Source: an uncultured bacterium (GTDB lineage: Bacteria > Krumholzibacteriota > Krumholzibacteriia > JAJRXK01). Taken from it: a stretch of 64,000 nucleotides of DNA. The position numbers were made by a program, and so were the translations under genes. The DNA lies in assembly GCA_964593155.1 (NCBI GenBank), contig CAZQHE010000002.1, forward strand, positions 5,231-69,230, read 5' to 3'. Under the pieces are notes generated by a model that ran no database searches, was not told where the DNA came from, and was given only the letters and a program-made list of their open reading frames with translations. Below are positions 1 through 64,000 of this stretch, one piece after another; the stretch's first letter is position 1, and every line of letters starts with the position of its first letter.

Positions 1-513
1 GCGTGGAGTTCGCCCAGGGACAATCCGACCCGGACGGTACCCCAACGGGTGGTGTCGTCGTCGAGGCGGACGGGCATGGCCACCTCGAGCACGTCGAGCG
101 CCGGTCCACGAAGATCTCCGCTCATTCCGAGCTCGCGCCCGTCGTGCTTTCGTACGGCGGGAGCGTCACGCGAGAGCGCCCACAGGGTCAACGGATCGTC
201 GAGTTCCTTCCACTGTTGTTCGGGTCGACCGCTGAAAGCACCGACCGCCTGCTCCTTGTCGTGCACGATCACGTAGACCGCGCCGGTCTGGGTCTGGATG
301 TCGTCGGCGAGGCGCTGCAGCGAGGAGTAGTCGTAGGTGAGCAGCGACGGTGTCGAGGCCGTGGCCAGCGACTGCGCGATGGTCAGTCCACGCTTCTCGA
401 TCTGGTCGACCGCGGTGCGCGACTGCCGCTGGGCGGCGAACACGACGACGATCACCATGAGCGTGATCACCACGCTGCCGAAGGTCAGCATGAAACGCGT
501 CTGCATGCGCATG
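1..513 (-). CDS. membrane-anchored sensor/signalling protein, N-terminal part (gene continues past window start)
   Basis: Not in the ORF track because it is open at the window edge. Reverse-strand translation from ATG (complement 511..513) gives MRMQTRFMLTFGSVVITLMVIVVVFAAQRQSRTAVDQIEKRGLTIAQSLATASTPSLLTYDYSSLQRLADDIQTQTGAVYVIVHDKEQAVGAF... This is one N-terminal TM helix followed by a balanced-composition extracytoplasmic domain of the kind seen at the N-terminus of sensor kinases or GGDEF proteins. The + strand ORF over the same span (3..740) is His/Arg/Asp-rich low complexity. Confidence 0.45.
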
Positions 514-559
514 TTCTTCGCGGCCGCGCGGATGCGAACCGGAAGCGCGGGCGTCGGTC

Positions 560-2203
560 TCATCGTGCCCGCCTCCCGGCCGAGGGATCGAGCCAGACCG
601 AGCGCAGCGGGAGGTTCGCGCCACCCATCGACGTGACCTGGAAGCCTTGCACCGACGGTCGGGTCGCGAACACGGTCGAATTGAAGTGCAGCGGCACGAT
701 GGCCGCGTCGCCGAGCACCCGTTGCTCGGCGCGGCGGTAGAGGTCGGTGCGTCGTGTGCGGTCGAGCGCGCTCCGGGCGGTGTCGAGCCACGCGTCGACG
801 TCGGCGTCGGCGTAGTGGAGATGGTTCACGCTGCCCGTACTGTGGAAGAGCGGATAGAAGAACGAATCGGGATCGGGAAGGTCGGCCATCCACGTCAGGA
901 GAAAGGCGTGGTAGGCGTTCTCCCGCAGGCCCCGGTCGAAGTCGTTCCAGTCCACCAGCAGCGGTTCGACGTCGAGACCGATGGCTTCGATCTGGCGGCA
1001 CAGGTCCAGGGCCAGCGTCTCGAAGCCCTCCCCGCGACGCGGAATGGCGATGGTGATCGGGGGAAGCGCCTTTCCTCGTGGATGACCGGCGGCGGTGAGC
1101 AGGGAGCCCGCGCGCGCGGGGGCGAAGGGCAGGCACTTGTCGACCGGTTCGTAACCGGGGAATCCGGGCGGGAGGACGCCGGTCGCCGACGGCCGCCGGT
1201 ACTCGTCGATGCCCGCCAGCGATCCCACCTCGACGCCGTGGGCCACGGCTCGGCGCACGGCGGGATCGTCGAAGGGCGGGCGATCGACGGCGAAGGCCAG
1301 GAAGGTCAGGCTGAGTTCACGCCGCTGGTGGTGGCGTGCGTCGCGCACGGCGGCCACGGCCTCGGCCGCCGTGTTGGTCAACTCCACCACGTGGACGTCG
1401 CCCTCGATGAAGCCGCGGATCGCTCGCGGTAGCACCGGCGGTGGCGGCGTCCGGATCACGAGGCCGTCGAGGTGGGGGCGAGGACCGTGGTAGTCGTCGA
1501 AGCGTTCGAGCACGAGGCGCTCGCCGGGCACCCATTCGCGCAGGACGAAGGGCCCGCAGCCGACGTGGCCCTCGCCGTGATCGACACCGTCCTCGGGGCG
1601 CGGCAGGATACGCGCGAACTCCGAGGCCAGCACGTTGAGGAAGGGCGCGTAGGGCTGCGCGAGCCGAATGGACAGCCGGTGGGGTCCGAGTGCCTCGAGG
1701 CCGTGGATCGAATCGGTGTCGCCGCGGGCGAAGGCATCGGCGCCGGCGATCACTCCGAGGTACTGCCGCGCCAGGACGGTCGACTCGGAGTCGAGGCGGA
1801 AGATCCGTTCGAGGGAGTGGACGACGTCGCGCGCGGTCAGGGGCGTGCCGTCGTGGAAGCGCACGCCGCGGCGCAGGTCGAAGCGGTATGCGAGGCCCCC
1901 GTGGTCGATGGTCCAGGCCGTGGCCACGTCGGGACGCACGCCGAAGTTGCGGTCGTGGCGCAACAGACCCGCGTGGATCTGGTTGACGACGGCCGCGTCG
2001 TAGCTGTCGTACACGGTGGCGGGGTCGAGCGTGGAGGGCTCGATCTGCGCCAGGTGCAGGACACCACCGGTCCGCGGACGGTCTTCGTCGCCCTCGCGCT
2101 CATGCGCGGCGTCGGACGCGCAGCCGGACACGCAGCCGGACACGCCGACGCAGGCTGCGATCGCCAGGAGCAGGGACCGCCGGGCGCGGAGGATGGAGAA
2201 CAT
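560..2203 (-). CDS. ABC-transporter family-5 substrate-binding protein (peptide/nickel/opine type), lipoprotein
   Basis: ORF 560..2395 (-). The internal Met at 2203 is followed by a lipoprotein signal (MFSILRARRSLLLAIAACVGVSGCVSGCAS). The length and motifs match SBP_bac_5 (…RFHDGTPLTARDVVHSLERI…, …FLLTWMADLPDPDSFFYPLFHS…). Confidence 0.8.
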   Translation of the reverse strand: MFSILRARRSLLLAIAACVGVSGCVSGCASDAAHEREGDEDRPRTGGVLHLAQIEPSTLDPATVYDSYDAAVVNQIHAGLLRHDRNFGVRPDVATAWTIDHGGLAYRFDLRRGVRFHDGTPLTARDVVHSLERIFRLDSESTVLARQYLGVIAGADAFARGDTDSIHGLEALGPHRLSIRLAQPYAPFLNVLASEFARILPRPEDGVDHGEGHVGCGPFVLREWVPGERLVLERFDDYHGPRPHLDGLVIRTPPPPVLPRAIRGFIEGDVHVVELTNTAAEAVAAVRDARHHQRRELSLTFLAFAVDRPPFDDPAVRRAVAHGVEVGSLAGIDEYRRPSATGVLPPGFPGYEPVDKCLPFAPARAGSLLTAAGHPRGKALPPITIAIPRRGEGFETLALDLCRQIEAIGLDVEPLLVDWNDFDRGLRENAYHAFLLTWMADLPDPDSFFYPLFHSTGSVNHLHYADADVDAWLDTARSALDRTRRTDLYRRAEQRVLGDAAIVPLHFNSTVFATRPSVQGFQVTSMGGANLPLRSVWLDPSAGRRAR

Positions 2204-2424
2204 CGCCGGACTGGACTCCTCGGAGCTGTGGACGAACCCGCCGCCGGACCGTTCCGGGCGCCGGGGACAGGGCGGCACTTGCGAACACGGGGGCGGCGCG
2301 GCATCGTCCAGTCCCGGGAACGACGGCATCGCGGTCGGCCCGACCCGCTCGGGGTCGATCCGGTGCCCACCGGGGAAGAGCAAGGACCAGACCACCGGGA
2401 AGCGTCGCAGGGAGGACTCGAGAC

Positions 2425-2751
2425 ATGGCCCGTGGACCCGAGCGCATCGAGATCGTCGGAGACTTCCTGGCGGTGAAGTGGCCGGACGACGAGGAGTCGG
2501 TCATCAGCCTGAAGACGCTGAGAACCCATTGTCCCTGTGCTCAATGCGCGGGCGAGCCCGACGTCACCGGAGCCGTACGTCGGCCGTCCGTCCAGCCGCA
2601 GTTGACCGAGGCCAGCATGCGGGTCACCGGCAGCGAGCGGGTCGGAAGCTACGCCATCGCCTTCACGTGGGGCGACGGCCACAGGACCGGGATCTACAGC
2701 TGGGACCTGCTCCGCGAGCTGGGCGAATTGGACGAGTCGGACGAAGGCTGA
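2425..2751 (+). CDS. DUF971-family protein (gamma-butyrobetaine hydroxylase-like N-terminal domain)
   Basis: 108 aa. An ATG with a GGAGG Shine-Dalgarno sits 9 nt upstream. It carries the conserved Cys cluster HCPCAQCAGEP and the W..DGH..G.Y motif typical of DUF971. Confidence 0.75.
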   Translation: MARGPERIEIVGDFLAVKWPDDEESVISLKTLRTHCPCAQCAGEPDVTGAVRRPSVQPQLTEASMRVTGSERVGSYAIAFTWGDGHRTGIYSWDLLRELGELDESDEG

Positions 2752-2938
2752 AGGGAAGCGATCCGAACTGCAGGAATGTCTGTGTCGTTCCGACATCACA
2801 GACCGGTGGGGACAATGTGCAGAGATGTGGGGAAAGTCACTCAACTAACATCAAAACAATGAGTTAGGGCGACTGTTCGCCGCCTGTCCCCAGGGTTTGT
2901 CCCCAGCATTCACGAGGATACAGCAGCTTGCTTGCTGT

Positions 2939-3256
2939 TCAATCCGCGTCCGAGCGACGGGCCTCGGGCTCGTGGATCAAGCGCTCGATCGGGCGTCCCC
3001 GGCGGAGGTGCTCCTCGACGATCGCGTCGACGTCGGCGAGCTCGACGCCGTGGTAGACGACGCCGTCCGGATACACCGCGACGTTCGGACCGATCGTGCA
3101 CATCCCCTGGCACCGGCTGGCGCTGATCCGGATCCGGAGATCTTTGCGATCCGGAAGCAACTCCTTGAAGCGCTTGGCCAGGGCCTCGCCGTGCTCGGCC
3201 CCGCAGCTCTTCCCCGTGCAGGGGAAGACGTGGTAGCGGAAGGGTCGATGCGCCAT
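2939..3256 (-). CDS. thioredoxin-like [2Fe-2S] ferredoxin
   Basis: ORF 2939..3283 (-), with the Met at 3256. Sequence MAHRPFRYHVFPCTGKSCGAEHGE…ASRCQGMCTIGPNVAVYPDGVVY shows the four-Cys pattern and size of NuoE/Fd4-like 2Fe-2S ferredoxins. Confidence 0.8.
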   Translation of the reverse strand: MAHRPFRYHVFPCTGKSCGAEHGEALAKRFKELLPDRKDLRIRISASRCQGMCTIGPNVAVYPDGVVYHGVELADVDAIVEEHLRRGRPIERLIHEPEARRSDAD

Positions 3257-3279
3257 GGTTGCCGGGTCCGGGGGTGGAT

Positions 3280-3699
3280 TCACCGATGATAGGGGTGGCC
3301 GGCCCGGATCGACAGGGCGCGGTACACCTGCTCGAGCAGCACCACCCGCGCCAGCTCGTGGGGCAGCGTGATGCTCCCGAAGGCGATCGACGCATCGGCC
3401 CGGTCACGTAGATCGGCCGACAGGCCGTCGGGTCCGCCGATCGTCAGGGCGATCGAGCCGTGGCGGCCGAGCAGAGCGGCCAGGTCCTCGCTGCGGATCG
3501 GCTCGCCGCGCCGATCGCAGGTCACCAGGTGGTCGCGGCCGATCGCCCCGAGGATCGTCCGGCCCTCGCGCTCCGGTCCTGCGTCGGGAACCTCGACGAC
3601 CTCGATCCGGGCGAAGCGCGCGGCGCGGCGCAGGTAGTCGTCGCAGGCGACCCGCGCCCACTCCGCCCGGAGGCGACCGACCGCGAAGACCCGGATCAT
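3280..3699 (-). CDS. rlmH: 23S rRNA (pseudouridine1915-N3)-methyltransferase RlmH
   Basis: The internal Met at 3699 of ORF 3280..3939 gives a ~139-aa SPOUT protein, MIRVFAVGRLRAEWARVACDDYLRRAARFARIEVVEV…LSIRAGHPYHR. This is the typical RlmH length and N-terminal and C-terminal motifs. Confidence 0.85.
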   Translation of the reverse strand: MIRVFAVGRLRAEWARVACDDYLRRAARFARIEVVEVPDAGPEREGRTILGAIGRDHLVTCDRRGEPIRSEDLAALLGRHGSIALTIGGPDGLSADLRDRADASIAFGSITLPHELARVVLLEQVYRALSIRAGHPYHR

Positions 3700-4319
3700 T
3701 CGGTTCCCGCCGTTTCGACCACGCGGTACACGCTGCCGGACTTGCGCAGGAACCCTGCGTTGACCAGCAGGTCCCGGAGGGCGTCGGGCTCGTAGGCGAG
3801 GGCGTTGAGTGTCAGGCGGAGCTCGGCCTCGGCGTAGAAGCGCGCGGGATCGAGTTGGTCGAGCACCCAGCGCAGGACCGTCTGCTGGTGCCGCCGGTGC
3901 GAGGGGATCTCGCGCAGTCGGCCCCGCTCGTCCAGCCACGGACCGACGTGGTCGCTGCCACTGGGTTCCTCGCGGGGCAGGTCGAGGGTCTCGGCCAGGT
4001 CGTAGGGGTCTTCGAACAGCGACCCGAGCGTCCGCAGGGTCTCGGGGCGCAGGCGGAACAGCACGTAGGGATTCTCGCGGGTGATCGACACCATGCCCGC
4101 CTGCCGCAGCAGCTTCAGGTGATGGCTCACGGTCGACGGCGAGATCTCGAGGGCCGAGGCCAGTTCCTCGCCGTGGTGGGCACGGCGGGCCAGCAGCCCG
4201 AGGATGCGCAGGCGGGTGGGGTCGCCCAGCGCCTTGAACCGCGCCGCCAGTTCCTGGGTCGCCTCGCCAGCCACGGGGTCCTCGCCGTCTCCGGAAATCC
4301 GGTTCACCTGAACACGCAC
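3696..4319 (-). CDS. ArsR-family HTH transcriptional regulator with C-terminal DUF2087-like domain
   Basis: The N-terminus has the ArsR HTH (ALGDPTRLRILGLLARRAHHGEELASALEISPSTVSHHLKLLRQAGMV). An ATGA overlap with the rlmH start suggests translational coupling. Confidence 0.7.
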   Translation of the reverse strand: MRVQVNRISGDGEDPVAGEATQELAARFKALGDPTRLRILGLLARRAHHGEELASALEISPSTVSHHLKLLRQAGMVSITRENPYVLFRLRPETLRTLGSLFEDPYDLAETLDLPREEPSGSDHVGPWLDERGRLREIPSHRRHQQTVLRWVLDQLDPARFYAEAELRLTLNALAYEPDALRDLLVNAGFLRKSGSVYRVVETAGTE

Positions 4320-4540
4320 ATCACAGTTCGATGATCATAGAACCATCGAAGGGCAGATCACAAGTCTGAGACGCACTTGCTCCTGACAGGAAACGCCATT
4401 GTGCGTAGGGTTTAGCCGTGATTCGCGGGTCCGGATCCATTCCGGTTTCCCGGACACCCGTGTTCACGTCCCCCTCCCAACGCCGGCCGTCCGCGATCCG
4501 TACGCTGGGCCGTGCGCCCTACCAACCGCTGGAGCCGAAG

Positions 4541-5023
4541 GTGCTGACGCACTTCGCGACCGTCTTCGTCTTCCTGTGCCTGGGTGTCGGGCTGATCCTG
4601 GTGACCCAGGCCATCTCGCAGTTGCTGCGACCGAAGCGGCTGTACGATTTCAAACAGCGCGTCTACGAGTGTGGCGAGGAAGCCGAGGGATCCCCCTGGA
4701 TCCGCTTCAACATCCGGTTCTACCTCGTCGCGCTGTTCTTCATCATCTTCGATGTCGAGCTGGTCTTCATGATTCCGTGGGCGGTCGCGTTCAACGACAT
4801 GCTCATCGAGATCGGCGTGCTGGCCTTCGCGGAGATGGCGATCTTCGTCGCCATCCTCGTGCTGGGCCTGGCCTACGTCTGGCGGAAGGGCGACCTGGAC
4901 TGGGTGAAGGTGCTGGCGCCGCGCGAGCGCGAAGAGGTGCGGCCCCTGTCGCGCCTGAGCTCGCCGGGGCGGACGGGACCGGTCGGCGGCGAACGCGAAC
5001 TGGAGGGCGCCGATGTCCGCTGA
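4541..5023 (+). CDS. nuoA: NADH-quinone oxidoreductase subunit A
   Basis: ORF 4418..5023. A GTG at 4541 with a GGAG Shine-Dalgarno 7 nt upstream gives a 160-aa protein. It has three TM helices and the NuoA signature …YECGEE…[17 protein letters not shown]…. Confidence 0.85.
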
Positions 5024-5657
5024 TCGCAAGACTCCACGCACCCGACCCGAACCCGCCTTCAACGTCGTCGGCGACCGCATCGGCGACGACCGCGAGAACC
5101 TCCTCGACTTCGACGTCGACGAGCAGCTCGAGCAGGTGGCCGAACCCAGCAGTGGCAACGTGGTGCTCGCGAAGATCGAGGACCTGTTCCGCTGGGGTCA
5201 GCTCTCGAGCATCTGGCCCATGACCTTCGGTCTGGCCTGTTGCGCCATCGAGATGATGGCCGCCATGAGCACGCGTTACGACTTCGACCGCTTCGGCTCG
5301 GGCGCCATGCGCGCCACGCCGCGGCAGACCGACCTGATGATCGTTTCGGGCACGGTCACCGCCAAGATGGCCACACGCGTGAAGCGGCTCTACGATCAGA
5401 TGCCCGACCCGAAATGGGTCATCTCCATGGGAAGCTGCGCGATCGGTGGCGGCCCCTACTTCAAGTACGGCTACCACGTGGTCAAGGGCGTCGACATGAT
5501 GGTTCCCGTGGACGTCTACGTCCCGGGTTGTCCGCCGCGGCCCGAAGTGCTGCTCGACGGGCTCATGCGCCTGCAGGACAAGATCCGCGGTCGTAAGGGC
5601 AACCGTCTGGTCAAGCCGAAGTGGGTCGACGACTACATCCAGAACATCCCGGGGTAG
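5013..5657 (+). CDS. nuoB: NADH-quinone oxidoreductase subunit B
   Basis: 214 aa with the N2-cluster Cys motifs ([10 protein letters not shown]…[10 protein letters not shown]…VPGCPP). It overlaps the nuoA stop. Confidence 0.95.
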
Positions 5658-5659
5658 CC

Positions 5660-6291
5660 ATGGCCATCGATCTCCAGCCGATCGTCGATCGTCTCCGCCA
5701 TCTGGCCCACCACGACGCCGTGGTCGAGACCGACACCGAGTCCGTGCAGCCGTCGATCACCGTGCGGGCCGAACTCATGGACCAGGTGGCGCGCTGTCTG
5801 CGCGACGAGCTCGGTTTCGACCGTCTGCTGAACGTGTCGGGCGTCGACCACGAGGGCTACGACGACAACGGCAAGGGCAAGCACCGCAAGATCGCCAAGT
5901 ACGCCGAGGACGGAACGGTGGAGAAGGTCACCGAGCCCGCGACCGGTGACTTCTCCGTGGTCTACCACGTGCAGAACTTTTCGACGCGCGAGTTGCTCAC
6001 CGTACGCGTGCGTGTTCCGCGCGAAGCCCCGGCGGTGCAGTCCGTCACCGCGGTCTGGTCGACGGCCCTGTGGGGCGAGCGTGAGACCTACGACATGTAC
6101 GGCATCGAGTTCGAGGGTCATCCCGATCTACGGCGGATCCTCTTGCCCGAGGACTGGACCGGCCACCCCCTGCGCAAGGACTACGAGATGCCCGCCCGCT
6201 ACCACGACGTGCCGCTCGAGGGTCTGCCCCTGTCGGTGCGCCAACAGCAGGAAGCGGAAGCCGAGGCGTCGAGGAACGGAGGCGATGCGCA

Positions 6292-6295
<4 letters not shown>
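5660..6295 (+). CDS. nuoC: NADH-quinone oxidoreductase subunit C
   Basis: The ATG lies 3 nt after the nuoB stop. Motifs …[22 protein letters not shown]… are NuoC-like. Confidence 0.9.
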
Positions 6296-7479
<1,184 letters not shown>

Positions 7480-7527
7480 ACGTCCGGCGCCCTCGTTGGG
7501 CGCCGGCGAGGTGAGGAAGACGACGTC

Positions 7528-8586
7528 GTGGAACCGATGCGGCAGATCTTCGAGTCGACCGGGCTCTTCGCCGGGCTCCCCGAGTGGACCCTGGTGGGCG
7601 CAGCTTCGCTGAGCTTCGGTCTGAGCCTCTTCGGCGGTCTCGCCCTGGCGGCTCTTTTCTTCGTGTGGCTCGAGCGCAAGGTCGCCGGCTACATCCAGAG
7701 CCGGTACGGCCCCATGTACGTGGGCCGCTACCACGGCGCCCTGCAGACCATCGCCGACGCGCTCAAGCTGCTGCGCAAGGAGGACATCTGGCCGAGCGAG
7801 GCCGACAAGTTCCTCTGGCGCATCGCGCCGATCCTCGTGTTCACCGGCGCCTTCTTGAGCTTCGTGGTCCTGCCCTTCGGCCCGAACTGGGTGGGCGCGG
7901 ACATGGACATCGGCCTGCTCTACCTGTTCGCCACCAGTGGCCTGGTGGTCATGGGAATCCTGGCCGCGGGCTGGGGCAGCAACAGCAAGTGGTCGCTGTA
8001 CGGCGCCATGCGCGGCGCGGCCCAGGTGGTCAGCTACGAGATCCCGCTGGGCCTGGCGGTGCTGCCGGTGGTGATGGCCACCGGGAGCCTGAACCTGATC
8101 GAGATCGTCGAGCGCCAGGGCGGCGGTATCTGGACCTGGAACGTGTTCGGCGGTCTGCCGCTGATCGGCGCGATCACCTTCCTGGTGTACCTGATCAGTT
8201 CGCTGGCCGAGGTGAACCGCACCCCCTTCGATCTGCCCGAGACCGAGAGCGAACTCGTGAGCGGGTACAACACCGAGTACACGGGGATGAAGTTCGCCTT
8301 CTTCTTCCTCGGCGAGTACGCCGAGATGTTCGTGGTCTCGGCGATCGCGGTGACGGTGTTCCTGGGCGGATGGTACGTGGGGATCCCGGCCGTCGACGCC
8401 TTCATGCCGGCACCGCTGGTGTTCATCTTCAAGGCGGTACTGCTGGTCTTCGTGCAGATCTGGCTGCGCTGGACCCTGCCGCGCCTACGGGTCGACCAGC
8501 TCATGCACGTGTGCTGGAAGGTCCTGATCCCGGCCACGCTGGCCCTGCTCATGATCTACGGCCTGGCTCGCGTCCTGTTCCGCTGA
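7528..8586 (+). CDS. nuoH: NADH-quinone oxidoreductase subunit H
   Basis: 352 aa, GTG start with a GAGGAAG Shine-Dalgarno. It has the NuoH/ND1 motifs (…YIQSRYGPMYVGRYHGALQ…EYAEMF…). It follows nuoD directly, so nuoE, nuoF and nuoG are absent. Confidence 0.95.
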   Translation: MEPMRQIFESTGLFAGLPEWTLVGAASLSFGLSLFGGLALAALFFVWLERKVAGYIQSRYGPMYVGRYHGALQTIADALKLLRKEDIWPSEADKFLWRIAPILVFTGAFLSFVVLPFGPNWVGADMDIGLLYLFATSGLVVMGILAAGWGSNSKWSLYGAMRGAAQVVSYEIPLGLAVLPVVMATGSLNLIEIVERQGGGIWTWNVFGGLPLIGAITFLVYLISSLAEVNRTPFDLPETESELVSGYNTEYTGMKFAFFFLGEYAEMFVVSAIAVTVFLGGWYVGIPAVDAFMPAPLVFIFKAVLLVFVQIWLRWTLPRLRVDQLMHVCWKVLIPATLALLMIYGLARVLFR

Positions 8587-8628
8587 TCCTGCGTCTCGAA
8601 CCCGGTCCCCCGGTTGCGAGGGAACGAA

Positions 8629-9216
8629 ATGGTCAAGGTTCTCCGAGACATCGTCGAGTCCGCCAAGTCGATCGCGATCGGCATGGGGGTCACCTTCAAG
8701 CACCTGGGCAAGACGCCGGTCACCCAGCAGTACCCCGACGAGCGCTGGGCGCTGCCCGACCGATTCCGCGGCTTCGTGCACAACGACGTACCCCGCTGCA
8801 CGGCCTGCATGATCTGCGCGAAGGACTGCCCGGTCGACTGCATCTACATCGAGATGGAGGGCAAGGGGAAGGACCGGAAGATGGCGCGCTACGCCATCGA
8901 CTACAACAAGTGCATCTGGTGCTCGCTGTGCACCGAGCACTGCCCCACCGACTGCATCACGATGAGCCACGACTACGACCATTCGGTCTATCTGCGCGAC
9001 TCGCTGGTGTACGAGTTCGTGGACGAGCCGGTCACGCCGTACAAGCCGCCCAAGAAGAAGAAGGCCGCTCCGGCCGGCGGTGACGGCGGTGACGCCGGTG
9101 CGAAGGCCGGCGCCGGGACCGGCGCCAAGGCCGGTCCCGAGACCGCAGAGGGCGCCGGCCCCAAGGCCGGCGAGAAGCAGAAGCCGTCGGACGACGCCTC
9201 GACCTCGGCCGAGTAG
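8629..9216 (+). CDS. nuoI: NADH-quinone oxidoreductase subunit I (2x[4Fe-4S]) with Ala/Gly/Lys-rich C-terminal tail
   Basis: The ORF track starts at TTG 8614. The ATG at 8629 with a GAGGG Shine-Dalgarno is preferred. There are two CxxCxxCxxxCP motifs (CTACMICAKDCP, CIWCSLCTEHCP). A ~50-aa low-complexity tail follows (KPPKKKKAAPAGGDGGDAGAKAGAG…). Confidence 0.9.
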   Translation: MVKVLRDIVESAKSIAIGMGVTFKHLGKTPVTQQYPDERWALPDRFRGFVHNDVPRCTACMICAKDCPVDCIYIEMEGKGKDRKMARYAIDYNKCIWCSLCTEHCPTDCITMSHDYDHSVYLRDSLVYEFVDEPVTPYKPPKKKKAAPAGGDGGDAGAKAGAGTGAKAGPETAEGAGPKAGEKQKPSDDASTSAE

Positions 9217-9225
9217 GAGAAGACA

Positions 9226-9732
9226 GTGGAAGGGCCCATCTGGTTGTTCTTCGCGGGAATGGGTGTGCTCGGCGCGGCCGGGGTGGCCTTCTCGCGCAAC
9301 GTCCTGCACAGCGCCTTCGGCCTGTTGTTCGCGCTCTTCTCGGTGTGCGCCATGTACGCCATGCTGGGCGCCGACTACCTGGCCGCGACGCAGGTGATCG
9401 TGTACGTGGGCGGCATCCTCGTCCTGGTGGTCTTCGGGGTGATGATGACGCATCGGATCGAGGCCGAGCATCTCCGCGAGGAGATCGTCCAGCCCGTGGC
9501 GGCGGCGATCGCCGCGCTGGTGGTCTTCGGACTGTCGATCACGGTGATCGTGAACGAGGCCTGGCCGTTGCTCGATCCGCTTCCCGAGGTCACGCCGACC
9601 ACCAAGGAGATCGGGCGTGGCTTCCTGACCGACTTCCTGTATCCCTTCGAGTTCGCCAGCGTGCTGCTGCTCATGGCGATGATCGGAGCCGCCATGATCA
9701 CGCGCGAGCGCCGGTCGGAGGAGGACGAGTAG
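9226..9732 (+). CDS. nuoJ: NADH-quinone oxidoreductase subunit J
   Basis: 168 aa, GTG start with an AGGAGA Shine-Dalgarno. It is a hydrophobic ND6-like protein with …VYVGGILVLVVFGVMM…. Confidence 0.9.
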   Translation: MEGPIWLFFAGMGVLGAAGVAFSRNVLHSAFGLLFALFSVCAMYAMLGADYLAATQVIVYVGGILVLVVFGVMMTHRIEAEHLREEIVQPVAAAIAALVVFGLSITVIVNEAWPLLDPLPEVTPTTKEIGRGFLTDFLYPFEFASVLLLMAMIGAAMITRERRSEEDE

Positions 9733-9733
9733 C

Positions 9734-10045
9734 ATGGAGAGCGTCGGACTCACCCACTACCTCGTGCTCTCGGCCTTCTTCCTGGCCGCCGGGGTGTTCA
9801 CCATCCTCAGCCGTCGCAACGCCATCGTCATCCTGATGGGTGTCGAGCTGGTCCTGAACGCGGCCGCGCTGAACTTCGTGGCCTTCGGTCGTTACGTGGC
9901 CGGGGGCCTGACCGGCCAGCTCATGGCCGTGTTCGTGATCGTGATCGCTGCCGCCGAGGCCGCCGTGGCCCTGGCGATCGTGTTGGCCGTGTTCCGCAAC
10001 TTCAACACTGTGCACGTCGACCGGGTCGACCGGCTGCGGAACTGA
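9734..10045 (+). CDS. nuoK: NADH-quinone oxidoreductase subunit K
   Basis: 103 aa. The NuoK/ND4L signature is …LMGVELVLNAAALNFVAF…. Confidence 0.95.
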   Translation: MESVGLTHYLVLSAFFLAAGVFTILSRRNAIVILMGVELVLNAAALNFVAFGRYVAGGLTGQLMAVFVIVIAAAEAAVALAIVLAVFRNFNTVHVDRVDRLRN

Positions 10046-10064
10046 CCGGGGAGAGGGAAGTCAC

Positions 10065-12182
10065 ATGGACCCCCTGATGACGAGCGCCGTCGCGATCCTG
10101 CTTCTGCCGCTCCTCAGCTACGTGCTCCTGTTCTTCTTCGGCGAGAAGCTCCCGCGGCGCGGCGACTGGCTGGGGATCGTCCTGGTCGGGGTGAGCTGGA
10201 TCCTGTCGCTGCGGATCTTCGCGCACTTCTGGAGCCACGACGCGCCGATCGAGCAGAGCTGGAACTGGCTGACCGTGGCCGGGTTCTCGATCGATTTCGG
10301 CATACTGCTCGACGGAATGAGTGCGGTGATGCTGGTGGTGGTGACCACGGTGAGCTTCGTGGTCCACCTCTTCAGCAGTGGCTACATGTGGGGAGACGAG
10401 CGCTATTCGCGCTACTTCGCCTTCCTGGGCTGGTTCACCTTCTCCATGCTGGGTCTGGTGCTCAGCAACTCGCTCTTCTTCCTGTACGTGTTCTGGGAGC
10501 TGGTGGGGATCGCCAGCTACGTGCTGATCGGGTTCTTCTTCTTCAAGCACTCGGCGGCCAACGCGAACAAGAAGGCCTTCCTGGTCAACCGTATCGGCGA
10601 CTTGGGGTTCTTCCTGGGAATCCTGCTGTTCTTCACGGCGATCGGCGAGTTCCAGTACGGCGCTCTGTTCGAGGGCGTGCAGGAGGGTCTGATCGGCGGG
10701 TCCACGCTGACCTGGGCGGGCGTGCTGCTCTTCCTGGGCTGCGTGGGCAAGAGCGCACAGGTGCCCCTGCACGTGTGGCTGCCCGACGCCATGGAGGGCC
10801 CCACGCCCGTGTCGGCCCTGATCCACGCCGCGACCATGGTGGCCGCCGGCGTGTACATGGTGGCCCGTCTCTTCCCGCTGTTCTCGCCCGACGCGCTGAT
10901 GGTCATCGCCTACGTCGGTGGGATCACCGCCATCTTCGCGGCCACGATCGCGATCGTGCAGACCGACATCAAACGTGGCCTGGCCTATTCGACCATCAGC
11001 CAGCTCGGCTACATGGTCATGGCCGTGGGCGTGGGCGGCGTGATGGCCGGAATGTTCCACCTGACCACGCACGCCTTCTTCAAGGCCTGCCTCTTCCTGG
11101 GTTCGGGCGCGGTGATCCACGCCATGCACCACACACAGGACATGCGCTCGATGGGTGGCCTGCGCCGGAAGATGCCGATCACCTTCCTGGCCTTCCTGGT
11201 GTCGACTCTGGCCATCAGCGGCGTGCCGCCCTTCGCCGGGTTCTGGAGCAAGGACGCGATCCTGGCCTCGGCCCTGGCCTTCGGCATGACGAACCACGGG
11301 GTGCACTATCTGCCCTTCGTCTTCGCGCTGCTCGCCGCCTCGATCACCGCCTTCTACATGTTCCGGATCGTGTTCCTGACCTTCCTCGGCGAGCCGCGCG
11401 ACCGGGAGAAGTACGATCACGCCCACGAGGTCAGCTGGCGCATGACCACGCCGCTGGTGATCCTCGGCATCCTGGCCGTGATCGGCGGTGGCTTCCCCGG
11501 CGTCGGCTGGTTCGACCGATTCGTGGAGGACCCCGCGGTGGCGCAGGCCGGACACGACGTCGAGCTGCACCTGGCGGACGACGCGGCCCACGACGTCCCG
11601 GCGGGAGCCGAGGATCCGCACGTGGTCGACACGCACGCCGGGACCACTCCCGCGGCACCCACGCACGCTGCGGAGACCGGAGCGCACGCGGACGGCGACC
11701 ACCACGACATCCATCACGTGGCTCACGGCCGGGCCATGGTCATGAGCCTGATCGCGGCCGGGCTGGGTATCCTTTTGAGCTGGCTGACCTACGGGCAGCG
11801 CATGATCAGCAGCGCGGGCATGCTCCGCGCGCTGCCGGGCGTGCACCGCTGGCTCTACGGCAAGTACTTCGTCGACGAGTTCTACGGCGCGACCGTCGTG
11901 CGGGGAACGCTCGGGCTGTCGGCGGCGGCCGGATGGTTCGACAAGTACGTGATCGACGGAATCGTCAACGGCGTCGGCGCCGTGGGGCGCTGGTCGTCGG
12001 CCCTGAGTGGTCAGACCGATCGCTGGGTGGTCGACGGCCTCGTGAACGCCACGGGCGACGTCCTGCGGTCGATCGGGAACTGGCTCTCGAGCTGGCAGAC
12101 CGGCCGCGTGCAGAACTATTTCCTGGGCCTCGTTACGGGGCTGGTGGTGTTGATCCTGGTGGTGCGCGCGGGCTGGCTGTAG
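10065..12182 (+). CDS. nuoL: NADH-quinone oxidoreductase subunit L (with His/Asp-rich insertion)
   Basis: 705 aa with antiporter-like motifs (…WLPDAMEGPTPVSALIHAATMV…). A ~60-aa His/Asp-rich insert (…HDVELHLADDAAHDVPAGAEDPHVVDTHAG…HADGDHHDIHHVAHG) is not found in canonical NuoL. Confidence 0.95.
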   Translation: MDPLMTSAVAILLLPLLSYVLLFFFGEKLPRRGDWLGIVLVGVSWILSLRIFAHFWSHDAPIEQSWNWLTVAGFSIDFGILLDGMSAVMLVVVTTVSFVVHLFSSGYMWGDERYSRYFAFLGWFTFSMLGLVLSNSLFFLYVFWELVGIASYVLIGFFFFKHSAANANKKAFLVNRIGDLGFFLGILLFFTAIGEFQYGALFEGVQEGLIGGSTLTWAGVLLFLGCVGKSAQVPLHVWLPDAMEGPTPVSALIHAATMVAAGVYMVARLFPLFSPDALMVIAYVGGITAIFAATIAIVQTDIKRGLAYSTISQLGYMVMAVGVGGVMAGMFHLTTHAFFKACLFLGSGAVIHAMHHTQDMRSMGGLRRKMPITFLAFLVSTLAISGVPPFAGFWSKDAILASALAFGMTNHGVHYLPFVFALLAASITAFYMFRIVFLTFLGEPRDREKYDHAHEVSWRMTTPLVILGILAVIGGGFPGVGWFDRFVEDPAVAQAGHDVELHLADDAAHDVPAGAEDPHVVDTHAGTTPAAPTHAAETGAHADGDHHDIHHVAHGRAMVMSLIAAGLGILLSWLTYGQRMISSAGMLRALPGVHRWLYGKYFVDEFYGATVVRGTLGLSAAAGWFDKYVIDGIVNGVGAVGRWSSALSGQTDRWVVDGLVNATGDVLRSIGNWLSSWQTGRVQNYFLGLVTGLVVLILVVRAGWL

Positions 12183-12224
12183 CCGCCGCACGCGCGTCCT
12201 CGTTTCCGGAGAGGTGACGGGCCC

Positions 12225-13742
12225 ATGCTCGAACTCGCTCGGGGAGCCGAGAGCTCTCTGCTGACCTGGATGACCTTCGTGCCCCTGTTGGGCGCCGCGG
12301 TGATCGCCCTGCTGCCGGGTGCGCAGAAGCAGTTGCACCGGTACGTGGCCCTGGCGTTCACGGCCGTGCCCGTGGTGCTGGCCGTGTTCCTGATGATCGG
12401 TTTCGATCGGACGACGACCGACATCCAGTACCACACGCAGGTCTCGTGGATCAGCGCCTTCAACATCGAGTACTTCGTCGGGGTCGACGGGATCTCGGTG
12501 ACCATGGTCCTGCTGACGGCACTGCTCAGTTTCCTGTGCGTGATCGCCAGTTGGGGGATCCAGAAGGCCACGAAGGGCTACTTCTCGCTCTTCCTGCTGC
12601 TCGAGACGGGCATGATGTGCGAGTTCATGGCGCTGGACTTCTTCCTGTTCTACGTGTTCTGGGAAGTGATGCTCCTACCGATGTACTTCCTCATCGGCAT
12701 CTGGGGCGGGCCGCGCAAGGAGTATGCGGCGATCAAATTCTTCCTGTACACCCTGGCCGGCAGCGTGCTGATGCTGCTGGTGATGATCGCGTTCTACTTC
12801 AACATCAGCGATCCGGTCACCGGCGAGAACACCTTCAACATGCTGCACATGATGAACCAGGCGAACCACGGGGACTGGTTGTCCGCGCCCGACATCCGGC
12901 ACATTCTGTTCCTGGGTCTGTTCATCGGCTTCGCGATCAAGGTGCCCATCGTTCCCTTCCACACCTGGCTGCCCGACGCCCACGTCGAGGCACCAACGGC
13001 CGTCAGCGTGATCCTGGCCGGCGTGCTGCTGAAGATGGGCACCTACGGTATCCTGCGGATCTGCTACCCGATCCTTCCCGACGCCGCGGCCTGGTTCTCG
13101 TGGCCACTCGCGATCCTCGGAGCGATCAACATCGTCTACGGAGCGATGTGCGCCCTCGCTCAATCCGACATGAAACGCCTGGTGGCCTACTCGAGTGTGA
13201 GCCACATGGGCTACGTGCTGCTCGGCATGGCGGTCTTCAACGAGGCCGGGATCACCGGCGCCGTGCTGCAGATGTTCAACCACGGCACGATCACGGCCAT
13301 GCTCTTCCTCATGGTCGGTGTGATCTACGACCGGGCCCACCACCGCGAGATCAACGGGTTCGGTGGCCTGGGCACGCAGATGCCGCGCTACACCACGGTG
13401 TTCTCGCTCGCCCTGTTCGCCGCGCTCGGGCTGCCCGGGCTGAGCGGCTTCGTGGGCGAGGCGCTGGTCTTCGTGGGCGCCTTCAGCGTGTACAAGACGG
13501 TGACCATCGTCAGCGCGATCGGGATCGTGCTCGGTGCCGCCTACGTCCTGTGGATGCTGCAGCGCGTGTTCCTGGGTCCGGCCAACGAGAAGTACGCCGA
13601 CCTGCCCGACATCAGCCGGCGTGAGCTGGTGAGTGTGGTGCCGATCGGCATCGTGGTCATTCTCTTCGGCGTGTACCCGCCGCCGCTGATCGACATGATC
13701 AAGACCTCGTTGGTGCATCTGATCGGGATGATCCCGGGCTAG
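12225..13742 (+). CDS. nuoM: NADH-quinone oxidoreductase subunit M
   Basis: 505 aa. The ND4 motif is …WLPDAHVEAPTAVSVILAGVLLKMG…. Confidence 0.95.
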   Translation: MLELARGAESSLLTWMTFVPLLGAAVIALLPGAQKQLHRYVALAFTAVPVVLAVFLMIGFDRTTTDIQYHTQVSWISAFNIEYFVGVDGISVTMVLLTALLSFLCVIASWGIQKATKGYFSLFLLLETGMMCEFMALDFFLFYVFWEVMLLPMYFLIGIWGGPRKEYAAIKFFLYTLAGSVLMLLVMIAFYFNISDPVTGENTFNMLHMMNQANHGDWLSAPDIRHILFLGLFIGFAIKVPIVPFHTWLPDAHVEAPTAVSVILAGVLLKMGTYGILRICYPILPDAAAWFSWPLAILGAINIVYGAMCALAQSDMKRLVAYSSVSHMGYVLLGMAVFNEAGITGAVLQMFNHGTITAMLFLMVGVIYDRAHHREINGFGGLGTQMPRYTTVFSLALFAALGLPGLSGFVGEALVFVGAFSVYKTVTIVSAIGIVLGAAYVLWMLQRVFLGPANEKYADLPDISRRELVSVVPIGIVVILFGVYPPPLIDMIKTSLVHLIGMIPG

Positions 13743-13753
13743 GAGACGAGGGC

Positions 13754-15238
13754 GTGAACTTCACCTGGCTCGACGTGAGCTTCTACCTTCCCGAGCTGAT
13801 CATGCTCGGCACCTTCATCGGCTGCCTGCTGCTGGACCTGGTCCTGCCCAAGCGGACGCCGGCGGTGTTCGGGACACTGGTCGTGGGCACGATCGTCGCC
13901 ACGATCGTGGCGCTGGTGCGCCCTCCGGTCGGCGAGCACTACATCTTCGGCCAGATGATGGTCGTCGACGACTTCTCGCACTTCTTCCGGCTCGTGTTCC
14001 TGGGGATCACGCTGGTGGCGGCGATCTTCAGCTACAGCAGCCGCGAGATCATGGGGCGGGACCGCGAGAACCAGAGCGAGTACTACGCCATGCTCGCGCT
14101 CATGGCCTTCGGCATGATGAGCATGGCCAGCGCCACCGACCTGGTCATGCTGGCCCTGACGATCGAGCTCGTGTCGATCACCAGCTACGTAATGGCCGGG
14201 TTCGCCCGCTTCAGTCTACGGAGCAGCGAGGCGGCGATGAAGTACGTGCTGTGGGGTGCCGTGAGCAGTGGCATGATGTTCTACGGGATCAGTCTGTTCT
14301 ACGGACTGACCGGGGCTACGGGCTACGATGCGATCCGCGAGGGTCTGGCCGCGTCCCAGGCCGGCGACGTGACCGTTCTCGTGGCGATCCTGTTCGTCAT
14401 GGCCGGCATCGGTTACAAGATCAGCGCGGTGCCCTTCCACTTCTGGACACCGGACGTCTACGAGGGAGCACCGACACCGGTGACGGCCCTGTTCGCCGCG
14501 GGCCCGAAGGCAGCCGGCTTCGCGCTGATGATCCGCTTCTTCTACACCACCCTGGTCGGCGGTGACGGCGGCACCGGGTTCCAGGTGCTGCGCGAAGTCC
14601 AGTGGGACATGGTGCTGGCGCTGCTCAGCGCGGTCACCATGACCTGGGGCAACCTGGCCGCCCTGCGCCAGGACAACGTGAAGCGTATGCTGGCCTACAG
14701 CTCGATCGCCCACGTGGGTTACCTGCTCATGGGCTTCGTGTTGCTCACCCAGAGTGGTCTGCAGGCGATCCTGTTCTACCTGCTGATCTACGCGATCATG
14801 ACGCTGGGGGCCTTCCTCGTGGTGATCGCGCTGAACAACCGGTTGGGCAGCGAGGACATCGAGGACTACGCGGGACTCGGATTCCGCGAGCCGCTGCTGG
14901 CCGCCTCGATGTTCGTGTTCCTGATCAGCCTCACCGGCTTGCCACCGACGGCGGGTTTCATCGGGAAGTTCTACCTGTTCGCCGCCGTCGGCGAGATGGG
15001 CATGTGGTGGTTGGCGATCCTCGGCGTGCTCAACAGCGTGGTGAGCCTCTACTACTACATGCGGATCGCCAAGGCCATGTACTTCACGCCGGCCACGGAG
15101 CAGGGGCCGCTGGGCCTGGCCGTTCCGCACGTCGTGCTGGTGGTGCTGCTGGTCATCCCCACCGTGATCTTCGGGGTGTACTGGGCGCCGCTGAAGGGCC
15201 TGGCCGATCGTAGCGTGCTCGGTTTCTGGGGCGGGTGA
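13754..15238 (+). CDS. nuoN: NADH-quinone oxidoreductase subunit N
   Basis: 494 aa. The ND2 motif is …FHFWTPDVYEGAPTPVTALFAAGPKAAGF…. Confidence 0.95.
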   Translation: MNFTWLDVSFYLPELIMLGTFIGCLLLDLVLPKRTPAVFGTLVVGTIVATIVALVRPPVGEHYIFGQMMVVDDFSHFFRLVFLGITLVAAIFSYSSREIMGRDRENQSEYYAMLALMAFGMMSMASATDLVMLALTIELVSITSYVMAGFARFSLRSSEAAMKYVLWGAVSSGMMFYGISLFYGLTGATGYDAIREGLAASQAGDVTVLVAILFVMAGIGYKISAVPFHFWTPDVYEGAPTPVTALFAAGPKAAGFALMIRFFYTTLVGGDGGTGFQVLREVQWDMVLALLSAVTMTWGNLAALRQDNVKRMLAYSSIAHVGYLLMGFVLLTQSGLQAILFYLLIYAIMTLGAFLVVIALNNRLGSEDIEDYAGLGFREPLLAASMFVFLISLTGLPPTAGFIGKFYLFAAVGEMGMWWLAILGVLNSVVSLYYYMRIAKAMYFTPATEQGPLGLAVPHVVLVVLLVIPTVIFGVYWAPLKGLADRSVLGFWGG

Positions 15239-15471
15239 ACCGCCCCGGAACCTCGCGGTGCTTCGGCAACGTGGTGAGCCGGCCCGCGCCCTGATGCGCG
15301 TGCATCGGTCTGAAGCGCGATCCCGCCACTTCTTCCACCGATTGTGTGACCGTCGGCGGCCCTGCGCTGGCCCGCCTCGTCGGCCGTGACCTAGAGTCGG
15401 CGCGCCGCCGTGTCCGCGACGACACCGGTGTCGCCGCTCCCGGTCATGCCATCCGCCGTGGAGGTTCCCCC

Positions 15472-18400
15472 ATGCGCCGCGCCCTCTCCCTGGTTCTCGT
15501 CGGTCTGTTCCTCGGTGTTCCCGTCCACGCCGCCGAACCCGTGGTCCTCGATCTCGGCACCGATCCCGCGTTGCGGGTGACGTCGGTCTCGCTCGACGAG
15601 GTCACCGTGGAGGTCGACGTCGGTCGCCTGCGCTTCTTCGACGTGGAGACACCCGAGGGCACGTTCACGCAGGTGACGATCCCGGGGTTCCATCGCAGTC
15701 GGGAGATCGGGCGCCCCGCCGTTCCGGTCATGAACCGTCTCGTGGCGATCCCGGACGGTGCCGAGGCCTCCGTCGAGGTCGTCGAGGCGAAGACCCGGCG
15801 CGTGCGACTCGCCGACGTCGGGGTCGAGCACCGCCTCATGCCCGCCCAGCCGAGCCTGTCGAAGAGCGCCGATCCCGGGCCGCAGCCCTTCCACTTCGAT
15901 CGGGCCGCCTACGCGACACCGGTCACGCTCGACGACCTCGAGTTGGCGGGGATGGTCGAGCAGGGCCGATTGCGGGCGCTCGACTTCGGTCGCCTCGAGG
16001 TTCGTCCGGTGGCCTACGATCCGGTCCGCGAGGAGCTGGAGGTCGCCGAGAGCCTGCGTCTGCGTGTGCGCTTCGAGGGAGGGCGACCGGGCACGACGGA
16101 AGACCTGCTGGCGCGCACCCGCAGCCCCTTCTTCGACGGTGTCTACGGCCGCTTCGCGGGCAGCAAGGGGCTGCACGAGTCCTACCCGGACGTCGTGCGC
16201 GACGAAGTGACCTACGTCGTCGTCACGCCGCCCGAGTTCGAAGCCGGGCTCGAGGACTTCGTGGCCTGGAAGACCGAGCGCGGCTTCCACGTGGAGGTCG
16301 GCGTGATCGGCACGCCGGAGGTGGGCAGCACCACCAGCAGCATCCAGAGCTATCTGCACGGTCTCTTCCACGGGGCCACGCCCCAGCAGCCGGCTCCGAG
16401 CTTCGTGCTGTTCGTCGGCGACGTGGCGCAGTGTCCCACGTGGACCGTCAGCGGCAACGCCACCGACCGTCCCTACTGCACGGTGGACGGCGACGGGATC
16501 CCGGACATGTACTACGGACGGTTCTCGGCCACGAACGCCGCGGAACTGCAGGCCATCGTGGACAAGACGATGACCTACGACACCCTGTCGATGGCCGATC
16601 CGAGCTATCTGGGCGACGTCGTGCTGATCGCCGGTGCCGACGCCAGCTGGGCCCCCACGCACGGCAACGGCACCATCAACTACGGAACCGACAACTACTT
16701 CGATGCCGCCCACGGAATCGACGCCGACGTCCATCTCTACCCGCAGTCGCAGTACGATGCCTCGCTCATCGTGAGCGAGGTCGGCCAGGGCCGCGGGTTC
16801 GTCAACTACACCGCGCACGGAAGCCGCACGAGCTGGGCCGATCCGAGCTTCACGCAGTCCGACATCGCGGGACTGCAGAACGTCGACGAGTACGGGCTGG
16901 TGATCGGCAACTGCTGCCTGACGTCGACCTACGACTACGCCGAGTGCTTCGCCGAGTCGTGGTTGCGCGCGCCCGACCGCGGAGCGATCGGCTACATCGG
17001 AGGCTCGAACTCGACCTACTGGGACGAGGACGTCTACTGGAGCGTGGGGTCCACCGCGTCGATCACGGCCGACATGCCCTTCGAGAACACGGGCCTGGGC
17101 GCGTATGACGGTCTCTTCCACGACCACGGCGAGGACGAGGACCAGTGGTACGTGACGCAGCACGCGGTGGCCTTCTGCGGCAATCTTGCCGTGCAGGAAT
17201 CGGGTTCGAGCCGCACCGACTACTACTGGGACATCTACAACCTCATGGGAGATCCGTCCCTGCCGGTCCATGTGGGCGTTCCAGAGGCGAATCCGGTGGT
17301 CCACGCCGACAACCTGGTCGCGAACCAGACGTCGATCACCGTGTCCGCCGCGGTCGGTAGCTATGTCGGCGTGAGTCAGGACGGGGTTCTCCTGGGGGCG
17401 GGGACGGTCCACGACGGTGCGACCGACGTGACCATCGACTACCTCCAGCCGTTGCAGGCGGGGGTAGCGGCCCGCATCGTGGTGACCGGACAGAACCTCG
17501 CCCCCTACGTGACCGACCTCCCGGTCGCGGCTCCGAGCGAGGTCACGATCAGTCCCGTGGAGCTGCCCAGCGGGGTCCCGACCGAGGTCGCAGTCCGTGT
17601 GCTGCGCAACGACGGGGTGACCCCCATCCCCGGCGTCGAGGTGCGGGTGAGCGACCCCATGGACTACGAGGTCACCGCCTTCACCGACTCGGCGGGCCGG
17701 GCCACGGTGGATGTCGACTACCCCTACGGAACCGCGCTCGGAGTGCGTGGAACGCACCCCACGGAGGGCTTCCTCTTCGACGAGCAGCTCACGGTGACCG
17801 CCGCGCCGCTCGTCGAGCCCGACCTCACGGTGAGTACCGAGTTCGGACTCGTCGATCTGTTCGGCATGAACCTGCAGAGCACGATCGTCGCCAGCAGCCA
17901 GACACCGGGCACGACCCTGGTGGCCTACGTGCCCGGTCTCGGCCGCATGGAATCGACGTCCGACACCCTGGTCTGCACGCCCACCCAGGGTGGCGAGGTG
18001 CGCGCCTTCCTCCTGGTGTCCGGACATCAGATCCACGCCGAGACCTTCCCCGTGCTCACGCAGGGCAGCGTGCGCGGCACCGTGCAGCTCGAGGGCGAGA
18101 CCGACTTCTCCGGTGTGACGGTCGCGGCATCGCCCGGAGGAGCCAGCACGGTCACCGCTGCCGACGGCAGCTATCTGCTGACCGGCCTCGAGCCCGGCGA
18201 CCACACCCTGACCGCCGAGCGCGAGGGGTTCTCGGTCGGGACGACGCCTCTCACCCTGGGCGAGGGCGAGCACCTCGACGGCGTCGACTTCGCCCTGTCG
18301 ATCGTGTACGAGATCGAGGTCTGCGAGGACGCTGCGCTGGCCATTCCCGACGACTTCACCCGTGGGGTGACCTCGACCATGGAGGTCGCGTCGGCCGGCG

Positions 18401-18993
18401 AGATCACGTGGGCCCGCGTGCATCTCGACCTCACCCACACCTACCAGGGTGACCTGATCGTTCAACTGATCTCGCCGTCGGGAACCACGGTCGTCCTGCA
18501 CGATCGCAGCGGTGGGTCGGTCGACGACATCGTCGGCTGGTATCCCGATGCCCTGATGCCGTCCGAGAGCCTCGACGCGTTCGCCGGCGAGGACATGGCG
18601 GGGAGCTGGCGTCTGCACGTGAGCGACAACGCCGGTTACGACACCGGGACGTTGAACTCGTGGTGCCTGAACCTGGGCTACGCCGGCGGTACGGTCACCG
18701 CGGTGAAGGCGCCCCGGACCCTCGGCCTCGAGCGCAACGTTCCGAATCCCTTCAACCCCAGCACCACGATCGCGTTCTCGATTCCGCGGGAGGGCGAGGT
18801 CCGACTCACGGTCTACGACCTGCGTGGCCGCCGGGTGGCCACTCTGGTCGACACCGTGCTCCCGGCGGGCCCCCATCGCCGGACCTGGGACGGGTGCGAC
18901 GATCGCGGGCGTCCGCTGGCCAGTGGAACGTACTTCTATCGTCTGAACACGGGTGATCGCGCGTTGAGCCGGAAGATGCTGTTGTTGAAATAG
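15472..18993 (+). CDS. secreted peptidase C25 (gingipain-like) multidomain protein with proprotein-convertase P-domain and T9SS type-A C-terminal sorting domain
   Basis: ORF 15346..18993. The Met at 15472 has a GGAGG Shine-Dalgarno 8 nt upstream and a signal peptide MRRALSLVLVGLFLGVPVHAAEP. The catalytic His and Cys blocks align to RgpB (FVNYTAHGSRTSWADP…VIGNCCLTSTYDYAECFAESWLRA). A CarboxypepD_reg-like segment follows, then a P-domain (…TYQGDLIVQLISPSGTTVVLHDR…AGSWRLHVSDNAGYDTGTLNSWCLNL). The C-terminus NVPNPFNPSTTIAFSIP…VYDLRGRRV…WDGCDDRGRPLASGTYFYRL…KMLLLK is the T9SS sorting-domain signature. Confidence 0.85.
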   Translation: MRRALSLVLVGLFLGVPVHAAEPVVLDLGTDPALRVTSVSLDEVTVEVDVGRLRFFDVETPEGTFTQVTIPGFHRSREIGRPAVPVMNRLVAIPDGAEASVEVVEAKTRRVRLADVGVEHRLMPAQPSLSKSADPGPQPFHFDRAAYATPVTLDDLELAGMVEQGRLRALDFGRLEVRPVAYDPVREELEVAESLRLRVRFEGGRPGTTEDLLARTRSPFFDGVYGRFAGSKGLHESYPDVVRDEVTYVVVTPPEFEAGLEDFVAWKTERGFHVEVGVIGTPEVGSTTSSIQSYLHGLFHGATPQQPAPSFVLFVGDVAQCPTWTVSGNATDRPYCTVDGDGIPDMYYGRFSATNAAELQAIVDKTMTYDTLSMADPSYLGDVVLIAGADASWAPTHGNGTINYGTDNYFDAAHGIDADVHLYPQSQYDASLIVSEVGQGRGFVNYTAHGSRTSWADPSFTQSDIAGLQNVDEYGLVIGNCCLTSTYDYAECFAESWLRAPDRGAIGYIGGSNSTYWDEDVYWSVGSTASITADMPFENTGLGAYDGLFHDHGEDEDQWYVTQHAVAFCGNLAVQESGSSRTDYYWDIYNLMGDPSLPVHVGVPEANPVVHADNLVANQTSITVSAAVGSYVGVSQDGVLLGAGTVHDGATDVTIDYLQPLQAGVAARIVVTGQNLAPYVTDLPVAAPSEVTISPVELPSGVPTEVAVRVLRNDGVTPIPGVEVRVSDPMDYEVTAFTDSAGRATVDVDYPYGTALGVRGTHPTEGFLFDEQLTVTAAPLVEPDLTVSTEFGLVDLFGMNLQSTIVASSQTPGTTLVAYVPGLGRMESTSDTLVCTPTQGGEVRAFLLVSGHQIHAETFPVLTQGSVRGTVQLEGETDFSGVTVAASPGGASTVTAADGSYLLTGLEPGDHTLTAEREGFSVGTTPLTLGEGEHLDGVDFALSIVYEIEVCEDAALAIPDDFTRGVTSTMEVASAGEITWARVHLDLTHTYQGDLIVQLISPSGTTVVLHDRSGGSVDDIVGWYPDALMPSESLDAFAGEDMAGSWRLHVSDNAGYDTGTLNSWCLNLGYAGGTVTAVKAPRTLGLERNVPNPFNPSTTIAFSIPREGEVRLTVYDLRGRRVATLVDTVLPAGPHRRTWDGCDDRGRPLASGTYFYRLNTGDRALSRKMLLLK

Positions 18994-18998
18994 TTCGC

Positions 18999-19562
18999 CT
19001 ACGTCACGTTCGGCAGCAGGTCGGGCCGGTGGGTGGCCAGCCACCAGATCCCGCACACGACCAGTGCGTGACGGATCCGGCCCGAGGCGATCGCGCCGGG
19101 AACGTCACCCACCGGCATGGTACTGACCTCGATGTCCTCGCCCACGTCCAGTTCGAGGTCGTGCGCGCGGCGACAGCCCTCCACGAGATAGGTGTGGCAT
19201 AGGTTGCCCAGGATCGCGGGATTCGGCTGGACGGCGCCCATCGCCGTGACGCGGGTTCCCTCGTAGCCGGTCTCCTCGCGCAGCTCGCGCACGGCGGTGT
19301 CGCGCGGAGACTCTCCGGGATCGACGATACCGCCGGGGATCTCCAGCGTGACGTCGTCGATTCCGTGCCGGTACTGCTCCACGAGCACGAGTTCGTGCTC
19401 GGTGGTCACGGCCACCACGTTCACCCAGTCGCGGGTCTCGAGCAGATTGATGTCGCGGACCACCCCGTTGCGTGGGTTGCGCATCATCTGCAGGGTCAGG
19501 TCGAAGATCCGGGTGCGGGCAACGGTCTCCTGCGACAGTCGCTCCCACTTCTGGACGGCCAT
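18999..19562 (-). CDS. NUDIX hydrolase (ADP-ribose pyrophosphatase-like)
   Basis: ORF 18999..19805 (-), with the internal Met at 19562 (187 aa). The Nudix box is GGIVDPGESPRDTAVRELREETGY. It is convergent with the C25 peptidase, with stops 5 nt apart. Confidence 0.85.
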   Translation of the reverse strand: MAVQKWERLSQETVARTRIFDLTLQMMRNPRNGVVRDINLLETRDWVNVVAVTTEHELVLVEQYRHGIDDVTLEIPGGIVDPGESPRDTAVRELREETGYEGTRVTAMGAVQPNPAILGNLCHTYLVEGCRRAHDLELDVGEDIEVSTMPVGDVPGAIASGRIRHALVVCGIWWLATHRPDLLPNVT

Positions 19563-19584
19563 GGTGTCTCTCCGGGGTCGGGGC

Positions 19585-20454
19585 TCAGTCGCGGCCGGAA
19601 CGGCGCTTCGGCGGACGCCGTGTTCCGGCGCGTCCGGTCCCGCCACGGGTGGCGGTCTTCTTCCCGCCGCGTCCGCCGCGCGTCGTCTTCTTCTTCGCCG
19701 CGCCGCGCCCCGGTCGGGCCGAGACCTTCTTCGCCGGCTTCGGCTTGTACATGATGAAGAGGTAGTTGAAGCCCCGCAGGAAGAAATTGCCCTCGGCCGC
19801 CGCATCGTGCCAGTTGCGGCGCTCGAGCGACTTGTTGTGGCGCACCACGGCCACGATGTCCTCGCACAGGAACAGCTGGCTCAGCATGGCGAAGAGCTTG
19901 AAGCCGATCGGCTCGAGCGGAGATCCCTTCTTCGCACTGTCGCTCACGTACAGGGCCATGTGGCGCTCGGGCTTGAGCACGCGGTGGATCTCGAGGATCA
20001 CCTTCTCCATGGCCTCGTAGTAGGCATGGCCACGACGCGCGTCGAGCTCGCCGATGCACTCGGGGCGGCCCGAGTACTTCACGTGTGTGGAGTACGGCGG
20101 GTCGACGAACACGAAGTCGGCCTTGCCGGTCTCCAGCGGCAGGTCGCGGGCGTCGGCGCGGAAGATGTCGTCGCGGGTGGGTTCGACGTCGTAGGCCAGG
20201 GCCCGGCGGTTCAGGTCGCGCGCCACGTCGAGCGTGGTTCCACTGCCCGCCATGGGATCGACCACCAGCCACTTCTCGCGCGTGTAGCGTTGCAGCAGGT
20301 TCCAGATCACGTAGCTGGGCGTGGCTCCGGCGTAGCCGGTGTCGCCCTGTCGGCCCCGGCTCTGCCCTCCACGGTAGTTCTGCGAAGGGAAGTCCCACAG
20401 CGTGGTCGTCATCAGCGGAACGTTCGGAGCGGCGGTGCGCTTCTCGCGGGCCAA
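19585..20454 (-). CDS. SAM-dependent DNA (N6-adenine/N4-cytosine type) methyltransferase with Lys/Arg-rich C-terminal tail
   Basis: Motif I (VVDPMAGSGTT, preceded by WDFP) comes before motif IV (FVFVDPPY). This is followed by the …YYEAMEKVILEIHRVLKPERHMALYVSD block typical of the N6_N4 MTase domain. The C-terminal ~55 aa are KR-rich (KPKPAKKVSARPGRGAAKKKTTRGGRGGKK…). The start is either TTG 20454 or ATG 20412. Confidence 0.7.
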   Translation of the reverse strand: MAREKRTAAPNVPLMTTTLWDFPSQNYRGGQSRGRQGDTGYAGATPSYVIWNLLQRYTREKWLVVDPMAGSGTTLDVARDLNRRALAYDVEPTRDDIFRADARDLPLETGKADFVFVDPPYSTHVKYSGRPECIGELDARRGHAYYEAMEKVILEIHRVLKPERHMALYVSDSAKKGSPLEPIGFKLFAMLSQLFLCEDIVAVVRHNKSLERRNWHDAAAEGNFFLRGFNYLFIMYKPKPAKKVSARPGRGAAKKKTTRGGRGGKKTATRGGTGRAGTRRPPKRRSGRD

Positions 20455-20479
20455 GGCCCACCTCGTTTCGTGCGGGGAC

Positions 20480-21356
20480 TCAGGTGAGCTTGCGGCCGGA
20501 TTCGCGCCCCACGGCGAAGACCTGGGTCGCGACCGCCGCGGGCCGCCGCAGAGCGTCCAGCCAACGCGTCCAGTGGTCCCGGATCTCCATCTCGCGGGCC
20601 TGCCGGTGTTCGCGCAGACGGCGTTCGAGTTCCCGGATCAACAGCTCGCGGAAGACGGGCTCGCGTGGTGGCAGCCCACCGGCGTCGATGTAGGACTCGT
20701 AGAACACACGGCCGAGGTGGGGTCGTGGCTCCGCTTCGCAGATCGCCATCTCGACCAGGTCGGCCTCGGGGGGACCCCAGGCACAGAAGCTCCAGTCGAT
20801 GACCCCGCTGATCGCCCAGCCGTCACGGTCGTGACTCTCGACCAGCAGATTGCCCAGATGCGCGTCTCCGTGCAACAAGCAGGTCTGCGAAAGAGGTGGA
20901 TCGACGGTGACGGTCCGGATCATCGTCGGGTCGTCCTCGTCGCGCTCGATGCGGTGCAGGGCGGCCAGCGAGCGTCCCAGCTCGATGCAGATGCGGCTGA
21001 GGTCCGGACTCGTGTCGCCGCTCCGCCGCAGCGAGCTGGCCCGCGTGCCGGCGAGGATGGGCTCGAGACTCGCCTCGGGCAGACCGACCGAGGGCAGGAG
21101 CTCCACCGGATGCGGCGTGGGCACGACCTGCGAAGCGCGGAGGGCGGCCTCGGCCTCGGCCTGCAGGACCGGGCGCAGACGATCGACGAACTCGGAACGT
21201 GGCAGGCGCAGCAGGCGCATCGGGCCGTCGTCGAGCTCGACCACGAAGAGGTGGTGTTGACTCCCGGTCCCGGCGGGTTCGATCTGCCGGGGGGCGTATC
21301 CGCCGCGGACCAGGACGTCACGGGCGCGTTCGGACGCGGAGTCGGGCGTGGTCAAT
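20480..21356 (-). CDS. aminoglycoside-phosphotransferase (APH/choline-kinase) family kinase
   Basis: ORF 20480..21757 (-). The start is reassigned to TTG at 21356, which has a GAGGAG Shine-Dalgarno 7 nt upstream. The catalytic loop is LLHGDAHLGNLLVE and the DFG-like motif is ISGVIDWSFCAWGPPEADL. Confidence 0.75.
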
Positions 21357-21539
21357 CCAGCTCCTCTGTCGGGCAGTGAGTCGCCCCATGGTAGCCCCGG
21401 AATCCCTCGTCGAACAGGGACGAGCCGAACCGGGGCTCGATCCGTGACGCGGGCCGTTCCGTCCCCTAGACTCGCGGCTGTTTCCCCCGTCGTGCCCGGA
21501 GGCGTCTCCGTCGCACGTGAGGCCCCCTCGGAAGTCCGC

Positions 21540-23762
21540 ATGAATCCACGCAAAGGCCGCTGTTCTCTCGTCATCGTCCTCTTGTTGCTCCTCGTGGTGC
21601 CCTCGGCGGCGCGTGGAGCGCGCCAGGTGGTCGCCGCCCGTGTCGACACGCCGCCGGCGCTCGACGGCTGGCTGCGCGAGCCGGTGTGGGACCGGACGCC
21701 GCCGACCGCCGACTTCGTACAGCAGCGCCCCGACACCGGTGCACCGTCGACGGCCAAGACGACGGTGCGTCTGCTCTTCGACGACGACGCGCTGTACGTG
21801 GGATTCCGCTGCGACGAGCCCCACTCGGCCGGGGTGCTGGGCCGCGCGCTGGGTCGTGACAGCGACTTCGCCGACGAGGACTACTTCCGGCTGGTGCTCG
21901 ACACCTTCGACGACGATCTGAGCGCCTTCGTCTTCACCGTGAATCCGAACGGCGCGCGCAGCGACCGTCTGGTGCGCAACGAGGGCGAGTACCAGAACCT
22001 CGACTGGGACGGTATCTGGTCGGTGCGCACGCAGGTGACCGCCGACGGGTGGCAGGGCGAGATGCGCGTTCCGTGGCGGACCCTGCGCTTCCCACGGCGC
22101 GACGCGCTGTCGATGGGGGTGAACTTCGAGCGCCAGCGCCGCCGGGTGAACGAGCAGAGCCACTGGTCGGCGGTGCCGCGGGAATTCACGGTGTACCGCG
22201 TGGGTCTGGCGGGACGGCTGGAGGGCCTGCGCGCGATCGACCCCGGACGGAACGTCGTCCTGCGCCCCTACGTGCTCGGCCGCGCCAGTCGTGGGGCCTC
22301 GGACGACTGGGACACCGATTCGGAGATCGGCCTCGACGCCAAGGTCGGTCTGGGACCGTCGCTCACCCTCGATCTCACCGTGAACACGGATTTCGCGCAG
22401 GTGGAGGTCGACGACCAGATCGTCAACGTCACGCGCTTCGACGTGGAATTCCCCGAGAAACGCGAATTCTTCCTCGAGAAGGCCAACCTGTTCCGCTTCG
22501 GGTCGGCGCGGAACCAACTCTTCTACAGTCGAACCATCGGCCTGGACGCCCGGGGCCGCACTCTGCCGATCGACTACGGAGCGCGACTGACCGGCCGCGT
22601 CGACGACACCGAGATCGGTGTCCTGGCGATCGAGCAGGACGGTGCACGCGGACTGCCCACGCGCCGCTTCGGCGTGGTGCGCCTGCGGCACGACGTCGGG
22701 GCGCGTTCGAGCGTGGGGCTCATGATCACGCACCGGAACTCCGCCGACGACGGCGAGATCGGCGAGCCCGACGACACCGCGATCGGCGTCGACGGCGACC
22801 TGAACCCGACCGATCGCCTGCTCGTGTCCGGGTACACGGCTGTCGACGAGCGCCGCGGCGCCGGCCCCGACGCCTTCACCTGGGGGCTGCGCGCGCGTTG
22901 GAGCCATCCCTCGTACCGCATCACGGCACTGCACGAGGCGGTGGGCAGCGACTACGACCCGGCGACCGGCTTCGTCAACCTGCGCAGCGCGCCGGGCGTG
23001 GGCGTGAACGTGTACGCGGCCGGGGTCACGCACGCCCCCGAGCCGAATCTCTCGTGGCTGCGACGCTTCGAGAACACGCTCGAGATCTACGCGCTCGACC
23101 GCCGCCGCGGTCCCCTCGAAGCGCGCTACCTGTTCGCCGGCAGCACCCTGGTGGGGCCATCGGAGGAGCGGGTCGGATTCTACTGGGAACGCGACTTCGA
23201 CCGCCTGTTCGGATTCGGGTTCCCGCTCGGACCCAATCCCGACGACACCTTCGACCTTCGCTTTTCCGCGGGCGAGTACACCTACGACTACTTCGGATTC
23301 GAACTACAGACCGACCCCAGTCACTGGTGGACGGCGCGCGTCGACGGCGTGGCGGGGGAGTTCTTCGACGGCACGCGTACGAACGTGAACACCCGTGTCG
23401 ACGTGCGCTTCGCACCGCACGTGGTGATCGGGGCCGAGACCGTCTCCGAGCGCATCGAGCGCGACGCCGAAGACGGCGGAAAACGCCGATTCAACAGCGA
23501 TCTGCTGCGTTTCCGGCTCGGCGTGGATCTGAACACCTCCTTCGGCGTGGACGTGTTCGCGCAGTACAACAGCGAACAGCGCCTGGGTCTGTCGCAGGTG
23601 CGCGCGCACTGGATCTTCGGTGACGAGAGCGATCTGTACCTGGTGTTCAACGACGCGCGCGACGCCGACATCGTCGTCGGCAGCGATCGCTTCCGCGTGG
23701 ATCTGGGCGACCGCCGACGCAACGACTGGACCCTGAAACTGTCGTACGCGCATCAACTCTGA
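21540..23762 (+). CDS. secreted CBM9-like / DUF5916-family outer-membrane-associated protein
   Basis: ORF 21348..23762. The Met at 21540 starts a signal peptide MNPRKGRCSLVIVLLLLLVVPSAARGA. A CBM9-like N-domain is present (…DGWLREPVWDRTPPTADFVQQRPDTGAPSTAKTTVRLLFDDDALYVGFRC…). It is followed by ~550 aa with alternating beta-strand-like periodicity. The DUF5916 assignment is from memory of that family's pattern. Confidence 0.7.
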   Translation: MNPRKGRCSLVIVLLLLLVVPSAARGARQVVAARVDTPPALDGWLREPVWDRTPPTADFVQQRPDTGAPSTAKTTVRLLFDDDALYVGFRCDEPHSAGVLGRALGRDSDFADEDYFRLVLDTFDDDLSAFVFTVNPNGARSDRLVRNEGEYQNLDWDGIWSVRTQVTADGWQGEMRVPWRTLRFPRRDALSMGVNFERQRRRVNEQSHWSAVPREFTVYRVGLAGRLEGLRAIDPGRNVVLRPYVLGRASRGASDDWDTDSEIGLDAKVGLGPSLTLDLTVNTDFAQVEVDDQIVNVTRFDVEFPEKREFFLEKANLFRFGSARNQLFYSRTIGLDARGRTLPIDYGARLTGRVDDTEIGVLAIEQDGARGLPTRRFGVVRLRHDVGARSSVGLMITHRNSADDGEIGEPDDTAIGVDGDLNPTDRLLVSGYTAVDERRGAGPDAFTWGLRARWSHPSYRITALHEAVGSDYDPATGFVNLRSAPGVGVNVYAAGVTHAPEPNLSWLRRFENTLEIYALDRRRGPLEARYLFAGSTLVGPSEERVGFYWERDFDRLFGFGFPLGPNPDDTFDLRFSAGEYTYDYFGFELQTDPSHWWTARVDGVAGEFFDGTRTNVNTRVDVRFAPHVVIGAETVSERIERDAEDGGKRRFNSDLLRFRLGVDLNTSFGVDVFAQYNSEQRLGLSQVRAHWIFGDESDLYLVFNDARDADIVVGSDRFRVDLGDRRRNDWTLKLSYAHQL

Positions 23763-23975
23763 CCCACGAAAACCGTTGTCGTCGGTCGGGATCATCTCTA
23801 TTGTTGGGGGCGTCCAGGTGAATCGCGACGGCGCTCGCACCCGAGTCGCATCACCGAGAGCACAGCCACGCGATGCAGCGCAGAGGAATTCGCCGGGAGC
23901 CCAGGCTGCAAGAGGGCTGCCGACATCGCGAAGCCTCTGACGCGCGAGCAGGGAAGACGGAAGCCCTGCGTCCTG

Positions 23976-24011
23976 CCGGCGGTCGGTCACGACCGCCGGC
24001 TTCTTTCTTCC
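23976..24011 (+). terminator. GC-rich hairpin (10-bp stem CCGGCGGTCG/CGACCGCCGG, loop GTCA) followed by CTTCTTTCTTCC tract
   Basis: A perfect inverted repeat at 23976..23999 is followed by a pyrimidine/T-rich run at 24000..24011. It lies in the 333-nt intergenic gap between the DUF5916 gene and sbcD. Confidence 0.4.
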
Positions 24012-24095
24012 CCCGGCGATCCTCCTGCGTCTTGGCGATCGCGCGGGCTGGTGATAGACATCGCGGGTCGACGCACTCTCCTCCGAGGTCGGTTC

Positions 24096-25289
24096 GTGCG
24101 AGCCCTCCGCTTCCTGCAGATCAGCGACGTGCACTTCGGCGCCCCGATGCGGGGTGGACGACTTCGTCTCGACGACGAGACGGCACGGACGCGCGCCCAG
24201 GAACGTCGGGCCGCGTTCGCGCGGGCCTTCGACGTGGTGCGCGATCGCGACCTCGACGGCGTGGTGATCCCCGGTGATCTGTTCGACGACGAATCGATCG
24301 ACACCGACACGCTGCGCTTCGTGGCGCACACCCTGCAGAGCATCGCACCGCGGCCGGTGTTCGTGGCCCCTGGCAACCACGATCCCTACGGCGGAGCGTC
24401 GCCGTATCGTACTGTCGGACAGGAAGATGCACGAGGGGTGCGTTGGCCCGACAACGTCCGTGTCTTCGCGCACGCGGACTTCCGCACGCTTGCCTGGCCG
24501 GGTCGCGACGACGTCTTCGTCACCGGCAGCGGTGTGGCGACGAACACCCCGGACACCCAGCGTCGCCTGGCACGGCGGGTCCCGCGCGAGGGTGAGGGAC
24601 GACACCTCCTGCTGTTCCACGGCAGCCGCGACGACGGTCACTTCCTGCAACCGCACAAGTCCACGCACCCCTTCTCGCGCGACGAACTCCTGGCGCAGGA
24701 CTTCGACTGGGTCGCGCTCGGTCACTACCACCAGCGCGCCGTGATCCTCGACGACGACGGCCGGGCGCGGGGCGCGTACGGAGGCTGCCTGATCGCGGGC
24801 GGTCTCGACGAGCGCGCCGAACGCGGAGCACTGGTGGTGGAACTCGAGGGCACATCGACACACGTCGAAGCGCTCCCGCTCGACCCACGCCAGGTGCACT
24901 CCGTCGATCTCGACGTGACCGGGGCCGACTTCGCCGAGGACCTGGCCGCGCGTCTCGACGCGGCACTGGAGCGTGCGGGCGTGGGGGCGCAGGATCTCGT
25001 GTTGGTGCGCGCGCACGGACGGCGCGCGCGGGGTGTCGATCTGCGCGCGCTCGACGGTCGCGCCGCCGAGGTGTTCCACCTGCGGATCGATGCGTCCGGC
25101 GTGCGGGCGGCGGTGGATCCCGTCGAGTTCCCTTCGCTCGAGGACGCGACCACCACCGAGGAGCGCTTCGTCGCCACCCTGCGCGACGATCCTCCCGCCG
25201 ACGTGCCCGAGGAACGCGTGCACCGTGCACTGCTGTACGGGCTCGACGCACTCGAACACGGGCGCCTCGACGCGCGCTACGAGGAGTGA
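24096..25289 (+). CDS. sbcD: DNA repair exonuclease SbcD/Mre11-like (calcineurin-type phosphoesterase)
   Basis: ORF 24051..25289. The GTG at 24096 (GAGG Shine-Dalgarno 8 nt upstream) gives MRALRFLQISDVHFG…, matching the SbcD N-terminus. The phosphoesterase motifs GDLFD, GNHD and GHYHQ are present. Confidence 0.85.
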   Translation: MRALRFLQISDVHFGAPMRGGRLRLDDETARTRAQERRAAFARAFDVVRDRDLDGVVIPGDLFDDESIDTDTLRFVAHTLQSIAPRPVFVAPGNHDPYGGASPYRTVGQEDARGVRWPDNVRVFAHADFRTLAWPGRDDVFVTGSGVATNTPDTQRRLARRVPREGEGRHLLLFHGSRDDGHFLQPHKSTHPFSRDELLAQDFDWVALGHYHQRAVILDDDGRARGAYGGCLIAGGLDERAERGALVVELEGTSTHVEALPLDPRQVHSVDLDVTGADFAEDLAARLDAALERAGVGAQDLVLVRAHGRRARGVDLRALDGRAAEVFHLRIDASGVRAAVDPVEFPSLEDATTTEERFVATLRDDPPADVPEERVHRALLYGLDALEHGRLDARYEE

Positions 25290-25292
25290 GCC

Positions 25293-28154
25293 GTGCGCCT
25301 GCTGCAGCTCGACATCCGCGGATTCGGCCGCCTGCGGGGGCGTGTGCACCTCGACGCCGGTGACGACGCGGTCGGACTGCTGCTCGAGCGCAACGAAGCC
25401 GGCAAGTCCACCCTGGCCGCGGCCCTGCTCGCCGCGCTCTACGGACTCGACGGCGACCGGCGGCGCTTCCGCGGCACGATCACCGAGCTCGACCGTTACC
25501 GTCCGTGGTCGGAGGGGCCCTACGGTCTCGCGCTCACGCTGCGGCACGAGGGCCACGAGTACACCGTCGACCGTGACTTCGCCCACGACACCGTGCGCGT
25601 GCTGCGCGGTGCGGAGGACGTGACCGACCGGTTCCGGCGGGGACACACCGTCGCCGTGGGTGAGACCTTCTCGGGACTTCGGCGCGAGCAGTTCACCGCG
25701 AGCGTGTTCGTCGGGCAGGGCGACGTGGTGTGGAACGACCCCGAGCGCCTGACCGAAGCCCTGCAGCGGGTGGCCGATTCGCAGTCGGGACGGTCGACCG
25801 TGGCCGCCGCCGTGCAGGCCCTCGACCACGCTCTCGATCGCTTCGACGGTCTCACCCTGGCCCAGCCGGGCAAGGTCGACACCGAGATCCAGCGCTGCGA
25901 GGACACGATCGCCGCCGCATCGGCCGAACTGAACGCACTCGAAGCCGGACGCGCGGCCCTCGACCGACCACTCGACGAACTCGAGAGCCTGCGCCGGGCC
26001 TCTGCCCAGGACGAGCAGCACCGCCGCCGCCTCCGCCTGCGCCGCCTGCGCACCGAACGCGATGCCGTGCGCAGGGTGCTCGACGACGACGCGGATCTCG
26101 GCGACGAGATCTCCGCGCTGCGCGCCGAACTCGACGACGCGGGCGAGCTCGACGCGCGGATCGCCGAGCACCGGACTCGTGTCCAGCAGCTGCGCCACGA
26201 GCACGAACTCCGCGGCCGCGACCTCGAGCGCGAGCGCGACGAACTGCGCACCGTCGATGCCGAGATCGAGGCGCAGGAGGCGGCCCTGGGGAACACCGGT
26301 CTCTCGCGGGTTCCCACCGCCGACGAGTTCGATCGTCTGCACGACGCCGCGCGCCGGCTCGCCGACGCCAGCGACGAACACGAGACCTACCTGCGTCGTC
26401 TCGACGACGATCGCCGTGCACTTCGCGAACTCGGCCACGAACTCGGCGAGGTCCTGTCGCTCGCGCGTGACTTCGAGGGTCTGAGCGACGCCGACCGCGT
26501 GCTGCTGGTGGGCCGTGCCGCACGCCGGAGCGAGCGCGACGACGCGCGCCGCGAGCACCGGAGCACCGTGGACCGCGCCGGCCGCACGCTGGAGCGGGTG
26601 GCGACGGCGCGGACGCGTCGCCGCCGCGTGGGATGGGCGGTTCTCGCGGTCGCCTTCGCGCTGACGGTGGCCGCCTTCGTCGCGGGTCCGCGCCTGCCGA
26701 TCCCACCCGGCGTGACCCTCGCGATTCCCGCGACGCTGGCCGTGGCCGGGGCGGTTGTGGCGCTCACCGCACCGCGGCACCGCGCGCACGAGGCGTCGGC
26801 GGCACGCGAGACCCTCGAGGACGCGGCCGCGGCGTATCGTCGGCTCGAGGCCGACGAGCGCGACGAGGAAGAGCGGTGGGTCGAACTCGCGGCACGTCTC
26901 GCGACCGATCCCGTCGACCTCGAGGACCGCTACGCGGTGTGGTGCCGCGTGGAGCACCGCGCCCGCAGTGCGTCGGTACACCGCGCCCGCGTCGACGAGT
27001 GCCGTGCGGCACGGATCCGTGCGCTCGAAGCACTGGGCACGTTCGAGGAGCTCTTCGGCGAGTCGGTCCTGGAGGTTCGCGTGGAGTCGTGGCTCGACCG
27101 CGCTCACGCCGCCCGCACCGAGGACGACCGCCTGGAGGCAGCACGAGGGCGCGCCGCGGCCCGTCGTGCGCGTCTCGAGGAACTCGAGGCCGGCCACCGC
27201 GAGCACCAGGCCACACTGCGCGAGGAACTCCGGCCCCTGGGGATCGATGTCGACGAGCTGCCCCTCGAACGCGCGCTGGCCGCCTTCGACCGCCTGGTCA
27301 CGGGGTGGCGTGCCCGTGAGGACGTACGCGAGCACCGCATCCCCCAGCTCGAACGACGCCGTCTCGACAGCGAGGAACGCGAGGCCCACACCCGCCGCCT
27401 CGAGACGATCGAGTCGGAGATCGACGGCCTGGCCGCCGAATTCGTGAGCGACGCCGACGTCGTGGCGCCGCTCGGTGCGACCGACTACGAGGACGCCCTG
27501 CGCGAACTCGACGAGCGCTCCCGGCGTCGACGCGCCGAAGACGAAGCGCTGCGCGACGAGACCCGCAGTTTCCTGCTCGACTACGAGTCACGGGCCCCCG
27601 ATCTGCGCGAGCGGATCGACACGCACGAGCGCGCGTTGCAGCGGGCGCGCGAGTTCCGCGCCGCCGTCGTTCTGGCGCGCGACACCCTGGCGCGGCTCGG
27701 ACAGCAGACCCACCGCGTGTGGGCCGCGTCGATCCAGCGCACCGCCGCCGACTTCCTGCGGCGCATGGGGAGCGCGGTCGACGAGATCCGTTTCGACGAG
27801 AACCTCGGCCTGCGGATCCGCCAGCACGATCGGGTGTTCACTGGCCACGAAGCGACGCGTATCCTGTCGGCGGGCGCGCTCGACGCGGTGTTCCTGGCCG
27901 CGCGGTTCGCCGTGGCCCGCTTCCTGGGCGGCGACTGCGATCCGCTGCCCCTGGTGCTCGACGATCCGCTCGCGAACGCCGACGACCGCCGCCTGCTCGA
28001 CACCCTGCGGTTGCTGATCGAAGCGGTCGCGCCGCAGCAGCAGGTCCTGCTCATGGCCTGTCAGCGGTCGCGCTACGACTGGGCGGTGTCCCGCCTCGAA
28101 CGGCCGGCGTCGTTGCGTACGCTCGAACTGTCCACCGACGGCGCTCCGCGCTGA
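25293..28154 (+). CDS. sbcC: SbcC/Rad50-like AAA ATPase with long coiled-coil
   Basis: 953 aa with the N-terminal Walker A (ERNEAGKSTLAAALLAALYG). The middle ~600 aa are heptad-like and Arg/Glu/Leu/Ala-rich. The C-terminal D-loop/Walker B is LPLVLDDPLANADDRRL. The start is 4 nt after the sbcD stop. Confidence 0.85.
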   Translation: MRLLQLDIRGFGRLRGRVHLDAGDDAVGLLLERNEAGKSTLAAALLAALYGLDGDRRRFRGTITELDRYRPWSEGPYGLALTLRHEGHEYTVDRDFAHDTVRVLRGAEDVTDRFRRGHTVAVGETFSGLRREQFTASVFVGQGDVVWNDPERLTEALQRVADSQSGRSTVAAAVQALDHALDRFDGLTLAQPGKVDTEIQRCEDTIAAASAELNALEAGRAALDRPLDELESLRRASAQDEQHRRRLRLRRLRTERDAVRRVLDDDADLGDEISALRAELDDAGELDARIAEHRTRVQQLRHEHELRGRDLERERDELRTVDAEIEAQEAALGNTGLSRVPTADEFDRLHDAARRLADASDEHETYLRRLDDDRRALRELGHELGEVLSLARDFEGLSDADRVLLVGRAARRSERDDARREHRSTVDRAGRTLERVATARTRRRRVGWAVLAVAFALTVAAFVAGPRLPIPPGVTLAIPATLAVAGAVVALTAPRHRAHEASAARETLEDAAAAYRRLEADERDEEERWVELAARLATDPVDLEDRYAVWCRVEHRARSASVHRARVDECRAARIRALEALGTFEELFGESVLEVRVESWLDRAHAARTEDDRLEAARGRAAARRARLEELEAGHREHQATLREELRPLGIDVDELPLERALAAFDRLVTGWRAREDVREHRIPQLERRRLDSEEREAHTRRLETIESEIDGLAAEFVSDADVVAPLGATDYEDALRELDERSRRRRAEDEALRDETRSFLLDYESRAPDLRERIDTHERALQRAREFRAAVVLARDTLARLGQQTHRVWAASIQRTAADFLRRMGSAVDEIRFDENLGLRIRQHDRVFTGHEATRILSAGALDAVFLAARFAVARFLGGDCDPLPLVLDDPLANADDRRLLDTLRLLIEAVAPQQQVLLMACQRSRYDWAVSRLERPASLRTLELSTDGAPR

Positions 28155-28186
28155 GCCGGTGTGCCCCGCGATCCCGGAGGTCTCTC

Positions 28187-29485
28187 GTGTCCCGTCTCGT
28201 CTCCCATTCCAGCGATCGCCTGGGTCGACTGCACGCCGACGCGGAGCGGATCGTCGGTGACCCCGCCGTCACGGAGGCCGCACGCAGCATCCGTGAGCGG
28301 CGCGGTCTCGGCCACGACATGCTCGGTTGGCTCGACCTCCCCACGCAGCGCGACGATCTTCCGCGTCTGCTCGACACGGCCGCGCGTCTGCGCGAAGAGA
28401 TCGACACGCTCGTGGTCGTGGGGATCGGGGGGAGCTATCTGGGCACGCGCGCGGTGCTCGAGGCCACGGCGTGGTCACGACCCGACGATCGGGGCCCCCG
28501 GGTGTTCTTCGCCGGGCATCATCTGGAGGCCCACGAGCTCGGTGCCCTGCTGCGCGCGCTCGAGGGCCGTGAGGTGGCGGTGAACGTGATCAGCAAGAGT
28601 GGCACGACCACCGAGCCGGCCATCGCGTTCCGATTGCTGCGCAAGCAGCTCGAGGACACCTACGGCCCCGAGAAGGCCGCCCGCCGGATCGTGGCCACCA
28701 CCGACGCCGAGCGCGGGGCCCTGCGCACCCTGGCCCAGCAGAAGGACTACGCGACCTTCTCCGTTCCCGACGACGTGGGCGGGCGGTTCTCGGTGCTGTC
28801 GCCGGTCGGACTCGTTCCGCTCGCCATCGCCGGCTGCGACGTCGAGGCGCTGCTCGACGGCGCCCGCGACGAGTTCACCCGTTGCCTCGACGGCGAGCCG
28901 GCCGACGTTCCGGCGGTCCGCTACGCCGCGCTGCGCCGCGCGGCCTACCTGCAGGGCACGGCGATCGAGGTCCTGGGTTCGTTCTTCCCGTCGCTGCACC
29001 AGGTCGCCGAGTGGTGGAAGCAGCTCTTCGGCGAGAGCGAGGGCAAGCAGGGGCGCGGGCTGTTCCCGGCCGCCGTCGACTACACCACCGACCTGCACTC
29101 CATGGGACAATACCTGCAGGACGGTCGCCGCCTGCTGCTCGAGACCTTCGTCGACGTGGCCGATCCGCCGAAGGGCCCGGCGATCCCGAGCGACCGCGAC
29201 GATCTCGACGGCCTGGAGTACCTGGCGGGCCGTGGCGTGGCCGAGGTGAACCGCGAGGCCCTGCCCGCGGTGGCCGATGCGCACGCGAGCGGGGGCGTTC
29301 CGTGCCAGGTGGTGAGCCTGCCCGACCTGGGCGAAGGGAGCCTCGGCAGTCTGCTGGCCTTCTTCGAGTTCGCCGTCGCCGTGAGCGGGCGCCTGCTGGG
29401 CGTCCACCCCTTCGACCAGCCGGGCGTCGAGGCCTACAAGACCAATCTCTTCCGCCGCCTGGGAAAGCCGGGCTTCGCCGACTGA
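28187..29485 (+). CDS. pgi: glucose-6-phosphate isomerase (short bacterial type)
   Basis: Part of ORF 27719..29485. The GTG at 28187 has a GGAGG Shine-Dalgarno 7 nt upstream, just after the sbcC stop. Motifs are …VNVISKSGTTTEPAIAF…GGRFSVLSPVGLVP…GESEGKQG…. Confidence 0.9.
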   Translation: MSRLVSHSSDRLGRLHADAERIVGDPAVTEAARSIRERRGLGHDMLGWLDLPTQRDDLPRLLDTAARLREEIDTLVVVGIGGSYLGTRAVLEATAWSRPDDRGPRVFFAGHHLEAHELGALLRALEGREVAVNVISKSGTTTEPAIAFRLLRKQLEDTYGPEKAARRIVATTDAERGALRTLAQQKDYATFSVPDDVGGRFSVLSPVGLVPLAIAGCDVEALLDGARDEFTRCLDGEPADVPAVRYAALRRAAYLQGTAIEVLGSFFPSLHQVAEWWKQLFGESEGKQGRGLFPAAVDYTTDLHSMGQYLQDGRRLLLETFVDVADPPKGPAIPSDRDDLDGLEYLAGRGVAEVNREALPAVADAHASGGVPCQVVSLPDLGEGSLGSLLAFFEFAVAVSGRLLGVHPFDQPGVEAYKTNLFRRLGKPGFAD

Positions 29486-29531
29486 CGGCGTTGCGATTGG
29501 CCGGAATCCTGCCTCCGGACCGACGGATCCC

Positions 29532-32039
29532 GTGTTCCTCCACGGGACGTCGTTGCCCCGCCATCGCCCGGGACCGCACCCGGACGATGTGGACGGTCGG
29601 GGAGACAAGGCACTGGCAGGCAAGAAGTTGGAATCCGGCACCCCACAGCGTGATCACCCCACGGGGCCCAGCGGCGGACGCCGGGCGAGCCCGCTGTGGA
29701 TCGGAGGAATCTGCCTCGCCGCGGTGTGGAGTCTGCCGGTCTGGATCGCCGTTCGCGAAGGCGTGGCCCCCGTGCCGCTGGCGACCGCGGGGTTGGCGAC
29801 GCTCGCCGTGGTCGGGGTCGTGGTCGCGTGGCACCGGGCGGCCGACGCGCACCGCGAGGCCGAACTCCGGATCCAGACCCTGTCGCGCGGACTCGAAGCG
29901 GCTCGCGACGCGGCGCGGCGGGCGGACGAACGCCTGGCCGAACGCAGCCACGAACTCTCGGAGGACCTGCTGCGCGTCCGGCGTGATCTCGAGCAGTCCC
30001 GGACGCAGGACCACCGCAAGGCCGAACTCCTCGGATCGATCGGCGACTCCGTGCGCACGCCGGTGCACCGGATCCTCGCCGTGGTCGACGAGCTCCTCGC
30101 CGACGAGTCCGACGACACGCGCCTCGACCGACTCTCGGAGACCCGCCGTCTCGCCGTGTCCCTGCTCACGTTCTCCGACGACGTGGTCGACTTCTCCGAC
30201 ATCGAGGCCGACCGCCTCTCGCTGCGCGAGGAGTCGTTCGTCGTCCGCGAGCTCGTGGAGGAAGCTCTCGACTGTTTCGCCAGCGGTTTCGACGGTGTGT
30301 TCGAGGCGTCCTACGTCCTCGATCCCGAAGTTCCCGAGACCCTGCGCGCCGATCCCGATCGCGTACGCCAGATTCTCCGGCGGCTGCTCGAACGGGCCGC
30401 GGCGGACACCGACGAGGGCGAGTTGCACGTCCGCGTCGAGGCCGTCGAGTCGAATCCGGACCACCCGCGGTTGCGCTTCGCCGTCCTCACGCCGTCGGTC
30501 GACGCCGCGGGCGTGGACCTCGAGGCCCAGGAACCGGATCCGCGAGCCGACGACGAGGCCCCGACCGGTGCCGGGCTCGGGTTCGCGATCTCCCGTCGAC
30601 TCGTCGAGCGCATGGGTGGCCGGCTCGGAACCGGATCCGCCGATCACGGCGGATTCCCGCTGTGGTTCACCATCGCCGCGCTGCCCGGCGATTCCGTGAA
30701 GTCTCCGCGCATCGAGAGGGAACTCGGCGGAGCACGGGTGCTGGTGATCAGTGGGTCGAGCCACGTTCGTCTGATGCTGATCCAGCAGCTGCGCGCGGCG
30801 AAGTGCGTGCCGTCGGCCTCGGCCGACGGTCCGAGCGCCCTGGCCGCTCTGCGGGCGGCGGCGACGGCCCGCGATCCCTTCCGGGCGGTCCTGCTCGACG
30901 CCGATCTGCCGGGAGCGTCGGGCGTGCAACTGGCCGAGAGCGTGCGGGAGGACGACACCTTCGGAGGGCCGGTGGTCCTGGCCATGGTGGCGCCCGGTGA
31001 CACCAGGAGTCGGGCCGAGATCGAGGGCGCCGGCTTTCCGCATCCGCTGACCAAGCCCGTGCGGCATCGCGTGCTGCGCGATCAGTTGCTGCGCGCGCTG
31101 CGCGACCGCGATGCACGGCCGAACGCGCAGCAGGTCGACGATGCCGTCGAACGCATCGCCCCGGCGGTGCAGGCGGCTGCGGCGGATGTCCAGTCCGACA
31201 CGGCGGACGAGTCGCCGGCGCGCGCGGGCCGCATCCTGGTCGTCGACGACAATCCCGTGAACCGCCGGGTCGCCACTCTCATGCTGCGCCGAGCGGGCTA
31301 CACGCCGGAGATCGCCGAGGACGGACAGGTGGCGGTGGACCGGATCGACGCGGGCGAGACCTTCGACCTGATCCTGATGGACGTCCACATGCCGCGCCTG
31401 AACGGCTTCGAGGCCACGGCCCGCATACGCACCCACGACGACGCGCGCAGCCAGACCCCCATCGTGGCCATGACGGCCAGTGCCATGTCCGGTGACGCCG
31501 AGCGCTGTCTCGAGGCGGGCATGGACGGCTACGTGAGCAAGCCCGTGCGGGCCGACGCACTGGTCGCCGTGGTCGAGAGCTGGATCCCCGACGACGACGA
31601 GCCCGGCCACGACGACGATCCCGGCTACGACGCGGCCGCCGACCCGACGACGGAGGACGAACCCGTGCAGGATCCACTCGACGACGTCGCCACGCTCGAG
31701 CCCGACGGTCTGGACGAGCTCGTCGCCCTGGCCGGCGACGACACGTCGATGCTCGAGGAACTCGTGCAGACCTTCTTCGAGACGGCGGCCTCGCACCTCG
31801 AGACCATGCGGTCGTCGCACGCCGCCGCCGACGCCGAGCGCCTGGCCGATGCGGCGCATGGTCTGCGTGGCAGTGCCGGCACCCTCGGTGCCCGACGTCT
31901 GCACGTGTTGTGCAGTCAGCTCGAGGATCGCGCCCGCGAGCCGGGCGCGGCGATCGACGGCACCGCTCTCGACGCGATCGACGCAGAGGTCAACGCGGTG
32001 CGCGCGGCGGTCGACCGCCGACTGGGGGCGCAGTCCTGA
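29532..32039 (+). CDS. hybrid sensor histidine-kinase-like protein (TM, DHp/HATPase core, two REC domains, C-terminal Hpt)
   Basis: 835 aa with a TM segment (WIGGICLAAVWSLPVWIAV) and a coiled-coil. The H-box-like segment is GSIGDSVRTPVHRI. The ATPase-like region is …RQILRRLLERAAADT…GAGLGFAISRRLVERMGGRLG. REC1 is degenerate (VLVISGSS…LLDADLPG). REC2 is canonical (RILVVDDNPVNR…LILMDVHMPRLNGFEA…AMTASAMSGD…YVSKPV). The Hpt motif is AHGLRGSAGTLGARRL. Confidence 0.8.
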   Translation: MFLHGTSLPRHRPGPHPDDVDGRGDKALAGKKLESGTPQRDHPTGPSGGRRASPLWIGGICLAAVWSLPVWIAVREGVAPVPLATAGLATLAVVGVVVAWHRAADAHREAELRIQTLSRGLEAARDAARRADERLAERSHELSEDLLRVRRDLEQSRTQDHRKAELLGSIGDSVRTPVHRILAVVDELLADESDDTRLDRLSETRRLAVSLLTFSDDVVDFSDIEADRLSLREESFVVRELVEEALDCFASGFDGVFEASYVLDPEVPETLRADPDRVRQILRRLLERAAADTDEGELHVRVEAVESNPDHPRLRFAVLTPSVDAAGVDLEAQEPDPRADDEAPTGAGLGFAISRRLVERMGGRLGTGSADHGGFPLWFTIAALPGDSVKSPRIERELGGARVLVISGSSHVRLMLIQQLRAAKCVPSASADGPSALAALRAAATARDPFRAVLLDADLPGASGVQLAESVREDDTFGGPVVLAMVAPGDTRSRAEIEGAGFPHPLTKPVRHRVLRDQLLRALRDRDARPNAQQVDDAVERIAPAVQAAAADVQSDTADESPARAGRILVVDDNPVNRRVATLMLRRAGYTPEIAEDGQVAVDRIDAGETFDLILMDVHMPRLNGFEATARIRTHDDARSQTPIVAMTASAMSGDAERCLEAGMDGYVSKPVRADALVAVVESWIPDDDEPGHDDDPGYDAAADPTTEDEPVQDPLDDVATLEPDGLDELVALAGDDTSMLEELVQTFFETAASHLETMRSSHAAADAERLADAAHGLRGSAGTLGARRLHVLCSQLEDRAREPGAAIDGTALDAIDAEVNAVRAAVDRRLGAQS

Positions 32040-32955
32040 GCCCGTCGTCCCGCTCGAACACTCCTCCGAGCACGGACGGGACGATTCCCGACACCCACAG
32101 CGCCCCGACGAAGTAGAGCGCGAAGAGGAGCATCGGTGCGTGGCCGGCGCCCGGTTCGGCGAGCCACCGCACCCCCGCGACCCCGCCGACGGCCAGCCCC
32201 GCGCGCAGGATCCCGCGCCCGAGCGGAACGCGCACGGTGCGCCGCTTCCGGCCCGCGCCGGCGATGGCGCCGACCCCCAGCCCGGCCCCCACGCCCAGCA
32301 CCACGGCGGTGATCTCGAGCCCCAGAGCGAGCTGCAGTGCGAGTGCGGCGAGCAGCCAGAGACCGGCGCGTTCCACCCGGGGCAGGCGGGCCAGCGAATC
32401 GCCCCACGCGCGCTCTCCCGCCACCAGAGCCGCCAGCAGGGCGGCGCCGATCACCAGACCACCCCCGACGTCGATCAGATCGTGGCGCAGCAGGGCCAGA
32501 CGACTGAAGGCGATGGCGGCGACCAGCGCGACACAGCCGCCCCGCAACCACGGCGAGCGTACGTTCGCCGCGACCGTGCCCCACAGGACCACCGCCATCA
32601 ACGTGTGCCCGCTGGGAAACGCGTGGTTCGCGTACACGCCGGGGTCCTCGAGCGCGCCGGGCAGGCCGAACTCCAGGGGGTCCATACGGGGTCTCCCGAT
32701 CGCGGCCTTCAGTGCTTCGCTCGTGGTTGCCGAGGCGGCGAAGGCCAGGCCCAGCCGCAGTGCCCAGCGCATGGGTGCGAAGGCGAAGAGCAGCGGCAGG
32801 GACACGGCGAAGAAGTCGGCCGAACCGAGGAAGGCGATCGCCTGCCACACGTCGCGCCACGCCGGATCGGCGGCGCGCGCGGCGAGGAGTGCGAGGAGTT
32901 GCCGGCCGGCCAGTTCTTCCATGTCGTGTGCCCTCACGACGGCGGGCAGCCGCAT
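31990..32955 (-). CDS. PAP2-family (type-2 phosphatidic acid phosphatase-like) membrane phosphatase
   Basis: ORF 31990..33177 (-), with the Met at 32955. PAP2 motifs are …FPSGHTLMAVVLWG…FSRLALLRHDLIDVGGG… It is a multi-TM protein. Its 3' end overlaps the convergent kinase-gene 3' end by ~50 nt. Confidence 0.65.
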   Translation of the reverse strand: MRLPAVVRAHDMEELAGRQLLALLAARAADPAWRDVWQAIAFLGSADFFAVSLPLLFAFAPMRWALRLGLAFAASATTSEALKAAIGRPRMDPLEFGLPGALEDPGVYANHAFPSGHTLMAVVLWGTVAANVRSPWLRGGCVALVAAIAFSRLALLRHDLIDVGGGLVIGAALLAALVAGERAWGDSLARLPRVERAGLWLLAALALQLALGLEITAVVLGVGAGLGVGAIAGAGRKRRTVRVPLGRGILRAGLAVGGVAGVRWLAEPGAGHAPMLLFALYFVGALWVSGIVPSVLGGVFERDDGLRTAPPVGGRPPRAPR

Positions 32956-33038
32956 CCGGATCTTGCCCGCCGCTCGGGGAGCGTTCACGCTACCCTCTCG
33001 CACCCGACTCGGCCACCCGGACCCACGTGGAGACCCCC

Positions 33039-34769
33039 ATGACCGACGACCTCCGTGCCCTGGAAGCCACGGCCCGCCGCTGGATGGACGACGACCCCGA
33101 TCCCGCCACACGCGAGGAGACCGCGCGCATGCTCGACGCCGGCGACTCCGACGCCCTGCGTGAAGCCTTCGGCGCACGACTGGAATTCGGGACGGCCGGA
33201 CTGCGCGGGGTGATCGGCCCCGGTCCCAACCGCATGAACCGCGCGCTGGTGCGGCGCGTGTCCGCGGGCCTGGCCGACTACCTGCTCACGGAGCAGGCCG
33301 ACGCACGCGACAAGGGTGTCGTGGTGGGGGGCGACGCGCGCCGCCTGTCGCCCGAACTGGCCGAGGACACCGCCCGTGTGTTCGCGGGCAGAGGGATCCG
33401 CGTGCACTTCTTCGAGGACCACGTGCCCACGCCCGTCCTGGCCTACGCCGTGCGCCGGCTCGGGGCCGCGGCCGGCGTGATCGTCACCGCGAGCCACAAC
33501 CCGCCCGAGTACAACGGCTACAAGGTCTACTGGGACAACGCGGCGCAGATCGTCCCGCCCCACGATCGTGGGATCAGCGCGGCGATCGACCGCATCGACG
33601 CGGTGTCCGACCTCACCATGCCCACCCTCGACGATGCGCGCGAGAGGGACCTGCTGCGCCCCGTGGGCGCCTCGGTCGTCGAGGACTACTTCACCGAACT
33701 CCTCGCCCAGCGTCGCCACCCCGACGTGCAGAAGGAGGTTTGCGTGGTCTACACCGCCATGCACGGCGTGGGCGGCCGCTTCGTGACCGACGTCCTGCAT
33801 CGTGCGGGCTACGCGAACGTCCACCCCGAGCCCGCGCAGTACCAGCCCGACGGCGAGTTCCCCACCGTGCGCTTCCCGAATCCCGAAGAAGACGGGGCGA
33901 TGGACCTGTCCATGGCGCTGGCGCGCGAACACGAGGCCGACGTGGTCCTGGCCAACGACCCCGACGCCGACCGGCTGGCCGTGGGCGTTCCCGTCGGCGG
34001 GGGCGAGTACCGTCTGCTGAGCGGAAACGAGATCGGTTGTCTGCTCGCCTACTACCTGCTCACCGAGAATCCGCCGGCCGAGTCCGATCCGCTGGTGATG
34101 ACCACCATCGTCAGCTCGCGCATGCTGAAGGCCATGGCCCACGAGCTCGGCGCGCACTACGACGAGACGTTGACCGGATTCAAGTGGATCGCCAACGCCG
34201 CGCAGCGCCACGCGCGCGATCGGGACTGGTACTTCGTCATGGGCTACGAAGAGGCGCTCGGCTACACCGTGGGGCCGGTGGTCGCCGACAAGGACGGGGT
34301 GGGCGCCGCGCTGCTCTTCACCGAGATCGCCGCGGTGTGCCGCAGCCGGGGCATGACCGTGCTCGACTACCTCGAGCAGATGGTCCGCCGCTTCGGGCTG
34401 TACGTCAGCCACCAGCACAGCCTGACCCTTCCCGGCCAGGAGGGCGCGGCCAAGATCCGCGCCGTCATGGACGCCTTCCGGGCCGAGGCTCCCGAACGCA
34501 TCGGTGACCACGCGGTGGTGCGCGTGGTGGACTACGCCGAAGGGTACGAGGGCCTGCCGCCGTCCAACGTGCTGGCCTTCGCGCTCGAGGGCGGCGGGCA
34601 GGTCCTGCTGCGGCCGAGTGGCACCGAGCCGAAGATCAAGTATTACTTCGAACTCTCCGAGCAGCCGGACGAGGGCGAGGAGATCGCGCGGGCCCGGGAA
34701 CGCGCGAACCACCGGCTCGACGCCCTGGTGCAGTCCTTCCTCGAAGTCGCCGAGGAGCGGGTCCGATGA
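33039..34769 (+). CDS. phosphoglucomutase/phosphomannomutase (alpha-D-phosphohexomutase family)
   Basis: Internal ATG of ORF 32712..34769. The active-site loop is VIVTASHNPPEYNGYKV and the metal-binding motif is DPDADRL. The sugar-binding motif is GNEIG. Confidence 0.9.
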   Translation: MTDDLRALEATARRWMDDDPDPATREETARMLDAGDSDALREAFGARLEFGTAGLRGVIGPGPNRMNRALVRRVSAGLADYLLTEQADARDKGVVVGGDARRLSPELAEDTARVFAGRGIRVHFFEDHVPTPVLAYAVRRLGAAAGVIVTASHNPPEYNGYKVYWDNAAQIVPPHDRGISAAIDRIDAVSDLTMPTLDDARERDLLRPVGASVVEDYFTELLAQRRHPDVQKEVCVVYTAMHGVGGRFVTDVLHRAGYANVHPEPAQYQPDGEFPTVRFPNPEEDGAMDLSMALAREHEADVVLANDPDADRLAVGVPVGGGEYRLLSGNEIGCLLAYYLLTENPPAESDPLVMTTIVSSRMLKAMAHELGAHYDETLTGFKWIANAAQRHARDRDWYFVMGYEEALGYTVGPVVADKDGVGAALLFTEIAAVCRSRGMTVLDYLEQMVRRFGLYVSHQHSLTLPGQEGAAKIRAVMDAFRAEAPERIGDHAVVRVVDYAEGYEGLPPSNVLAFALEGGGQVLLRPSGTEPKIKYYFELSEQPDEGEEIARARERANHRLDALVQSFLEVAEERVR

Positions 34770-35692
34770 CCGACACCACATCGCACGCCGATCCCGAATC
34801 GGTTCCGCACTTCCTCGACGCCGAGCCGTCGAGCCTGGAGGAGGCCGACGCGGCGGTGCTGTCGGTTCCCTACGAGGGCACGGTGAGCTACGGAACCGGC
34901 ACCGCGCAGGGGCCGGCCGCCGTGATCGGAGCCGGTCCGCACCTCGAGACCTTCGACGAGGAACTCGAGTGGGAGTCCGACGGCCGGTTGCAGGTCGCGA
35001 CACTGCGGCCGATCGCGCCCGACCCGGCCGAACGGCCCGAGAGCTTCATGGCAAGACTGAAGAGCGCCTGCATGGGACTCGGGCTGGTCCCGCCGTTCCC
35101 GCTGACCTTCGGTGGCGAGCACTCGATCACCCCAGCCGTGCTCGCGGGGATCCGCGACGACCTCACCGACGTCACCGTGGTGCAGATCGACGCCCACGCC
35201 GACCTGCGCGACAGCTACCACGGCAGCCGCGACAACCACGCCTGTGCCATGCGGCGCGTGCTCGACCTCGGGGTGCGGCGATTGATCGCGGTGGGCATCC
35301 GCAGCTGCACGGCCGACGAGTTCGCCCTCGCGCGCGACGACGAACGCATCGACACGCTCTACGCCCACCAGATGCACGATCCGGTGCGCTGGCAGCGCCT
35401 ACTCGACGAATTACGCGCGCTCGAGGGACCGGTGTACCTGACCGTCGACATCGACGGACTCGACTGCACGCTGTGCCCGGGGACCGGCACCCCCCAACCG
35501 GGTGGCCTGAGCTGGGAGCAGGCGGTCGACGTGGTGCGCGCCACGGTGCGCGAGAGTGGGGCCGAAGTGTTCGGAGCCGACGTGGTCGAGGTCGCTCCCA
35601 TGACGCAGAGCCAGGTGAACGAGATGGTCGCGGCCAAACTCGGCTTCAAGATCCTGGCGTACCGTTTCGCGCCCGGCCGGCGGGTCGGATAG
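34766..35692 (+). CDS. arginase-family ureohydrolase (agmatinase-like)
   Basis: 308 aa with binuclear Mn motifs (GGEHSIT, DAHADL, TVDIDGLDCTLCPGTGTPQPGGLS). It has an ATGA overlap with the phosphomutase gene. Confidence 0.85.
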   Translation: MTDTTSHADPESVPHFLDAEPSSLEEADAAVLSVPYEGTVSYGTGTAQGPAAVIGAGPHLETFDEELEWESDGRLQVATLRPIAPDPAERPESFMARLKSACMGLGLVPPFPLTFGGEHSITPAVLAGIRDDLTDVTVVQIDAHADLRDSYHGSRDNHACAMRRVLDLGVRRLIAVGIRSCTADEFALARDDERIDTLYAHQMHDPVRWQRLLDELRALEGPVYLTVDIDGLDCTLCPGTGTPQPGGLSWEQAVDVVRATVRESGAEVFGADVVEVAPMTQSQVNEMVAAKLGFKILAYRFAPGRRVG

Positions 35693-36100
35693 CGGCTCGC
35701 GTCGCGGCGGGCTGATCCGCGCGAAGTGCAGCCCCAGCGTCATCAGGGCCACGGCGACCCACAAGAGCAGTCGCAGCACGTTGGTGGCGCGCAGCACGCC
35801 CGAGGCGGCGTAGCGTGGCCGCGTGCGCGATCCCGACTCGACGGCCTTCCACAGTTGAAGGGCGGCGAGCACCGATGCCACCGCCACCAGGATCAGGGGC
35901 GCGCGGGCCGGACTCGCCCACGCCGTGAGCGTGAGCGCGGCGAGTGCGACGTCGGCGGCGGCCAACGTGCGGTTGCGCGCGTGGTTCCAGGCCGCCGATC
36001 GACGACGAGCCGTGCCCAGCAACAGCGCCAGGGCCTCGCTCACGGTGAGTCCGGCGGCGAGCAGGTTCACGGCGGGCAGCAACTGGATCACGAAGAACAT
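35411..36100 (-). CDS. small multi-TM membrane protein (unknown function)
   Basis: ORF 35411..36256 (-), with the Met at 36100 (a GAGG Shine-Dalgarno is upstream). It has four predicted TM helices (MFFVIQLLPAVNLLAAGLTV… LAAADVALAALTLTAW… LILVAVASVLAALQLW… VLRLLLWVAVALMTLGL). The 3' ~280 nt overlap the convergent agmatinase gene, and that part of the translation is low complexity. The true C-terminus is therefore uncertain. Confidence 0.4.
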   Translation of the reverse strand: MFFVIQLLPAVNLLAAGLTVSEALALLLGTARRRSAAWNHARNRTLAAADVALAALTLTAWASPARAPLILVAVASVLAALQLWKAVESGSRTRPRYAASGVLRATNVLRLLLWVAVALMTLGLHFARISPPRREPLSDPPAGRETVRQDLEAEFGRDHLVHLALRHGSDLDHVGSEHFGPTLAHRGAHHVDRLLPAQATRLGGAGPRAQRAVESVDVDGQVHRSLERA

Positions 36101-36107
36101 GGAGACC

Positions 36108-36745
36108 TCAGGCGCAGACGTCGAAGGGGTGCAGCGGGAACTCCGCGGGCGTGTGCCAGGCGGCCTCTTCGTGGCTCCAACGCCACGCGGCGCGTGCGGC
36201 GGCCACCGCGGCGAGTTCGTGGTCGCCGAGCGGGCGGGTGGGAAGCGACCCGACACCGTTCTCCCCGAGCCATCGTCGCAGCCGATCGCGCGCGTCGGCG
36301 TCGCTCTTCAGCGCACGCACGTCGGCGGCGTCGGCACCGGCCAGCACGAGGCTCGCGCCGGGGTGGACCTCGACGATCCGCGCGGCGGGCCGCAGGGCGC
36401 GCACGAGCCGCGCCACCGCCATGCCCCGCAACGTGAGGTAGGCCATACGGGTCATCGTCGGGGTCATGACCGAACCGGCCGGTAGCAGCGGCTTCACCGC
36501 GCGCCGCAGGGAACGGTCGGCGCTCCGGTCGCCACCGCCCGGCTCGTACGACAGAGGGGCGTCGAGCCCGACGACGCAGTCCTCGCTCCATCCCTCGATC
36601 GCGTCGCGCAGTGCGATGTCGTCGAGGCCGAGCTCGATCCCCGTGCACCGCAGCCGGTCGCCGTCGTCCCGCGCGGTGGCCACGGCGGTGTCGCGGGCGT
36701 TGGTCGGTCCCGCGAGATCGACCCCGACGACGTGGCGGGTGGTCA
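36108..36745 (-). CDS. DUF429-like protein (predicted RNase-H-fold nuclease)
   Basis: Internal Met at 36745 of ORF 36108..37286 gives MTTRHVVGVDLAGPTNARDTAVATARDDGDRLRCTGIELGLDDIALRDAIEGWSEDCVVGLDAPLSY… This shows the G(I/V)D(L/A)AG…(G/A)…A…D and internal D/E pattern of DUF429/COG2410. The family assignment is from memory. ATGA and 8-nt junctions link it to the flanking genes. Confidence 0.55.
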
Positions 36746-37215
36746 TCGGACCCAGCCCCGGACCTCGGGATGCTCCTGCGCGACCTCGTCGTACAGACGG
36801 GCCGAACGGTCGAAGTAGGTGAGCTTGGCCGCGAGCATCAGCGCGCCCCCACCGATCGCGAGCAGCGGGTCGTAGAGGAGCGCGCCGCTGATCATGATGA
36901 TCGTCCCCACGCTGCCGGCGATGGCCAGCACGGTGGTCACCTGCTTGCGCGCCGGATCGACCTCCCAACGGTCCTTCGCGGCGCGGATCCGCTCGCCGTA
37001 GGTCGCGCGCGAGACCCAGTTCCCCGTGGAGGCCGGCGGGGGTACCAGGCGTGGGGCGAGGATCGACCACAGCAGCAGGAAGACCATGGCCAGCAGGAAC
37101 CACGGATCGAACCACTGTCGCGACCACAGGGCGACGGCGAAGAGTGGCAGGGTGGCCAGGCGCGACCACACCGTGAAGGGATGCGCTCTCCGCGCCCAGA
37201 CCTCTTCGGTGGTCA
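36743..37215 (-). CDS. membrane protein (3-4 TM, unknown function)
   Basis: Internal Met at 37215 of ORF 36743..37444, with a GGGAGG Shine-Dalgarno 5 nt upstream. Sequence is MTTEEVWARRAHPFTVWSRLATLPLFAVALWSRQWFDPWFLLAMVFLLLWSILAPRL…TVLAIAGSVGTIIMISGALLYDPLLAIGGGALMLAA…. Confidence 0.5.
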
Positions 37216-37578
37216 TGAGTCCTCCCGATCGCGGTGGACGGTGTCGGGGGAGAAGGCGGGCAGGCACACGGCGATGTACTCCGCACCTTCGGGCGTGCTG
37301 TAGCGGATCCACTCGCCCGGGGCGGTGATCACGGCCTCGCCCGCCCGCACCTCGAGTGCGCCCCCCTCGTACTCGACGCGTACGGTGCCGTCGAGGACCA
37401 CCGTGATCTCCTCGAAGTCCGGGCGCTGCCCGGGCTCGACCCATCCCGCCGGCGACTTCATGCGGGCCACGCTCACGGTGTCGTGGCCGGTGTTGACGCG
37501 GCCGGTGAATTCCTCGATCCGCTTCGGCTGGTTGCCGGCGGGCTCGATCACGGTGGGTGCGTCGATCTTGCGGGGCAC
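37213..37578 (-). CDS. cupin-domain protein
   Basis: 121 aa, GTG start with a GGAGG Shine-Dalgarno 9 nt upstream. The beta-barrel motif is …ITVVLDGTVRVEYEGGALEVRAGEAVITAPGEWIRYSTPEGAEYIAVCLPAFSPD… It overlaps the downstream membrane-protein start by 3 nt. Confidence 0.65.
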   Translation of the reverse strand: MPRKIDAPTVIEPAGNQPKRIEEFTGRVNTGHDTVSVARMKSPAGWVEPGQRPDFEEITVVLDGTVRVEYEGGALEVRAGEAVITAPGEWIRYSTPEGAEYIAVCLPAFSPDTVHRDREDS

Positions 37579-37606
37579 GGGACGGTCCTCCAGGGGGGAT
37601 GGTCTG

Positions 37607-38641
37607 TCAGTCGTCGTCGGCGAGGCCGGCCATCAGGTCGTGCGGGCCGAAGACGAGTTCGAACTCCTGGCACACGACGTCCATGTTCGGCGAGAAGTCG
37701 TGTCCGGACGCCGAGAGCACGCGTTCGTAGTAGGCACGATGGTCGCGCCGCCAGGACTCGAGCGTGCCGTCGCCCTCGCCCTCACGGGTGGCGAAGGCTC
37801 GGGTCACGTGCTCGAAGGCGCACACGCGGACCCTCGTCGTCCGCACGATGCCGCGCGCGACGCCGCGGCCGTCGAGGACCACGGTGTGGTCACCCACGCG
37901 CGGGAGCGGTTCGCCGGCGATCTCGAGTTCGGCCATGCTCGGTGCGGTGGCGCGTTTGCGTCCGCTCACGATCAGGTTGCAGAGTTCGTCGGCCAGTTCC
38001 GCGGTGTCGCCGAAGCGCGCGGCCCGGTACGTCCAGTGGGTCGTGGCGGGATCCTGGCCGTGGTGTGCGAGGTAGGTCGTCCAAAGTGCATGGACCGAGG
38101 GGTCGAGGGTCGGCGCGGATTCCCGCGCCCGCACGTATTCGCACTGCACGAGCCCGTTGCGGTGGCTGCGGGAAGACGTCAGGCGGAAGTGGCGCTCGCA
38201 GGGTTCACCGCCGAAGAGCGGCCGGCCACGACCGAGCACCACCGGGTGGATGGCCACGCGTAGATCGTCGATCAGGTCGGCGGCGAGGAAGGACGCCGCC
38301 AGTTCGCCGCCGCCCACCAGCCACAGGTGACCGCCCGGCGCGGCGCGCAGACTCTCGACCACTTCGCTGGGTGGATCGTCGAGGAAGCGGACGTGGTCGT
38401 CGACCGCGCCGGCCCGCGAACGGCTGAACACGTAGCCCTTCTTGTCGTGGTACGGGTACTCGGCGAATCCCAGGACCTGTTCGTAGGTCCGCCGGCCCAT
38501 CAACACCGTGTCGACGGAGTCGGAGAAGACCTCGAAGCCGAAGTCTCCCTCGGTGAACAGCCAGTCGACGGCTCCGTCGTCACGGGCGACGAAGCCGTCG
38601 AGACTGGTGGCGACGTAGTAGACGACCCGGCGATCAGGCAC
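37607..38641 (-). CDS. fusion protein: RibD C-terminal/dihydrofolate-reductase-like domain + ASCH (PUA-like) domain
   Basis: 344 aa. The N-terminal half (RRVVYYVATSLDGFVARDDGAVDWLF…TVLMGRRTYE…HLWLVGGGELAASFL…LRVAIHPVVLGRGRPLFG) matches the RibD_C/DHFR-like reductase fold. The C-terminal half (…RFGDTAELADELCNLIVSGRKRATAPSM…GDHTVVLDGRGVARGIVRTTRVRVCAFEHVTRAFATREGEGDGTLESWRRDHRAYY…) matches ASCH. Confidence 0.7.
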   Translation of the reverse strand: MPDRRVVYYVATSLDGFVARDDGAVDWLFTEGDFGFEVFSDSVDTVLMGRRTYEQVLGFAEYPYHDKKGYVFSRSRAGAVDDHVRFLDDPPSEVVESLRAAPGGHLWLVGGGELAASFLAADLIDDLRVAIHPVVLGRGRPLFGGEPCERHFRLTSSRSHRNGLVQCEYVRARESAPTLDPSVHALWTTYLAHHGQDPATTHWTYRAARFGDTAELADELCNLIVSGRKRATAPSMAELEIAGEPLPRVGDHTVVLDGRGVARGIVRTTRVRVCAFEHVTRAFATREGEGDGTLESWRRDHRAYYERVLSASGHDFSPNMDVVCQEFELVFGPHDLMAGLADDD

Positions 38642-38688
38642 GGCTCACTCCTCCCACCGGAAGAGGGTCGTGCCGGTCGCCGTGGGGG

Positions 38689-39657
38689 TCAAGACTCGCT
38701 GGCCTCGGTCTCGGCCGTCAGCACGGCCACGCGGACCTCCGGCGGCGACTTCCGGCGGTCGATGCTGATCACGCGCACCGGGATCTCCTGGCCCACCTCG
38801 TAGTAGGCACCGGCGTCGGGGACGAAGCCACGGTTCATGTCCTTGACGTGCAGCAACGTCTTCGCGTGCTGGTGCAGGTCGAGGAACACGCCGTACTTCT
38901 TCACCGTCTGCACGCGACAATCGACGACCTCGCCCACCTCGGGCAGATCGATCGACTCCGGATCGACGGGTTCGGGAGCGAGCGACGGATCCTGGTCGAA
39001 CTCGTCGTCGTACTCGTCGAACTCGTCGTCGTACTCGTCGTCGTAGTCGTCCTCGTACTCGTCCTCGTACTCGTCGTCGGTGCCGCCCCCCGCGTTCGCA
39101 CCGGCGTGCGAGCCGTTCTCGCGGCGCTCCCGCGGCTCGGGCGGTCGCTTGTCGCTCTCGATCTCGTCGCGCAGGTCGTTGAGGTCGATGAAGTTCACAC
39201 CGACCTGCTGGCGCAGTTCGACCGCCACGTTCTGCGGAGTGGCGGCCACGAGCACGCGCTTGCCCCGGTGCTGCAGGGTCTCGAGCAGGGGCACGAAGTC
39301 ACTGTCGCCCGTCACGAAGATCGCGGTGTCGTAGTGGTCGACCTCGCTCAGGGCGTCGATCGCCAGTTCGATGTCCAGGCTACCCTTCATGTGGTAGCTG
39401 CCGGACGTGCGGTCGAAGACCTGCTTCAGCACCTTCTTGCGGATGGAGAAGCCGATCAGGGTGAGATGGTGCAGGAAGCGCTCCTGCTCGGGTTCGGGAG
39501 TACGGTTGTACGCCTGGTACCAACGCGCCGCCACGAGCTCATGGCCTTCACGCATGGTCGCGAGGAATCGCGGCCATTCGATCCACCAGCCGAGAGCTTC
39601 CTTCTGGGCGAAATAGACGTTGGCGCCATCGACGAAGATGGCCACACGTTCGGCCAT
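38689..39657 (-). CDS. NYN-domain (LabA-like) ribonuclease-like protein with acidic linker and C-terminal S1 RNA-binding domain
   Basis: Internal Met at 39657 of ORF 38689..39918. The NYN N-terminus is MAERVAIFVDGANVYFAQKEALGW… …AIFVTGDSDFVPLLETLQHRGKRVLV. The acidic low-complexity linker is DDEYEDEYEDDYDDEYDDEFDEYDDEFD. The S1-like C-terminus is GEVVDCRVQTVKKYGVFLDLHQHAKTLLHVKDMNRGFV…GQEIPVRVISID. Confidence 0.75.
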   Translation of the reverse strand: MAERVAIFVDGANVYFAQKEALGWWIEWPRFLATMREGHELVAARWYQAYNRTPEPEQERFLHHLTLIGFSIRKKVLKQVFDRTSGSYHMKGSLDIELAIDALSEVDHYDTAIFVTGDSDFVPLLETLQHRGKRVLVAATPQNVAVELRQQVGVNFIDLNDLRDEIESDKRPPEPRERRENGSHAGANAGGGTDDEYEDEYEDDYDDEYDDEFDEYDDEFDQDPSLAPEPVDPESIDLPEVGEVVDCRVQTVKKYGVFLDLHQHAKTLLHVKDMNRGFVPDAGAYYEVGQEIPVRVISIDRRKSPPEVRVAVLTAETEASES

Positions 39658-39930
39658 GGGAGCACCTCGTTCCGACTGTGTTCGTGGACGAGGGGTCGGG
39701 AGCCGGCCACGAACGTTCTCGTAGAGCGAAGAGGAAGGAGGTTCGACACTCGATTCCAGTTCGCGTGCTGTTGCCGTGGGCCCGCGTCGCGCGAGCGACG
39801 ACCGAGGGCCGGATGGCGGATCTCTCCGCGCTGTGTCGATCAGTGCCGGGGTCCCGGCCCGGGGCGCCCGACGGTCGGTGAGTCCATTGCGACGGCGTCG
39901 ATTTCCGAGCCCATGCAAACGGTCGACAAG

Positions 39931-40986
39931 CTAGTCGACTCGAACGAGCGTGCCAACCCGCTCCTCGACGGTTCCGATCCGGGTGGCCTGGTCGTATCCG
40001 GCCTCGTGGAGTGCCCGGAGGGCTTCGTCGGCCCGCTCGGACGGGAGGCAGGCCACCAGTGGCCCGGATGTCTGCGGGTCGTGCAACAACTCCGCCCGTT
40101 CGGCCGGCAGATCGGCGGGGATGTCGACCCTTTCGACCGCGTGGCGCATGTTCGCCTGGGCACCTCCGCAGGTGAATCCCTCGGCCAGCATCCGGACCGC
40201 ACCGGGAAGCTCGGGAATCGCACGGTGGTCGAGGCGCAGGGTCACGTCGCTCGCCTGGGCCATCTCCGCGAGATGACCGCTCAGACCGAAGCCCGTGATG
40301 TCGGTCGCGGCACGGGCCCCGTGCGCGCGGGCGATCTCGGCGGCCGGGCCGTTCGAGGTCGTCATGCCCCGGACGAGCTCCGCGAACCACGGGTCCTCCT
40401 CGCCGAAGCGGCCGCTCTTGAGCGCGGTGGACAGTGCCGAGGTGCCGATCGCCTTGTTGATCAGCAGCACGTCGCCCGGCCGGGCCGCGTGGTTGGTGAG
40501 CAGCGCATCGGGATGGACCTCACCGACCACCGCCAGGCCGAACTTCAGTTCGGAGTCCTTGACCGTGTGTCCACCCAGCACCGGACACGACGACGCGAGC
40601 GCGGCCTCGCTGGCCCCGGCCAGCACGTCGCGCAGGGCCTCGGCGGGAATCTTCGGCGAGAAGCACGCCACGTTCAGGGCCATGAGCGGACGCGCGCCCA
40701 TGGCGTAGATGTCGCTGATCGAGTTCGTCGCGGCGATGCGGCCGAAGGTGAAGGGGTCGTCGACGATCGGCGTGATCACGTCGACCGTGAACACGATCGC
40801 GCGGTCCTCGCTCACACGGTAGACGGCGGCGTCGTCGGCGGGCTCGAGCCCGACGAGGACGCGGTCGTCGGTCGGGATCTTCGGCAATCCCTGCAGGATG
40901 ATCTCCAGGTCCCCCGGAGCGAGCTTGGCGGCTCAACCGGCGGCGCTGGCGTACTGCGTCAGACGGATCCGTTGCTCGTCACTCAT
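39931..40986 (-). CDS. selD: selenide, water dikinase (selenophosphate synthetase) SelD, selenocysteine-containing (in-frame UGA at complement 40933..40935)
   Basis: The ORF track gives only 39931..40887. Reading upstream on the - strand from ATG (complement 40984..40986) gives MSDEQRIRLTQYASAAG-TGA-AAKLAPGDLEIILQGLPKIPTDD… The TGA aligns with the catalytic Cys17 of E. coli SelD (RLTQYSHGAGCGCKISP) and the essential Lys follows. A good Shine-Dalgarno (AAGGGGGUG) precedes the ATG. The rest matches SelD throughout (…FGRIAATNSISDIYAMGARP…VLGGHTV…DITGFGLSGHL…). Confidence 0.85.
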
Positions 40987-41009
40987 GGTTCACCCCCTTT
41001 CGTGGTGCC

Positions 41010-42275
41010 TCAGAACGTGAAGGTGTCCTCGAACACGAAGACGTCCTCGCCGTCGTCGGTCCGGGCCCACTCGAAACGGAAGTTCCGCGTGTTGAAGTTG
41101 AAGTGCAAGCCCAGACCCGAGCCGAAGCGCACTTCCTGCGCGTCGAGGTCGGCGTCGTGCGCCCACGAGGTGCCCCGATCGTGGAATGCGTGCACGCCCA
41201 CGCCGATCGTACGGCCCTCGCGCAGGGGCAACAGCAGCAGCGGGCGTCGCAGCTCGACACTCGCGCGCCAGGCGTCGTCGCCCACGATGCTGCCGAAGTC
41301 GAGTCCGCGCAGCGTCATGGGGCCGCCCTGGTAGTTCTTCCGGTAGAAGGGCAGCGTGGTGTTCGCGGTCCGGAACGCACCGTTCACCGCGAGTACGGTC
41401 CCGACCACCGGCAGCGTGCGGAAGCCCGACAGCGAGATCGACGCGATCCTGTAGTCGTCGATGCCGTCGTCGAGTCCTCCGAACAGCAGCTCGGCGCGGC
41501 CGTGCAGGCCGGTACCGGGGTAGTAGCGCACGTCGCGCGAGTCGTGGATCAACTCCAGGGCCACTTCGGGATCGTGGACGATGCCGGCGCCCTCGAGTTC
41601 GAGTTCGCTCCAACCGGCCTGCGCGCGAAGGGTCACCCAGGGATCGAAGGTGCGCCACACGCCGGCGCGCGCTCCCCAGTCGGTGAACTCGTCGCTCGGA
41701 TCGATCGCTGCGAGATCGTACTCCCACTCGTGGCGTTGCCAGTGCGCGGCGGCGAACACGCCGAGTCGTGCGGGGCCGAGGATCCAGGGGTTCTGCCACA
41801 CGACACGGGCGCCGCGGCGCGACCACGCGCTCAGCTCGAGGTCGAGGCTCTCGGCGCGGCCGGTCGGGTTCACCCAGCCCACGCGGAGTGTCCCGAGGAA
41901 CGATTCCCCGTAGCGTCGGCTGTACTCGAGTCCCGGCGCCCAGCGGAAACGGTCGTCCTCTTCCACGTGGACGATCAGTTCGACTCGTGTCGGGTCCGGA
42001 CGAACGGTCTCGATCTCGACATAGGCGATGAACGCGAGCGCCTCGAGGCGTTCCCATCCCTCGCCGACGAGTTCCGGATCGTACTCGTCGCCGGCCTCGA
42101 TCCCGAGGGTGCGTCGGAGCACGTAGTCGCGCGTGACTTCGTTGCCCCGGAATTCGACGCGTTCGACCCTGCGCTCGCCGCGGTTCTGCAGGAAGGGGTT
42201 CTGCGCCGGAGCCACGGTGGCCGGTAGCAGCAGGACGACGGCGAGGAACGTACTGAGCGTGTGCCGCAGGGACAT
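41010..42275 (-). CDS. Omp85-family (BamA/TamA-like) outer-membrane protein, one POTRA + beta-barrel
   Basis: 421 aa. The signal peptide is MSLRHTLSTFLAVVLLLPATVAPAQ. A POTRA-like segment (VERVEFRGNEVTRDYVLRRTLGIEAGDEYDP) is followed by a barrel with the terminal aromatic …FEDTFTF. The stop is 23 nt upstream of the selD start. Confidence 0.75.
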   Translation of the reverse strand: MSLRHTLSTFLAVVLLLPATVAPAQNPFLQNRGERRVERVEFRGNEVTRDYVLRRTLGIEAGDEYDPELVGEGWERLEALAFIAYVEIETVRPDPTRVELIVHVEEDDRFRWAPGLEYSRRYGESFLGTLRVGWVNPTGRAESLDLELSAWSRRGARVVWQNPWILGPARLGVFAAAHWQRHEWEYDLAAIDPSDEFTDWGARAGVWRTFDPWVTLRAQAGWSELELEGAGIVHDPEVALELIHDSRDVRYYPGTGLHGRAELLFGGLDDGIDDYRIASISLSGFRTLPVVGTVLAVNGAFRTANTTLPFYRKNYQGGPMTLRGLDFGSIVGDDAWRASVELRRPLLLLPLREGRTIGVGVHAFHDRGTSWAHDADLDAQEVRFGSGLGLHFNFNTRNFRFEWARTDDGEDVFVFEDTFTF

Positions 42276-42348
42276 GGACCGATCCCGGTGGGTCGGCGCG
42301 CCGGCGTCCGGACGACGGGTGCGGATCGCGCCGATGCGTGGCGGCAGT

Positions 42349-43104
42349 CTAGCGACGGCCGCCGGGCGTGGCCAGCGCGGAGGGCTGCGCCGCGGTGGTC
42401 CCCGGCGAAGGGGTCTCGAAGCGGGTCAGCTCGAACTGCGTGATCCCCAGTCCCACGGCCTCGAGCGCACTCCGCAGGTGCTCGACCCCGAGTGCGGCCA
42501 GGCGATCGCGATCGGAGCCGATGGCGTCGACCTCTCCGTAGTGGTCCTCGAGTGCCCGCCCGAGTCCGGCCTCGATCAAGGTGGTCACGATCCGGTCGAA
42601 GTCGGACGCCCGGAGGTCCTCGGTGCGGCGCAGGAAACTGTCGTGGAAGCGCACGGGATCGCACACGGCCAGCCGCGCGGCCCCTCGCACCTCGAGCGCC
42701 AGGTTCCCGTGCCGGTGATCGTGGAAGACGACGGGATCGTCGCAGCCGAACTCCAGCGGCACGAGCGGATCGGTGGCCACGAAGACCAGGTCGGCCGTGG
42801 CCGGAACGAAGCGGGTGCGCGGCTTCAGATGTGCGGTCGAGTCCACGTCGACCCGCATGCGCGCGGCGAACTCGCGACGATCGATGTCGCCGGGGTCCTC
42901 TCCCCGTCGCAATACGTGCACGGGGTGCCGGCCCGGGAGCATGATCGCGACGATCTCTCCCTCGTCACGGATCAGGGCGGCCTCGCCCAGATCGACGGCC
43001 ACGTCGACCCGTTCACCCGCCCAGTGTTGCAGGGCGTGCGGAGCGGCGAAGGCCTCGCCGTTCTCCGCGCCTCCCCAGACGATCCGGTGGATCGAGGTGT
43101 CCAT
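42349..43104 (-). CDS. SPFH/band-7-like domain protein (COG4260-type)
   Basis: 251 aa. The alignment is by eye to COG4260 'virion core protein-like' SPFH proteins (…FVATDPLVPLEFGCDDPVVFHDHRHGNLALEVRGAARLAVCDPVRF…). Confidence 0.55.
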   Translation of the reverse strand: MDTSIHRIVWGGAENGEAFAAPHALQHWAGERVDVAVDLGEAALIRDEGEIVAIMLPGRHPVHVLRRGEDPGDIDRREFAARMRVDVDSTAHLKPRTRFVPATADLVFVATDPLVPLEFGCDDPVVFHDHRHGNLALEVRGAARLAVCDPVRFHDSFLRRTEDLRASDFDRIVTTLIEAGLGRALEDHYGEVDAIGSDRDRLAALGVEHLRSALEAVGLGITQFELTRFETPSPGTTAAQPSALATPGGRR

Positions 43105-43116
43105 GGGAACCTCCCG

Positions 43117-43644
43117 TCACACGAGCAGGGTGTGATCCTCGCGGGCCTCGTCGTCGAGCAGCACGCGGTTTCGCCGGTCCAGGCGATCGTTCAGGTGGTG
43201 CAGACGCTCGGCCATCTCGGCCGCGTGGTGTTCCAGCCACCGGTGCGCCAACGATGGTGTCCGCAGGTCGCGCATGAGCTGTGCGCCCTCTTCGAGCAGC
43301 GCGATGATCCCCGCGTCGGCGCGGGCCAGCGATTCGCGTCGCGTCGACTCGTCGTCGTCCACCAGCACCGGTCGGAAGCGGTTGAGCTGGTCGAAGAGAT
43401 CGGCGATCCCGCCGAGCAACACGTCGACGGCGTGCATCTCCGCACGCGTCAGCGGGGTCTCGGTGTGCTCGGCGGCGTCGAGCAGCTGGTCGCCCCAGGA
43501 CTTGATCACCCGGCCCAGGGAGATCCGGAAATCGGATTCGCAGGTCTTCACGACGTCGCGGTCGTCGTAGCCCGAGTACTCGGGAACGTGTTCGAAGACG
43601 TCGACGAGCGCATCCGGGACGATGGCGGCGGCACGCGCGGACAT
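43117..43644 (-). CDS. hypothetical helical protein
   Basis: Internal Met at 43644 of ORF 43117..43818 (175 aa, MSARAAAIVPDALVDVFEHVPEYSGYDDRD…). It sits immediately upstream of, and is co-oriented with, the SPFH gene with a 12-nt gap. I recognise no domain. Confidence 0.45.
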   Translation of the reverse strand: MSARAAAIVPDALVDVFEHVPEYSGYDDRDVVKTCESDFRISLGRVIKSWGDQLLDAAEHTETPLTRAEMHAVDVLLGGIADLFDQLNRFRPVLVDDDESTRRESLARADAGIIALLEEGAQLMRDLRTPSLAHRWLEHHAAEMAERLHHLNDRLDRRNRVLLDDEAREDHTLLV

Positions 43645-43875
43645 GGTGTGGACCCCAGAGGTGTTGCGGCGATCTCGCGAGCGCGTTCGTGGATTCGTGA
43701 CCAGGGACGGCGTTCCGGGCCGTCCGCGGGCGAGATCGGGCAATCTCCGGGCCAGACACGACGAAGGGGGCCCGTGCGTGGCACGAGCCCCCGATGGTTC
43801 CGGCGGAGTGGTGGTCACAGCGAGCCCGGATCCTGTCGAACACCCGCTCCGCCGGTCCCTCGTCGTTGCGCGTCG

Positions 43876-44304
43876 TTACGCGACGTTGATCCGACGCGGA
43901 ACGGCCTGCTCCTTCTTCGGCACGGTCAGCCGCAGCACACCGTCGTTGAAGCGGGCCTCGATCTTGTCGGGGTCGACCTCGCGGCCCAGGGTGAAGCGCC
44001 GGACGAAGCGTGCATTCCCGGCACGTTCGACGTGGACGCCATGCAGATCTTCACCGTGCTCGCTCTTGCGCTCGCCCTCGATGCTGAGGACGTTGCGCTC
44101 GACCTCGACCTTCAGATCGTCCTTGCGGATGCCGGGCAGGTCGGCTTCGAGGACGTAGTCCGTCTCGCTCTCGTAGACGTCGACCCGCGGCCGCAGGGTC
44201 ATCAGCGCATCGTCGTCGCCGTTGCCGCTGGCGGACGGGGCGTTGCCCCACATGCTGTTGAAGAGACGATCCATCTCGTCGAACTTGGTGATCAGGTGGT
44301 TCAT
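43876..44304 (-). CDS. Hsp20/alpha-crystallin small heat-shock protein
   Basis: Internal Met at 44304 of ORF 43876..44964, with a GGAGG Shine-Dalgarno. It has a 142-aa ACD: …PRVDVYESETDYVLEADLPGIRKDDLKVEVERNVLSIEGERK…RFNDGVLRLTVPK. Confidence 0.9.
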   Translation of the reverse strand: MNHLITKFDEMDRLFNSMWGNAPSASGNGDDDALMTLRPRVDVYESETDYVLEADLPGIRKDDLKVEVERNVLSIEGERKSEHGEDLHGVHVERAGNARFVRRFTLGREVDPDKIEARFNDGVLRLTVPKKEQAVPRRINVA

Positions 44305-44545
44305 CGAGGTTCCTCCGTCGTGGTCTCGAAACTGTTCTCGTGGCAGTTGCCGGGGCTCGACCCCCCGTGGTTCTCGCCTCGCTGCCTCCGCCCGTCGCAA
44401 TACCAAGTGGGGTGCCAGGCCCGGGAGCGGTGGTCCGACCGTGCATAATTCGTTGGTGGACAGTGGCTTGCGGGTCGGCCCGCGAGTGCGCCGCCGGGGT
44501 GCGGCCTGCCAGGGGCAGAGGTATCGTCGGGCCGAAGCTGCCAAA

Positions 44546-46225
44546 ATGGCAGATTTCCGCGCCCGATGCCTGCCAGTCCCGCCACGGGGCTGGCAGGCCG
44601 GAATCCTTCTCGTGATCGCCGCGATCCTCGTCGGCCCGGCCGCCGCGGCCGAGCGTGAGGCCTCCGGCGTGATCGTCCGGGAGATCCGCATCGAGCGGTC
44701 GCCGATCTTCGACGAAGAAGACCGGGAGCGCTTCGGCTGGCTGCCGCTGTCGATCGTCAACGACCTGCACGTCGACACCCGGATCGGCGTGATCGAGCGC
44801 GAGCTGCTCTTCGCCGAGGGCCAGCCGCTCGATCCCGAGCACCTGCAGGAGAGCGAGCGCAAGCTCCGCGGTCTGGGGATCTTCACCGACGTCGTGGTCG
44901 AGGCCGAGCCGGCGCCGGGCGATTCGGTCGACGTGGTCGTGCGCACGCAGGAGGTGTGGAGCACGTCGATCGACGTCGGCTACGAGAGCTTCGAGGACGA
45001 ACGCTTCTGGAGCCTGTCGCTGAGCGAGCGCAATCTCCTGGGCACCGCCCGGCGTGTGGACTTCCAGCTCGACTCCGGGGTCGACCGATCGAGCTGGGCG
45101 ATCGGCCTGAGCGATCCGCAACTGTTCGACGGCAACTGGAACGGCTCGGTTTCGTGGCGCGACGCCGACGACGGCAACGCCGTCAACTGGCGCTTGTCGC
45201 GTCCCTACGTCTCGCTCACCGACCGGGCGGCCTTCGACCTGTTCTTCTCCGACCGGACGACGTCGCCGCGCTACTACATCGCCGACGGGGCCTACGTGCG
45301 TCCGAAGGGCGAGTTCACCGACGTCGGCGTCGAGTTCGGCCATCGCCTCGGCGCCACCGCGTCGCGTGTGTGGCGCGGCACCGCAGGGTATCGTCTGCAC
45401 AGCCAGGAGCTGACGGCCGAGGGAAGTCTCGCCATCGAGACACCCAGGGGTACGCTCGACCCTCGGTACGAGCTGCCCCGCGACGTGCCCGAGAACGAGT
45501 CGTGGCGCACGGTCTACCTGGGTGTGTCGCAGCGCACGCGGATCTACGAGGAGCTGCGCTTCGTGCGAGGCATGGGCAAGGTCGAGGACATCGCCTTCGG
45601 GCCGGAGTTCGATCTGCGTCTGGGCTGGACCACCCGTGCGCTCGGGAGCACGGACAGCGGACTGTGGCTCGACCTGCGGTCGTCGTGGTTCGGGCGCAGT
45701 GGTCGCGGTTGGCTGCACGAGGTGTCGGTCTCGTCCCAGGGCCTGGTGACCGGTGACGGAGGGCGCGATCTGCGCGTGGTCGCCGATCTGCAGGGCTATC
45801 ATCGCGTGCTCGACGGACTGACCTTCGCCACCGGCTTCCGGGGAGGCGCGATCAGCCAGGCCGACCGCCACCAGGTGTTCTCGCTCGGACTCGAGTCGGG
45901 TCTCCGCGCGGCGCGCTTTCGCGAGTTCAACGGCGATCGTCTGCTGCGGGCCAACTTCGAGCTCCGGGCGGTCTACACTCCCGGCCTGCTCGACACCTTC
46001 GTGCCCGGAGTCACGTTGTTCGCCGATACCGGCGTGGCGTGGTTCGAGGAGGAGCGCGACTTCCGACCCGAGGAATTGCGCGGCGCCTACGGCGTGGGAC
46101 TCCGTCTGGGCTTCGTCCGCGCCGCCGACGATCTTCCCGTTCGACTCGACCTGGCCTGGCCGGCCCTCTACGATCTCGACCGCAGCAGCCCCGTGATCAG
46201 CGTGGGAACGGGCCAGGTCTTCTGA
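44546..46225 (+). CDS. Omp85-family (BamA/TamA-like) outer-membrane protein
   Basis: Internal Met at 44546 of ORF 44222..46225 (559 aa). The signal/TM is MADFRARCLPVPPRGWQAGILLVIAAILVGPAAAA. The POTRA-like segment is VIVREIRIERSPIFDEED…LRGLGIFTDVVVEAEP. A surface-antigen barrel follows. Confidence 0.75.
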   Translation: MADFRARCLPVPPRGWQAGILLVIAAILVGPAAAAEREASGVIVREIRIERSPIFDEEDRERFGWLPLSIVNDLHVDTRIGVIERELLFAEGQPLDPEHLQESERKLRGLGIFTDVVVEAEPAPGDSVDVVVRTQEVWSTSIDVGYESFEDERFWSLSLSERNLLGTARRVDFQLDSGVDRSSWAIGLSDPQLFDGNWNGSVSWRDADDGNAVNWRLSRPYVSLTDRAAFDLFFSDRTTSPRYYIADGAYVRPKGEFTDVGVEFGHRLGATASRVWRGTAGYRLHSQELTAEGSLAIETPRGTLDPRYELPRDVPENESWRTVYLGVSQRTRIYEELRFVRGMGKVEDIAFGPEFDLRLGWTTRALGSTDSGLWLDLRSSWFGRSGRGWLHEVSVSSQGLVTGDGGRDLRVVADLQGYHRVLDGLTFATGFRGGAISQADRHQVFSLGLESGLRAARFREFNGDRLLRANFELRAVYTPGLLDTFVPGVTLFADTGVAWFEEERDFRPEELRGAYGVGLRLGFVRAADDLPVRLDLAWPALYDLDRSSPVISVGTGQVF

Positions 46226-46239
46226 ACGGGAGCGGGCTC

Positions 46240-47697
46240 TTGGCCGACGGCCGCACCATCGCGCGCAACAGTGCCTTCCTCGGGCTCGCCTTCGCGATCT
46301 CCAAGTTCTTCTCGATCGGCCTGACCGCGATCGCCGGTCGCGTGCTCGGCGCCAGTGGCTTCGGCCTGTATGCCACCGGCGCGGCGCTCGTCGAGGTCGG
46401 GCGCATCGTCGGCGGGGCCGGACTGGACTACCTGGTCGCCCGCGAGGTGGCCAGCGCGCCCGAGCGCGCCGACCGCGTGGCGCGCCACGCCGCCGCCCTG
46501 AAGCTCGCCGCCGGCGCGGTGATCTACGTGGCGTTGCTCGGACTCGTCGTGTGGATGGACTACCCGCGCCCGGTGCTCGGCGTGGTGCTGATCGTCGGCA
46601 CGGCCCTCTTCCTCGAGAACCTGAGCGACATCCTCGACGCCGTGTTCCAGGGCGTCGAGCGCATGCACGTGACCACCGTCGCCTTCGCGACGAGCGCGGC
46701 CTTCGTGTTCGTGAGCGGTGCGGCGGCGCTGCTGGGCGGGCTGGGCGTGCTGGGCTACGCAGCCTGCTTCGCCGCGGGGTTCGTGGTGCGCTTCGCGTTG
46801 ATGCTGCGGGCGGCGACGCGGGACGGACTGGTGTCTGTCCGCCTGCGCGGACTGGAACGGGCCGAGTCCGTGCGCCAGCTCCGAGCGGCCGTTCCGTTGC
46901 TCGGGGCCACCGTGCTGGCCGTGGTCTTCCATCGCATGGACCTGCTCATGCTGGGACGCATGGAGAGTCCCGAGCAGGTCGGGCTGTACGCGGCCGCGGT
47001 GAGGATCGTCGACGTGGTCGTGCTCCTGCCCCGTATCCTGGCGACCGCGGTGTATCCGGCCCTTCGCAAGCAGCTCGACGTCGACGCTCGGCGACTGGGG
47101 GCGATGGTGGCCGACGCCACGCGGGTGTCGCTGGTCTTGTGCTCGCTGGCGGGCCTGGCGGTGTGGTTCCTCGCGCCGGTGGCGCTGCGCTGGATCCCGG
47201 GGCCGGAGTTCGTGCCCGCCACCGATGCGCTCCGCCTGTTGAGCTGGGGCATCGTGCTGCAGGGCGGTGCGCACATGATCGCGCGCCTGCTCCTGGCGAT
47301 CGAAGCCGAGCGTGACTTCGCCCTGGTCGCGGGCGTGTCGTTGCTCGTGAACCTGGCGTTGAACCTGGTGTGGATCCCGCGGCTGGGCATCGAGGGCGCG
47401 GCGCTGGCCACGCTCACCGCCTACGGGGCCAATCTCGCGTTGTACTTCGTGGTGGCCGCACACCGGGGCCGGCGCGTGCCGCTCGGACGATCGGTCGTCG
47501 GTCCGCTCGGGGCCGTGGTCGCCGCCTACGGCGTCACCGTGTGGACGCGCGACGGTGGACTCGGAATCCAGGTGGCCGCCGTGGCCGCGACGTGGGTGAT
47601 CGCTCTCGTCGTGTTGCGCGGTGTGCGGGGGCTCGACCTCGACCGGATCCGCAAACTCGCACGCCGCGACGCCGAGGGTGCCTTCGGTGGGGAGTGA
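46240..47697 (+). CDS. MOP-superfamily polysaccharide/oligosaccharide flippase (Wzx-like)
   Basis: In ORF 46039..47697 (frame 1). The in-frame TTG at 46240 lies just after the Omp85 stop; the alternative is CTG at 46222. There are ~12-14 TM helices (…NSAFLGLAFAISKFFSIGLTAIAGRVLGASGFGLYA…), typical of Wzx/MurJ-type flippases. Confidence 0.65.
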   Translation: MADGRTIARNSAFLGLAFAISKFFSIGLTAIAGRVLGASGFGLYATGAALVEVGRIVGGAGLDYLVAREVASAPERADRVARHAAALKLAAGAVIYVALLGLVVWMDYPRPVLGVVLIVGTALFLENLSDILDAVFQGVERMHVTTVAFATSAAFVFVSGAAALLGGLGVLGYAACFAAGFVVRFALMLRAATRDGLVSVRLRGLERAESVRQLRAAVPLLGATVLAVVFHRMDLLMLGRMESPEQVGLYAAAVRIVDVVVLLPRILATAVYPALRKQLDVDARRLGAMVADATRVSLVLCSLAGLAVWFLAPVALRWIPGPEFVPATDALRLLSWGIVLQGGAHMIARLLLAIEAERDFALVAGVSLLVNLALNLVWIPRLGIEGAALATLTAYGANLALYFVVAAHRGRRVPLGRSVVGPLGAVVAAYGVTVWTRDGGLGIQVAAVAATWVIALVVLRGVRGLDLDRIRKLARRDAEGAFGGE

Positions 47698-47713
47698 GTC
47701 GGCAACCGCTCGT

Positions 47714-48490
47714 TCAGCGCCAGCGGTCCGTCGAGTCGAACTGCCCCGGCAGCTGACGCCAGCGCGAGCGTAGACGTTCGCGCGCGACGGCGGCGGGGAA
47801 CAACCAGCGCAGCACGACGTAGCCGCCCACGAAGCCGCCGATGTGCGCCCAGTAGGCCACTCCGCCCGACTGCCCGGGCACCAGCAGACCGAACACGCCT
47901 CCGAGCACCTGCAGCGCCGTCCACACCGAGATCAGCAACAGGGCCGGCACCTGCAGGAACTGCACGAAGAAGCCCAGGAACAGCAGCGACGTGATCCGGG
48001 CCTTCGGGTACAGCACGACGTAGGCGCCCAGCATGCCGCTCACCGCCCCGCTGGCCCCGATCACGGGCACGATCGAATCGGGATCGGTGGCCACGTGCGT
48101 GGCCAGCCCGACGAGACCGGTCACCAGGTAGAAGGCAAGGAAGCGCAACGGACCGAGGAAGTCCTCGACGTTGTTCCCGAAGATCCACAGGAAGTGCATG
48201 TTGAACAGCAGGTGCAGCCATCCGCCGTGCAGGAACATCGACGTGATCGCGGTCAGCGGCAGGAAGGCCGGACCTTCCACGTGCACCAGCGGCAGTCCCT
48301 GCACGCGTCCCACCAGGTCCACGAGCGTGGTCAGCTCGTAGGGCGTCGCCCCCCAGCGCGCGATGAAGAAACCCATCTCGGCGCCGGCGACGAGTTCGCG
48401 CAGGAACACCAACACGTTCAGCGCGATCAGACCCACGGTGATCAGCGGGAACCGCTGGGTCGGATTGTGATCGCGCAGCGGAACGATCAT
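47714..48490 (-). CDS. rhomboid-family intramembrane serine protease
   Basis: 258 aa. The catalytic Ser motif is VIGASGAVSGM and the His motif is AHIGGFVGG. There are six TM helices. Confidence 0.85.
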   Translation of the reverse strand: MIVPLRDHNPTQRFPLITVGLIALNVLVFLRELVAGAEMGFFIARWGATPYELTTLVDLVGRVQGLPLVHVEGPAFLPLTAITSMFLHGGWLHLLFNMHFLWIFGNNVEDFLGPLRFLAFYLVTGLVGLATHVATDPDSIVPVIGASGAVSGMLGAYVVLYPKARITSLLFLGFFVQFLQVPALLLISVWTALQVLGGVFGLLVPGQSGGVAYWAHIGGFVGGYVVLRWLFPAAVARERLRSRWRQLPGQFDSTDRWR

Positions 48491-48493
48491 CGA

Positions 48494-49099
48494 TCAGTCG
48501 AACCAGTTCGCCACGCGATCCCAGAACGAGACCGAGCGTTCCACGCGCAGGGGCAGCGGGTCGGCGTTGCGCTTCGGCCAGACGTCACCCTGGTTGCACA
48601 GCTGCACGCCGAGTCCGTAGCGCTCGTGGGGGAGCGGCTCGAGCACGCCTTCGCGGAAGCGCGGATCGACCTCCACCTCGAAGCGGCCCAGGATCAGCGG
48701 GCGGTCCGGCGGTTGACGGTCGCAGCCGAGGAACAGGATCTCGGCGCCGTCGCCGAAGAGAACCTCCTTCTCCTGCAGACCTTCGAGTTGTTTCCACGTG
48801 ACCGGCCCGGCCGGCTCGAGGAAGTCGGGCATCTCGATCCGCAGCACCATGCCGCTGAAGTCGATCGCGGGCTCGCCCCGGATCCCGAGGTAGCAGGTGA
48901 AGCGCTCGGCGTCGGCATCCAGCCGGAGCTCGCGCGTGGTCCCCTCGGGATCGGCGTAGAGTCCGATGGTGTACTCGCCGACGTCGGGGTCGGGGTCGGC
49001 GCCGATCGTCTGGGCAGCAGCCGGAAGCACGCCGAGCGCGCAGGCGACGATCGCGCACACGTGCGTGACGAGGACTTGTCGGCCGGTTGGTGGATTCAT
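48494..49099 (-). CDS. secreted hypothetical protein
   Basis: Internal Met at 49099 of ORF 48494..50224 (201 aa). The signal peptide is MNPPTGRQVLVTHVCAIVACALGVLPAAAQT. It has an ATGA overlap with the upstream DUF2064 gene. Its stop is 3 nt before the rhomboid start. Confidence 0.5.
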   Translation of the reverse strand: MNPPTGRQVLVTHVCAIVACALGVLPAAAQTIGADPDPDVGEYTIGLYADPEGTTRELRLDADAERFTCYLGIRGEPAIDFSGMVLRIEMPDFLEPAGPVTWKQLEGLQEKEVLFGDGAEILFLGCDRQPPDRPLILGRFEVEVDPRFREGVLEPLPHERYGLGVQLCNQGDVWPKRNADPLPLRVERSVSFWDRVANWFD

Positions 49100-49831
49100 G
49101 ACGCGGGTAGGTCGGGAGCGGGACGGGGGTCGAGTTCGGAGCGCTCGCTCTGGACGAGCCAGGCCCGGGTGATCTTCGCGCGCCCGGGGTGCTCGCGCAA
49201 GCGGGTGGCAAGGGATCGCAGGTCGTCGGGGGTGTCGACGTCGAACCAGGCCCGGGCCTCGGACCGTTCCAGGCCGAGTGCGTCGACGCGGTTGCGCAGC
49301 GCTTCTCCCGTGTTCGGGCTGCTCCAGGGGAGATCGTCGAACATTCCGGGGACGTGGCGCCGCACCCCGATGCACCACACTCCGCCGTCGGCCGCGGCGC
49401 CGAGCACGACGTCGGCGCCGCCGGCGAGAGCGTCGAGCGCGGCGTCGAGATGGCCGGCCGGGAGATCGGGACTGTCGGTGCCCACCATCAGCAGCGGGAG
49501 CTCGTCCTGCTGGTCGGCTTCTTCCACCGCCGCGGCCAGGCGGTCGCCGAGATCGCCGGACGCCTGCCGGCTCCGGGCCAGACGGCCGGAGCGCACGGCG
49601 TGGTCCAACGTCACGGCGAAGTCCGACGAGGCGTAGTCCTCGGGGTCCGCTCCGTCGAGCCAAAGGCGGCAGTGGCGGGCCGCCGAACCGAGTGCGAGGT
49701 TCACGGTGTCCTCGACGAAGGCCTCGTACAGCGACGCGGCCGCGTCGGCCCCGAGCAACGGGATCAGGCGGGTCTTCGCCGCGCCGGGGCGCGGCTCCTT
49801 GGCGAAGATGCCGAGACAGGTGGGTGAACTC
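49096..49831 (-). CDS. DUF2064-family (PF09837-like) nucleotidyl/glycosyl-transferase-like protein
   Basis: Internal Met at 49831 of ORF 49096..50871 gives MSSPTCLGIFAKEPRPGAAKTRLIPLLGADAAASLYEAFVEDTV…LLMVGTDSPDLPAGHLDAALDAL…ADGGVWCIGV… This is the DUF2064 N-terminal FAK.P.PG.VKTRL and GTDSPDL signature. The family is from memory. Confidence 0.7.
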
Positions 49832-50284
49832 ATGCGCGAAACCGGGGAAGGGGATACGAACCGTCGCGCCCTTCCATGGTACCGCAAGCGGGTCGACTCG
49901 CTGCTCCGAATCACGGACGAGGCGCGTATCCGTCTGCGCGACGTCGCGCGCGTCCGCCGGCTCCCACGGCGGGCGCAGGTGCTGAACGCCTTCGAGGGCA
50001 CGCCCACCGTGTTCTGGATCGAGGACGGCCGGGTGCGGCTCTCGCGCTTCGAGACCGATGGCTCGGAAACCGCCATCGCGATCCTCGAGCGCGGCGAGGT
50101 CTTCGGTCTCGACACCGAGGCCGGGCCGGGCGAGGTGCGGGTGGCGACGGCCGAGGCGTTGGAGCCGAGCACGGTGCTGGCCTTCGATCGCGCCGCCCTC
50201 GACACGCTGAGACGCGACGAGCACCTGCGCGAGGCGACGCAGTCACTGTCGCCCCCGACCCCGTCGACGGGAGCCCGGGCTTGA
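49832..50284 (+). CDS. stand-alone cyclic-nucleotide-binding (CRP-like cNMP) domain protein
   Basis: In ORF 49706..50284. MRET… at ATG 49830..49832; an alternative is the Met at 49808. The cNMP-binding beta-roll is …TVFWIEDGRVRLSRFETDGSETAIAILERGEVFGLDTEAGPGEVRVATAEALEPSTVLAFDR… There is no HTH. Confidence 0.55.
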   Translation: MRETGEGDTNRRALPWYRKRVDSLLRITDEARIRLRDVARVRRLPRRAQVLNAFEGTPTVFWIEDGRVRLSRFETDGSETAIAILERGEVFGLDTEAGPGEVRVATAEALEPSTVLAFDRAALDTLRRDEHLREATQSLSPPTPSTGARA

Positions 50285-51015
50285 GCCGGGTCTTCGTGGT
50301 GATCCCCGCCCTCGACGAGGAAGCTTCGATCGGGCACGTGCTCGAGCCCGTGGTGGCGCAGCCGGACGTCGAGGTCGTGGTGTGCGACAACGGTTCGACC
50401 GACGCCACCCCCGCGGTCGCCCGGGCCCACGGGGCCACGGTGGTCCGCGACGAGCGCCGTGGCTACGGCCAGGCCTGCCTGACGGCCCTGGCCGAGGTCC
50501 GCACCCGACAGCCGCTCGACGACGACGTGGTCTGCTTCCTCGACGCCGACTTCAGTGACGATCCCACGCAGCTGCCCGAGATCGTCGGCCCGGTGGAGCG
50601 CGGCGAGGCCGACATGGTGATCGGATCGCGTGTGCTCGGCCGCCGCGAGGCGGGCGCCCTGCTCCCGCAGGCGCGGTGGGGGAACTGGCTGGCCACCCGT
50701 ACCATCGCCTGGATCACCGGGGTACGGTTCACCGACCTCGGTCCCTTCCGCGCCATCCGGTGGTCGACGCTGGAATCGGTGGGGATGGAGGACCGGGCCT
50801 ACGGATGGACGGTCGAGATGCAGCTGAAGGTGGCCGCCGCCGGGGCGCGCTGCGTCGAGGTCCCGGCCCACTACCGCAAGCGGATCGGACGCAGCAAGGT
50901 CACCGGCACGGTCCGCGGAACGGTCCTGGCCAGTGCGACGATCCTGTCCATCCTCGGTCGATGGGCCTGGCGTCGAGCGCGATCTCGCCTTGCCAATCCG
51001 GACCGATCGAACTAA
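50281..51015 (+). CDS. family-2 glycosyltransferase
   Basis: In ORF 49876..51015. The in-frame TTG at 50281 (a TTGA overlap with the cNMP gene stop) or the GTG at 50296 gives …SRVFVVIPALDEEASIGHVLEPVV…VVVCDNGSTDAT…CFLDADFSDDP… The upstream portion of the track ORF is Arg/Gly-rich junk. Confidence 0.75.
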   Translation: MSRVFVVIPALDEEASIGHVLEPVVAQPDVEVVVCDNGSTDATPAVARAHGATVVRDERRGYGQACLTALAEVRTRQPLDDDVVCFLDADFSDDPTQLPEIVGPVERGEADMVIGSRVLGRREAGALLPQARWGNWLATRTIAWITGVRFTDLGPFRAIRWSTLESVGMEDRAYGWTVEMQLKVAAAGARCVEVPAHYRKRIGRSKVTGTVRGTVLASATILSILGRWAWRRARSRLANPDRSN

Positions 51016-51214
51016 ACCTCGCCCGACCGACTCGGTCGTCGACGCTTCGCCCGGAGGGGCGAAGTCCCGGCCACGACCCGCGCGATGGGGATGGAGCCCT
51101 TGGTCAGAAGATTGATCGGATTCACCGGAGTCCTGTTCACGCTGATCCTGCTCGGGATCGGGCTGTCCGCACTCTGAGCCGTCGGCCGCGCGGACGCCAC
51201 CACCAGCGGTCCGT

Positions 51215-51766
51215 TCAGCGGATCGCCCAGCGCACCACGGTGCGCCACTGGCTCTCGTCGGGTTCCCAGACCGGATCGGTGAGATAGATCTCCCACGGGG
51301 GGCCGTTCGGCTCCATCCCGTTCTGCATCATGTGCACCTGCAGGGCCAGGTAGGCGGTCGACAGCGTGTCGAGCTTGCCCTGGTGCACGGTGGTCGCGAC
51401 CCGGCCGCCCGGCAGGGTCCCCACCTTGACCGGGTCCTCGGCCTCGACCTCGTCCTCTACGGGAAAGCCACAGATCAGCCGCCATGGGGTGGGCGGAGGG
51501 ATTTCGTCGTCGAGGTGCTGGATCTGCGGAACCACGCAGATGGGCGGACCGGCCGGGATGACCCCGGCCGTGTCGAGCAGGCTCCACACCTCGGTGAGCG
51601 TCTGCTCGATCCGGGTCTCGAACTCGTCCGGCATGCACTCGAACTCGAAGCCCACGTAGGGCTGTTCGATGCCTTCCTCGACTTCGACCTGGTACTCCAC
51701 TTGACCGCCTCGGAGGTCTGCGCGCCGGCCGCCGTGGCCACGCGGACCGTGCAGACTATCACGCAT
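51215..51766 (-). CDS. GyrI-like small-molecule-binding domain protein
   Basis: Internal Met at 51766 of ORF 51215..52030. …VEYQVEVEEGIEQPYVGFEFEC…GTLPGGRVATTVHQGKLDTLSTAYLALQVHMMQNGMEPNGPPWEIYLTDPVW… matches the GyrI-like/AraC effector-binding fold. Confidence 0.6.
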   Translation of the reverse strand: MRDSLHGPRGHGGRRADLRGGQVEYQVEVEEGIEQPYVGFEFECMPDEFETRIEQTLTEVWSLLDTAGVIPAGPPICVVPQIQHLDDEIPPPTPWRLICGFPVEDEVEAEDPVKVGTLPGGRVATTVHQGKLDTLSTAYLALQVHMMQNGMEPNGPPWEIYLTDPVWEPDESQWRTVVRWAIR

Positions 51767-51908
51767 CCGCGCCCGCTTGAATCCCGGGATCGCCCGGTCG
51801 ACTGATGGAAACGCATCAGGGTCACAAAACGGTATATCGATTACCTTTCGCCATGAACGGACGTTGCAGTAGAGTGTCCGCGATTCGCCATATGCCAAGG
51901 AGGGAGCC

Positions 51909-52241
51909 ATGCGACGCGCTTCACGACGGCCGGGCGAAACCCCGGCGTACGAGCGACGTCCGGAACTGCGGATGAACACCGCGCTGCGTGGCGGGTCGAT
52001 CTCCGAGGTCGAGGCCACGTGCCAGCGCATCGCCGACTACCTGATCGAAGTGTCCCGCGACCAGGAGCTCGAGCCCGCGCTGCACGCTTTCCTCCGTGCC
52101 TTCGATCTCAAGTGCCAGCGACTCGATCCCGAAGCACGCGCGCGGGGACAGAAGGTCTACGAGCGGGTCTACCAGCGTGGTCTGACCGCGTCCGAGGGCC
52201 GGCCACCGCGCGAGGGCTGCGACCCGTACTTCTGGGGCTGA
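51909..52241 (+). CDS. small hypothetical protein
   Basis: 110-aa ORF; an alternative Met at 51972 gives 89 aa. It has balanced composition (MNTALRGGSISEVEATCQRIADYLIEVSRDQELEPALHAFLRAFDLKCQRLDPEARARGQKVYERVYQRGL…). It is divergent from the GyrI-like gene. I recognise no homology. Confidence 0.35.
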   Translation: MRRASRRPGETPAYERRPELRMNTALRGGSISEVEATCQRIADYLIEVSRDQELEPALHAFLRAFDLKCQRLDPEARARGQKVYERVYQRGLTASEGRPPREGCDPYFWG

Positions 52242-52352
52242 TTCGTCCGCACCCGATCGACGATCGCCGGACGGGACGTGGAGAGTGTTCGCGTCCCGTT
52301 CCCGCGTCCTCCGAGGCATCGGGGGGCGCATTTTCGTTTCCGGCGGGGCGAT

Positions 52353-53312
52353 TCAGGGCGACGCGATCGTCATCGACGCGGCGGTCCCCTGCGCACTCCG
52401 CTCGGCCAGCATCTCCACGGCCTTCATCGCTCCCGTGGCGACGGCCGACAGGAAGTCGAGGGCCACGTCGAAGTCGTCCTCGAGCACGTCGAACAGCGCC
52501 TCGTGATTGCCGCGCAGCGTGGTGACGTCGGTCCGCGCGACCGGCGTGTACCACCGTTCGCCACGCGCCAGCGTCTCGAGATTGCCCAGCGGGTAACCGC
52601 GGCCCGCCTCGAAGGTGCCACCATCCGGGAGACGACACTCGACCTCGCCCTCGAGGATCACCAGCAGGTGATCGGCGGCCTCGCCCGGCTGCCAGAACTC
52701 GGTGCCCTGGGCCCAGCGTTCCTGGCGCATCGACGTCGCCATGAGCATGAGGGCCTCGAGTCCGAGGTTGCGGAAGATGTTCCCGCGTCGCAGCAGCACC
52801 AGCCGCTCGACCGCGTCGAGCGAACGCTTCGGCAGGCTGACGGCTTCTCCGGTCCAGGGCACGCGGCGCGATCCCGCCACGATCTGCGGCATGATCTGCA
52901 GATGGTACGCCGCGACGTTCCGCAGCATGTTCTGCAGCAGGCGGAAGTTCTCCTCGAGCGCGGCCAGGATGGCGTCGAGTTCGAAGGCCAGGGCCACCGT
53001 CTCGGTCGCCGCGCGGGCCTCGAAGTGCGGCTCCACTCTCGAGAGCGCGGGGATGATCCCCACGTTCTCGCCGCTGCCGCACGACACGATCTCGCGGCCG
53101 TGGCCGAACACCGCGATCCGTCCACTCACGATCACGAAGAAGCGATCCACGGGACGGCCCTCGCGCAGGACCAGGTCGCCGCGACGCAGGACGACCTCCT
53201 CGGCCTGGCGCGAGAGCACGGTCAGGTCACGCGTGGCGATGCCCTGCAACTGCGGCAGCGTGCGCAGGTACAGCAGGCGGTCGATCGGTCCGACGAAGCG
53301 GGGATCACTCAT
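52353..53312 (-). CDS. tandem cyclic-nucleotide-binding (2x cNMP) domain protein
   Basis: Internal Met at 53312 of ORF 52353..53357. There are two CAP-like beta-rolls (…VLRRGDLVLREGRPVDRFFVIVSGRIAVF…; …QPGEAADHLLVILEGEVECRLPDGG…). Its start overlaps the upstream transporter stop by 8 nt. Confidence 0.7.
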   Translation of the reverse strand: MSDPRFVGPIDRLLYLRTLPQLQGIATRDLTVLSRQAEEVVLRRGDLVLREGRPVDRFFVIVSGRIAVFGHGREIVSCGSGENVGIIPALSRVEPHFEARAATETVALAFELDAILAALEENFRLLQNMLRNVAAYHLQIMPQIVAGSRRVPWTGEAVSLPKRSLDAVERLVLLRRGNIFRNLGLEALMLMATSMRQERWAQGTEFWQPGEAADHLLVILEGEVECRLPDGGTFEAGRGYPLGNLETLARGERWYTPVARTDVTTLRGNHEALFDVLEDDFDVALDFLSAVATGAMKAVEMLAERSAQGTAASMTIASP

Positions 53313-56082
53313 GGCCGAGCAGCTCCGTCTCGGGTTGGTCGAGCAGGACCAGTGCACGTGCGACGACCTGCTGTTGCACCAGGGGTGGTTCGTCGCGCAG
53401 CGCCAGCAGCGCGTCGCGGAACGATTTCAGCCCGAGTTCGCCGATGTGGTGGATCGTGATGCAACGCATGCCCAGGCTCCCCTGTTCCAGGAACGAAGCG
53501 AGTGTCTCCTCGTAGGTCCAGGGGCGCGGCGTGTAGAAGGCCAGACCCAGCCGGAGACGCTCGTCGTCGGAGAGGTCGTCGACGAAGCCCAGCAGTCCGT
53601 CGCGCAGCGGCGGCTCGAGCGTGGCCGCGATCAACTCGTGGGCACTGGCGTGGTCCTCGGCGCGATCGCTCTCCAGGCCGTTGTAGATCCGCTGCCAGTC
53701 CTCCTCGGGGACCAACAGGTCGAGCAGACGGAACATGCGCTCGCGGGCGTGCGCCTCCTTGTGCTCGAGGGTGTGCAGGAGGAGTTCGTGCACCGCCGTC
53801 GCCCGGCGGGGATCCGAGCGCGCTCCCTCGCGCAGCGCGCCCCGCCAGTCGAGCAGACGGAAGGCCCCGGCCAGGGTCAGTTCGAGGGCCTTGCGCAGCG
53901 TGCGCCCGTCCAGTTCGAGGTCGCGATCGCGGCGGCGCAGGGCACCGAGACCGCGCAGGATCTTGAATCGCACCAGACCGTCGCGCACGGTCAACAGATG
54001 ACGCATGAGGATCGGCGCGGCGAATTCGGGTTCGAAACGCGAGATCGTGCGCGGGACGTGTCGGCGGACGTTCTGGGCCATGGACTCGTCGCCCAGCGCC
54101 CGGTCGAGTGCCTCCAGAGCGGCCTCGCCGATCGAGACCAGGGCCGACCGCGCCTCGCTCCGGACGTCGCGAACCGGGAGCATGCCGATCAACGGTTCGA
54201 TGAACTCCTCGCTGCCCACGGCGCGCATCGCGATCGCGGTCTCACGCCGTACCTCGCGGCTCTCCCTCTGCGCGAACTCGATCAGCAGCGACGTGTGGAT
54301 CCGGTGCGGTTGCTCCTGGATCGACAGGACCAGCGCCAGGGCCTCGTCGTCGTCGGCGTCCTTGGCGATCGTGCGCAGGACCGTGGCCGCGTCGTCGCCC
54401 TTGATCCAACCCGCTGCCACGAGCGTGACCAGGGCGGTGGCCCGCACCACCGGAGACGGGTCGTCGAGGTACACGGACAGCTGCCGGTTCACGTCGGGCG
54501 CGAGGATCGCGCGGGCCCGCAGCACGCCGGCGCGGATGACGGCGTCCTCGTGGTCGGCGATGCGTTCGAGGATCGGCAGGGCCTCTTCGCGTCGCGTCCG
54601 CGCGAACAGGTGCAGCGCGCGCGTGACCACCGCCTTCGACGGGTGGTACAGGATCAGCGCCGGGATCAGGTGCACGCGGTCCTGCTCGGCCAGCATGTCC
54701 ATCGCGGCCACGACCTCGGCGTCGTTCACGCTGTTCAACCGCTCGATCAACTTCTCGAGCGAGGCCAGGTCGAGCTCGGGGAACTCGACCTCGGACAACA
54801 CCTCGCGCTCGCTGAGCGTCGTCCGGAACAGATCGAGATAGTGCCGGCGGATGTCGCGGGCGAGGCGGACCCACGACACGCTCAGGGCGATCACGCCGGC
54901 GGCGAGCACCATCTCCGATCCCGGGAAGGCGACGACCACCAGGATCACCAGCGACGCCACCGCCTGCCCGCCGCGCTGTCCGAGCACGTCGACGAAGGTC
55001 TTCACCTGTTCGCGCACGGTGCGCGAGAGCGGTACGTACAGCGTCTCGATCGAGGTCCGGTGGAGCGAGTGCCGCAGCGATCCGTCGACCGCCTTCAGGG
55101 CCAGTGCGGGCACCAGCAGGATCAGCGGCGAGGTCGTGTAGACGATCATCAGCAGCCCCGCGCCGAGCGCCAGCAGCATGGGCGTCAAGCCGAGTACGCG
55201 GTTCAGTCCGAAACTGCGGAGCAGAACACTGACCAGCGTCAACTGGAACAGCAGCGACAGCAGGTTCAGCGCGAGGTAGGTGGTCGCGAAGAAGCTGGCC
55301 AGGTCGGTGCCCTCGAGCTGCCGGGCGACGATGCTCTTGAACAGGTAGTCGACGAAGGTCAGGGCGATCGTCGACACGACCACCAGACCCAGCAGTCTCT
55401 TCACGTACGGACGGTGCAGCACCGTGCGCAGCGCCTGCTTCCAGTGCAGGGCGTGCGAGGGGTGCCGGTGCTCGACGTCGCGACCGCGGGTCTCTTCGGC
55501 GGTGTGCAGCAGGGCCATGGGCAGCAGGCCGGTCAGGCCCAGGATCCCCGCGGCGAACAGCAGGAAGTGACGCGGGTCCACGACCTCACTCAGTCCTCGC
55601 GCCAGGCCGGAGCCGACGATGGCGCCCAGCACGCTGCCCGCGCCGATGATGGCGAACACACGCTTGGCCTGGGTGACCGTGAAGACGTCCTCGACCACCA
55701 GCCAGAAGCGTGTGACGACCATGGTCGCGAACACGCCGGCCCACACGTAAAGCAGGTAAAGGACCCACGGCGGTGAGTGCGCCCCGAGCAGCGCCCACAG
55801 CGCCACCGTGACCGCTCCCGATGCCAGGACCAGGGCGGCCAGCACCAGCCGGTTGCTACGCGCGATCGGATAGCGCGCCTGCCACTGCATGAGCCCGACC
55901 GAGGTCACCGCGATGAGCAGGTAGACCCAGGGAAGCTGCGAGGCGGGGAGCCGACCGAGGAACAGGGCGTCGCGGGCGGTCTCGAGCAGCGCGTGTCCGG
56001 CCAGGATGCCGAAGAGCGTGATCGTCGCCCCGAACACGAGGCGGCGTTCCTCGGGACGGACCGTCGCCTTCAGGTGGATCAT
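53305..56082 (-). CDS. fusion protein: 12-TM TLC-like (ATP/ADP-translocase/Npt-type MFS) transporter domain + C-terminal HEAT-repeat domain
   Basis: 925 aa. The first ~430 aa are polytopic (…LLIAVTSVGLMQWQARYPIA…VVTRFWLVVEDVFTVTQAKRVFAIIGAGSVLGAIVGSG…), resembling TLC/Npt nucleotide transporters. The rest is helical-repeat, HEAT-like (…LIPALILYHPSKAVVTRALHLFA…AVIRAGVLRARAIL…VVRATALVTLVAAG…). Confidence 0.7.
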   Translation of the reverse strand: MIHLKATVRPEERRLVFGATITLFGILAGHALLETARDALFLGRLPASQLPWVYLLIAVTSVGLMQWQARYPIARSNRLVLAALVLASGAVTVALWALLGAHSPPWVLYLLYVWAGVFATMVVTRFWLVVEDVFTVTQAKRVFAIIGAGSVLGAIVGSGLARGLSEVVDPRHFLLFAAGILGLTGLLPMALLHTAEETRGRDVEHRHPSHALHWKQALRTVLHRPYVKRLLGLVVVSTIALTFVDYLFKSIVARQLEGTDLASFFATTYLALNLLSLLFQLTLVSVLLRSFGLNRVLGLTPMLLALGAGLLMIVYTTSPLILLVPALALKAVDGSLRHSLHRTSIETLYVPLSRTVREQVKTFVDVLGQRGGQAVASLVILVVVAFPGSEMVLAAGVIALSVSWVRLARDIRRHYLDLFRTTLSEREVLSEVEFPELDLASLEKLIERLNSVNDAEVVAAMDMLAEQDRVHLIPALILYHPSKAVVTRALHLFARTRREEALPILERIADHEDAVIRAGVLRARAILAPDVNRQLSVYLDDPSPVVRATALVTLVAAGWIKGDDAATVLRTIAKDADDDEALALVLSIQEQPHRIHTSLLIEFAQRESREVRRETAIAMRAVGSEEFIEPLIGMLPVRDVRSEARSALVSIGEAALEALDRALGDESMAQNVRRHVPRTISRFEPEFAAPILMRHLLTVRDGLVRFKILRGLGALRRRDRDLELDGRTLRKALELTLAGAFRLLDWRGALREGARSDPRRATAVHELLLHTLEHKEAHARERMFRLLDLLVPEEDWQRIYNGLESDRAEDHASAHELIAATLEPPLRDGLLGFVDDLSDDERLRLGLAFYTPRPWTYEETLASFLEQGSLGMRCITIHHIGELGLKSFRDALLALRDEPPLVQQQVVARALVLLDQPETELLGHE

Positions 56083-56161
56083 CGCGGGCCTCGCGGGCAG
56101 GGAACTCGTCGCCGGGTCACGTCCGGAAGTCTAGGTCTTCGCACGCCGGGCGCGAGGCCGC

Positions 56162-57202
56162 TCAGTCGGTGTCCTCGCGGTCGAGCCGGATGCGACGGGC
56201 GGCGGTCCAGCCGCTCAGGAACGCGCCTTCCACCCGGGCTCCGGCCGGGCAGCCGTCGCCGGCGATCGCCAACTGCCAGTCCTCGTCCCACAGGCAGGGC
56301 TCCTCGGCCGACACGGTGGGCAGCGCGTAGCGCCATCGATGCGCCCGGACCAGATCGGGCGTGGGCACGTCGTGGGCGATCGCATCGGCCAGGGCCGCGA
56401 GCAGGGACTCGGTCACGTCCTCGTGCGTGTCCTCGAGGTGGGCGTAGGACCACTCGGGCGAGCCGTGCAGGACCCAGGACTCGCCGGGTGCGCCGTCGGG
56501 ATTGCGCCCGGGCTTGGTGTCGTTGTTCGCGATCCAGCTCAGCGGCGACCGGTCGACGAAGGCACCGCCGAAGTCCTGTTCGAGCGAGTGCGGGAAGTGC
56601 GCCATCACCGACCAGCACGGTGCGTAGCGCATGCCGCGCAGGCGTTCGCGCAGCGGAGCCTCGTCGGGGAGCAGGGCGAGGGCCTGGGCCGCGGGCGCGG
56701 TGATCACCAGCGCGTTGCCACGGGCGAGTTCGGAGTCCTCTTCGTCGACCAGCACCCAGGCATCGCCTTCGCGGCGGCAGGCATGGACCAGCGCCGAGTA
56801 CTGCGTGGGGATCGGCTCGGCCAGCGCCCGGGCCAGCCCGTTCATGCCCGGCTGGCACACGTAGCGCTCGGTGTTCTCGCTGCGGGCGCGGATGCTCCCG
56901 GCCTCGAGCGACACCACCGAGGCCTCCCACCGCCGGACGACGGGATCGGCGCCCTCGCGGAAGGGGGCCAGGAAGCGCGCGAACTCGGGGTCGCGCACGG
57001 TGAAGTACTGGGCGCCGTGGTCGAAGGTCAGGGTGTGGGGGCCCAGGGTCTCGCGCCGGGTCGACTGCCGGCCACCCGGACCGCGACCCTTCTCGAGCAC
57101 GGTCACGTCGAGCCCGTGGGTCTGCAGGCGGTGCGCGCAGATCAGACCGGCCAGACCGGCGCCGACCACCAGGACCCGATCGGAAGCGCCTCCGGAGCCC
57201 AT
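56162..57202 (-). CDS. NAD(P)/FAD-dependent oxidoreductase (renalase/amine-oxidase-like)
   Basis: Internal Met at 57202 of ORF 56162..57241, with a GGAGG Shine-Dalgarno 5 nt upstream. The Rossmann motif is VLVVGAGLAGLICAHRL…VTVLEKGRGPGGR. Confidence 0.8.
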   Translation of the reverse strand: MGSGGASDRVLVVGAGLAGLICAHRLQTHGLDVTVLEKGRGPGGRQSTRRETLGPHTLTFDHGAQYFTVRDPEFARFLAPFREGADPVVRRWEASVVSLEAGSIRARSENTERYVCQPGMNGLARALAEPIPTQYSALVHACRREGDAWVLVDEEDSELARGNALVITAPAAQALALLPDEAPLRERLRGMRYAPCWSVMAHFPHSLEQDFGGAFVDRSPLSWIANNDTKPGRNPDGAPGESWVLHGSPEWSYAHLEDTHEDVTESLLAALADAIAHDVPTPDLVRAHRWRYALPTVSAEEPCLWDEDWQLAIAGDGCPAGARVEGAFLSGWTAARRIRLDREDTD

Positions 57203-57537
57203 GACATCCTCCCCGAGACGCGGTGGCCCGCGTCTCCGCACGATTCGACGGATCGGACCTTAGCAGAAAAGCAGCGGGGCGAGGACCACGGCCCTCGCCC
57301 CGGATACGCGTAGGGGCGGGAGGCCCCCTTTTCCCCCCGCCCCCTGCGGACCGACGCTCAACCGTCGGCCCACCTCGGGCGGATCGGTGGCGTTGCGCCC
57401 CGATCCCGAATCGGTCGCGCGGGGGGCGCCCGTGGCTTCCTCCCCGCGCTCACCCCCTTGTTCGGAGCCGATTCGAGGCCGGATGCAGAGAGAATCCGGG
57501 ATCGCGCACGAAATTTCGGGCCGTCCCCGAGCCCGCT

Positions 57538-58614
57538 TCAGCCCCCCGAGCCCAGTCTCCGGCGCAGCCAGGTGGCGCGGGCGGGGGCCGCCGTCGATCC
57601 GGGCCGGCCCACGGGCATCAACGCCGACCACACCGACACCGGCCATCCGGCCCGGATCGCCTCGCGACGGGCCTCGGTGAGGGCCAGGTCCGGGCGGACG
57701 CCGCGGGTGACCAGTTCCATCCACCGCCGTCCCAGGCGACCCAGCGTGGTCTCGGGGACCGGCCACGACGCCACCACCACCAGGGCCGGGCCGGAACCGC
57801 CGCTGGCGAAGGTGCTCGGGGCGAGCGCCGGGCGTGTGCCGGGTCCCAGGTCGCCGGGGAGAGTCCACACCACCGTGCTCGGCAGGGCGCCGAAGGCCGG
57901 GCGGAGTTCGCCCAGCGACTCGGGCGCGGCCCGCAGCCACACCCAGGAGTGCTGGTCGTCCTCGAGCGTGCGGCGCAGGGCGGGAGCGCCGGTGTCGTTG
58001 CGCGGCAGCTGGTCGACGTGCGCCACGGCCGCGCGGAGCGCCAGGCGCAGGGTGTCGGAATCGTCGTGCCGCGGCTCGAGGTTCTCGCGGAACGGCGCCA
58101 CCAGCAGCAGTCGGTCGGCCGACGACGGCGGGGCGGCGCGCGGCACGGGTACGGCCAGGTCGGCCGGCCAGTCGAGGTGTACGGAGTGTTCGGCGGCGAC
58201 CGGGGTCTCGGGCTGCCAGGGCAGTGTCCAGGCGGGGAGGGTGGACCACACATCCGGGACGGGCCCGGTCCCCGCGCTGCGCCAGATCCAGACCGGGGCT
58301 TCGACCAGCACGGCTTCGATCGGCCCGAGCAGGGTGTGCCCCGCCCGCGATCGCAGGGTGGCGTCGTCGCCACCGTCCGCCAGGGTCGCGCGCAGGTCCT
58401 CGAGGATCGCGGTGGCCGCGGGGGGCAGCGACGCGTCCAGGCGCTGGTCGCCGCGCTCGGCGACGATGCGCCCACCGTCGAGGTCCACGGTCACGCGCGC
58501 CACGGGCTCCGCCGGTGGATCCGGCGGCTCGGATCCGCAGCCGGTGGCCAGGAGCAGGGCCAGGAGCGGGGCCAGGGTCTTGGTGCACTGTGTCGGGGTG
58601 GGATTCGCGATCAC
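57538..58614 (-). CDS. hypothetical lipoprotein
   Basis: 358 aa with a lipobox LLATGCGSE after a signal peptide. I recognise no domain. The alternative frame ORF 57260..58663 is Arg/Pro/Gly junk. Confidence 0.5.
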   Translation of the reverse strand: MIANPTPTQCTKTLAPLLALLLATGCGSEPPDPPAEPVARVTVDLDGGRIVAERGDQRLDASLPPAATAILEDLRATLADGGDDATLRSRAGHTLLGPIEAVLVEAPVWIWRSAGTGPVPDVWSTLPAWTLPWQPETPVAAEHSVHLDWPADLAVPVPRAAPPSSADRLLLVAPFRENLEPRHDDSDTLRLALRAAVAHVDQLPRNDTGAPALRRTLEDDQHSWVWLRAAPESLGELRPAFGALPSTVVWTLPGDLGPGTRPALAPSTFASGGSGPALVVVASWPVPETTLGRLGRRWMELVTRGVRPDLALTEARREAIRAGWPVSVWSALMPVGRPGSTAAPARATWLRRRLGSGG

Positions 58615-58661
58615 TGCGCGGCGTCCTATCGTGTCGGGCGTCCCCGCGAGCGAGGTGCGCC

Positions 58662-59228
58662 ATGTCCGAGACCTACACGTTGCTGCTCCGCTCCGACGCC
58701 GGCCACGCCCGCGCGGCCGAGCGCGAGGGTCTGATCGCCCACCTCACGCGCATTCCGGGCGTCGTCGAGCGCGGGCCCGACCGCTACGTCTTCGGCGACG
58801 AGGACGAGCACGGGATCATGGAGCTCGACGTGTTCGTACGCCGCGACGGCGGCCGCGTCGAGCCCGAAGACGTGCGCGACGACGAGGCCGCCACCGTGCA
58901 CGAGGTCGAGGTCCGCGTGCCGCGGCCCTGGGTCATGGAGCACGGTCCCCGGGTCTTCGCCCTGGTGTTCATGCTCGCCGAATGGGCCGAGTGGGAGGTC
59001 TTCGATCCGCAGATCGACGACCGCCTGCAGAAGGAAGCCGTCCTGTCGGGGCTGGTGGCCATGCGTCAGGCGCAGCGCGAGCAGGAGGCCCGGGAGGCGG
59101 GCGAGAGCGAGCAGCTCCCGGGCGATCCACCGCCCCTGCACTCCGACTACCAGCCCTCGACCCCACCGCCTTCGGAGACGAACGGCGACACGAAGCCGCG
59201 CCGCCGTGCGTGGTGGAAGAGGGGCTGA
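58662..59228 (+). CDS. hypothetical protein
   Basis: Internal ATG of ORF 57834..59228 gives a 188-aa acidic protein (MSETYTLLLRSDAGHARAAEREGLIAHLTRIPGVVERGPDRYVFGDEDEHGIMELDVFVRR…). It is divergent from the lipoprotein gene. It has no recognised domain. Confidence 0.4.
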   Translation: MSETYTLLLRSDAGHARAAEREGLIAHLTRIPGVVERGPDRYVFGDEDEHGIMELDVFVRRDGGRVEPEDVRDDEAATVHEVEVRVPRPWVMEHGPRVFALVFMLAEWAEWEVFDPQIDDRLQKEAVLSGLVAMRQAQREQEAREAGESEQLPGDPPPLHSDYQPSTPPPSETNGDTKPRRRAWWKRG

Positions 59229-59232
59229 GCGC

Positions 59233-59955
59233 TCAGGCCGCCTCGACCTGCGCGTGCATGCGGGCCACCAGGTCCTCGTCGAGCCCCAGCCGCGCGCGCA
59301 GCATGGCCAGGTAGGCCTTCTCGGCCTCGGTGTCGACCTCGATCGCCAGCAGTGCCGCCGCGTAGACCTCGGCCTTGAGTTCGTCGGTGGTCGCCGACTG
59401 GACCAGGCGGTCCATGTCGACCGGCGAGCGCAGCTCGTCGAGCAGGCGGTTGCGGCTCTCGGGATCCAGGTCGAGCTGCTCGGCGTGTTCGAGCACGCGG
59501 TTCATCTCGTCGCCGTCGAGCTTTCCGTCGGCGCGCGCGGCGGCGATCATCGAGCGCAGGATCAAGAGTCCCTGGTCGTTCGCGGCCTCGGTGTCGGGAG
59601 CCGGAGCGAACCCGCTGTCGGGTGGTGGTGGGGCCAGCTCCTCGCCCGACGGCTGCGTGGCGCCCGCCGGCGCGCCCGCGGGCGGGACCGTGCCGGAGGT
59701 CTGCTGGCCGGGAACGGCCTTGCTCTGCTGGTGCTGCTTGTAGGCGTTGTAGGCGAGGGCGCCCACGGCGGCGATGCCGCCGTACTTGAGGGCCTTCTTG
59801 CCCATCTTGCGTCCGCCCTTGCTGGTGAGCATGCCGCCGGCGAGGCCGCCGGCGAAGCCCGAGGCGGCGGGGCTGCCCAGGAGTTGGCCCAGGATCTTGT
59901 CGGCGTTGAACACGTCGGCCTCCGTCGTCGTGGGGAGCGGTCCCGGTCGCGACAA
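59233..59955 (-). CDS. TerB-like / DUF533-family protein
   Basis: 240 aa. The C-terminal …ILRSMIAAARADGKLDGDEMNRVLEHAEQLDLDPESRNRLLDEL…YAAALLAIEVDTEAEKAYLAMLRARLGLD… matches DUF533/TerB-like tellurite-resistance-like domains. The N-terminal half is Gly/Ala-rich. Confidence 0.55.
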   Translation of the reverse strand: MSRPGPLPTTTEADVFNADKILGQLLGSPAASGFAGGLAGGMLTSKGGRKMGKKALKYGGIAAVGALAYNAYKQHQQSKAVPGQQTSGTVPPAGAPAGATQPSGEELAPPPPDSGFAPAPDTEAANDQGLLILRSMIAAARADGKLDGDEMNRVLEHAEQLDLDPESRNRLLDELRSPVDMDRLVQSATTDELKAEVYAAALLAIEVDTEAEKAYLAMLRARLGLDEDLVARMHAQVEAA

Positions 59956-59986
59956 TGTAGCGGCGCCGGCGGTGGCCGCCGCTCGG

Positions 59987-61167
59987 TCAGAACGCGTCCT
60001 GTCCCGTGAGCCCGCGGCCGAGGATCAGGGTGTGCACCTCGTGTGTGCCCTCGTAGGTGTAGACGCTCTCGAGGTTCAGCATGTGGCGCACGGCGGCGAA
60101 CTCCACGCTGATGCCGTTGCCGCCGAGGATCGAGCGGCAGGTGCGCGCGGTCTCGAGCGCCATGGCCACGTTGTTGCGCTTGCTCAGTGAGACCTGGAAG
60201 GGACTCACGCTGCCGTGCTGGTCCTTCAGGCGCGAAAGGTGCAGCATCAGCACTTCGGCCAGCGCGATCTGCGTGCCGCAGTCGGCGAGCTGCTTCTGGA
60301 TGAGCTGCTTCGACGTGATGGGCTTGTCGAAGACGATGCGCTGGTTGCCGTAGTCGAGGGCCTCGTCGAAGCAGGCCTTGGCCGCGCCGATCGCACCCCA
60401 CGCGATGCCGAAGCGCGCCTGGTTCAGACAGGCCAGCGCGCTGCCCAGCCCCTTGGTGCCCGGCAGCATGGCGCTCTTCGGCACGCGCACGTCGTTCAGC
60501 GTGATCTCGCCGGTGTGGCTCGCACGCAGGCTCATCTTGTGGTGGGTGGTCGGGCACTCGACGCCCTCGACGCCCGTCTCGACCACGAAGCCGCGGATGG
60601 ACCTGGGATCGTCGCTGTCGACCTTCGCCCATACGATGCACAGGTCGGCTATGGGCGAGTTCGTGATCCACATCTTGGCGCCGTTGATCACGTAGTCGTC
60701 GCCGTCGCTGCGGGCCATGGTCTTCATGGCGCCGGGGTCGCTTCCGGCGTCGGGCTCGGTCAGACCGAAGCAGCCGATGAGCTCGCCAGCGGCCATCTTC
60801 GGCAGGTACTGTTCCTTCTGCTCGTCACTGCCGAAGCGGAAGATCGGGTACATGCACAGCGCGCCCTGCACGCTCACGAAGCTGCGCAGGCCACTGTCGC
60901 CGTACTCGAGTTCCTGCAGGGCCAGGCCGTACTGCACGGTGTTCATGCCGGCCGCGCCGTACTCGGTGGGAAGCGAGGCGCCGAGCAGGCCGAGGTCGGC
61001 GATCTGCGGGATCAGCTCGTTCGGGAACTCGCCCTTCTCGAACCACTCGCCCGCCTGCGGCAGGTAGCGGTCGCGCACGAAGCGGCGCGTGGTCTCGCGC
61101 ACCAGCCGTTCCTCGTCGGTGAGCTGGCCCTCGATGGCGATGAGTTCGTCGAGGGAGATGGCGTCCA
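59987..61167 (-). CDS. acyl-CoA dehydrogenase (glutaryl-CoA dehydrogenase-like)
   Basis: Internal Met at 61167 of ORF 59987..61279 (393 aa). ACAD motifs are …GCFGLTEPDAGSDPGAMKTMAR…YVINGAKMWITN…YTYEGTHEVHTLILGRGLTG. Confidence 0.9.
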
Positions 61168-61282
61168 TGGCACGGATCCTTTCGGGGCGGACGATTCCGC
61201 CGGGGGCATCGGGGCGCGGCATCCCGGCCGGCGACGGCGCAGGGCAAGATGCGCGCGGGGTGGGGGCGCGGCAAGGCACGGC

Positions 61283-61975
61283 TCAGCCGGCGGCGCGGTG
61301 ACCTCCGTGCATGCGCGGCGATACGGGGAGCGACTCGAGCGTCGCCGCCTCGATCTCGCTGCGGCGGGCCAGCTCCTCGCGCACGACCGCGGGGTCGAAG
61401 TAGACGTCGGCGAGGGCCACGAACATGTGCGCGTGGCCGCTCTCGCTGCGGGCCAGGCGCTCGTAGAACGTCGCCAGGTCCTGGCTCCCTTCCACGCGCC
61501 CCTCGAAGGGGCCGCGCAGGCCGCGTGTGAGCGCCAGGAAGCGCTCGCACGAGCGGGCCTCGATCATCGCGCACACGAGCAGGTCGTCGAGCAGCGCGAA
61601 GTCGCCGCCGCGGCGGTCGCGGGCCATGCCCTTCATGTAGGGATTCGACACGGGGCGCGAAGGGGATCCACCGCGGTCGAGCAGCACCTGCCGGACCATG
61701 CGGTAGTGGACCATCTCCTCCTTGGCCAGGCTCGCCATGCGGCGCACCAGTTCGTCGTGCTCGGGGAAGCGACCGACGGTGGCCAGGGCGTTGCTGGACG
61801 CCTTGAGCTCGCACTGCGCGTGGTCGTCGAGCAGGGCGTCGACGTCGGACAGGGCGGCCTCGATCCACGTGTCGCGGGTGGGACAGCCGAGCGGAACGGA
61901 GGCGGTCACCGTGGCCAGGGCACGCTCGTGCTCGGCCAGGGCGACCACGTCGGGATGCGAAGTCGGTGCGTTCAT
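61283..61975 (-). CDS. MiaE-like ferritin-fold di-iron hydroxylase (tRNA ms2io6A hydroxylase family)
   Basis: Internal Met at 61975 of ORF 61283..63160 (230 aa). Di-iron E…H motifs are …DHAQCELKASSNALA…LAKEEMVHYRMV…CAMIEARSCERF…RSESGHAHMFVAL…. Confidence 0.55.
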   Translation of the reverse strand: MNAPTSHPDVVALAEHERALATVTASVPLGCPTRDTWIEAALSDVDALLDDHAQCELKASSNALATVGRFPEHDELVRRMASLAKEEMVHYRMVRQVLLDRGGSPSRPVSNPYMKGMARDRRGGDFALLDDLLVCAMIEARSCERFLALTRGLRGPFEGRVEGSQDLATFYERLARSESGHAHMFVALADVYFDPAVVREELARRSEIEAATLESLPVSPRMHGGHRAAG

Positions 61976-62080
61976 GGATCCCAGGGTAGCACGAAGTCCG
62001 GCGGGCGCCGCTTGCGCGCACCGCCGCGGGTGGGCATCCTCTCGACTCGCCCGCGACGACCCCGCTCCCGAGGAGCATCC

Positions 62081-62980
62081 GTGATCGACCCCACCGCGCT
62101 CGCCCCGACCGGCTGGACGCTCGACGGCGCCTTCGCCGACCGCCTGCACGCCGCCACGGCCCATCTGCACGAACACGACATCACCGGTGCCCGGACCGGT
62201 CTGGTGCTGGGCAGCGGGCTCGGCGGTCTGATCGACCGCACCGAGACGGTGGCGTCGGTTCCCTTCGACGGCATTCCCGGCTTCCACGCGGCTTCGGTGG
62301 TGGGGCACTCCGGGCGGGTGGTCCAGGCGCGGCGCGACGGGGCGGAGTTCCTGGTGCTGCAGGGACGTCTGCACGCCTACGAGGGGTTCGACCTGGGCAG
62401 CGTGATCCTGCCGGTGGCGGTGCTGTGTGCACTCGGCTGTGAGACGGTCGTGCTCACCAACGCGGCCGGCGGTCTCGACCCCGACATGCGAGCGGGAGAC
62501 GTCGCGGTGTTGACCGGGCTGATCGATCTTCACCTGAAGGACGCCCTGCGCGGGGTGCTGGTCCCCGACGGCGAGATCCCCTCGGGGTTGGCCGCGCGCG
62601 CGGCGACCCCCGGATCGTTGTTCGATCCCGCTCTGGCCGCGCAGCTGCGCGCGGTGGCCGCCGACGAGCGCATCGCGCCCCACACGGGAACCTACGTGTC
62701 GCTGTGGGGTCCGAACTACGAGAGCCCCGTCGAGATCGGCTTCTTGCGCCGCCTCGGCGGCGTGGCCGTGGGGATGTCGACCGGCCCCGAGGCGGTGGTG
62801 GCGCGCGCGCTGGGGGCGCGGGTCGGAGGCGTCTCGCTGATCACGAACGTCGCGGTCGAGGCCGGCGGCGGGGTGGTCACCCACGACGAGGTCGTCGAGG
62901 TCGGCGCCGCCCGACGCGACGCCATGGAAGCGCTGCTGCTGTCGGCGGTCGATCGTCTGGCGACCGCGGAGGACGCATGA
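62081..62980 (+). CDS. purine nucleoside phosphorylase (PNP family 2, PunA-like)
   Basis: GTG 62081 with an AGGAG Shine-Dalgarno; C-terminal part of track ORF 60215..62980. PNP motifs are …GLVLGSGLGGL…HSGRVVQARRDGAEFLVLQGRLHAYEG…TNAAGGL…GPNYESPVEIGFLRRLGGVAVGMSTGPE…. Confidence 0.85.
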   Translation: MIDPTALAPTGWTLDGAFADRLHAATAHLHEHDITGARTGLVLGSGLGGLIDRTETVASVPFDGIPGFHAASVVGHSGRVVQARRDGAEFLVLQGRLHAYEGFDLGSVILPVAVLCALGCETVVLTNAAGGLDPDMRAGDVAVLTGLIDLHLKDALRGVLVPDGEIPSGLAARAATPGSLFDPALAAQLRAVAADERIAPHTGTYVSLWGPNYESPVEIGFLRRLGGVAVGMSTGPEAVVARALGARVGGVSLITNVAVEAGGGVVTHDEVVEVGAARRDAMEALLLSAVDRLATAEDA

Positions 62981-64000
62981 TCCGCACCCTGTTCGCCGTC
63001 CTCGTGGCCGGCTTCGCGCTGGTGTCGCCCGCGGGGGCCCAGGACCGTCCGAACCTGTTGATCCTGTCGATCGACACGCTCCGCGCCGATCACGTGTCTT
63101 GCTACGGCTACGATCGGCCGACGACGCCTTCGATCGACCTGGTCGCGGCCAACGGGACACGTTTCGCCGCCGCGCGGTCGGTGGCGCCGTGGACCCTGCC
63201 GAGCTTCGCCAGCATGTTCACCGGCCGGTATCCCACGCGGCACGGAGCCGGGGCCGCCGGTCCGGTGCGCAACGTGGCGACCGAGCCGCCGCGGACCCTG
63301 GCCGCGCAGGTGCCCACGTTGGCCGAGGTGCTGCGCGACGCCGGCTACCGCACGCACGCCATCACGTCGAATCCCTACCTGCGCTTCGGGCCGGTGCGCG
63401 GCTTCGACGATCCCGTGGTGAAACCCGTCCGCGCCGATCGCATCGGAGCGCTGAGCCGCGACTGGCTCGGCCGCCACGCCGACGATCGGCCGTGGTACCT
63501 GTGGGTGCACTTCAACGATCCCCACGAGCCGACCCGGGCGGTCGACGCGCAGCTGCGCGCGATCGGCGCCGACGAGTCGGTTCTCGACGACCCCCACCGT
63601 GCTTCGCTCGAGCGTTGGGGCGATCGCGAGGCCGGCACCTATCTCGGCAATCGCGCCAGCGAGTCCGAGGTCCGCGACCTGCTGCGCACCAAGATCGCCC
63701 TGTACGACGCCACCATCCGCCAGGTCGACCTCGAGATCGGTCTGATCCTCGAGCTCCTGCAACGGCGCGACCTGTTGCGCGACACGCTGGTGGTGGTCGT
63801 CGCCGACCACGGCGAGGAGTTCCTCGACCACGCCGAGGAGGGACGGGCCTGGAACCACGATCCACGTGGGATCTGGGGGATCGGCCACGGCCACACGCTG
63901 TTCGAGGAACAGCTGCACGTGCCGCTGGTGCTCATGGGGCCGCGCGTGCAGCCGAACCGCATGATCGCCGAGCAGTTCCCGCTGACCGAGCTCATGCCCA
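62977..64000 (+). CDS. sulfatase (alkaline-phosphatase superfamily), partial, continues past window end
   Basis: Not in the ORF track because it is open-ended. ATG 62977 has an ATGA overlap with the PNP stop. The signal peptide is MIRTLFAVLVAGFALVSPAGAQ. The sulfatase N-terminus is LILSIDTLRADHVSCYGYDRPTTPSIDLVAANGTRF…SFASMFTGRYP… with the Cys in the C-x-P-x-R-like context. …VVVADHGEEF… follows further on. Confidence 0.85.
   Translation, partial: MIRTLFAVLVAGFALVSPAGAQDRPNLLILSIDTLRADHVSCYGYDRPTTPSIDLVAANGTRFAAARSVAPWTLPSFASMFTGRYPTRHGAGAAGPVRNVATEPPRTLAAQVPTLAEVLRDAGYRTHAITSNPYLRFGPVRGFDDPVVKPVRADRIGALSRDWLGRHADDRPWYLWVHFNDPHEPTRAVDAQLRAIGADESVLDDPHRASLERWGDREAGTYLGNRASESEVRDLLRTKIALYDATIRQVDLEIGLILELLQRRDLLRDTLVVVVADHGEEFLDHAEEGRAWNHDPRGIWGIGHGHTLFEEQLHVPLVLMGPRVQPNRMIAEQFPLTELMP

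Follow-up and report, generated by a model that had tools for sequence, protein, structure and literature searches.

Six genes follow one another closely on the minus strand at 35411-39657 of the 64,000-nucleotide stretch of DNA analysed here (the window), and the question raised by this locus is whether their products act together, as a pathway or a defence system, or only share a location. Read from its 5' end, the string encodes an NYN-S1 protein, a RibD_C-ASCH fusion protein, a small cupin protein, an integral membrane protein, a DUF429 protein and a second membrane protein, designated TM2. All six open reading frames given in the preliminary description were confirmed, and its domain labels for NYN-S1, RibD_C-ASCH, cupin and DUF429 are each borne out by a Pfam match that exceeds the gathering score; both of the proteins that it had taken for transmembrane proteins contain hydrophobic segments, and the first of them belongs to a named family, DUF6653. 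From NYN-S1 to TM2 the junctions consist of a 47-nt gap, a 28-nt gap, two 4-nt ATGA overlaps (cupin/DUF6653 and DUF6653/DUF429) and a 7-nt gap, so that the earlier values of 47 nt, 28 nt and ATGA stand and those of a 3-nt overlap and 8 nt differ only trivially from the ones found here. The Shine-Dalgarno sequences mentioned in the same description were also recovered, as GGAGG-type motifs ahead of the starts. Along the minus strand of the string, consensus scans detected neither terminator-like nor sigma-70-like sites; such scans have little power in a genome of 70% GC. Relatives whose DUF429 is 62-89% identical share both ATGA overlaps. The proposed single transcription unit is thus plausible, because the junctions are tight, the two overlaps are kept in relatives and no internal terminator was seen. 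Conserved ATGA coupling often marks functional partners or subunits of a complex, and is a counterpoint to the reading of the string as a composite. Nonetheless, we consider it likely that this ordinary and probably co-transcribed cluster is such a composite of independent genes, rather than a pathway or a defence system.

The string is set in a conserved frame formed by selD and an agmatinase gene. The former (selenide, water dikinase; 39931-40986, minus strand; NCBIfam selD, 2e-90) lies upstream and is itself outside the string; its NCBIfam match begins at profile position 33, and an in-frame TGA (selenocysteine) at 40933-40935, appearing as ..SAAG*AAKL.. in the translation, is conserved together with its flanking residues in 9 relatives. 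The agmatinase gene (34766-35692, plus strand; NCBIfam agmatinase, 3.6e-59) is convergent and downstream, with its 3' end antisense to the last 282 nt of TM2 (35411-36100, minus strand; 229 aa as an open frame), for which Pfam, NCBIfam and PADLOC returned no match. An independent coding signal is confined to the first ~136 codons of TM2, with a GC3 of 0.89 there versus 0.72 in the overlap; the homologue at L086, 58% identical across residues 1-155, was called as a protein of 164 aa, and the frame was left uncalled in the annotations of L001 and L002. Up to about codon 136, TM2 has the appearance of a genuine gene.

Retention of the string by relatives of the same lineage could be taken as a sign of linkage. 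The shared order, however, extends well beyond it (HSP20, Band_7, Omp85, selD, the string, arginase, PGM, PAP2, hybrid kinase and PGI), and the housekeeping flanks are as well conserved as the string. Because these flanks, from HSP20 to PGI, are kept alongside, the shared string is lineage synteny and not evidence of linkage. The genes have also diverged unequally: between the same genome pairs, identity amounts to 75-79% for NYN-S1, 78% for the cupin, 64% for RibD_C-ASCH, 62% for DUF429 and 44-45% for DUF6653. Within one subclade, the stretch that separates NYN-S1 from agmatinase is occupied by a varying block of three to five accessory genes, drawn from RibD_C-ASCH, the cupin, DUF6653, DUF429 and a small membrane protein, which are probably carried on one transcript and translationally coupled.

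Since the cupin and DUF6653 genes share one of the conserved ATGA overlaps, and since both stay together with TM2 at L100, where DUF429 was lost by a deletion that spared only its last ~25 nt, these genes might constitute a membrane-associated small-molecule unit of cupin and DUF6653, with or without TM2, in which DUF429 and RibD_C-ASCH are unrelated passengers. The cupin protein (37213-37578, minus strand; 121 aa) has marginal but consistent Pfam matches to Cupin_2 (28.5 bits vs 27.2), AraC_binding_2 (30.9 vs 27) and EutQ (23.6 vs 21), as well as a EutQ match in the PDB at 2e-4. DUF6653 (36743-37216, minus strand; 157 aa) is matched by PF20358 at 9e-29 (100.7 bits vs a cut-off of 27, profile positions 14-165 of 170), with RefSeq-annotated DUF6653 proteins recovered by tblastn, and it evolves fast in the lineage (38-46% identity). 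Its homologues on plasmids of Synechocystis, Peteryoungia, Paracoccus, Vibrio and Halorussus would also suit a small-molecule unit, as they lie among oxidoreductases and hydrolases, adjoining a nitronate monooxygenase gene in 2 of 4 annotated loci, with SDR and alpha/beta hydrolase genes also represented; on Synechocystis pSYSG the neighbours are two GNAT genes. None of the five plasmid loci, however, carries a cupin relative, L087, L088 and L118 keep cupin and DUF6653 without TM2, and DUF6653 persists without the cupin at L089, a long-read contig of 1.18x coverage with frameshifts whose gene content is less certain. We therefore regard a unit of this kind as distinctly unlikely. In the reading as a composite, the cupin, DUF6653 and TM2 would each have a small-molecule or membrane role.

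The neighbourhood comparison comprised about 170 related loci and, beyond the lineage, was anchored on four of the six genes, namely NYN-S1, RibD_C-ASCH, DUF429 and DUF6653, the last with a small sample of five plasmid loci. The DUF429 loci, which were searched within 10 kb by tblastn (E<=1) and with lineage HMMs (E<=0.01), came from Krumholzibacteriia, Myxococcota, Rhodothermales, Bacillaceae, Anaerolineales, Planctomycetota, a Thermoplasmatota archaeon and others; at 0 of 80 did any of the other five string genes occur within that distance, and clustering of the neighbours found no conserved neighbour across phyla. Other string genes accompany NYN-S1 at 2 of 80 loci, L100 and L118, both from the window's own lineage, which leaves none among the 78 loci outside it. 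The sister lineage (L098, L099, L102 and L104) has an NYN-S1 protein 58-59% identical over its full length, whose gene directly abuts agmatinase, with the convergent gene end 4-14 nt away and nothing in between; selD is upstream of it at L102. Partner genes were likewise absent from the plasmid DUF6653 loci (0/5), DUF429 included, and from the single independent RibD_C-ASCH fusion, P0131 (0/1), which adjoins PTE and URO-D genes. Co-occurrence above chance across unrelated lineages, the mark of a conserved multi-gene system, was thus not found, and the collective function envisaged for the six genes in the preliminary description is not supported, as they do not co-occur outside one narrow lineage. 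The genes of the block are gained and lost independently of one another and also occur elsewhere separately, and therefore each of them most likely works alone. A recently arisen functional module specific to the lineage may still be conceived on these comparative data alone.

The DUF429 protein (36108-36746, minus strand; 212 aa; PF04250 at 4e-12) has a RuvC-like RNase-H fold whose strands 1 and 4 carry conserved acidic residues, in agreement with the placement of DUF429 in the RuvC-like clade (clade D) of the RNase H-like superfamily by Majorek et al. 2014 (PMC3985635), who also described its gene context as conserved only among close taxa. It is only 10-13% identical to RuvC, from which it differs by an extra insert with the invariant motifs DAPLSYxPGGGDR and VMTPTMTRMAYLTLRG. 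Its orthologues, with 38-56% identity, are spread over many bacterial phyla, with one match in a Thermoplasmatota archaeon MAG, and the group has 39 invariant columns among 28 sequences; one orthologue is fused to GNAT. This widespread and highly conserved orthologous group has no fixed neighbours, and DUF429 is predicted to be a RuvC-like metal-dependent nuclease.

The presence of two nuclease types, NYN and DUF429, next to membrane proteins that could serve as effectors also invites the idea of a new anti-phage defence system. PADLOC indeed matched the NYN domain to PDLC01154 (1.5e-18) and HEC-09 (2e-12), and DUF429 to the candidate PDC-S44 (5e-9), but these matches are weak and at the level of shared domains only, that to PDC-S44 (33.7 bits) covering profile positions 8-145 of 259 and not the full length; the earlier statement that no described system has such a composition holds against them. 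Unlike these candidates, the string lacks a defence-island context and conserved partner genes: its flanks are housekeeping genes in stable synteny, free of defence genes, no mobile-element genes were found near the block, and its GC content (0.68-0.73) resembles that of its surroundings (0.65-0.72). Moreover, DUF429 orthologues are conserved across phyla like housekeeping genes and not as fast-evolving defence genes are, and the deletion at L100 removed DUF429 while sparing its neighbours. A role in defence is, in our opinion, hardly credible.

The NYN-S1 gene (38689-39657, minus strand; 322 aa), in turn, has its own upstream region of ~270 nt and remains in place between selD and agmatinase where a lineage has none of the other five genes. 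Its product combines an N-terminal NYN (LabA-like, PIN-like) nuclease domain (PF01936 at 3e-27; 96.3 bits vs a cut-off of 24.2, profile positions 1-144 of 145) with a C-terminal S1 RNA-binding domain (PF00575 at 2.4e-10; 41.1 bits vs a cut-off of 22, residues 239-304), joined by a D/E/Y-rich linker, the poly-acidic stretch that had been noted before and that we located at about residues 193-222. The closest solved structure to the nuclease domain is VPA0982 (2qip), with which its FVDGAN, D..D and GDSDF motifs align, and the residues equivalent to these aspartate motifs are invariant in the family alignment of NYN-S1 relatives. This half thus resembles the NYN/LabA-like (DUF88) nucleases both in the conserved aspartate motifs and in the end-to-end Pfam match. 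The S1 domain has PDB matches to ribosomal protein S1 and GSP13, and the S1-domain regulators GSP13/CvfD are its closest type; unlike VPA0982 and GSP13/CvfD, NYN-S1 joins both kinds of domain through the acidic linker. The architecture had been described as unusual, as had RibD_C-ASCH. This applies to the latter, which is rare, but not to NYN combined with one or two S1 domains, which is present in other lineages too, where relatives with a first S1-like domain at the position of the linker have the layout NYN-S1-S1. A literature search for studies of any member of the fused family returned nothing. NYN-S1 belongs to this wider family and would act on its own as an RNA-binding endoribonuclease, in which single-stranded RNA is held by the S1 domain and cleaved by the metal-binding aspartates of the PIN-like NYN domain. 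Its place 3' of the selenocysteine-containing selD and facing agmatinase is conserved in a broader clade.

The remaining gene encodes the RibD_C-ASCH fusion (37607-38641, minus strand; 344 aa), with a RibD_C half at residues 6-165 (PF01872 at 1.3e-20, 74.5 bits) and an ASCH half at residues 217-331 (PF04266 at 5.6e-21, 75.6 bits). The first is of the YyaP-like dihydrofolate-reductase family (PDB 2gd9, B. subtilis YyaP, 5.5e-30) and the second is YhfF-like by source annotations (PDB 1t62, ASCH, 4.8e-24). The halves resemble YyaP-type RibD_C and YhfF/YqfB-type ASCH proteins, which are here fused into one polypeptide; among 263 matches this fusion was found only in the window's lineage and in P0131 (39% identity), the ASCH half being elsewhere free-standing or, often, fused to GNAT acetyltransferases. 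The YqfB type of ASCH protein is marked by catalytic Lys, Thr, Glu and Arg residues. YqfB-type ASCH proteins are N4-acylcytidine/N4-acetylcytidine amidohydrolases (PMC6972931), and some ASCH proteins act on tRNA ac4C (PMC6972931; bioRxiv 10.64898/2026.02.27.708502). RibD_C-ASCH would be a two-domain small-molecule enzyme, with a predicted amidohydrolase for N-acylated pyrimidines or nucleosides in its ASCH half and probably an NADPH-dependent reductase in the other.

It is on these activities that a young, lineage-specific module for salvage or detoxification of N-acylated pyrimidine nucleosides from RNA decay might be built: NYN-S1 would degrade RNA and ASCH take off N4-acyl groups, and the product would be processed by RibD_C and the cupin and carried across the membrane by DUF6653 and TM2. 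The tight packing and the translational coupling conserved in the lineage are consistent with such a module, as are the known amidohydrolases and the GNAT links of the ASCH relatives, of one DUF429 orthologue and of the pSYSG DUF6653 gene. These links, however, are single or indirect cases, the activity of YhfF-type ASCH proteins is putative, single genes have been lost within the lineage with their neighbours intact, the sister lineage has NYN-S1 without the block, and co-occurrence in any other lineage is zero. A salvage module is thus unlikely, and we hold it very unlikely that RibD_C-ASCH, cupin, DUF6653, DUF429 and TM2 constitute, behind the NYN-S1 RNase, a recently assembled pathway of this lineage recycling or detoxifying such nucleosides, for instance ac4C, from RNA turnover; in that case, the central and bifunctional enzyme of the pathway would be the rare RibD_C-ASCH fusion.

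Read as a composite of independent genes, the cluster is of little weight as a system, since the comparison of loci speaks against a common function, and what it yields on DUF429, NYN-S1 and RibD_C-ASCH would not surprise a specialist. Nevertheless, the proteins that combine NYN with one or two S1 domains are candidate RNases of bacteria and form a family not yet studied, and the rare RibD_C-ASCH fusion might give a clue to the kind of substrate used by two uncharacterised groups, the YyaP-type reductases and the YhfF-type ASCH proteins. The DUF429 group, with its RuvC-like fold, strikingly invariant motifs and lack of conserved neighbours, offers a clean target for single-protein biochemistry.

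The six minus-strand genes at 35411-39657 form a real string, but no conserved system. With a GC content of about 70% in the window, open frames are plentiful, and the genes were identified from their start-codon context, their Pfam matches and a third-position GC content of 0.87-0.92. In order, these are NYN-S1 (38689-39657), RibD_C-ASCH (37607-38641), a cupin gene (37213-37578), a DUF6653 membrane protein gene (36743-37216), DUF429 (36108-36746) and TM2 (35411-36100), a second membrane open frame without family match in Pfam, NCBIfam or PADLOC. Their successive junctions measure 47 nt, 28 nt, an ATGA overlap, another ATGA overlap and 7 nt, and no terminator-like or promoter-like site was found inside the string on the minus strand. 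The domain calls made in the preliminary description all lie above the Pfam gathering scores; what it had named only as a first TM protein is a membrane protein, in fact a member of the named Pfam family DUF6653. Searches of Rfam returned no match in 34500-41500 at E<=1 and none across the whole window at gathering score. TM2 was left uncalled by two annotators. Its last 282 nt (35411-35692) are antisense to the 3' end of the convergent agmatinase gene (34766-35692, plus strand); its independent coding signal is limited to the first ~136 codons, and the homologous protein of one relative measures 164 aa. Where TM2 residues 144-228 seem conserved in other loci, the signal simply mirrors the conservation of agmatinase.

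Six loci of close relatives (L084-L089, with DUF429 at 59-89% identity) keep the string together with its flanks, i.e. HSP20, a Band_7 protein, an Omp85 protein and selD on one side and agmatinase, phosphoglucomutase, a PAP2 protein, a hybrid kinase and PGI on the other. This retention is ordinary lineage synteny and is silent on functional linkage. Even inside the window's lineage the content of the string is patchy: TM2 is missing from L087, L088 and L118, where agmatinase abuts the DUF429 stop; the cupin gene is missing, less certainly, from L089, a low-coverage long-read contig; and DUF429 is missing from L100 by a clean deletion of ~605 nt in the DNA alignment (L100 10912-11016 against window 36133-36737), from which only the terminal ~25 nt of DUF429 (..HPFDACA*) escaped; they lie in front of TM2, and both DUF6653 and TM2 are intact on either side.

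Outside the lineage, our scan with DUF429, taking one genome per species, retrieved 80 loci (38-56% identity) from Krumholzibacteriia, Myxococcota, Rhodothermales, Bacillaceae, Anaerolineales, Planctomycetota and one Thermoplasmatota archaeon MAG, among others. In none of them did a relative of the other five string genes lie within 10 kb, whether searched by tblastn, even at E<=1, or with HMMs made from the proteins of the window's lineage. Clustering of all DUF429 neighbours revealed no partner common across phyla: the two largest clusters (36 and 20 loci) probably consist of ORFs antisense to the DUF429 gene itself, as judged from one representative lying across the DUF429 match on the other strand, and each remaining cluster is confined to a single lineage. 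Majorek et al. 2014 (PMC3985635) had remarked that only closely related taxa share a conserved DUF429 context, and these results reproduce that. The orthologous group itself is very well conserved, with 39 invariant columns in 28 sequences from the homologue search, and a profile search of PDB sequences retrieved no relative of known structure. Alignment A1 shows the motifs DAPLSYxPGGGDR and VMTPTMTRMAYLTLRG almost unchanged all the way from Bacillaceae to Planctomycetota and the Thermoplasmatota archaeon MAG, a degree of conservation that is unusual for an uncharacterised protein. That the string might be a defence system is very improbable: PADLOC matches to its proteins are weak, partial and at domain level only, and the housekeeping context, stable synteny, typical GC content and strong conservation of DUF429 across phyla all speak against it.

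A metagenome scan with the NYN/S1 alignment (A3) likewise yielded 80 loci, of which only two, L100 and L118, carry other genes of the string, and both belong to the window's own lineage. The most telling comparison is provided by four loci of a sister lineage (L098, L099, L102 and L104), where the convergent agmatinase gene (55-61% identity; selD, 55%) ends within 4-14 nt of NYN-S1 (58-59% identity over its full length). Therefore, the conserved frame consists of selD, NYN-S1 and the convergent agmatinase, and everything from RibD_C-ASCH to TM2 is the filling of one subclade only, for which gain there or loss in the sister lineage are both possible. Clusters of NYN-S1 neighbours reflected the synteny of another lineage only, with no link to the window's genes; judged by representative sequences, these neighbours appeared to be of an efflux-adaptor type and a glutamate-synthase-like type. 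The NYN-S1 architecture, first taken as unusual, is not unique: cluster representatives, searched exhaustively, include NYN proteins of other lineages (35-41% identity) that bear either one S1 domain or two. In the NYN-S1-S1 relatives the first S1-like domain lies where the window's lineage has a D/E/Y-rich acidic linker (DDEYEDEYEDDYDDEYDDEFDEYDDEFD, residues ~193-222) in its place (A3), and the NYN domain retains the aspartate motifs of VPA0982.

The NYN-S1 leader is conserved within the lineage over the ~90 nt preceding the start (39658-39745, minus strand). An 8-bp hairpin in it (GUUCGUGG/CCACGAAC) shows, in two relatives, one compensatory change from U-A to C-G. The leader also carries an anti-SD-like CCUCCUUCC, whose predicted pairing with the Shine-Dalgarno region may point to translational control. 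Thermodynamically the fold is unremarkable (z -1.16), and it has no Rfam match. Further upstream, selD (39931-40986, minus strand) is indeed the neighbour of the string, as proposed. Its product is a selenocysteine-containing SelD, given the true start at ATG 40986 and the in-frame TGA (40933-40935, minus strand; SAAG-U-AAKL) at the catalytic Cys/Sec position. Gene callers cut selD short at this TGA, which is conserved with its flanking residues in nine relatives; folding gave no clear SECIS-like hairpin 3' of it (z +0.56).

With no co-occurrence among the loci compared outside the lineage and a patchy one inside, the collective function suggested for the six genes finds no backing. We consider it probable that the locus is composite: NYN-S1 would be a stand-alone RNase gene at a conserved position, and behind it would stand a block of accessory genes, independent of one another and restricted to the lineage, which probably share a transcript and are coupled in translation. 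The coupling would also suit a young lineage-specific module for the salvage of acylated pyrimidine nucleosides, as would scattered links to GNAT acetyltransferases, but we regard such a module as unlikely. YqfB-type ASCH proteins are N4-acetylcytidine amidohydrolases (PMC6972931); in RibD_C-ASCH, the ASCH half resembles 1t62 and the RibD_C half B. subtilis YyaP. This fusion proved as unusual as first supposed, recurring beyond the lineage only in P0131, an independent fusion (39% identity) whose neighbours, a PTE-family and a URO-D-family protein, are unrelated to the string. As to GNAT, the DUF429 orthologue P0018 (L176 2314-3417, 56% identical) is fused to such a domain, relatives of the ASCH half are repeatedly so (P0171, P0174, P0179 and P0210), and the DUF6653 gene of Synechocystis pSYSG adjoins two GNAT genes. 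These links hint weakly at a shared thread towards acetyl/acyl chemistry.

For DUF6653, a word-indexed homologue search gave only three matches, all close; other lineages being beyond its reach, tblastn against plasmids was used in its place and located homologues on plasmids or chromids of Peteryoungia, Synechocystis, Vibrio, Paracoccus and Halorussus. A scan of viral contigs with the DUF6653 alignment gave no match. No cupin, DUF429 or other partner lies near the five plasmid or chromid loci, and a functional sub-module of cupin and DUF6653 appears slightly less likely still than the salvage module. In two of the four annotated plasmid loci a nitronate monooxygenase gene lies nearby in the same orientation: it directly adjoins DUF6653 on pSYSG (L171, 44 nt apart) and lies ~1.7 kb upstream on the Peteryoungia plasmid (L170), with three genes between. 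All parts of the string come from known, if uncharacterised, families, and the proximity of nitronate monooxygenase is a possible functional lead for the DUF6653 membrane family.

Follow-up and report, generated by a model that had tools for sequence, protein, structure and literature searches.

A predicted selenocysteine-type selD with an in-frame UGA at its catalytic position and a conserved downstream hairpin, truncated in public gene calls

On the minus strand of the window, by which we mean the whole 64-kb stretch of DNA that was analysed, a full-length selD coding sequence extends over positions 39931..40986 and comprises 351 residues, with selenocysteine (Sec) as residue 18 and the TAG stop included in the interval. 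Its frame can be read and translated directly from the DNA: an ATG (40986..40984) is followed by 17 codons, MSDEQRIRLTQYASAAG, and then by an in-frame TGA (40933..40935, minus strand), the codon equivalent to Cys17 of Escherichia coli SelD; after the TGA comes AAKLAPGDLEIIL, read further as AAKLAPGDLEIILQGLPKIPTDD, and the frame continues for 333 more codons to the TAG stop at 39933..39931. A Shine-Dalgarno-like element, AAAGGGGGTG (40991..41000, minus strand), which would be the putative ribosome-binding site, sits 5 nt 5′ of the selD ATG and 9 nt past the stop (TGA, 41012..41010) of the upstream gene, which encodes an Omp85/POTRA protein (41010..42275, minus strand). Downstream of selD lies a gene with NYN and S1 domains (38689..39657, minus strand, with public gene calls starting at about 39657), and the 273-nt gap that separates it from the selD stop contains no tRNA or Rfam match. 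A promoter and terminator scan of 39500..41200 returned nothing. The NYN + S1 RNA-binding protein, taken over 38689-39930 on the minus strand, has a strongly acidic linker that is rich in Asp, Glu and Tyr (DDEYEDEYEDDYDDEYDDEFDEYDDEFD). When we re-read the sequence, the frame, the position of the UGA and the coordinates of both the ORF track and the hairpin in a preliminary description of this DNA all proved to be correct.

Several other genes of the window are of note in their own right. On the plus strand, a complex I operon of 11 genes (4409-15238) has, according to Pfam, the order nuoA, B, C, D, H, I, J, K, L, M, N, and no nuoE, F or G was seen in the window. At 15346-18993 (plus strand) is a gene for a peptidase C25 (gingipain-like) protein of approximately 1215 aa, with a propeptide, a P-domain, a CarboxypepD_reg domain and a C-terminal FlgD_ig-like domain. 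At 23763-28154 (plus strand), a calcineurin-like phosphoesterase gene is followed by a gene that starts right at its TGA stop and whose product, of 954 aa, is AAA_23/AAA_27-like at the N-terminus; this phosphoesterase and AAA pair has an SbcD/SbcC-like look.

The membership of the full-length product in the SelD family is evident from its profile, domain and structure matches, all of which were obtained from protein scans run with Cys substituted at residue 18. The protein scored 333 bits on the NCBIfam profile for selD, TIGR00476 (cutoff 125), and 309.2 bits on a second NCBIfam profile, NF002098 (cutoff 299), with both matches starting at residue 4-8, and it contains the Pfam domains AIRS and AIRS_C. 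Among solved structures it matched best the SelD of Aquifex aeolicus (2yye) and that of E. coli (3u0o, E = 9e-64, residues 4-339 of the query on 3-333 of the chain). Aligned pairwise to the selD product of E. coli K-12 (b1764, NC_000913.3), the protein was 40% identical over the full length, and its N-terminus aligned without gaps, A-A-G-[TGA]-A-A-K pairing with G-A-G-C-G-C-K and residues G17, C18 and K21 falling on E. coli G16, C17 and K20, respectively. Also kept in that alignment were Asp52, Asp69, Asn88, Asp92 and Asp229, whose E. coli counterparts we take to be D51, D68, N87, D91 and D227. In E. coli SelD the catalytic Cys and Lys of the Gly-rich loop are essential. The preliminary description had placed the UGA at the position of Cys17 with the essential Lys after it, and the alignment bears this out, position 18 lying on E. 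coli Cys17 with a Lys three residues on, in a 351-aa translation that is a full-length SelD scoring above the curated cutoffs. It had also considered that the 17 codons upstream of the UGA might be non-homologous to SelD N-termini, and here the HMM and PDB alignments, which begin at residue 4, speak for homology.

Mechanical ORF listing gives a shorter gene, a truncated ORF of 318 aa (39931..40887, minus strand) that has a TTG start and begins 16 codons past the TGA. Is it possible that this ORF, translated from TTG 40887 or from some other downstream start, encodes the functional product and that the 33 codons upstream are untranslated? Such a protein is certainly on public record, as the exact 318-aa product is found on three contigs, from the NCBI MAG GCA_054920255.1 and from Logan assemblies of the SRA runs SRR13334647 and SRR33304589, in all of which the same species recurs, and it still scores 303 bits on TIGR00476. 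However, that score is about 30 bits below that of the full-length protein, with profile positions 1-32 missing, and on NF002098 the 318-aa product reaches 276 bits, which is under the cutoff of 299. A protein begun at the TTG would have no Gly-rich loop with the catalytic Sec/Cys and Lys, whereas the 33 codons upstream of the TTG are homologous to SelD N-termini, to which homology the difference of about 30 bits corresponds, and the Shine-Dalgarno-like site lies before ATG 40986. We therefore consider a downstream start to be exceedingly unlikely, and the 39931..40887 ORF is an annotation artefact and no separate gene. The prediction in the preliminary description that selD would be mis-annotated as truncated has thus come about in the literal sense, since it is precisely the 318-aa piece that the public protein collection contains.

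A different explanation for the interrupted frame makes selD a pseudogene, its TGA being due to a nonsense mutation or to faulty assembly. Both ORF and gene calling do see an interrupted gene, and Sec machinery was not seen in the window. For comparison with relatives, we scanned one genome per species for SelD and obtained 80 loci with 41-49% identity to the window protein, belonging to Acidobacteriota, Spirochaetota, Thermodesulfobacteriota and Syntrophia, Dehalococcoidia, Bacillota, Verrucomicrobiota and others. At the aligned column the codon is TGA in 77 of these 80 closest loci and a Cys codon in the other three, so that the U/C column named in the preliminary description is conserved. 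Parsing resolved 75 of the loci (TGA in 72, TGT in two and TGC in one), and the remaining five, which were missed by the parsing pattern, read GG-UGA-GCC-UG[C/U]-AA. Judged from the sequence, the presence of a UGA and its positional match to Cys17 are beyond chance. Additionally, the same DNA as in the window is present in three independent assemblies over a stretch that begins at the Omp85 stop and takes in the ATG, the TGA and the hairpin, and this excludes a sequencing or assembly error. A pseudogene would also have to be reconciled with a stop that falls exactly at the Cys/Sec column, with conservation at the protein level on both flanks of the TGA and with a conserved SECIS after it. We rejected the pseudogene or assembly error as extremely improbable and, in effect, refuted.

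Loci L081-L084 are of the same species as the window, and over 242 bases aligned near the start of selD they are identical save for one synonymous site. The longest contig on record with the truncated SelD measures 75,443 nt. No SelD above 49% identity was found in any species representative of the genome collection, and the lineage is consequently poorly represented there.

Downstream of the UGA is a hairpin, CUCCGGG-GGA-CCUGGAG (40903..40919, minus strand), that has 7 bp including one G.U, with its arms at 40919..40913 and 40909..40903 and a GGA apical loop at 40912..40910. The hairpin starts 13 nt past the UGA and its loop 20 nt past the UGA, and its minimum free energy (MFE), when folded alone, is -10.5 kcal/mol. 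The published consensus of the bacterial SECIS element (bSECIS) comprises an apical loop of 3-9 nt with a G within its first two positions, usually as G[G/U], a stem of 4-16 bp, a distance from UGA to loop of 16-37 nt, and an MFE of <= -7.5 kcal/mol (PMC13188914). The window hairpin agrees with all four of these published constraints: its loop is GGA, its stem has 7 bp, the distance is 20 nt and the MFE is -10.5 kcal/mol. The preliminary description had the 13-nt offset, the 7 bp and the one G.U right, but its view that the hairpin does not look canonical has to be abandoned, given the agreement on four of four published criteria and an offset that is shared by relatives.

At 69% GC the fold alone is unremarkable (z = -1.74 for a 25-nt stretch, with 14 of 200 shuffles folding at least as stably), and for longer stretches around the hairpin the folding z is about 0. 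As single-sequence folding was non-significant, we relied on comparative evidence. At gathering thresholds no Rfam family matched anywhere in the window, and within 40700..41100 none of the SECIS families matched at E <= 10; weak Rfam matches to sbcD RNA, MIR918 and ACAT were judged to be due to chance. No Rfam family includes the hairpin, a circumstance that is irrelevant to whether the hairpin works as a bSECIS. In the minimum-energy fold a 4-bp hairpin, GAGC-CGCCAA-GCUC (window 40921-40934, minus strand), takes in the last two bases of the UGA. Similar UGAGC...GCUCA pairings are found in several relatives (e.g., L018, L029, L037, L039 and L054), and this pairing may be a by-product of the GCN-NNN-AAG-CUC codons.

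In an ungapped alignment of 73 Sec-type loci the helix is at the same columns throughout, and 87.7% of the helix cells are paired, versus 21-50% after displacement of the 3′ arm by 1-3 columns. Covariation of the hairpin is directly observed: four of the seven helix pairs show changes on both sides, and the observed covariation score was reached by 0 of 500 shuffles, although the relatives are not phylogenetically independent and the shuffle and Wilcoxon statistics therefore overstate the significance. One compensatory change involves the window itself, in which the basal pair is C-G and not the G-C of most relatives; the C-G goes with Ala/Glu in the window protein, versus Ser or Gly/Asp in relatives. 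The hairpin overlaps the conserved codons [S/G/A]-P-x-x-L-[D/E], and its conservation partly reflects the protein. As a coding control, synonymous codons were resampled from each gene's own codon usage, and the window helix has 7/7 pairs versus 5.05 expected under this resampling (P = 0.004), while the locus set has a mean of 6.16 pairs versus 3.88 expected, with a set-wide P that is inflated by relatedness. Further support can be found in a covariance model, R1, that was built from the 72 other loci, with the window left out, and run unfiltered over all 64 kb. It matches only 40938..40885 (minus strand) with 55.7 bits (E = 3e-11), the next best score in the window being 9.8 bits. The hairpin is the conserved selD-type element, and its offset is shared by relatives that belong to several phyla. 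As far as can be told from sequences, it is the comparison with relatives, and not folding alone, that gives the hairpin its significance.

The register of the helix is that of the window in 54 of the 73 loci, and in 48 of these the loop is GGN. Eight loci, for the most part from Spirochaetota (L007, L031, L038, L048, L059, L061, L077 and L080), use a register 3 nt nearer to the UGA, and this Spirochaetota-type register reads GGUCC-GGN-GGACC, extended to 6-7 bp, approximately 17-33 nt past the selD UGA. The helix thus occurs in either of two registers, and in each the loop begins with GG.

Does it follow that the UGA is decoded as Sec? It might be decoded as Cys or Trp through near-cognate read-through, or it might have been reassigned, and the failure to find selA, selB and tRNA-Sec in the window could be cited in favor of either. 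Against reassignment is the use of the same codon elsewhere in the window, where TGA is the commonest stop and ends 29 of the 48 ORFs that are supported by third-position GC content, Pfam-confirmed genes (nuo, Omp85, rhomboid and acyl-CoA dehydrogenase) being among those it terminates; because it ends most genes of the window, UGA is not reassigned. In simple read-through, a conserved SelB-type bSECIS hairpin would have no role. Moreover, in relatives of the Cys type the codon is TGT or TGC and the hairpin tends to be lost, and it is these loci that score lowest with R1 (L002, 41 bits; L064, 31 bits; L033, 25 bits). Decoding of the UGA as anything other than Sec is, in our estimation, very unlikely.

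The Cys-type loci differ in how much of the helix they keep. By eye, L033 keeps 3/7 and L064 4/7 helix pairs, most of the pairing having been lost, and L002 (L002:10049-10102, TGT) keeps a perfect 7/7 helix, which suggests a recent Sec-to-Cys conversion. SECIS remnants have been reported after Sec-to-Cys conversion (PMC1794560), and L002 fits that description.

On this evidence we conclude, with a probability of roughly 0.93, that the gene is a selenocysteine-type selD and that its product is a predicted selenophosphate synthetase (selenide, water dikinase); the three rival explanations (pseudogene or assembly error, downstream start, and decoding other than as Sec) are improbable even when taken together. 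The core of the preliminary description, namely a Sec-type SelD with UGA at the Cys position, a Lys three residues on and truncation by ORF and gene callers, is supported by each of the tests applied.

A Sec-type selD would require selA, selB and tRNA-Sec. ARAGORN found no tRNA, and hence no tRNA-Sec, in the 64-kb window, and Pfam scans of approximately 50 ORFs of the window found no SelA, SelB, SelU/YbbB or YqeB/C. The same-species contig L084, which runs some 1.9 kb beyond the window on its right-hand side, has no selA, selB or tRNA-Sec in that extension, where a sulfatase and a response regulator are found. We infer strongly that selA, selB and tRNA-Sec are encoded elsewhere in the genome, because a conserved Sec-type selD is not expressible without them. 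A tRNA-Sec within 10 kb of selD was seen in two relatives, and no such linkage exists in the window: in an Acidobacteriota MAG it is about 2 kb downstream (L010:12970-13066), and in Lawsonibacter faecis it is about 5 kb downstream of a Sec-type selD (L024:16327-16421). A scan of the window for in-frame TGA codons with coding-like GC3 on both sides gave only three ordinary gene junctions, those of nuoH/nuoI, of the SbcD/SbcC-like pair and of the rhomboid gene with its upstream neighbour; its thresholds missed the UGA of selD too, as this has only 17 codons upstream.

How would the full-length enzyme be made? The steps proposed here rest on established knowledge of bacterial Sec decoding. Translation would start at ATG 40986 and the UGA at codon 18 would be recoded as selenocysteine. 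By analogy with known systems, the elongation factor SelB, with GTP and Sec-tRNA(Sec), would bind the apical part of the hairpin (40919..40903), which is intragenic, beginning 13 nt past the UGA, and which presents its GG-initiated apical loop approximately 20 nt from the codon, so that Sec could be delivered as the ribosome reaches the UGA. The predicted product is a 351-aa enzyme with an N-terminal Gly-rich mobile loop, A-A-G-U-A-A-K, that would carry the catalytic Sec18 and Lys21, and it would presumably make selenophosphate from selenide and ATP. As selenophosphate is needed for Sec-tRNA(Sec), synthesis of the enzyme would depend on its own product. The binding of SelB and the insertion of Sec, like the presence of selA, selB and selC, are probable.

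Two wider possibilities can be raised. First, SECIS elements of the selD type may form a discrete RNA family that spans several phyla and is covered by no Rfam model. Such a family would be characterized by an apical loop that begins with GG, by a fixed offset of about 20 nt and by its construction from the codons [S/G/A]-P-x-x-L-[D/E], and Spirochaetota would have its second register, 3 nt nearer to the UGA. If so, a formal model of the family could help to recover selD genes that are called in truncated form in metagenomes. Second, SelD might be the only selenoprotein in this high-GC lineage, with the Sec-decoding apparatus kept just to make it, in which case that SelD would feed its own synthesis and other selenium pathways. 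These readings strike us as rather unlikely.

The main value of our observations is in annotation, in that the catalytic N-terminus with Sec18 and Lys21 has been cut off in the public gene calls for this species and the truncated product falls under the cutoff of one NCBI equivalog (NF002098). In addition, an organism with a Sec-type selD probably uses selenocysteine, and its other UGA-interrupted genes are worth screening for selenoproteins. No biological principle is changed by the finding.

The Sec type of SelD, known since the 1990s, is a textbook case. Among the closest parallels for the window gene is the Sec-containing bacterial SelD, for instance that of A. aeolicus, which belongs to the same family and has the motif G-U-A-A-K-(V/L)-x-P-G-D-L. 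The Aquifex SelD 2yye reads SSGCAAKVGPGDL and the window AAG-U-AAKLAPGDL, the Aquifex structures (2yye/2zod) having been crystallised as the Sec-to-Cys form. SelD selenoproteins have been listed for Deltaproteobacteria, Clostridia and others (PMC1794560), and SelD is among the two most widespread bacterial selenoproteins (PMC1794560, PMC13188914). The Aquifex-type and the listed SelD selenoproteins resemble the window gene in that UGA is the codon at the catalytic position and a hairpin within the gene directly follows it. What sets the window SelD apart from the known Sec-type proteins is its identity of 41-49% with any species representative, a basal pair that is C-G and not G-C, and a host with 69% GC. 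E. coli SelD (3u0o, b1764), with its 40% identity over the full length, has the same domains, the same Asp/Asn residues and Lys20 as the equivalent of Lys21, but its gene has TGC (Cys) in place of TGA and no SECIS, R1 giving no match at the homologous site. With the bSECIS consensus, of which E. coli fdhF is the archetype, the window shares an intragenic stem-loop just 3′ of the UGA, with a GG loop and a 7-bp stem. The fdhF hairpin contains a bulged U, and the window hairpin was set beside the consensus by its loop, stem, offset and MFE. In these respects the gene is an ordinary Sec-type SelD, a well-known and widespread arrangement, in a high-GC diderm bacterium.

Follow-up and report, generated by a model that had tools for sequence, protein, structure and literature searches.

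A 64,000-nt stretch of DNA from an uncultured member of the Krumholzibacteriota (hereafter, the window) carries a gene for a DUF2064 protein that abuts, head to head, a gene pair encoding a 150-residue cNMP-binding protein and a family-2 glycosyltransferase, here called GT2a. The question raised by this arrangement is whether the two putative transferases act in a common pathway and, if so, in which one. The initial annotation took them to be the matched pair represented by the models TIGR04282 and TIGR04283, and proposed a connection with selenium-associated glycosylation. The older names of these families were 'rSAM/selenodomain-associated transferases 1 and 2', the term 'selenodomain' denoting a Sec/Cys residue in the partner protein, ArsS, rather than selenium chemistry.

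Organization of the locus and the position of selD

All of the genes claimed for the locus are present (Table 1), and the Pfam domains DUF2064 (89.7 bits), cNMP_binding (PF00027; 45.9 versus 27.5 bits) and Glycos_transf_2 (PF00535; 84.9 bits) are recovered from their products. Two positions required adjustment: the DUF2064 gene extends beyond the previously assigned end at 49831, and the CATG common to the divergent start codons had been placed 2 nt to the left of its actual location. The proposed minus-strand operon is upheld, as the DUF2064 stop codon overlaps the start of the secreted-protein gene within an ATGA (49096..49099), and the rhomboid gene begins 3 nt past the stop codon of the latter. 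On the plus strand, the TGA stop codon of the cNMP gene does share letters with the TTG start of GT2a, as had been noted, and 4-nt overlaps are also found in relatives (GTGA in L003 and TTGA in L004); through this TTGA overlap, GT2a is predicted to be translationally coupled to the cNMP gene.

Table 1. Coordinates of the locus and of selD, numbered from the first nucleotide of the window
Feature	Coordinates	Strand	Remarks
DUF2064 / TIGR04282-type GT-A-fold transferase, 245 aa	49096..49833	-	first gene of minus-strand operon
CATG common to both divergent start codons, 2-nt head-to-head overlap	49831..49834		sequence
cNMP-binding-fold protein, 150 aa, CRP/FNR family without C-terminal helix-turn-helix	49832..50284	+	
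GT2a family-2 glycosyltransferase, 244 aa, TTG start	50281..51015	+	
Secreted protein with cohesin-like beta-sandwich, 201 aa	48494..49099	-	second gene of DUF2064 operon
Rhomboid intramembrane serine protease, 258 aa	47714..48490	-	third gene of DUF2064 operon; Pfam Rhomboid 114.9 bits
Sec-encoding selD	39931..40986	-	in-frame TGA 40933..40935; TIGR00476

The genes around the locus, encoding HSP20, Omp85, flippase, amine oxidase and MFS-HEAT proteins, lie in the same order in L001-L006, and a neighbourhood of ~16 kb is syntenic throughout the window's clade; adjacency within the clade is, therefore, by itself weak evidence for a functional connection. The DUF2064-rhomboid adjacency is retained further afield, in L008/L015 (38% DUF2064 identity). 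Scans of the whole 64-kb window for tRNAs and Rfam families returned nothing, neither a tRNA-Sec nor a riboswitch, and no promoter or terminator was found between 49500 and 50200, a scan that is uninformative at 69% GC.

The Sec-encoding selD reported for the window is genuine: a TGA stands in frame between the residues SAAG and AAKL, and against a TIGR00476 cutoff of 125 bits its product reaches 333. This gene, together with the former family names, is what would speak for transferases that use a selenium-containing substrate supplied via the nearby Sec-containing SelD. Nevertheless, selD lies 8.1 kb away, beyond eight intervening genes and in other transcription units and orientations, ArsS is absent from the window, and selenium-related genes occur in none of the DUF2064 loci that we surveyed (see below). 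Moreover, dimethylarsenite is the substrate that ArsS (TIGR04167), the radical-SAM partner, adenosylates (PMC13598754), for which reason both families are now named 'arsenosugar biosynthesis' and their names no longer imply selenium. The selenium-linked reading is, thus, exceedingly improbable, and we regard it as effectively refuted.

Identity and linkage of the two transferases

With 145.7 bits against a curated NCBIfam cutoff of 134, the DUF2064 protein belongs to TIGR04282, as had been proposed, albeit by a narrow pass; scores across the window's clade are 140-154 bits, versus 192-220 bits in members linked to ArsS. It has all 19 of the 19 invariant columns of a 16-sequence family alignment, with G17, K20-T21-R22, D120-x-P122, D149-G-G151, W170 and D198-x-D200 kept, and its dN/dS between the window and L003 is 0.22. 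The fold and the N-terminal G-x-x-K-T-R-L signature are shared with CofC/MobA-like nucleotidyltransferases and with PDB entry 3cgx, a putative nucleotide-diphospho-sugar transferase that is its only solved relative (E=2.5e-19); the searchable literature yielded no activity reports for 3cgx or for any DUF2064 protein. It is not an orthologue of CofC, the 2-phospho-L-lactate guanylyltransferase, an identity that was rejected at 37.9 bits on TIGR03552 versus a cutoff of 105. We presume it to be a nucleotidyl- or glycosyl-transferase with a CofC/MobA-like GT-A fold.

The assignment of the second enzyme to TIGR04283 does not hold: GT2a scores 36.6 bits, over residues 6-69 only, versus a cutoff of 182, a genuine TIGR04283 control (L009) giving 262 bits. 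Its best NCBIfam matches are AglJ (109.5 bits; cutoff 325) and dolichyl-P hexose transferase (76.4 bits; cutoff 375), with ArnC at 22.7 bits (cutoff 529), and the top Foldseek matches of its AF2 model (pLDDT 92.8) are ArnC, DPMS and GtrB (TM 0.62-0.71), followed by GpgS. GT2a has in common with the polyprenyl-phosphate enzymes (DPMS/DPM1, AglJ, ArnC, GtrB and PpgS) a GT-A fold with DNGS...DAD motifs, although it falls far under every equivalog cutoff and is predicted to have no transmembrane helices, only a single long C-terminal helix (residues 211-243). Furthermore, the soluble phosphoglycerate glycosyltransferase GpgS is an almost equal structural match, and the sole, weak and N-terminal, match in a sequence search of the PDB. 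The dN/dS of GT2a is 0.12 (window versus L003). From sequence and predicted structure, it is a distinct, highly conserved GT2 subfamily resembling polyprenyl-phosphate glycosyltransferases (AglJ, DPMS and ArnC). Synthases of polyprenyl-phosphate sugars usually work with a GT-C-type membrane glycosyltransferase, and GT-C/GT87-like membrane glycosyltransferases adjoin GT2a orthologues in L011, L073, L126 and L133; by analogy, these neighbours point to a lipid-linked product.

Linkage was assessed in a non-redundant set of 80 DUF2064 loci flanked by 3 kb or more of sequence on both sides, found with a narrower DUF2064 alignment, the 16-sequence alignment being too diverse for locus finding. Among these loci, which were drawn from the 80 in each collection most similar to the window's clade and are not a random sample, a TIGR04283-type GT2 lies within 3 kb in 42, ArsS in 26 and GT2a in 14, with 10 of the last group lacking both ArsS and TIGR04283. 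A CRP-like gene is found within 3 kb in seven of those 10 loci, versus one of the remaining 70. The GT2a relatives of the linked loci are 38-57% identical to the window protein, and lie within 3 kb of DUF2064 in Myxococcales/Sandaracinaceae (L034 and L063), Phycisphaerae (L083), Herpetosiphonaceae (L045), Alphaproteobacteria (L055), an unclassified bacterium (L073) and four metagenome contigs (L095, L121, L126 and L133); on shorter contigs, the two genes adjoin in Verrucomicrobia (L079), Chloroflexales (L060) and L147. In L073, L083 and L126, GT2a, DUF2064 and TIGR04283 form a single polypeptide (669, 659 and 717 aa, respectively), in which the TIGR04283 domain scores 271-293 bits, and in L079 GT2a and DUF2064 are one reading frame. 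The DUF2064 and GT2 genes are, therefore, true partners, as the initial annotation had supposed, on the evidence of fusions and of adjacency in several phyla, but the GT2 is not the partner that it had named: GT2a is, by its sequence, a third, unnamed partner, which other phyla have fused to both a TIGR04282 and a TIGR04283 domain within clusters that include ArsS. The locus is a variant of a known but uncharacterised conserved transferase pair.

The same data bear on whether the DUF2064, cNMP and GT2a genes are neighbours merely through inherited gene order, their products serving unrelated processes. The collinearity of L001-L006 would be consistent with this, as would two distant GT2a orthologues (L011 and L012) with no DUF2064 nearby, and the retention of DUF2064-rhomboid in L008 with neither GT2a nor CRP. 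We nonetheless find it unlikely, given that GT2a is fused to DUF2064 in four loci or more and the two are again adjacent in loci from several other phyla, that a CRP-like gene is again beside the pair in Myxococcota, and that coupling of GT2a to the cNMP gene by overlap is predicted in four lineages.

A second alternative is that the public label is right and the arsenosugar pathway is dispersed, DUF2064 and GT2a working with ArsS, ArsM and a TIGR04283 GT2 encoded elsewhere. The TIGR04282 cutoff is passed, NCBI gives an 80%-identical homologue an arsenosugar glycosyltransferase name, and GT2a belongs to ArsS-carrying clusters in L073, L083 and L133, with ArsS a few kilobases upstream in two of the three triple-fusion loci. 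In the proteobacterial clade, however, canonical clusters have ArsS at a distance of about 2 kb from DUF2064, whereas tblastn with ArsS found no match anywhere in the 64-kb window and the Pfam/NCBIfam scans detected no radical-SAM domain in the ORFs that they covered, as the initial annotation had stated. Neither were there matches in the window to ArsM, TIGR04283, DUF547, the pyridine-nucleotide-disulfide oxidoreductase (Pyr_redox) or GT-C, or, in six relatives (L001, L004, L005, L006, L013 and L095), to ArsS, ArsM, TIGR04283, DUF547 or Pyr_redox. The TIGR04282 scores are borderline, and in a neighbour-joining tree the window's clade stands apart: the Krumholzibacteriota loci are sister to two Myxococcota loci, all with GT2a and CRP and all without ArsS. 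Members of this clade have a CRP-family gene coupled to DUF2064 and, in Krumholzibacteriota-type loci, also the rhomboid and cohesin-like proteins; L095, from the metagenome scan, is a close member among the matches listed. Additionally, the DUF2064 protein of L008 scores 197 bits on TIGR04282, yet the nearest 8 kb contain no ArsS, so the model also recognises proteins outside ArsS contexts. On this evidence, which covers the 64-kb window and the related loci, a dispersed arsenosugar pathway seems improbable.

The cNMP-fold protein and the divergent start codons

The 150-aa protein stops ~20 residues past the barrel, and Pfam detects no HTH_Crp_2 domain in it. Its N-terminal beta-barrel is homologous, residue for residue, to that of full-length CRP/FNR-type orthologues in L005, L006 and L095 (232-235 aa), which do have HTH_Crp_2, but in the window protein the helix-turn-helix (HTH) is missing, together with the greater part of the dimerisation helix; the HTH is also present in the CRP-family protein of L063. 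HTH-less forms of 113-150 aa occur in five separate 50%-identity clusters, in all of which a WYRKR motif is conserved and the protein starts 2-5 residues before it. Between the window and L003, the gene as a whole has a dN/dS of 0.30, and codons 16-130 one of about 0.23; codons 1-15 are weakly constrained, the C-terminal 20 codons give about 0.6, and no orthologue contains a frameshift. By sequence comparison, the protein is best described as a regulator of the CRP/FNR family whose HTH has been lost and which is under purifying selection. An apparent 378-aa fusion with a cNMP domain (P0252) proved to be an ORF called too long, which crosses the DUF2064 gene in antisense orientation.

Deletion of the HTH makes DNA binding impossible. 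As for the ligand, Glu72 and Ser83 of E. coli CRP contact cAMP; in the phosphate-binding cassette, the canonical FGE...R[ST]A reads FGL...RVA in the window protein (FGE...RTA in L063), and with the E. coli sequence as reference, the Leu and Val presumably take the places of Glu72 and Ser83. With these contact residues replaced, cAMP is not to be assumed as the ligand. A gene resembling class-II cNMP phosphodiesterases comes after the CRP gene in the Myxococcales loci L063 and L034.

The 2-nt head-to-head overlap of the divergent start codons remains the best reading, and it recurs in a relative that is 80% identical. There is no alternative in-frame start between either ATG and the earliest conserved stretch downstream, CLGIFAK (DUF2064) or WYRKR (cNMP protein), and differences from L003 in codons 16-50 of the cNMP gene fall at codon positions 1, 2 and 3 in the ratio 4/3/14, indicating that this region is coding; moreover, the overlap is present in, and was independently called by gene prediction for, L003. 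In L004, L005 and L006, the genes are instead separated by 78, 76 and 43 nt, and the spacers of L005 and L006 contain no convincing CRP-type palindrome. The CATG palindrome is a trivial outcome of any such ATG/ATG overlap, and nothing in the analysis stands behind the suggestion that initiation at the two genes is mutually dependent.

These observations also weigh on the idea that the cNMP gene is the remnant of a pseudogene in decay, with a start overlap that reflects misannotation, in which case any real product would be the 101-aa form annotated in a near-identical MAG. The public call in question (L093) begins at the GTG of codon 50, and the weak constraint at both ends of the gene might be taken in its favour; codon 50 is, however, GTC in L003, and the positional bias upstream of it, the overall dN/dS, the intact orthologues and the WYRKR motif near every HTH-less start make decay very unlikely.

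A proposed function for the locus

On balance, we lean towards the view that the locus encodes a conserved glycoconjugate module of two enzymes, DUF2064 and GT2a, that serve one pathway and here operate without ArsS. The closest structural relatives of GT2a (ArnC, DPMS, GtrB and AglJ) attach a sugar to polyprenyl phosphate on the inner side of the membrane. The two enzymes would act together, probably making a lipid-linked or phospho-linked sugar for envelope glycosylation. The searchable literature (DUF2064, TIGR04282, TIGR04283 and selenodomain-associated transferase) yielded no functional or biochemical study of TIGR04282 or GT2a members, and all statements on substrates are, therefore, ones that we infer, as are polyprenyl phosphate as the acceptor, a function in the envelope and whatever regulatory part the truncated protein may play.

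In the Krumholzibacteriota lineage, the enzyme pair is divided between two divergent operons, GT2a being co-translated with the CRP/FNR-derived ligand-binding protein, and DUF2064 with the secreted cohesin-like protein and the rhomboid protease. Ancestrally, the two enzyme genes were probably separated by one for a full-length transcription factor of the CRP type, which presumably governed both divergent promoters. The sub-lineage to which the window belongs has lost the DNA-binding domain of this regulator, which has nonetheless remained under selection, and the spacer has shrunk until the start codons overlapped. As such, the HTH-less derivative provides a tidy natural case of a transcription factor cut down to its sensor domain and still under selection.

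Annotation pipelines label every TIGR04282 match 'arsenosugar biosynthesis glycosyltransferase'; given that this clade passes the model with no arsenic machinery nearby, inferences about arsenic metabolism drawn from the label, of which there is at least one example, can be wrong. A bolder proposal, which we offer only tentatively, is that GT2a and DUF2064 form the centre of a widespread but so far unrecognised pathway of lipid-linked glycosylation, which ArsS clusters have merely recruited, and that, in the window's lineage, the HTH-less remnant coupled to GT2a has become a small-molecule-sensing transferase subunit, with post-translational control replacing CRP-type transcriptional control. 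Were this true, the 'arsenosugar' label would have been over-propagated to thousands of genes. As a third conserved partner, often accompanied by a GT-C-like membrane transferase, GT2a suggests a specific order of enzymes, open to testing, for a wholly uncharacterised family.

Gene models and family assignment

The arrangement proposed in the initial annotation, in which a DUF2064 gene lies divergently to genes for a cNMP-binding protein and a family-2 glycosyltransferase (GT2), is borne out (with Pfam hits for all three domains), as are the TTGA overlap and the position of DUF2064 at the head of a tight minus-strand operon with a secreted protein and a rhomboid protease. The CATG common to the divergent start codons is also present, although its coordinates had been placed 2 nt too low. 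The GC content of the whole window is 69%.

Coordinates of features in the window and in related loci (L-numbers)
Feature	Location	Strand	Remarks
DUF2064 protein, 245 aa	49833..49096	-	Gene model; Pfam DUF2064 89.7 bits
Secreted protein, 201 aa	49099..48494	-	Overlaps DUF2064 gene as ATGA
Rhomboid protease	48490..47714	-	3-nt gap behind secreted-protein gene
cNMP-binding-fold protein, 150 aa	49832..50284	+	Pfam cNMP_binding 45.9 bits
GT2 (GT2a), 244 aa	50281..51015	+	TTG start within TTGA; Pfam Glycos_transf_2 84.9 bits
CATG of both divergent ATGs	49831..49834	both	Sequence
selD, selenoprotein form	39931..40986	-	TIGR00476 333 bits; in-frame TGA 40933..40935 ('SAAG-U-AAKL')
Double-cNMP protein	52353..53357	-	
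MFS/TLC-HEAT protein, 925 aa	53305..56082	-	
Complex I (nuo) operon	4409..15238	+	
Peptidase_C25, 1232 aa	15295..18993	+	Gingipain-type
Overlapping long ORFs (23304..28154)	23304..27587; 25290..28154	-; +	
GT2a-DUF2064-TIGR04283, 669 aa	L073:9278-11287		Single frame; TIGR04282 219, TIGR04283 293 bits
GT2a-DUF2064-TIGR04283, 659 aa	L083:9326-11305		Single frame; TIGR04282 192, TIGR04283 271 bits
GT2a-DUF2064-TIGR04283, 717 aa	L126:5266-7419		Single frame
CRP/phosphodiesterase stretch	L063:10718-12141; L034:~12150-13576		Follows GT2a-DUF2064
DUF2064-rhomboid locus	L008/L015:8001-12050		DUF2064: TIGR04282 197 bits

The two transferases had been taken for the pair described by TIGR04282 and TIGR04283. 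Judged by the NCBIfam cut-offs, this holds for the DUF2064 protein (145.7 bits; cut-off 134), whereas the GT2 scores 36.6 (cut-off 182), its best NCBIfam matches being AglJ (109.5; cut-off 325) and the dolichyl-phosphate hexose transferase (76.4; cut-off 375); we refer to this GT2 and its orthologues as GT2a. The positive control, a proteobacterial locus (L009) carrying the radical-SAM partner ArsS, an ArsM-like methyltransferase, a GT2 and DUF2064, gave 442 for TIGR04167 (ArsS), 262 for TIGR04283 and 206 for TIGR04282. The alternative of a CofC-like DUF2064 protein is contradicted by a CofC score of 37.9 (cut-off 105). The invariant GxxKTRL, DxP, DGG and DxD residues are all retained, and the sole structure resembling this protein is PDB 3cgx, a putative nucleotide-diphospho-sugar transferase.

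Both families now carry arsenosugar biosynthesis in their names, a change that reflects the adenosylation of dimethylarsenite by ArsS (PMC13598754); our literature search found no paper characterizing either transferase. Given this renaming, and the location of selD eight genes from the DUF2064 locus in other transcription units, the proposed selenium link is not upheld; the Sec-encoding selD itself is genuine. No tRNA-Sec, nor any other tRNA, was found in the 64-kb window. In line with the initial annotation, Pfam and NCBIfam scans of ORFs picked out across the window detected no radical-SAM domain; tblastn with ArsS, ArsM, TIGR04283-type GT2, DUF547, the cluster oxidoreductase and the GT-C-like protein likewise gave no match at E<0.01 in the 64 kb.

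Elsewhere in the window, the Peptidase_C25 bears a propeptide, CarboxypepD_reg, a proprotein-convertase P domain and a C-terminal FlgD_ig, and two very long overlapping opposite-strand ORFs both have coding-like GC3, with weak AAA_23/AAA_27 matches in the plus-strand ORF only.

The divergent start and the cNMP protein

For DUF2064, no further in-frame start codon separates the ATG from the conserved CLGIFAK, and the 11 codons examined 5' of that ATG contain none either. Initiation of the cNMP gene has to precede WYRKR; close by, its frame offers only ATG 49832 and, farther out, GTG 49819 and ATG 49807, either of which latter two would lengthen the overlap with DUF2064. Over codons 16-50 it differs from L003 at 4, 3 and 14 first, second and third positions, respectively. 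Two other public calls were rejected: a GTG start at codon 50 (L093:699-1004, 101 aa, from a near-identical MAG), the codon being GTC in L003, and P0252, a 378-aa ORF from another relative that is over-extended antisense through DUF2064. Both calls have the look of artefacts of gene prediction in high-GC DNA. L003 has the same CATG overlap, and spacers of 78, 76 and 43 nt replace it in L004, L005 and L006, respectively; the overlap is therefore a recent compaction. Nothing supports the suggestion that initiation of the two genes is mutually dependent. An SD-like AGGTGGGTGA precedes the cNMP ATG, and there is no purine-rich stretch ahead of the DUF2064 ATG.

Alignment with orthologues identifies the cNMP protein as a CRP/FNR regulator cut ~20 residues past the beta-barrel, the HTH being present in L005, L006 and L095, and absent in the window, L003 and L004. 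Library-wide, HTH-less forms make up five 50%-identity clusters (113-150 aa), all starting just ahead of a conserved W[YH]xKR motif. Purifying selection acts on the gene, whose dN/dS against L003 (0.30) is comparable with those of DUF2064 (0.22) and the secreted protein (0.33), and its cAMP-contacting cassette is changed to FGL...RVA. Nearby, the end of a gene for an MFS/TLC-type transporter carrying fused HEAT repeats is overlapped by one whose product has two cNMP-binding domains; L001 and L004-L006 keep both genes, and the neighbourhood thus contains two further cNMP-binding domains.

GT2a as a partner of DUF2064

The nearest named homologues come from Krumholzibacteriota MAGs. The synteny comparison advised at the outset showed the order GT2, cNMP/CRP, divergent DUF2064, 200-aa protein and rhomboid to be kept in L001-3 (80% DUF2064 identity), L004 (59%), L006 (50%), L005/L013 (47%) and L095 (45%); the remaining neighbourhood is likewise collinear, so gene order within close relatives alone is weak evidence for functional coupling. 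In L008/L015 (unclassified bacterium), DUF2064 is followed directly by a rhomboid, an SPL-family protein and an arylsulfotransferase, with a TMEM260-like protein near and ArsS absent from the surrounding 8 kb; the association of DUF2064 with rhomboid is thus not confined to the window's clade. The window also carries a nuo operon; in L008 such an operon directly precedes DUF2064, probably by coincidence.

Two scans, taking the best 80 loci per collection by similarity to the window clade, yielded 160 further DUF2064 loci, which were surveyed by tblastn. Where GT2a occurs, it is 38-57% identical to the window GT2. No more than 3 kb separates it from DUF2064 in loci labelled Myxococcales/Sandaracinaceae (L034, L063), Phycisphaerae (L083), Herpetosiphonaceae (L045), Alphaproteobacteria (L055), an unclassified bacterium (L073) and metagenome contigs (L095, L121, L126, L133), and adjoins it on shorter contigs (L079, Verrucomicrobia; L060, Chloroflexales; L147). 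Moreover, GT2a, DUF2064 and TIGR04283 share a single reading frame in L073, L083 and L126, as do GT2a and DUF2064 in L079. In L073 and L083, the fusion ends a co-directional cluster of ArsS, DUF547, a membrane protein, an oxidoreductase and a second membrane protein (GT87-like GT-C in L073; no Pfam match in L083). DUF547, oxidoreductase and GT-C-like genes precede the L126 fusion, with no ArsS match in the available stretch, and L133 holds ArsS, GT2a, GT-C, DUF547 and a DUF2064-TIGR04283 fusion. From adjacency in several phyla and the fusions, we conclude that the system has a third, as yet unnamed partner in GT2a; DUF2064 and the GT2 do belong together, the original error lying in the assignment to TIGR04283.

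Among 80 non-redundant DUF2064 loci flanked by 3 kb or more on either side, chosen by similarity and not at random, 42 have a TIGR04283-type GT2 within 3 kb, 26 ArsS and 14 GT2a. Neither ArsS nor TIGR04283 accompanies GT2a in ten of the 14, and a CRP-like gene lies within 3 kb in seven of these ten, against 1 of the other 70 loci, the seven representing about two independent lineages. In a rough neighbour-joining tree, the window clade is sister to two Myxococcota loci, all GT2a+CRP and ArsS-free. In L063 and L034, the GT2a-DUF2064 pair is followed by a full-length CRP-family regulator and a class-II cNMP-phosphodiesterase-like metallo-beta-lactamase, an opposite-strand gene intervening in L034. 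Separately, GT87-like/GT-C membrane proteins ~30% identical to that of L073 occur a few kb from DUF2064 in many loci without ArsS and TIGR04283 (L103, L110, L112, L145, L152, L164, L167, L169), so that the family may have a second context free of ArsS.

Possible enzyme roles

The GT2a structure model (pLDDT 92.8) best matches ArnC, Dol-P-Man synthase and GtrB, with GpgS close behind; the GT-C-like genes found nearby in L011, L073, L126 and L133 speak for a sugar product that is linked to lipid. The locus would best be read as an ArsS-independent envelope-glycosylation module acting on presumed substrates. Overall, the confirmed observation is a variant of a known, biochemically uncharacterized system, and the Rosetta-stone link provided by the fusions extends the 'arsenosugar' transferase pair to three enzymes, the third being an AglJ/DPMS-like GT2.
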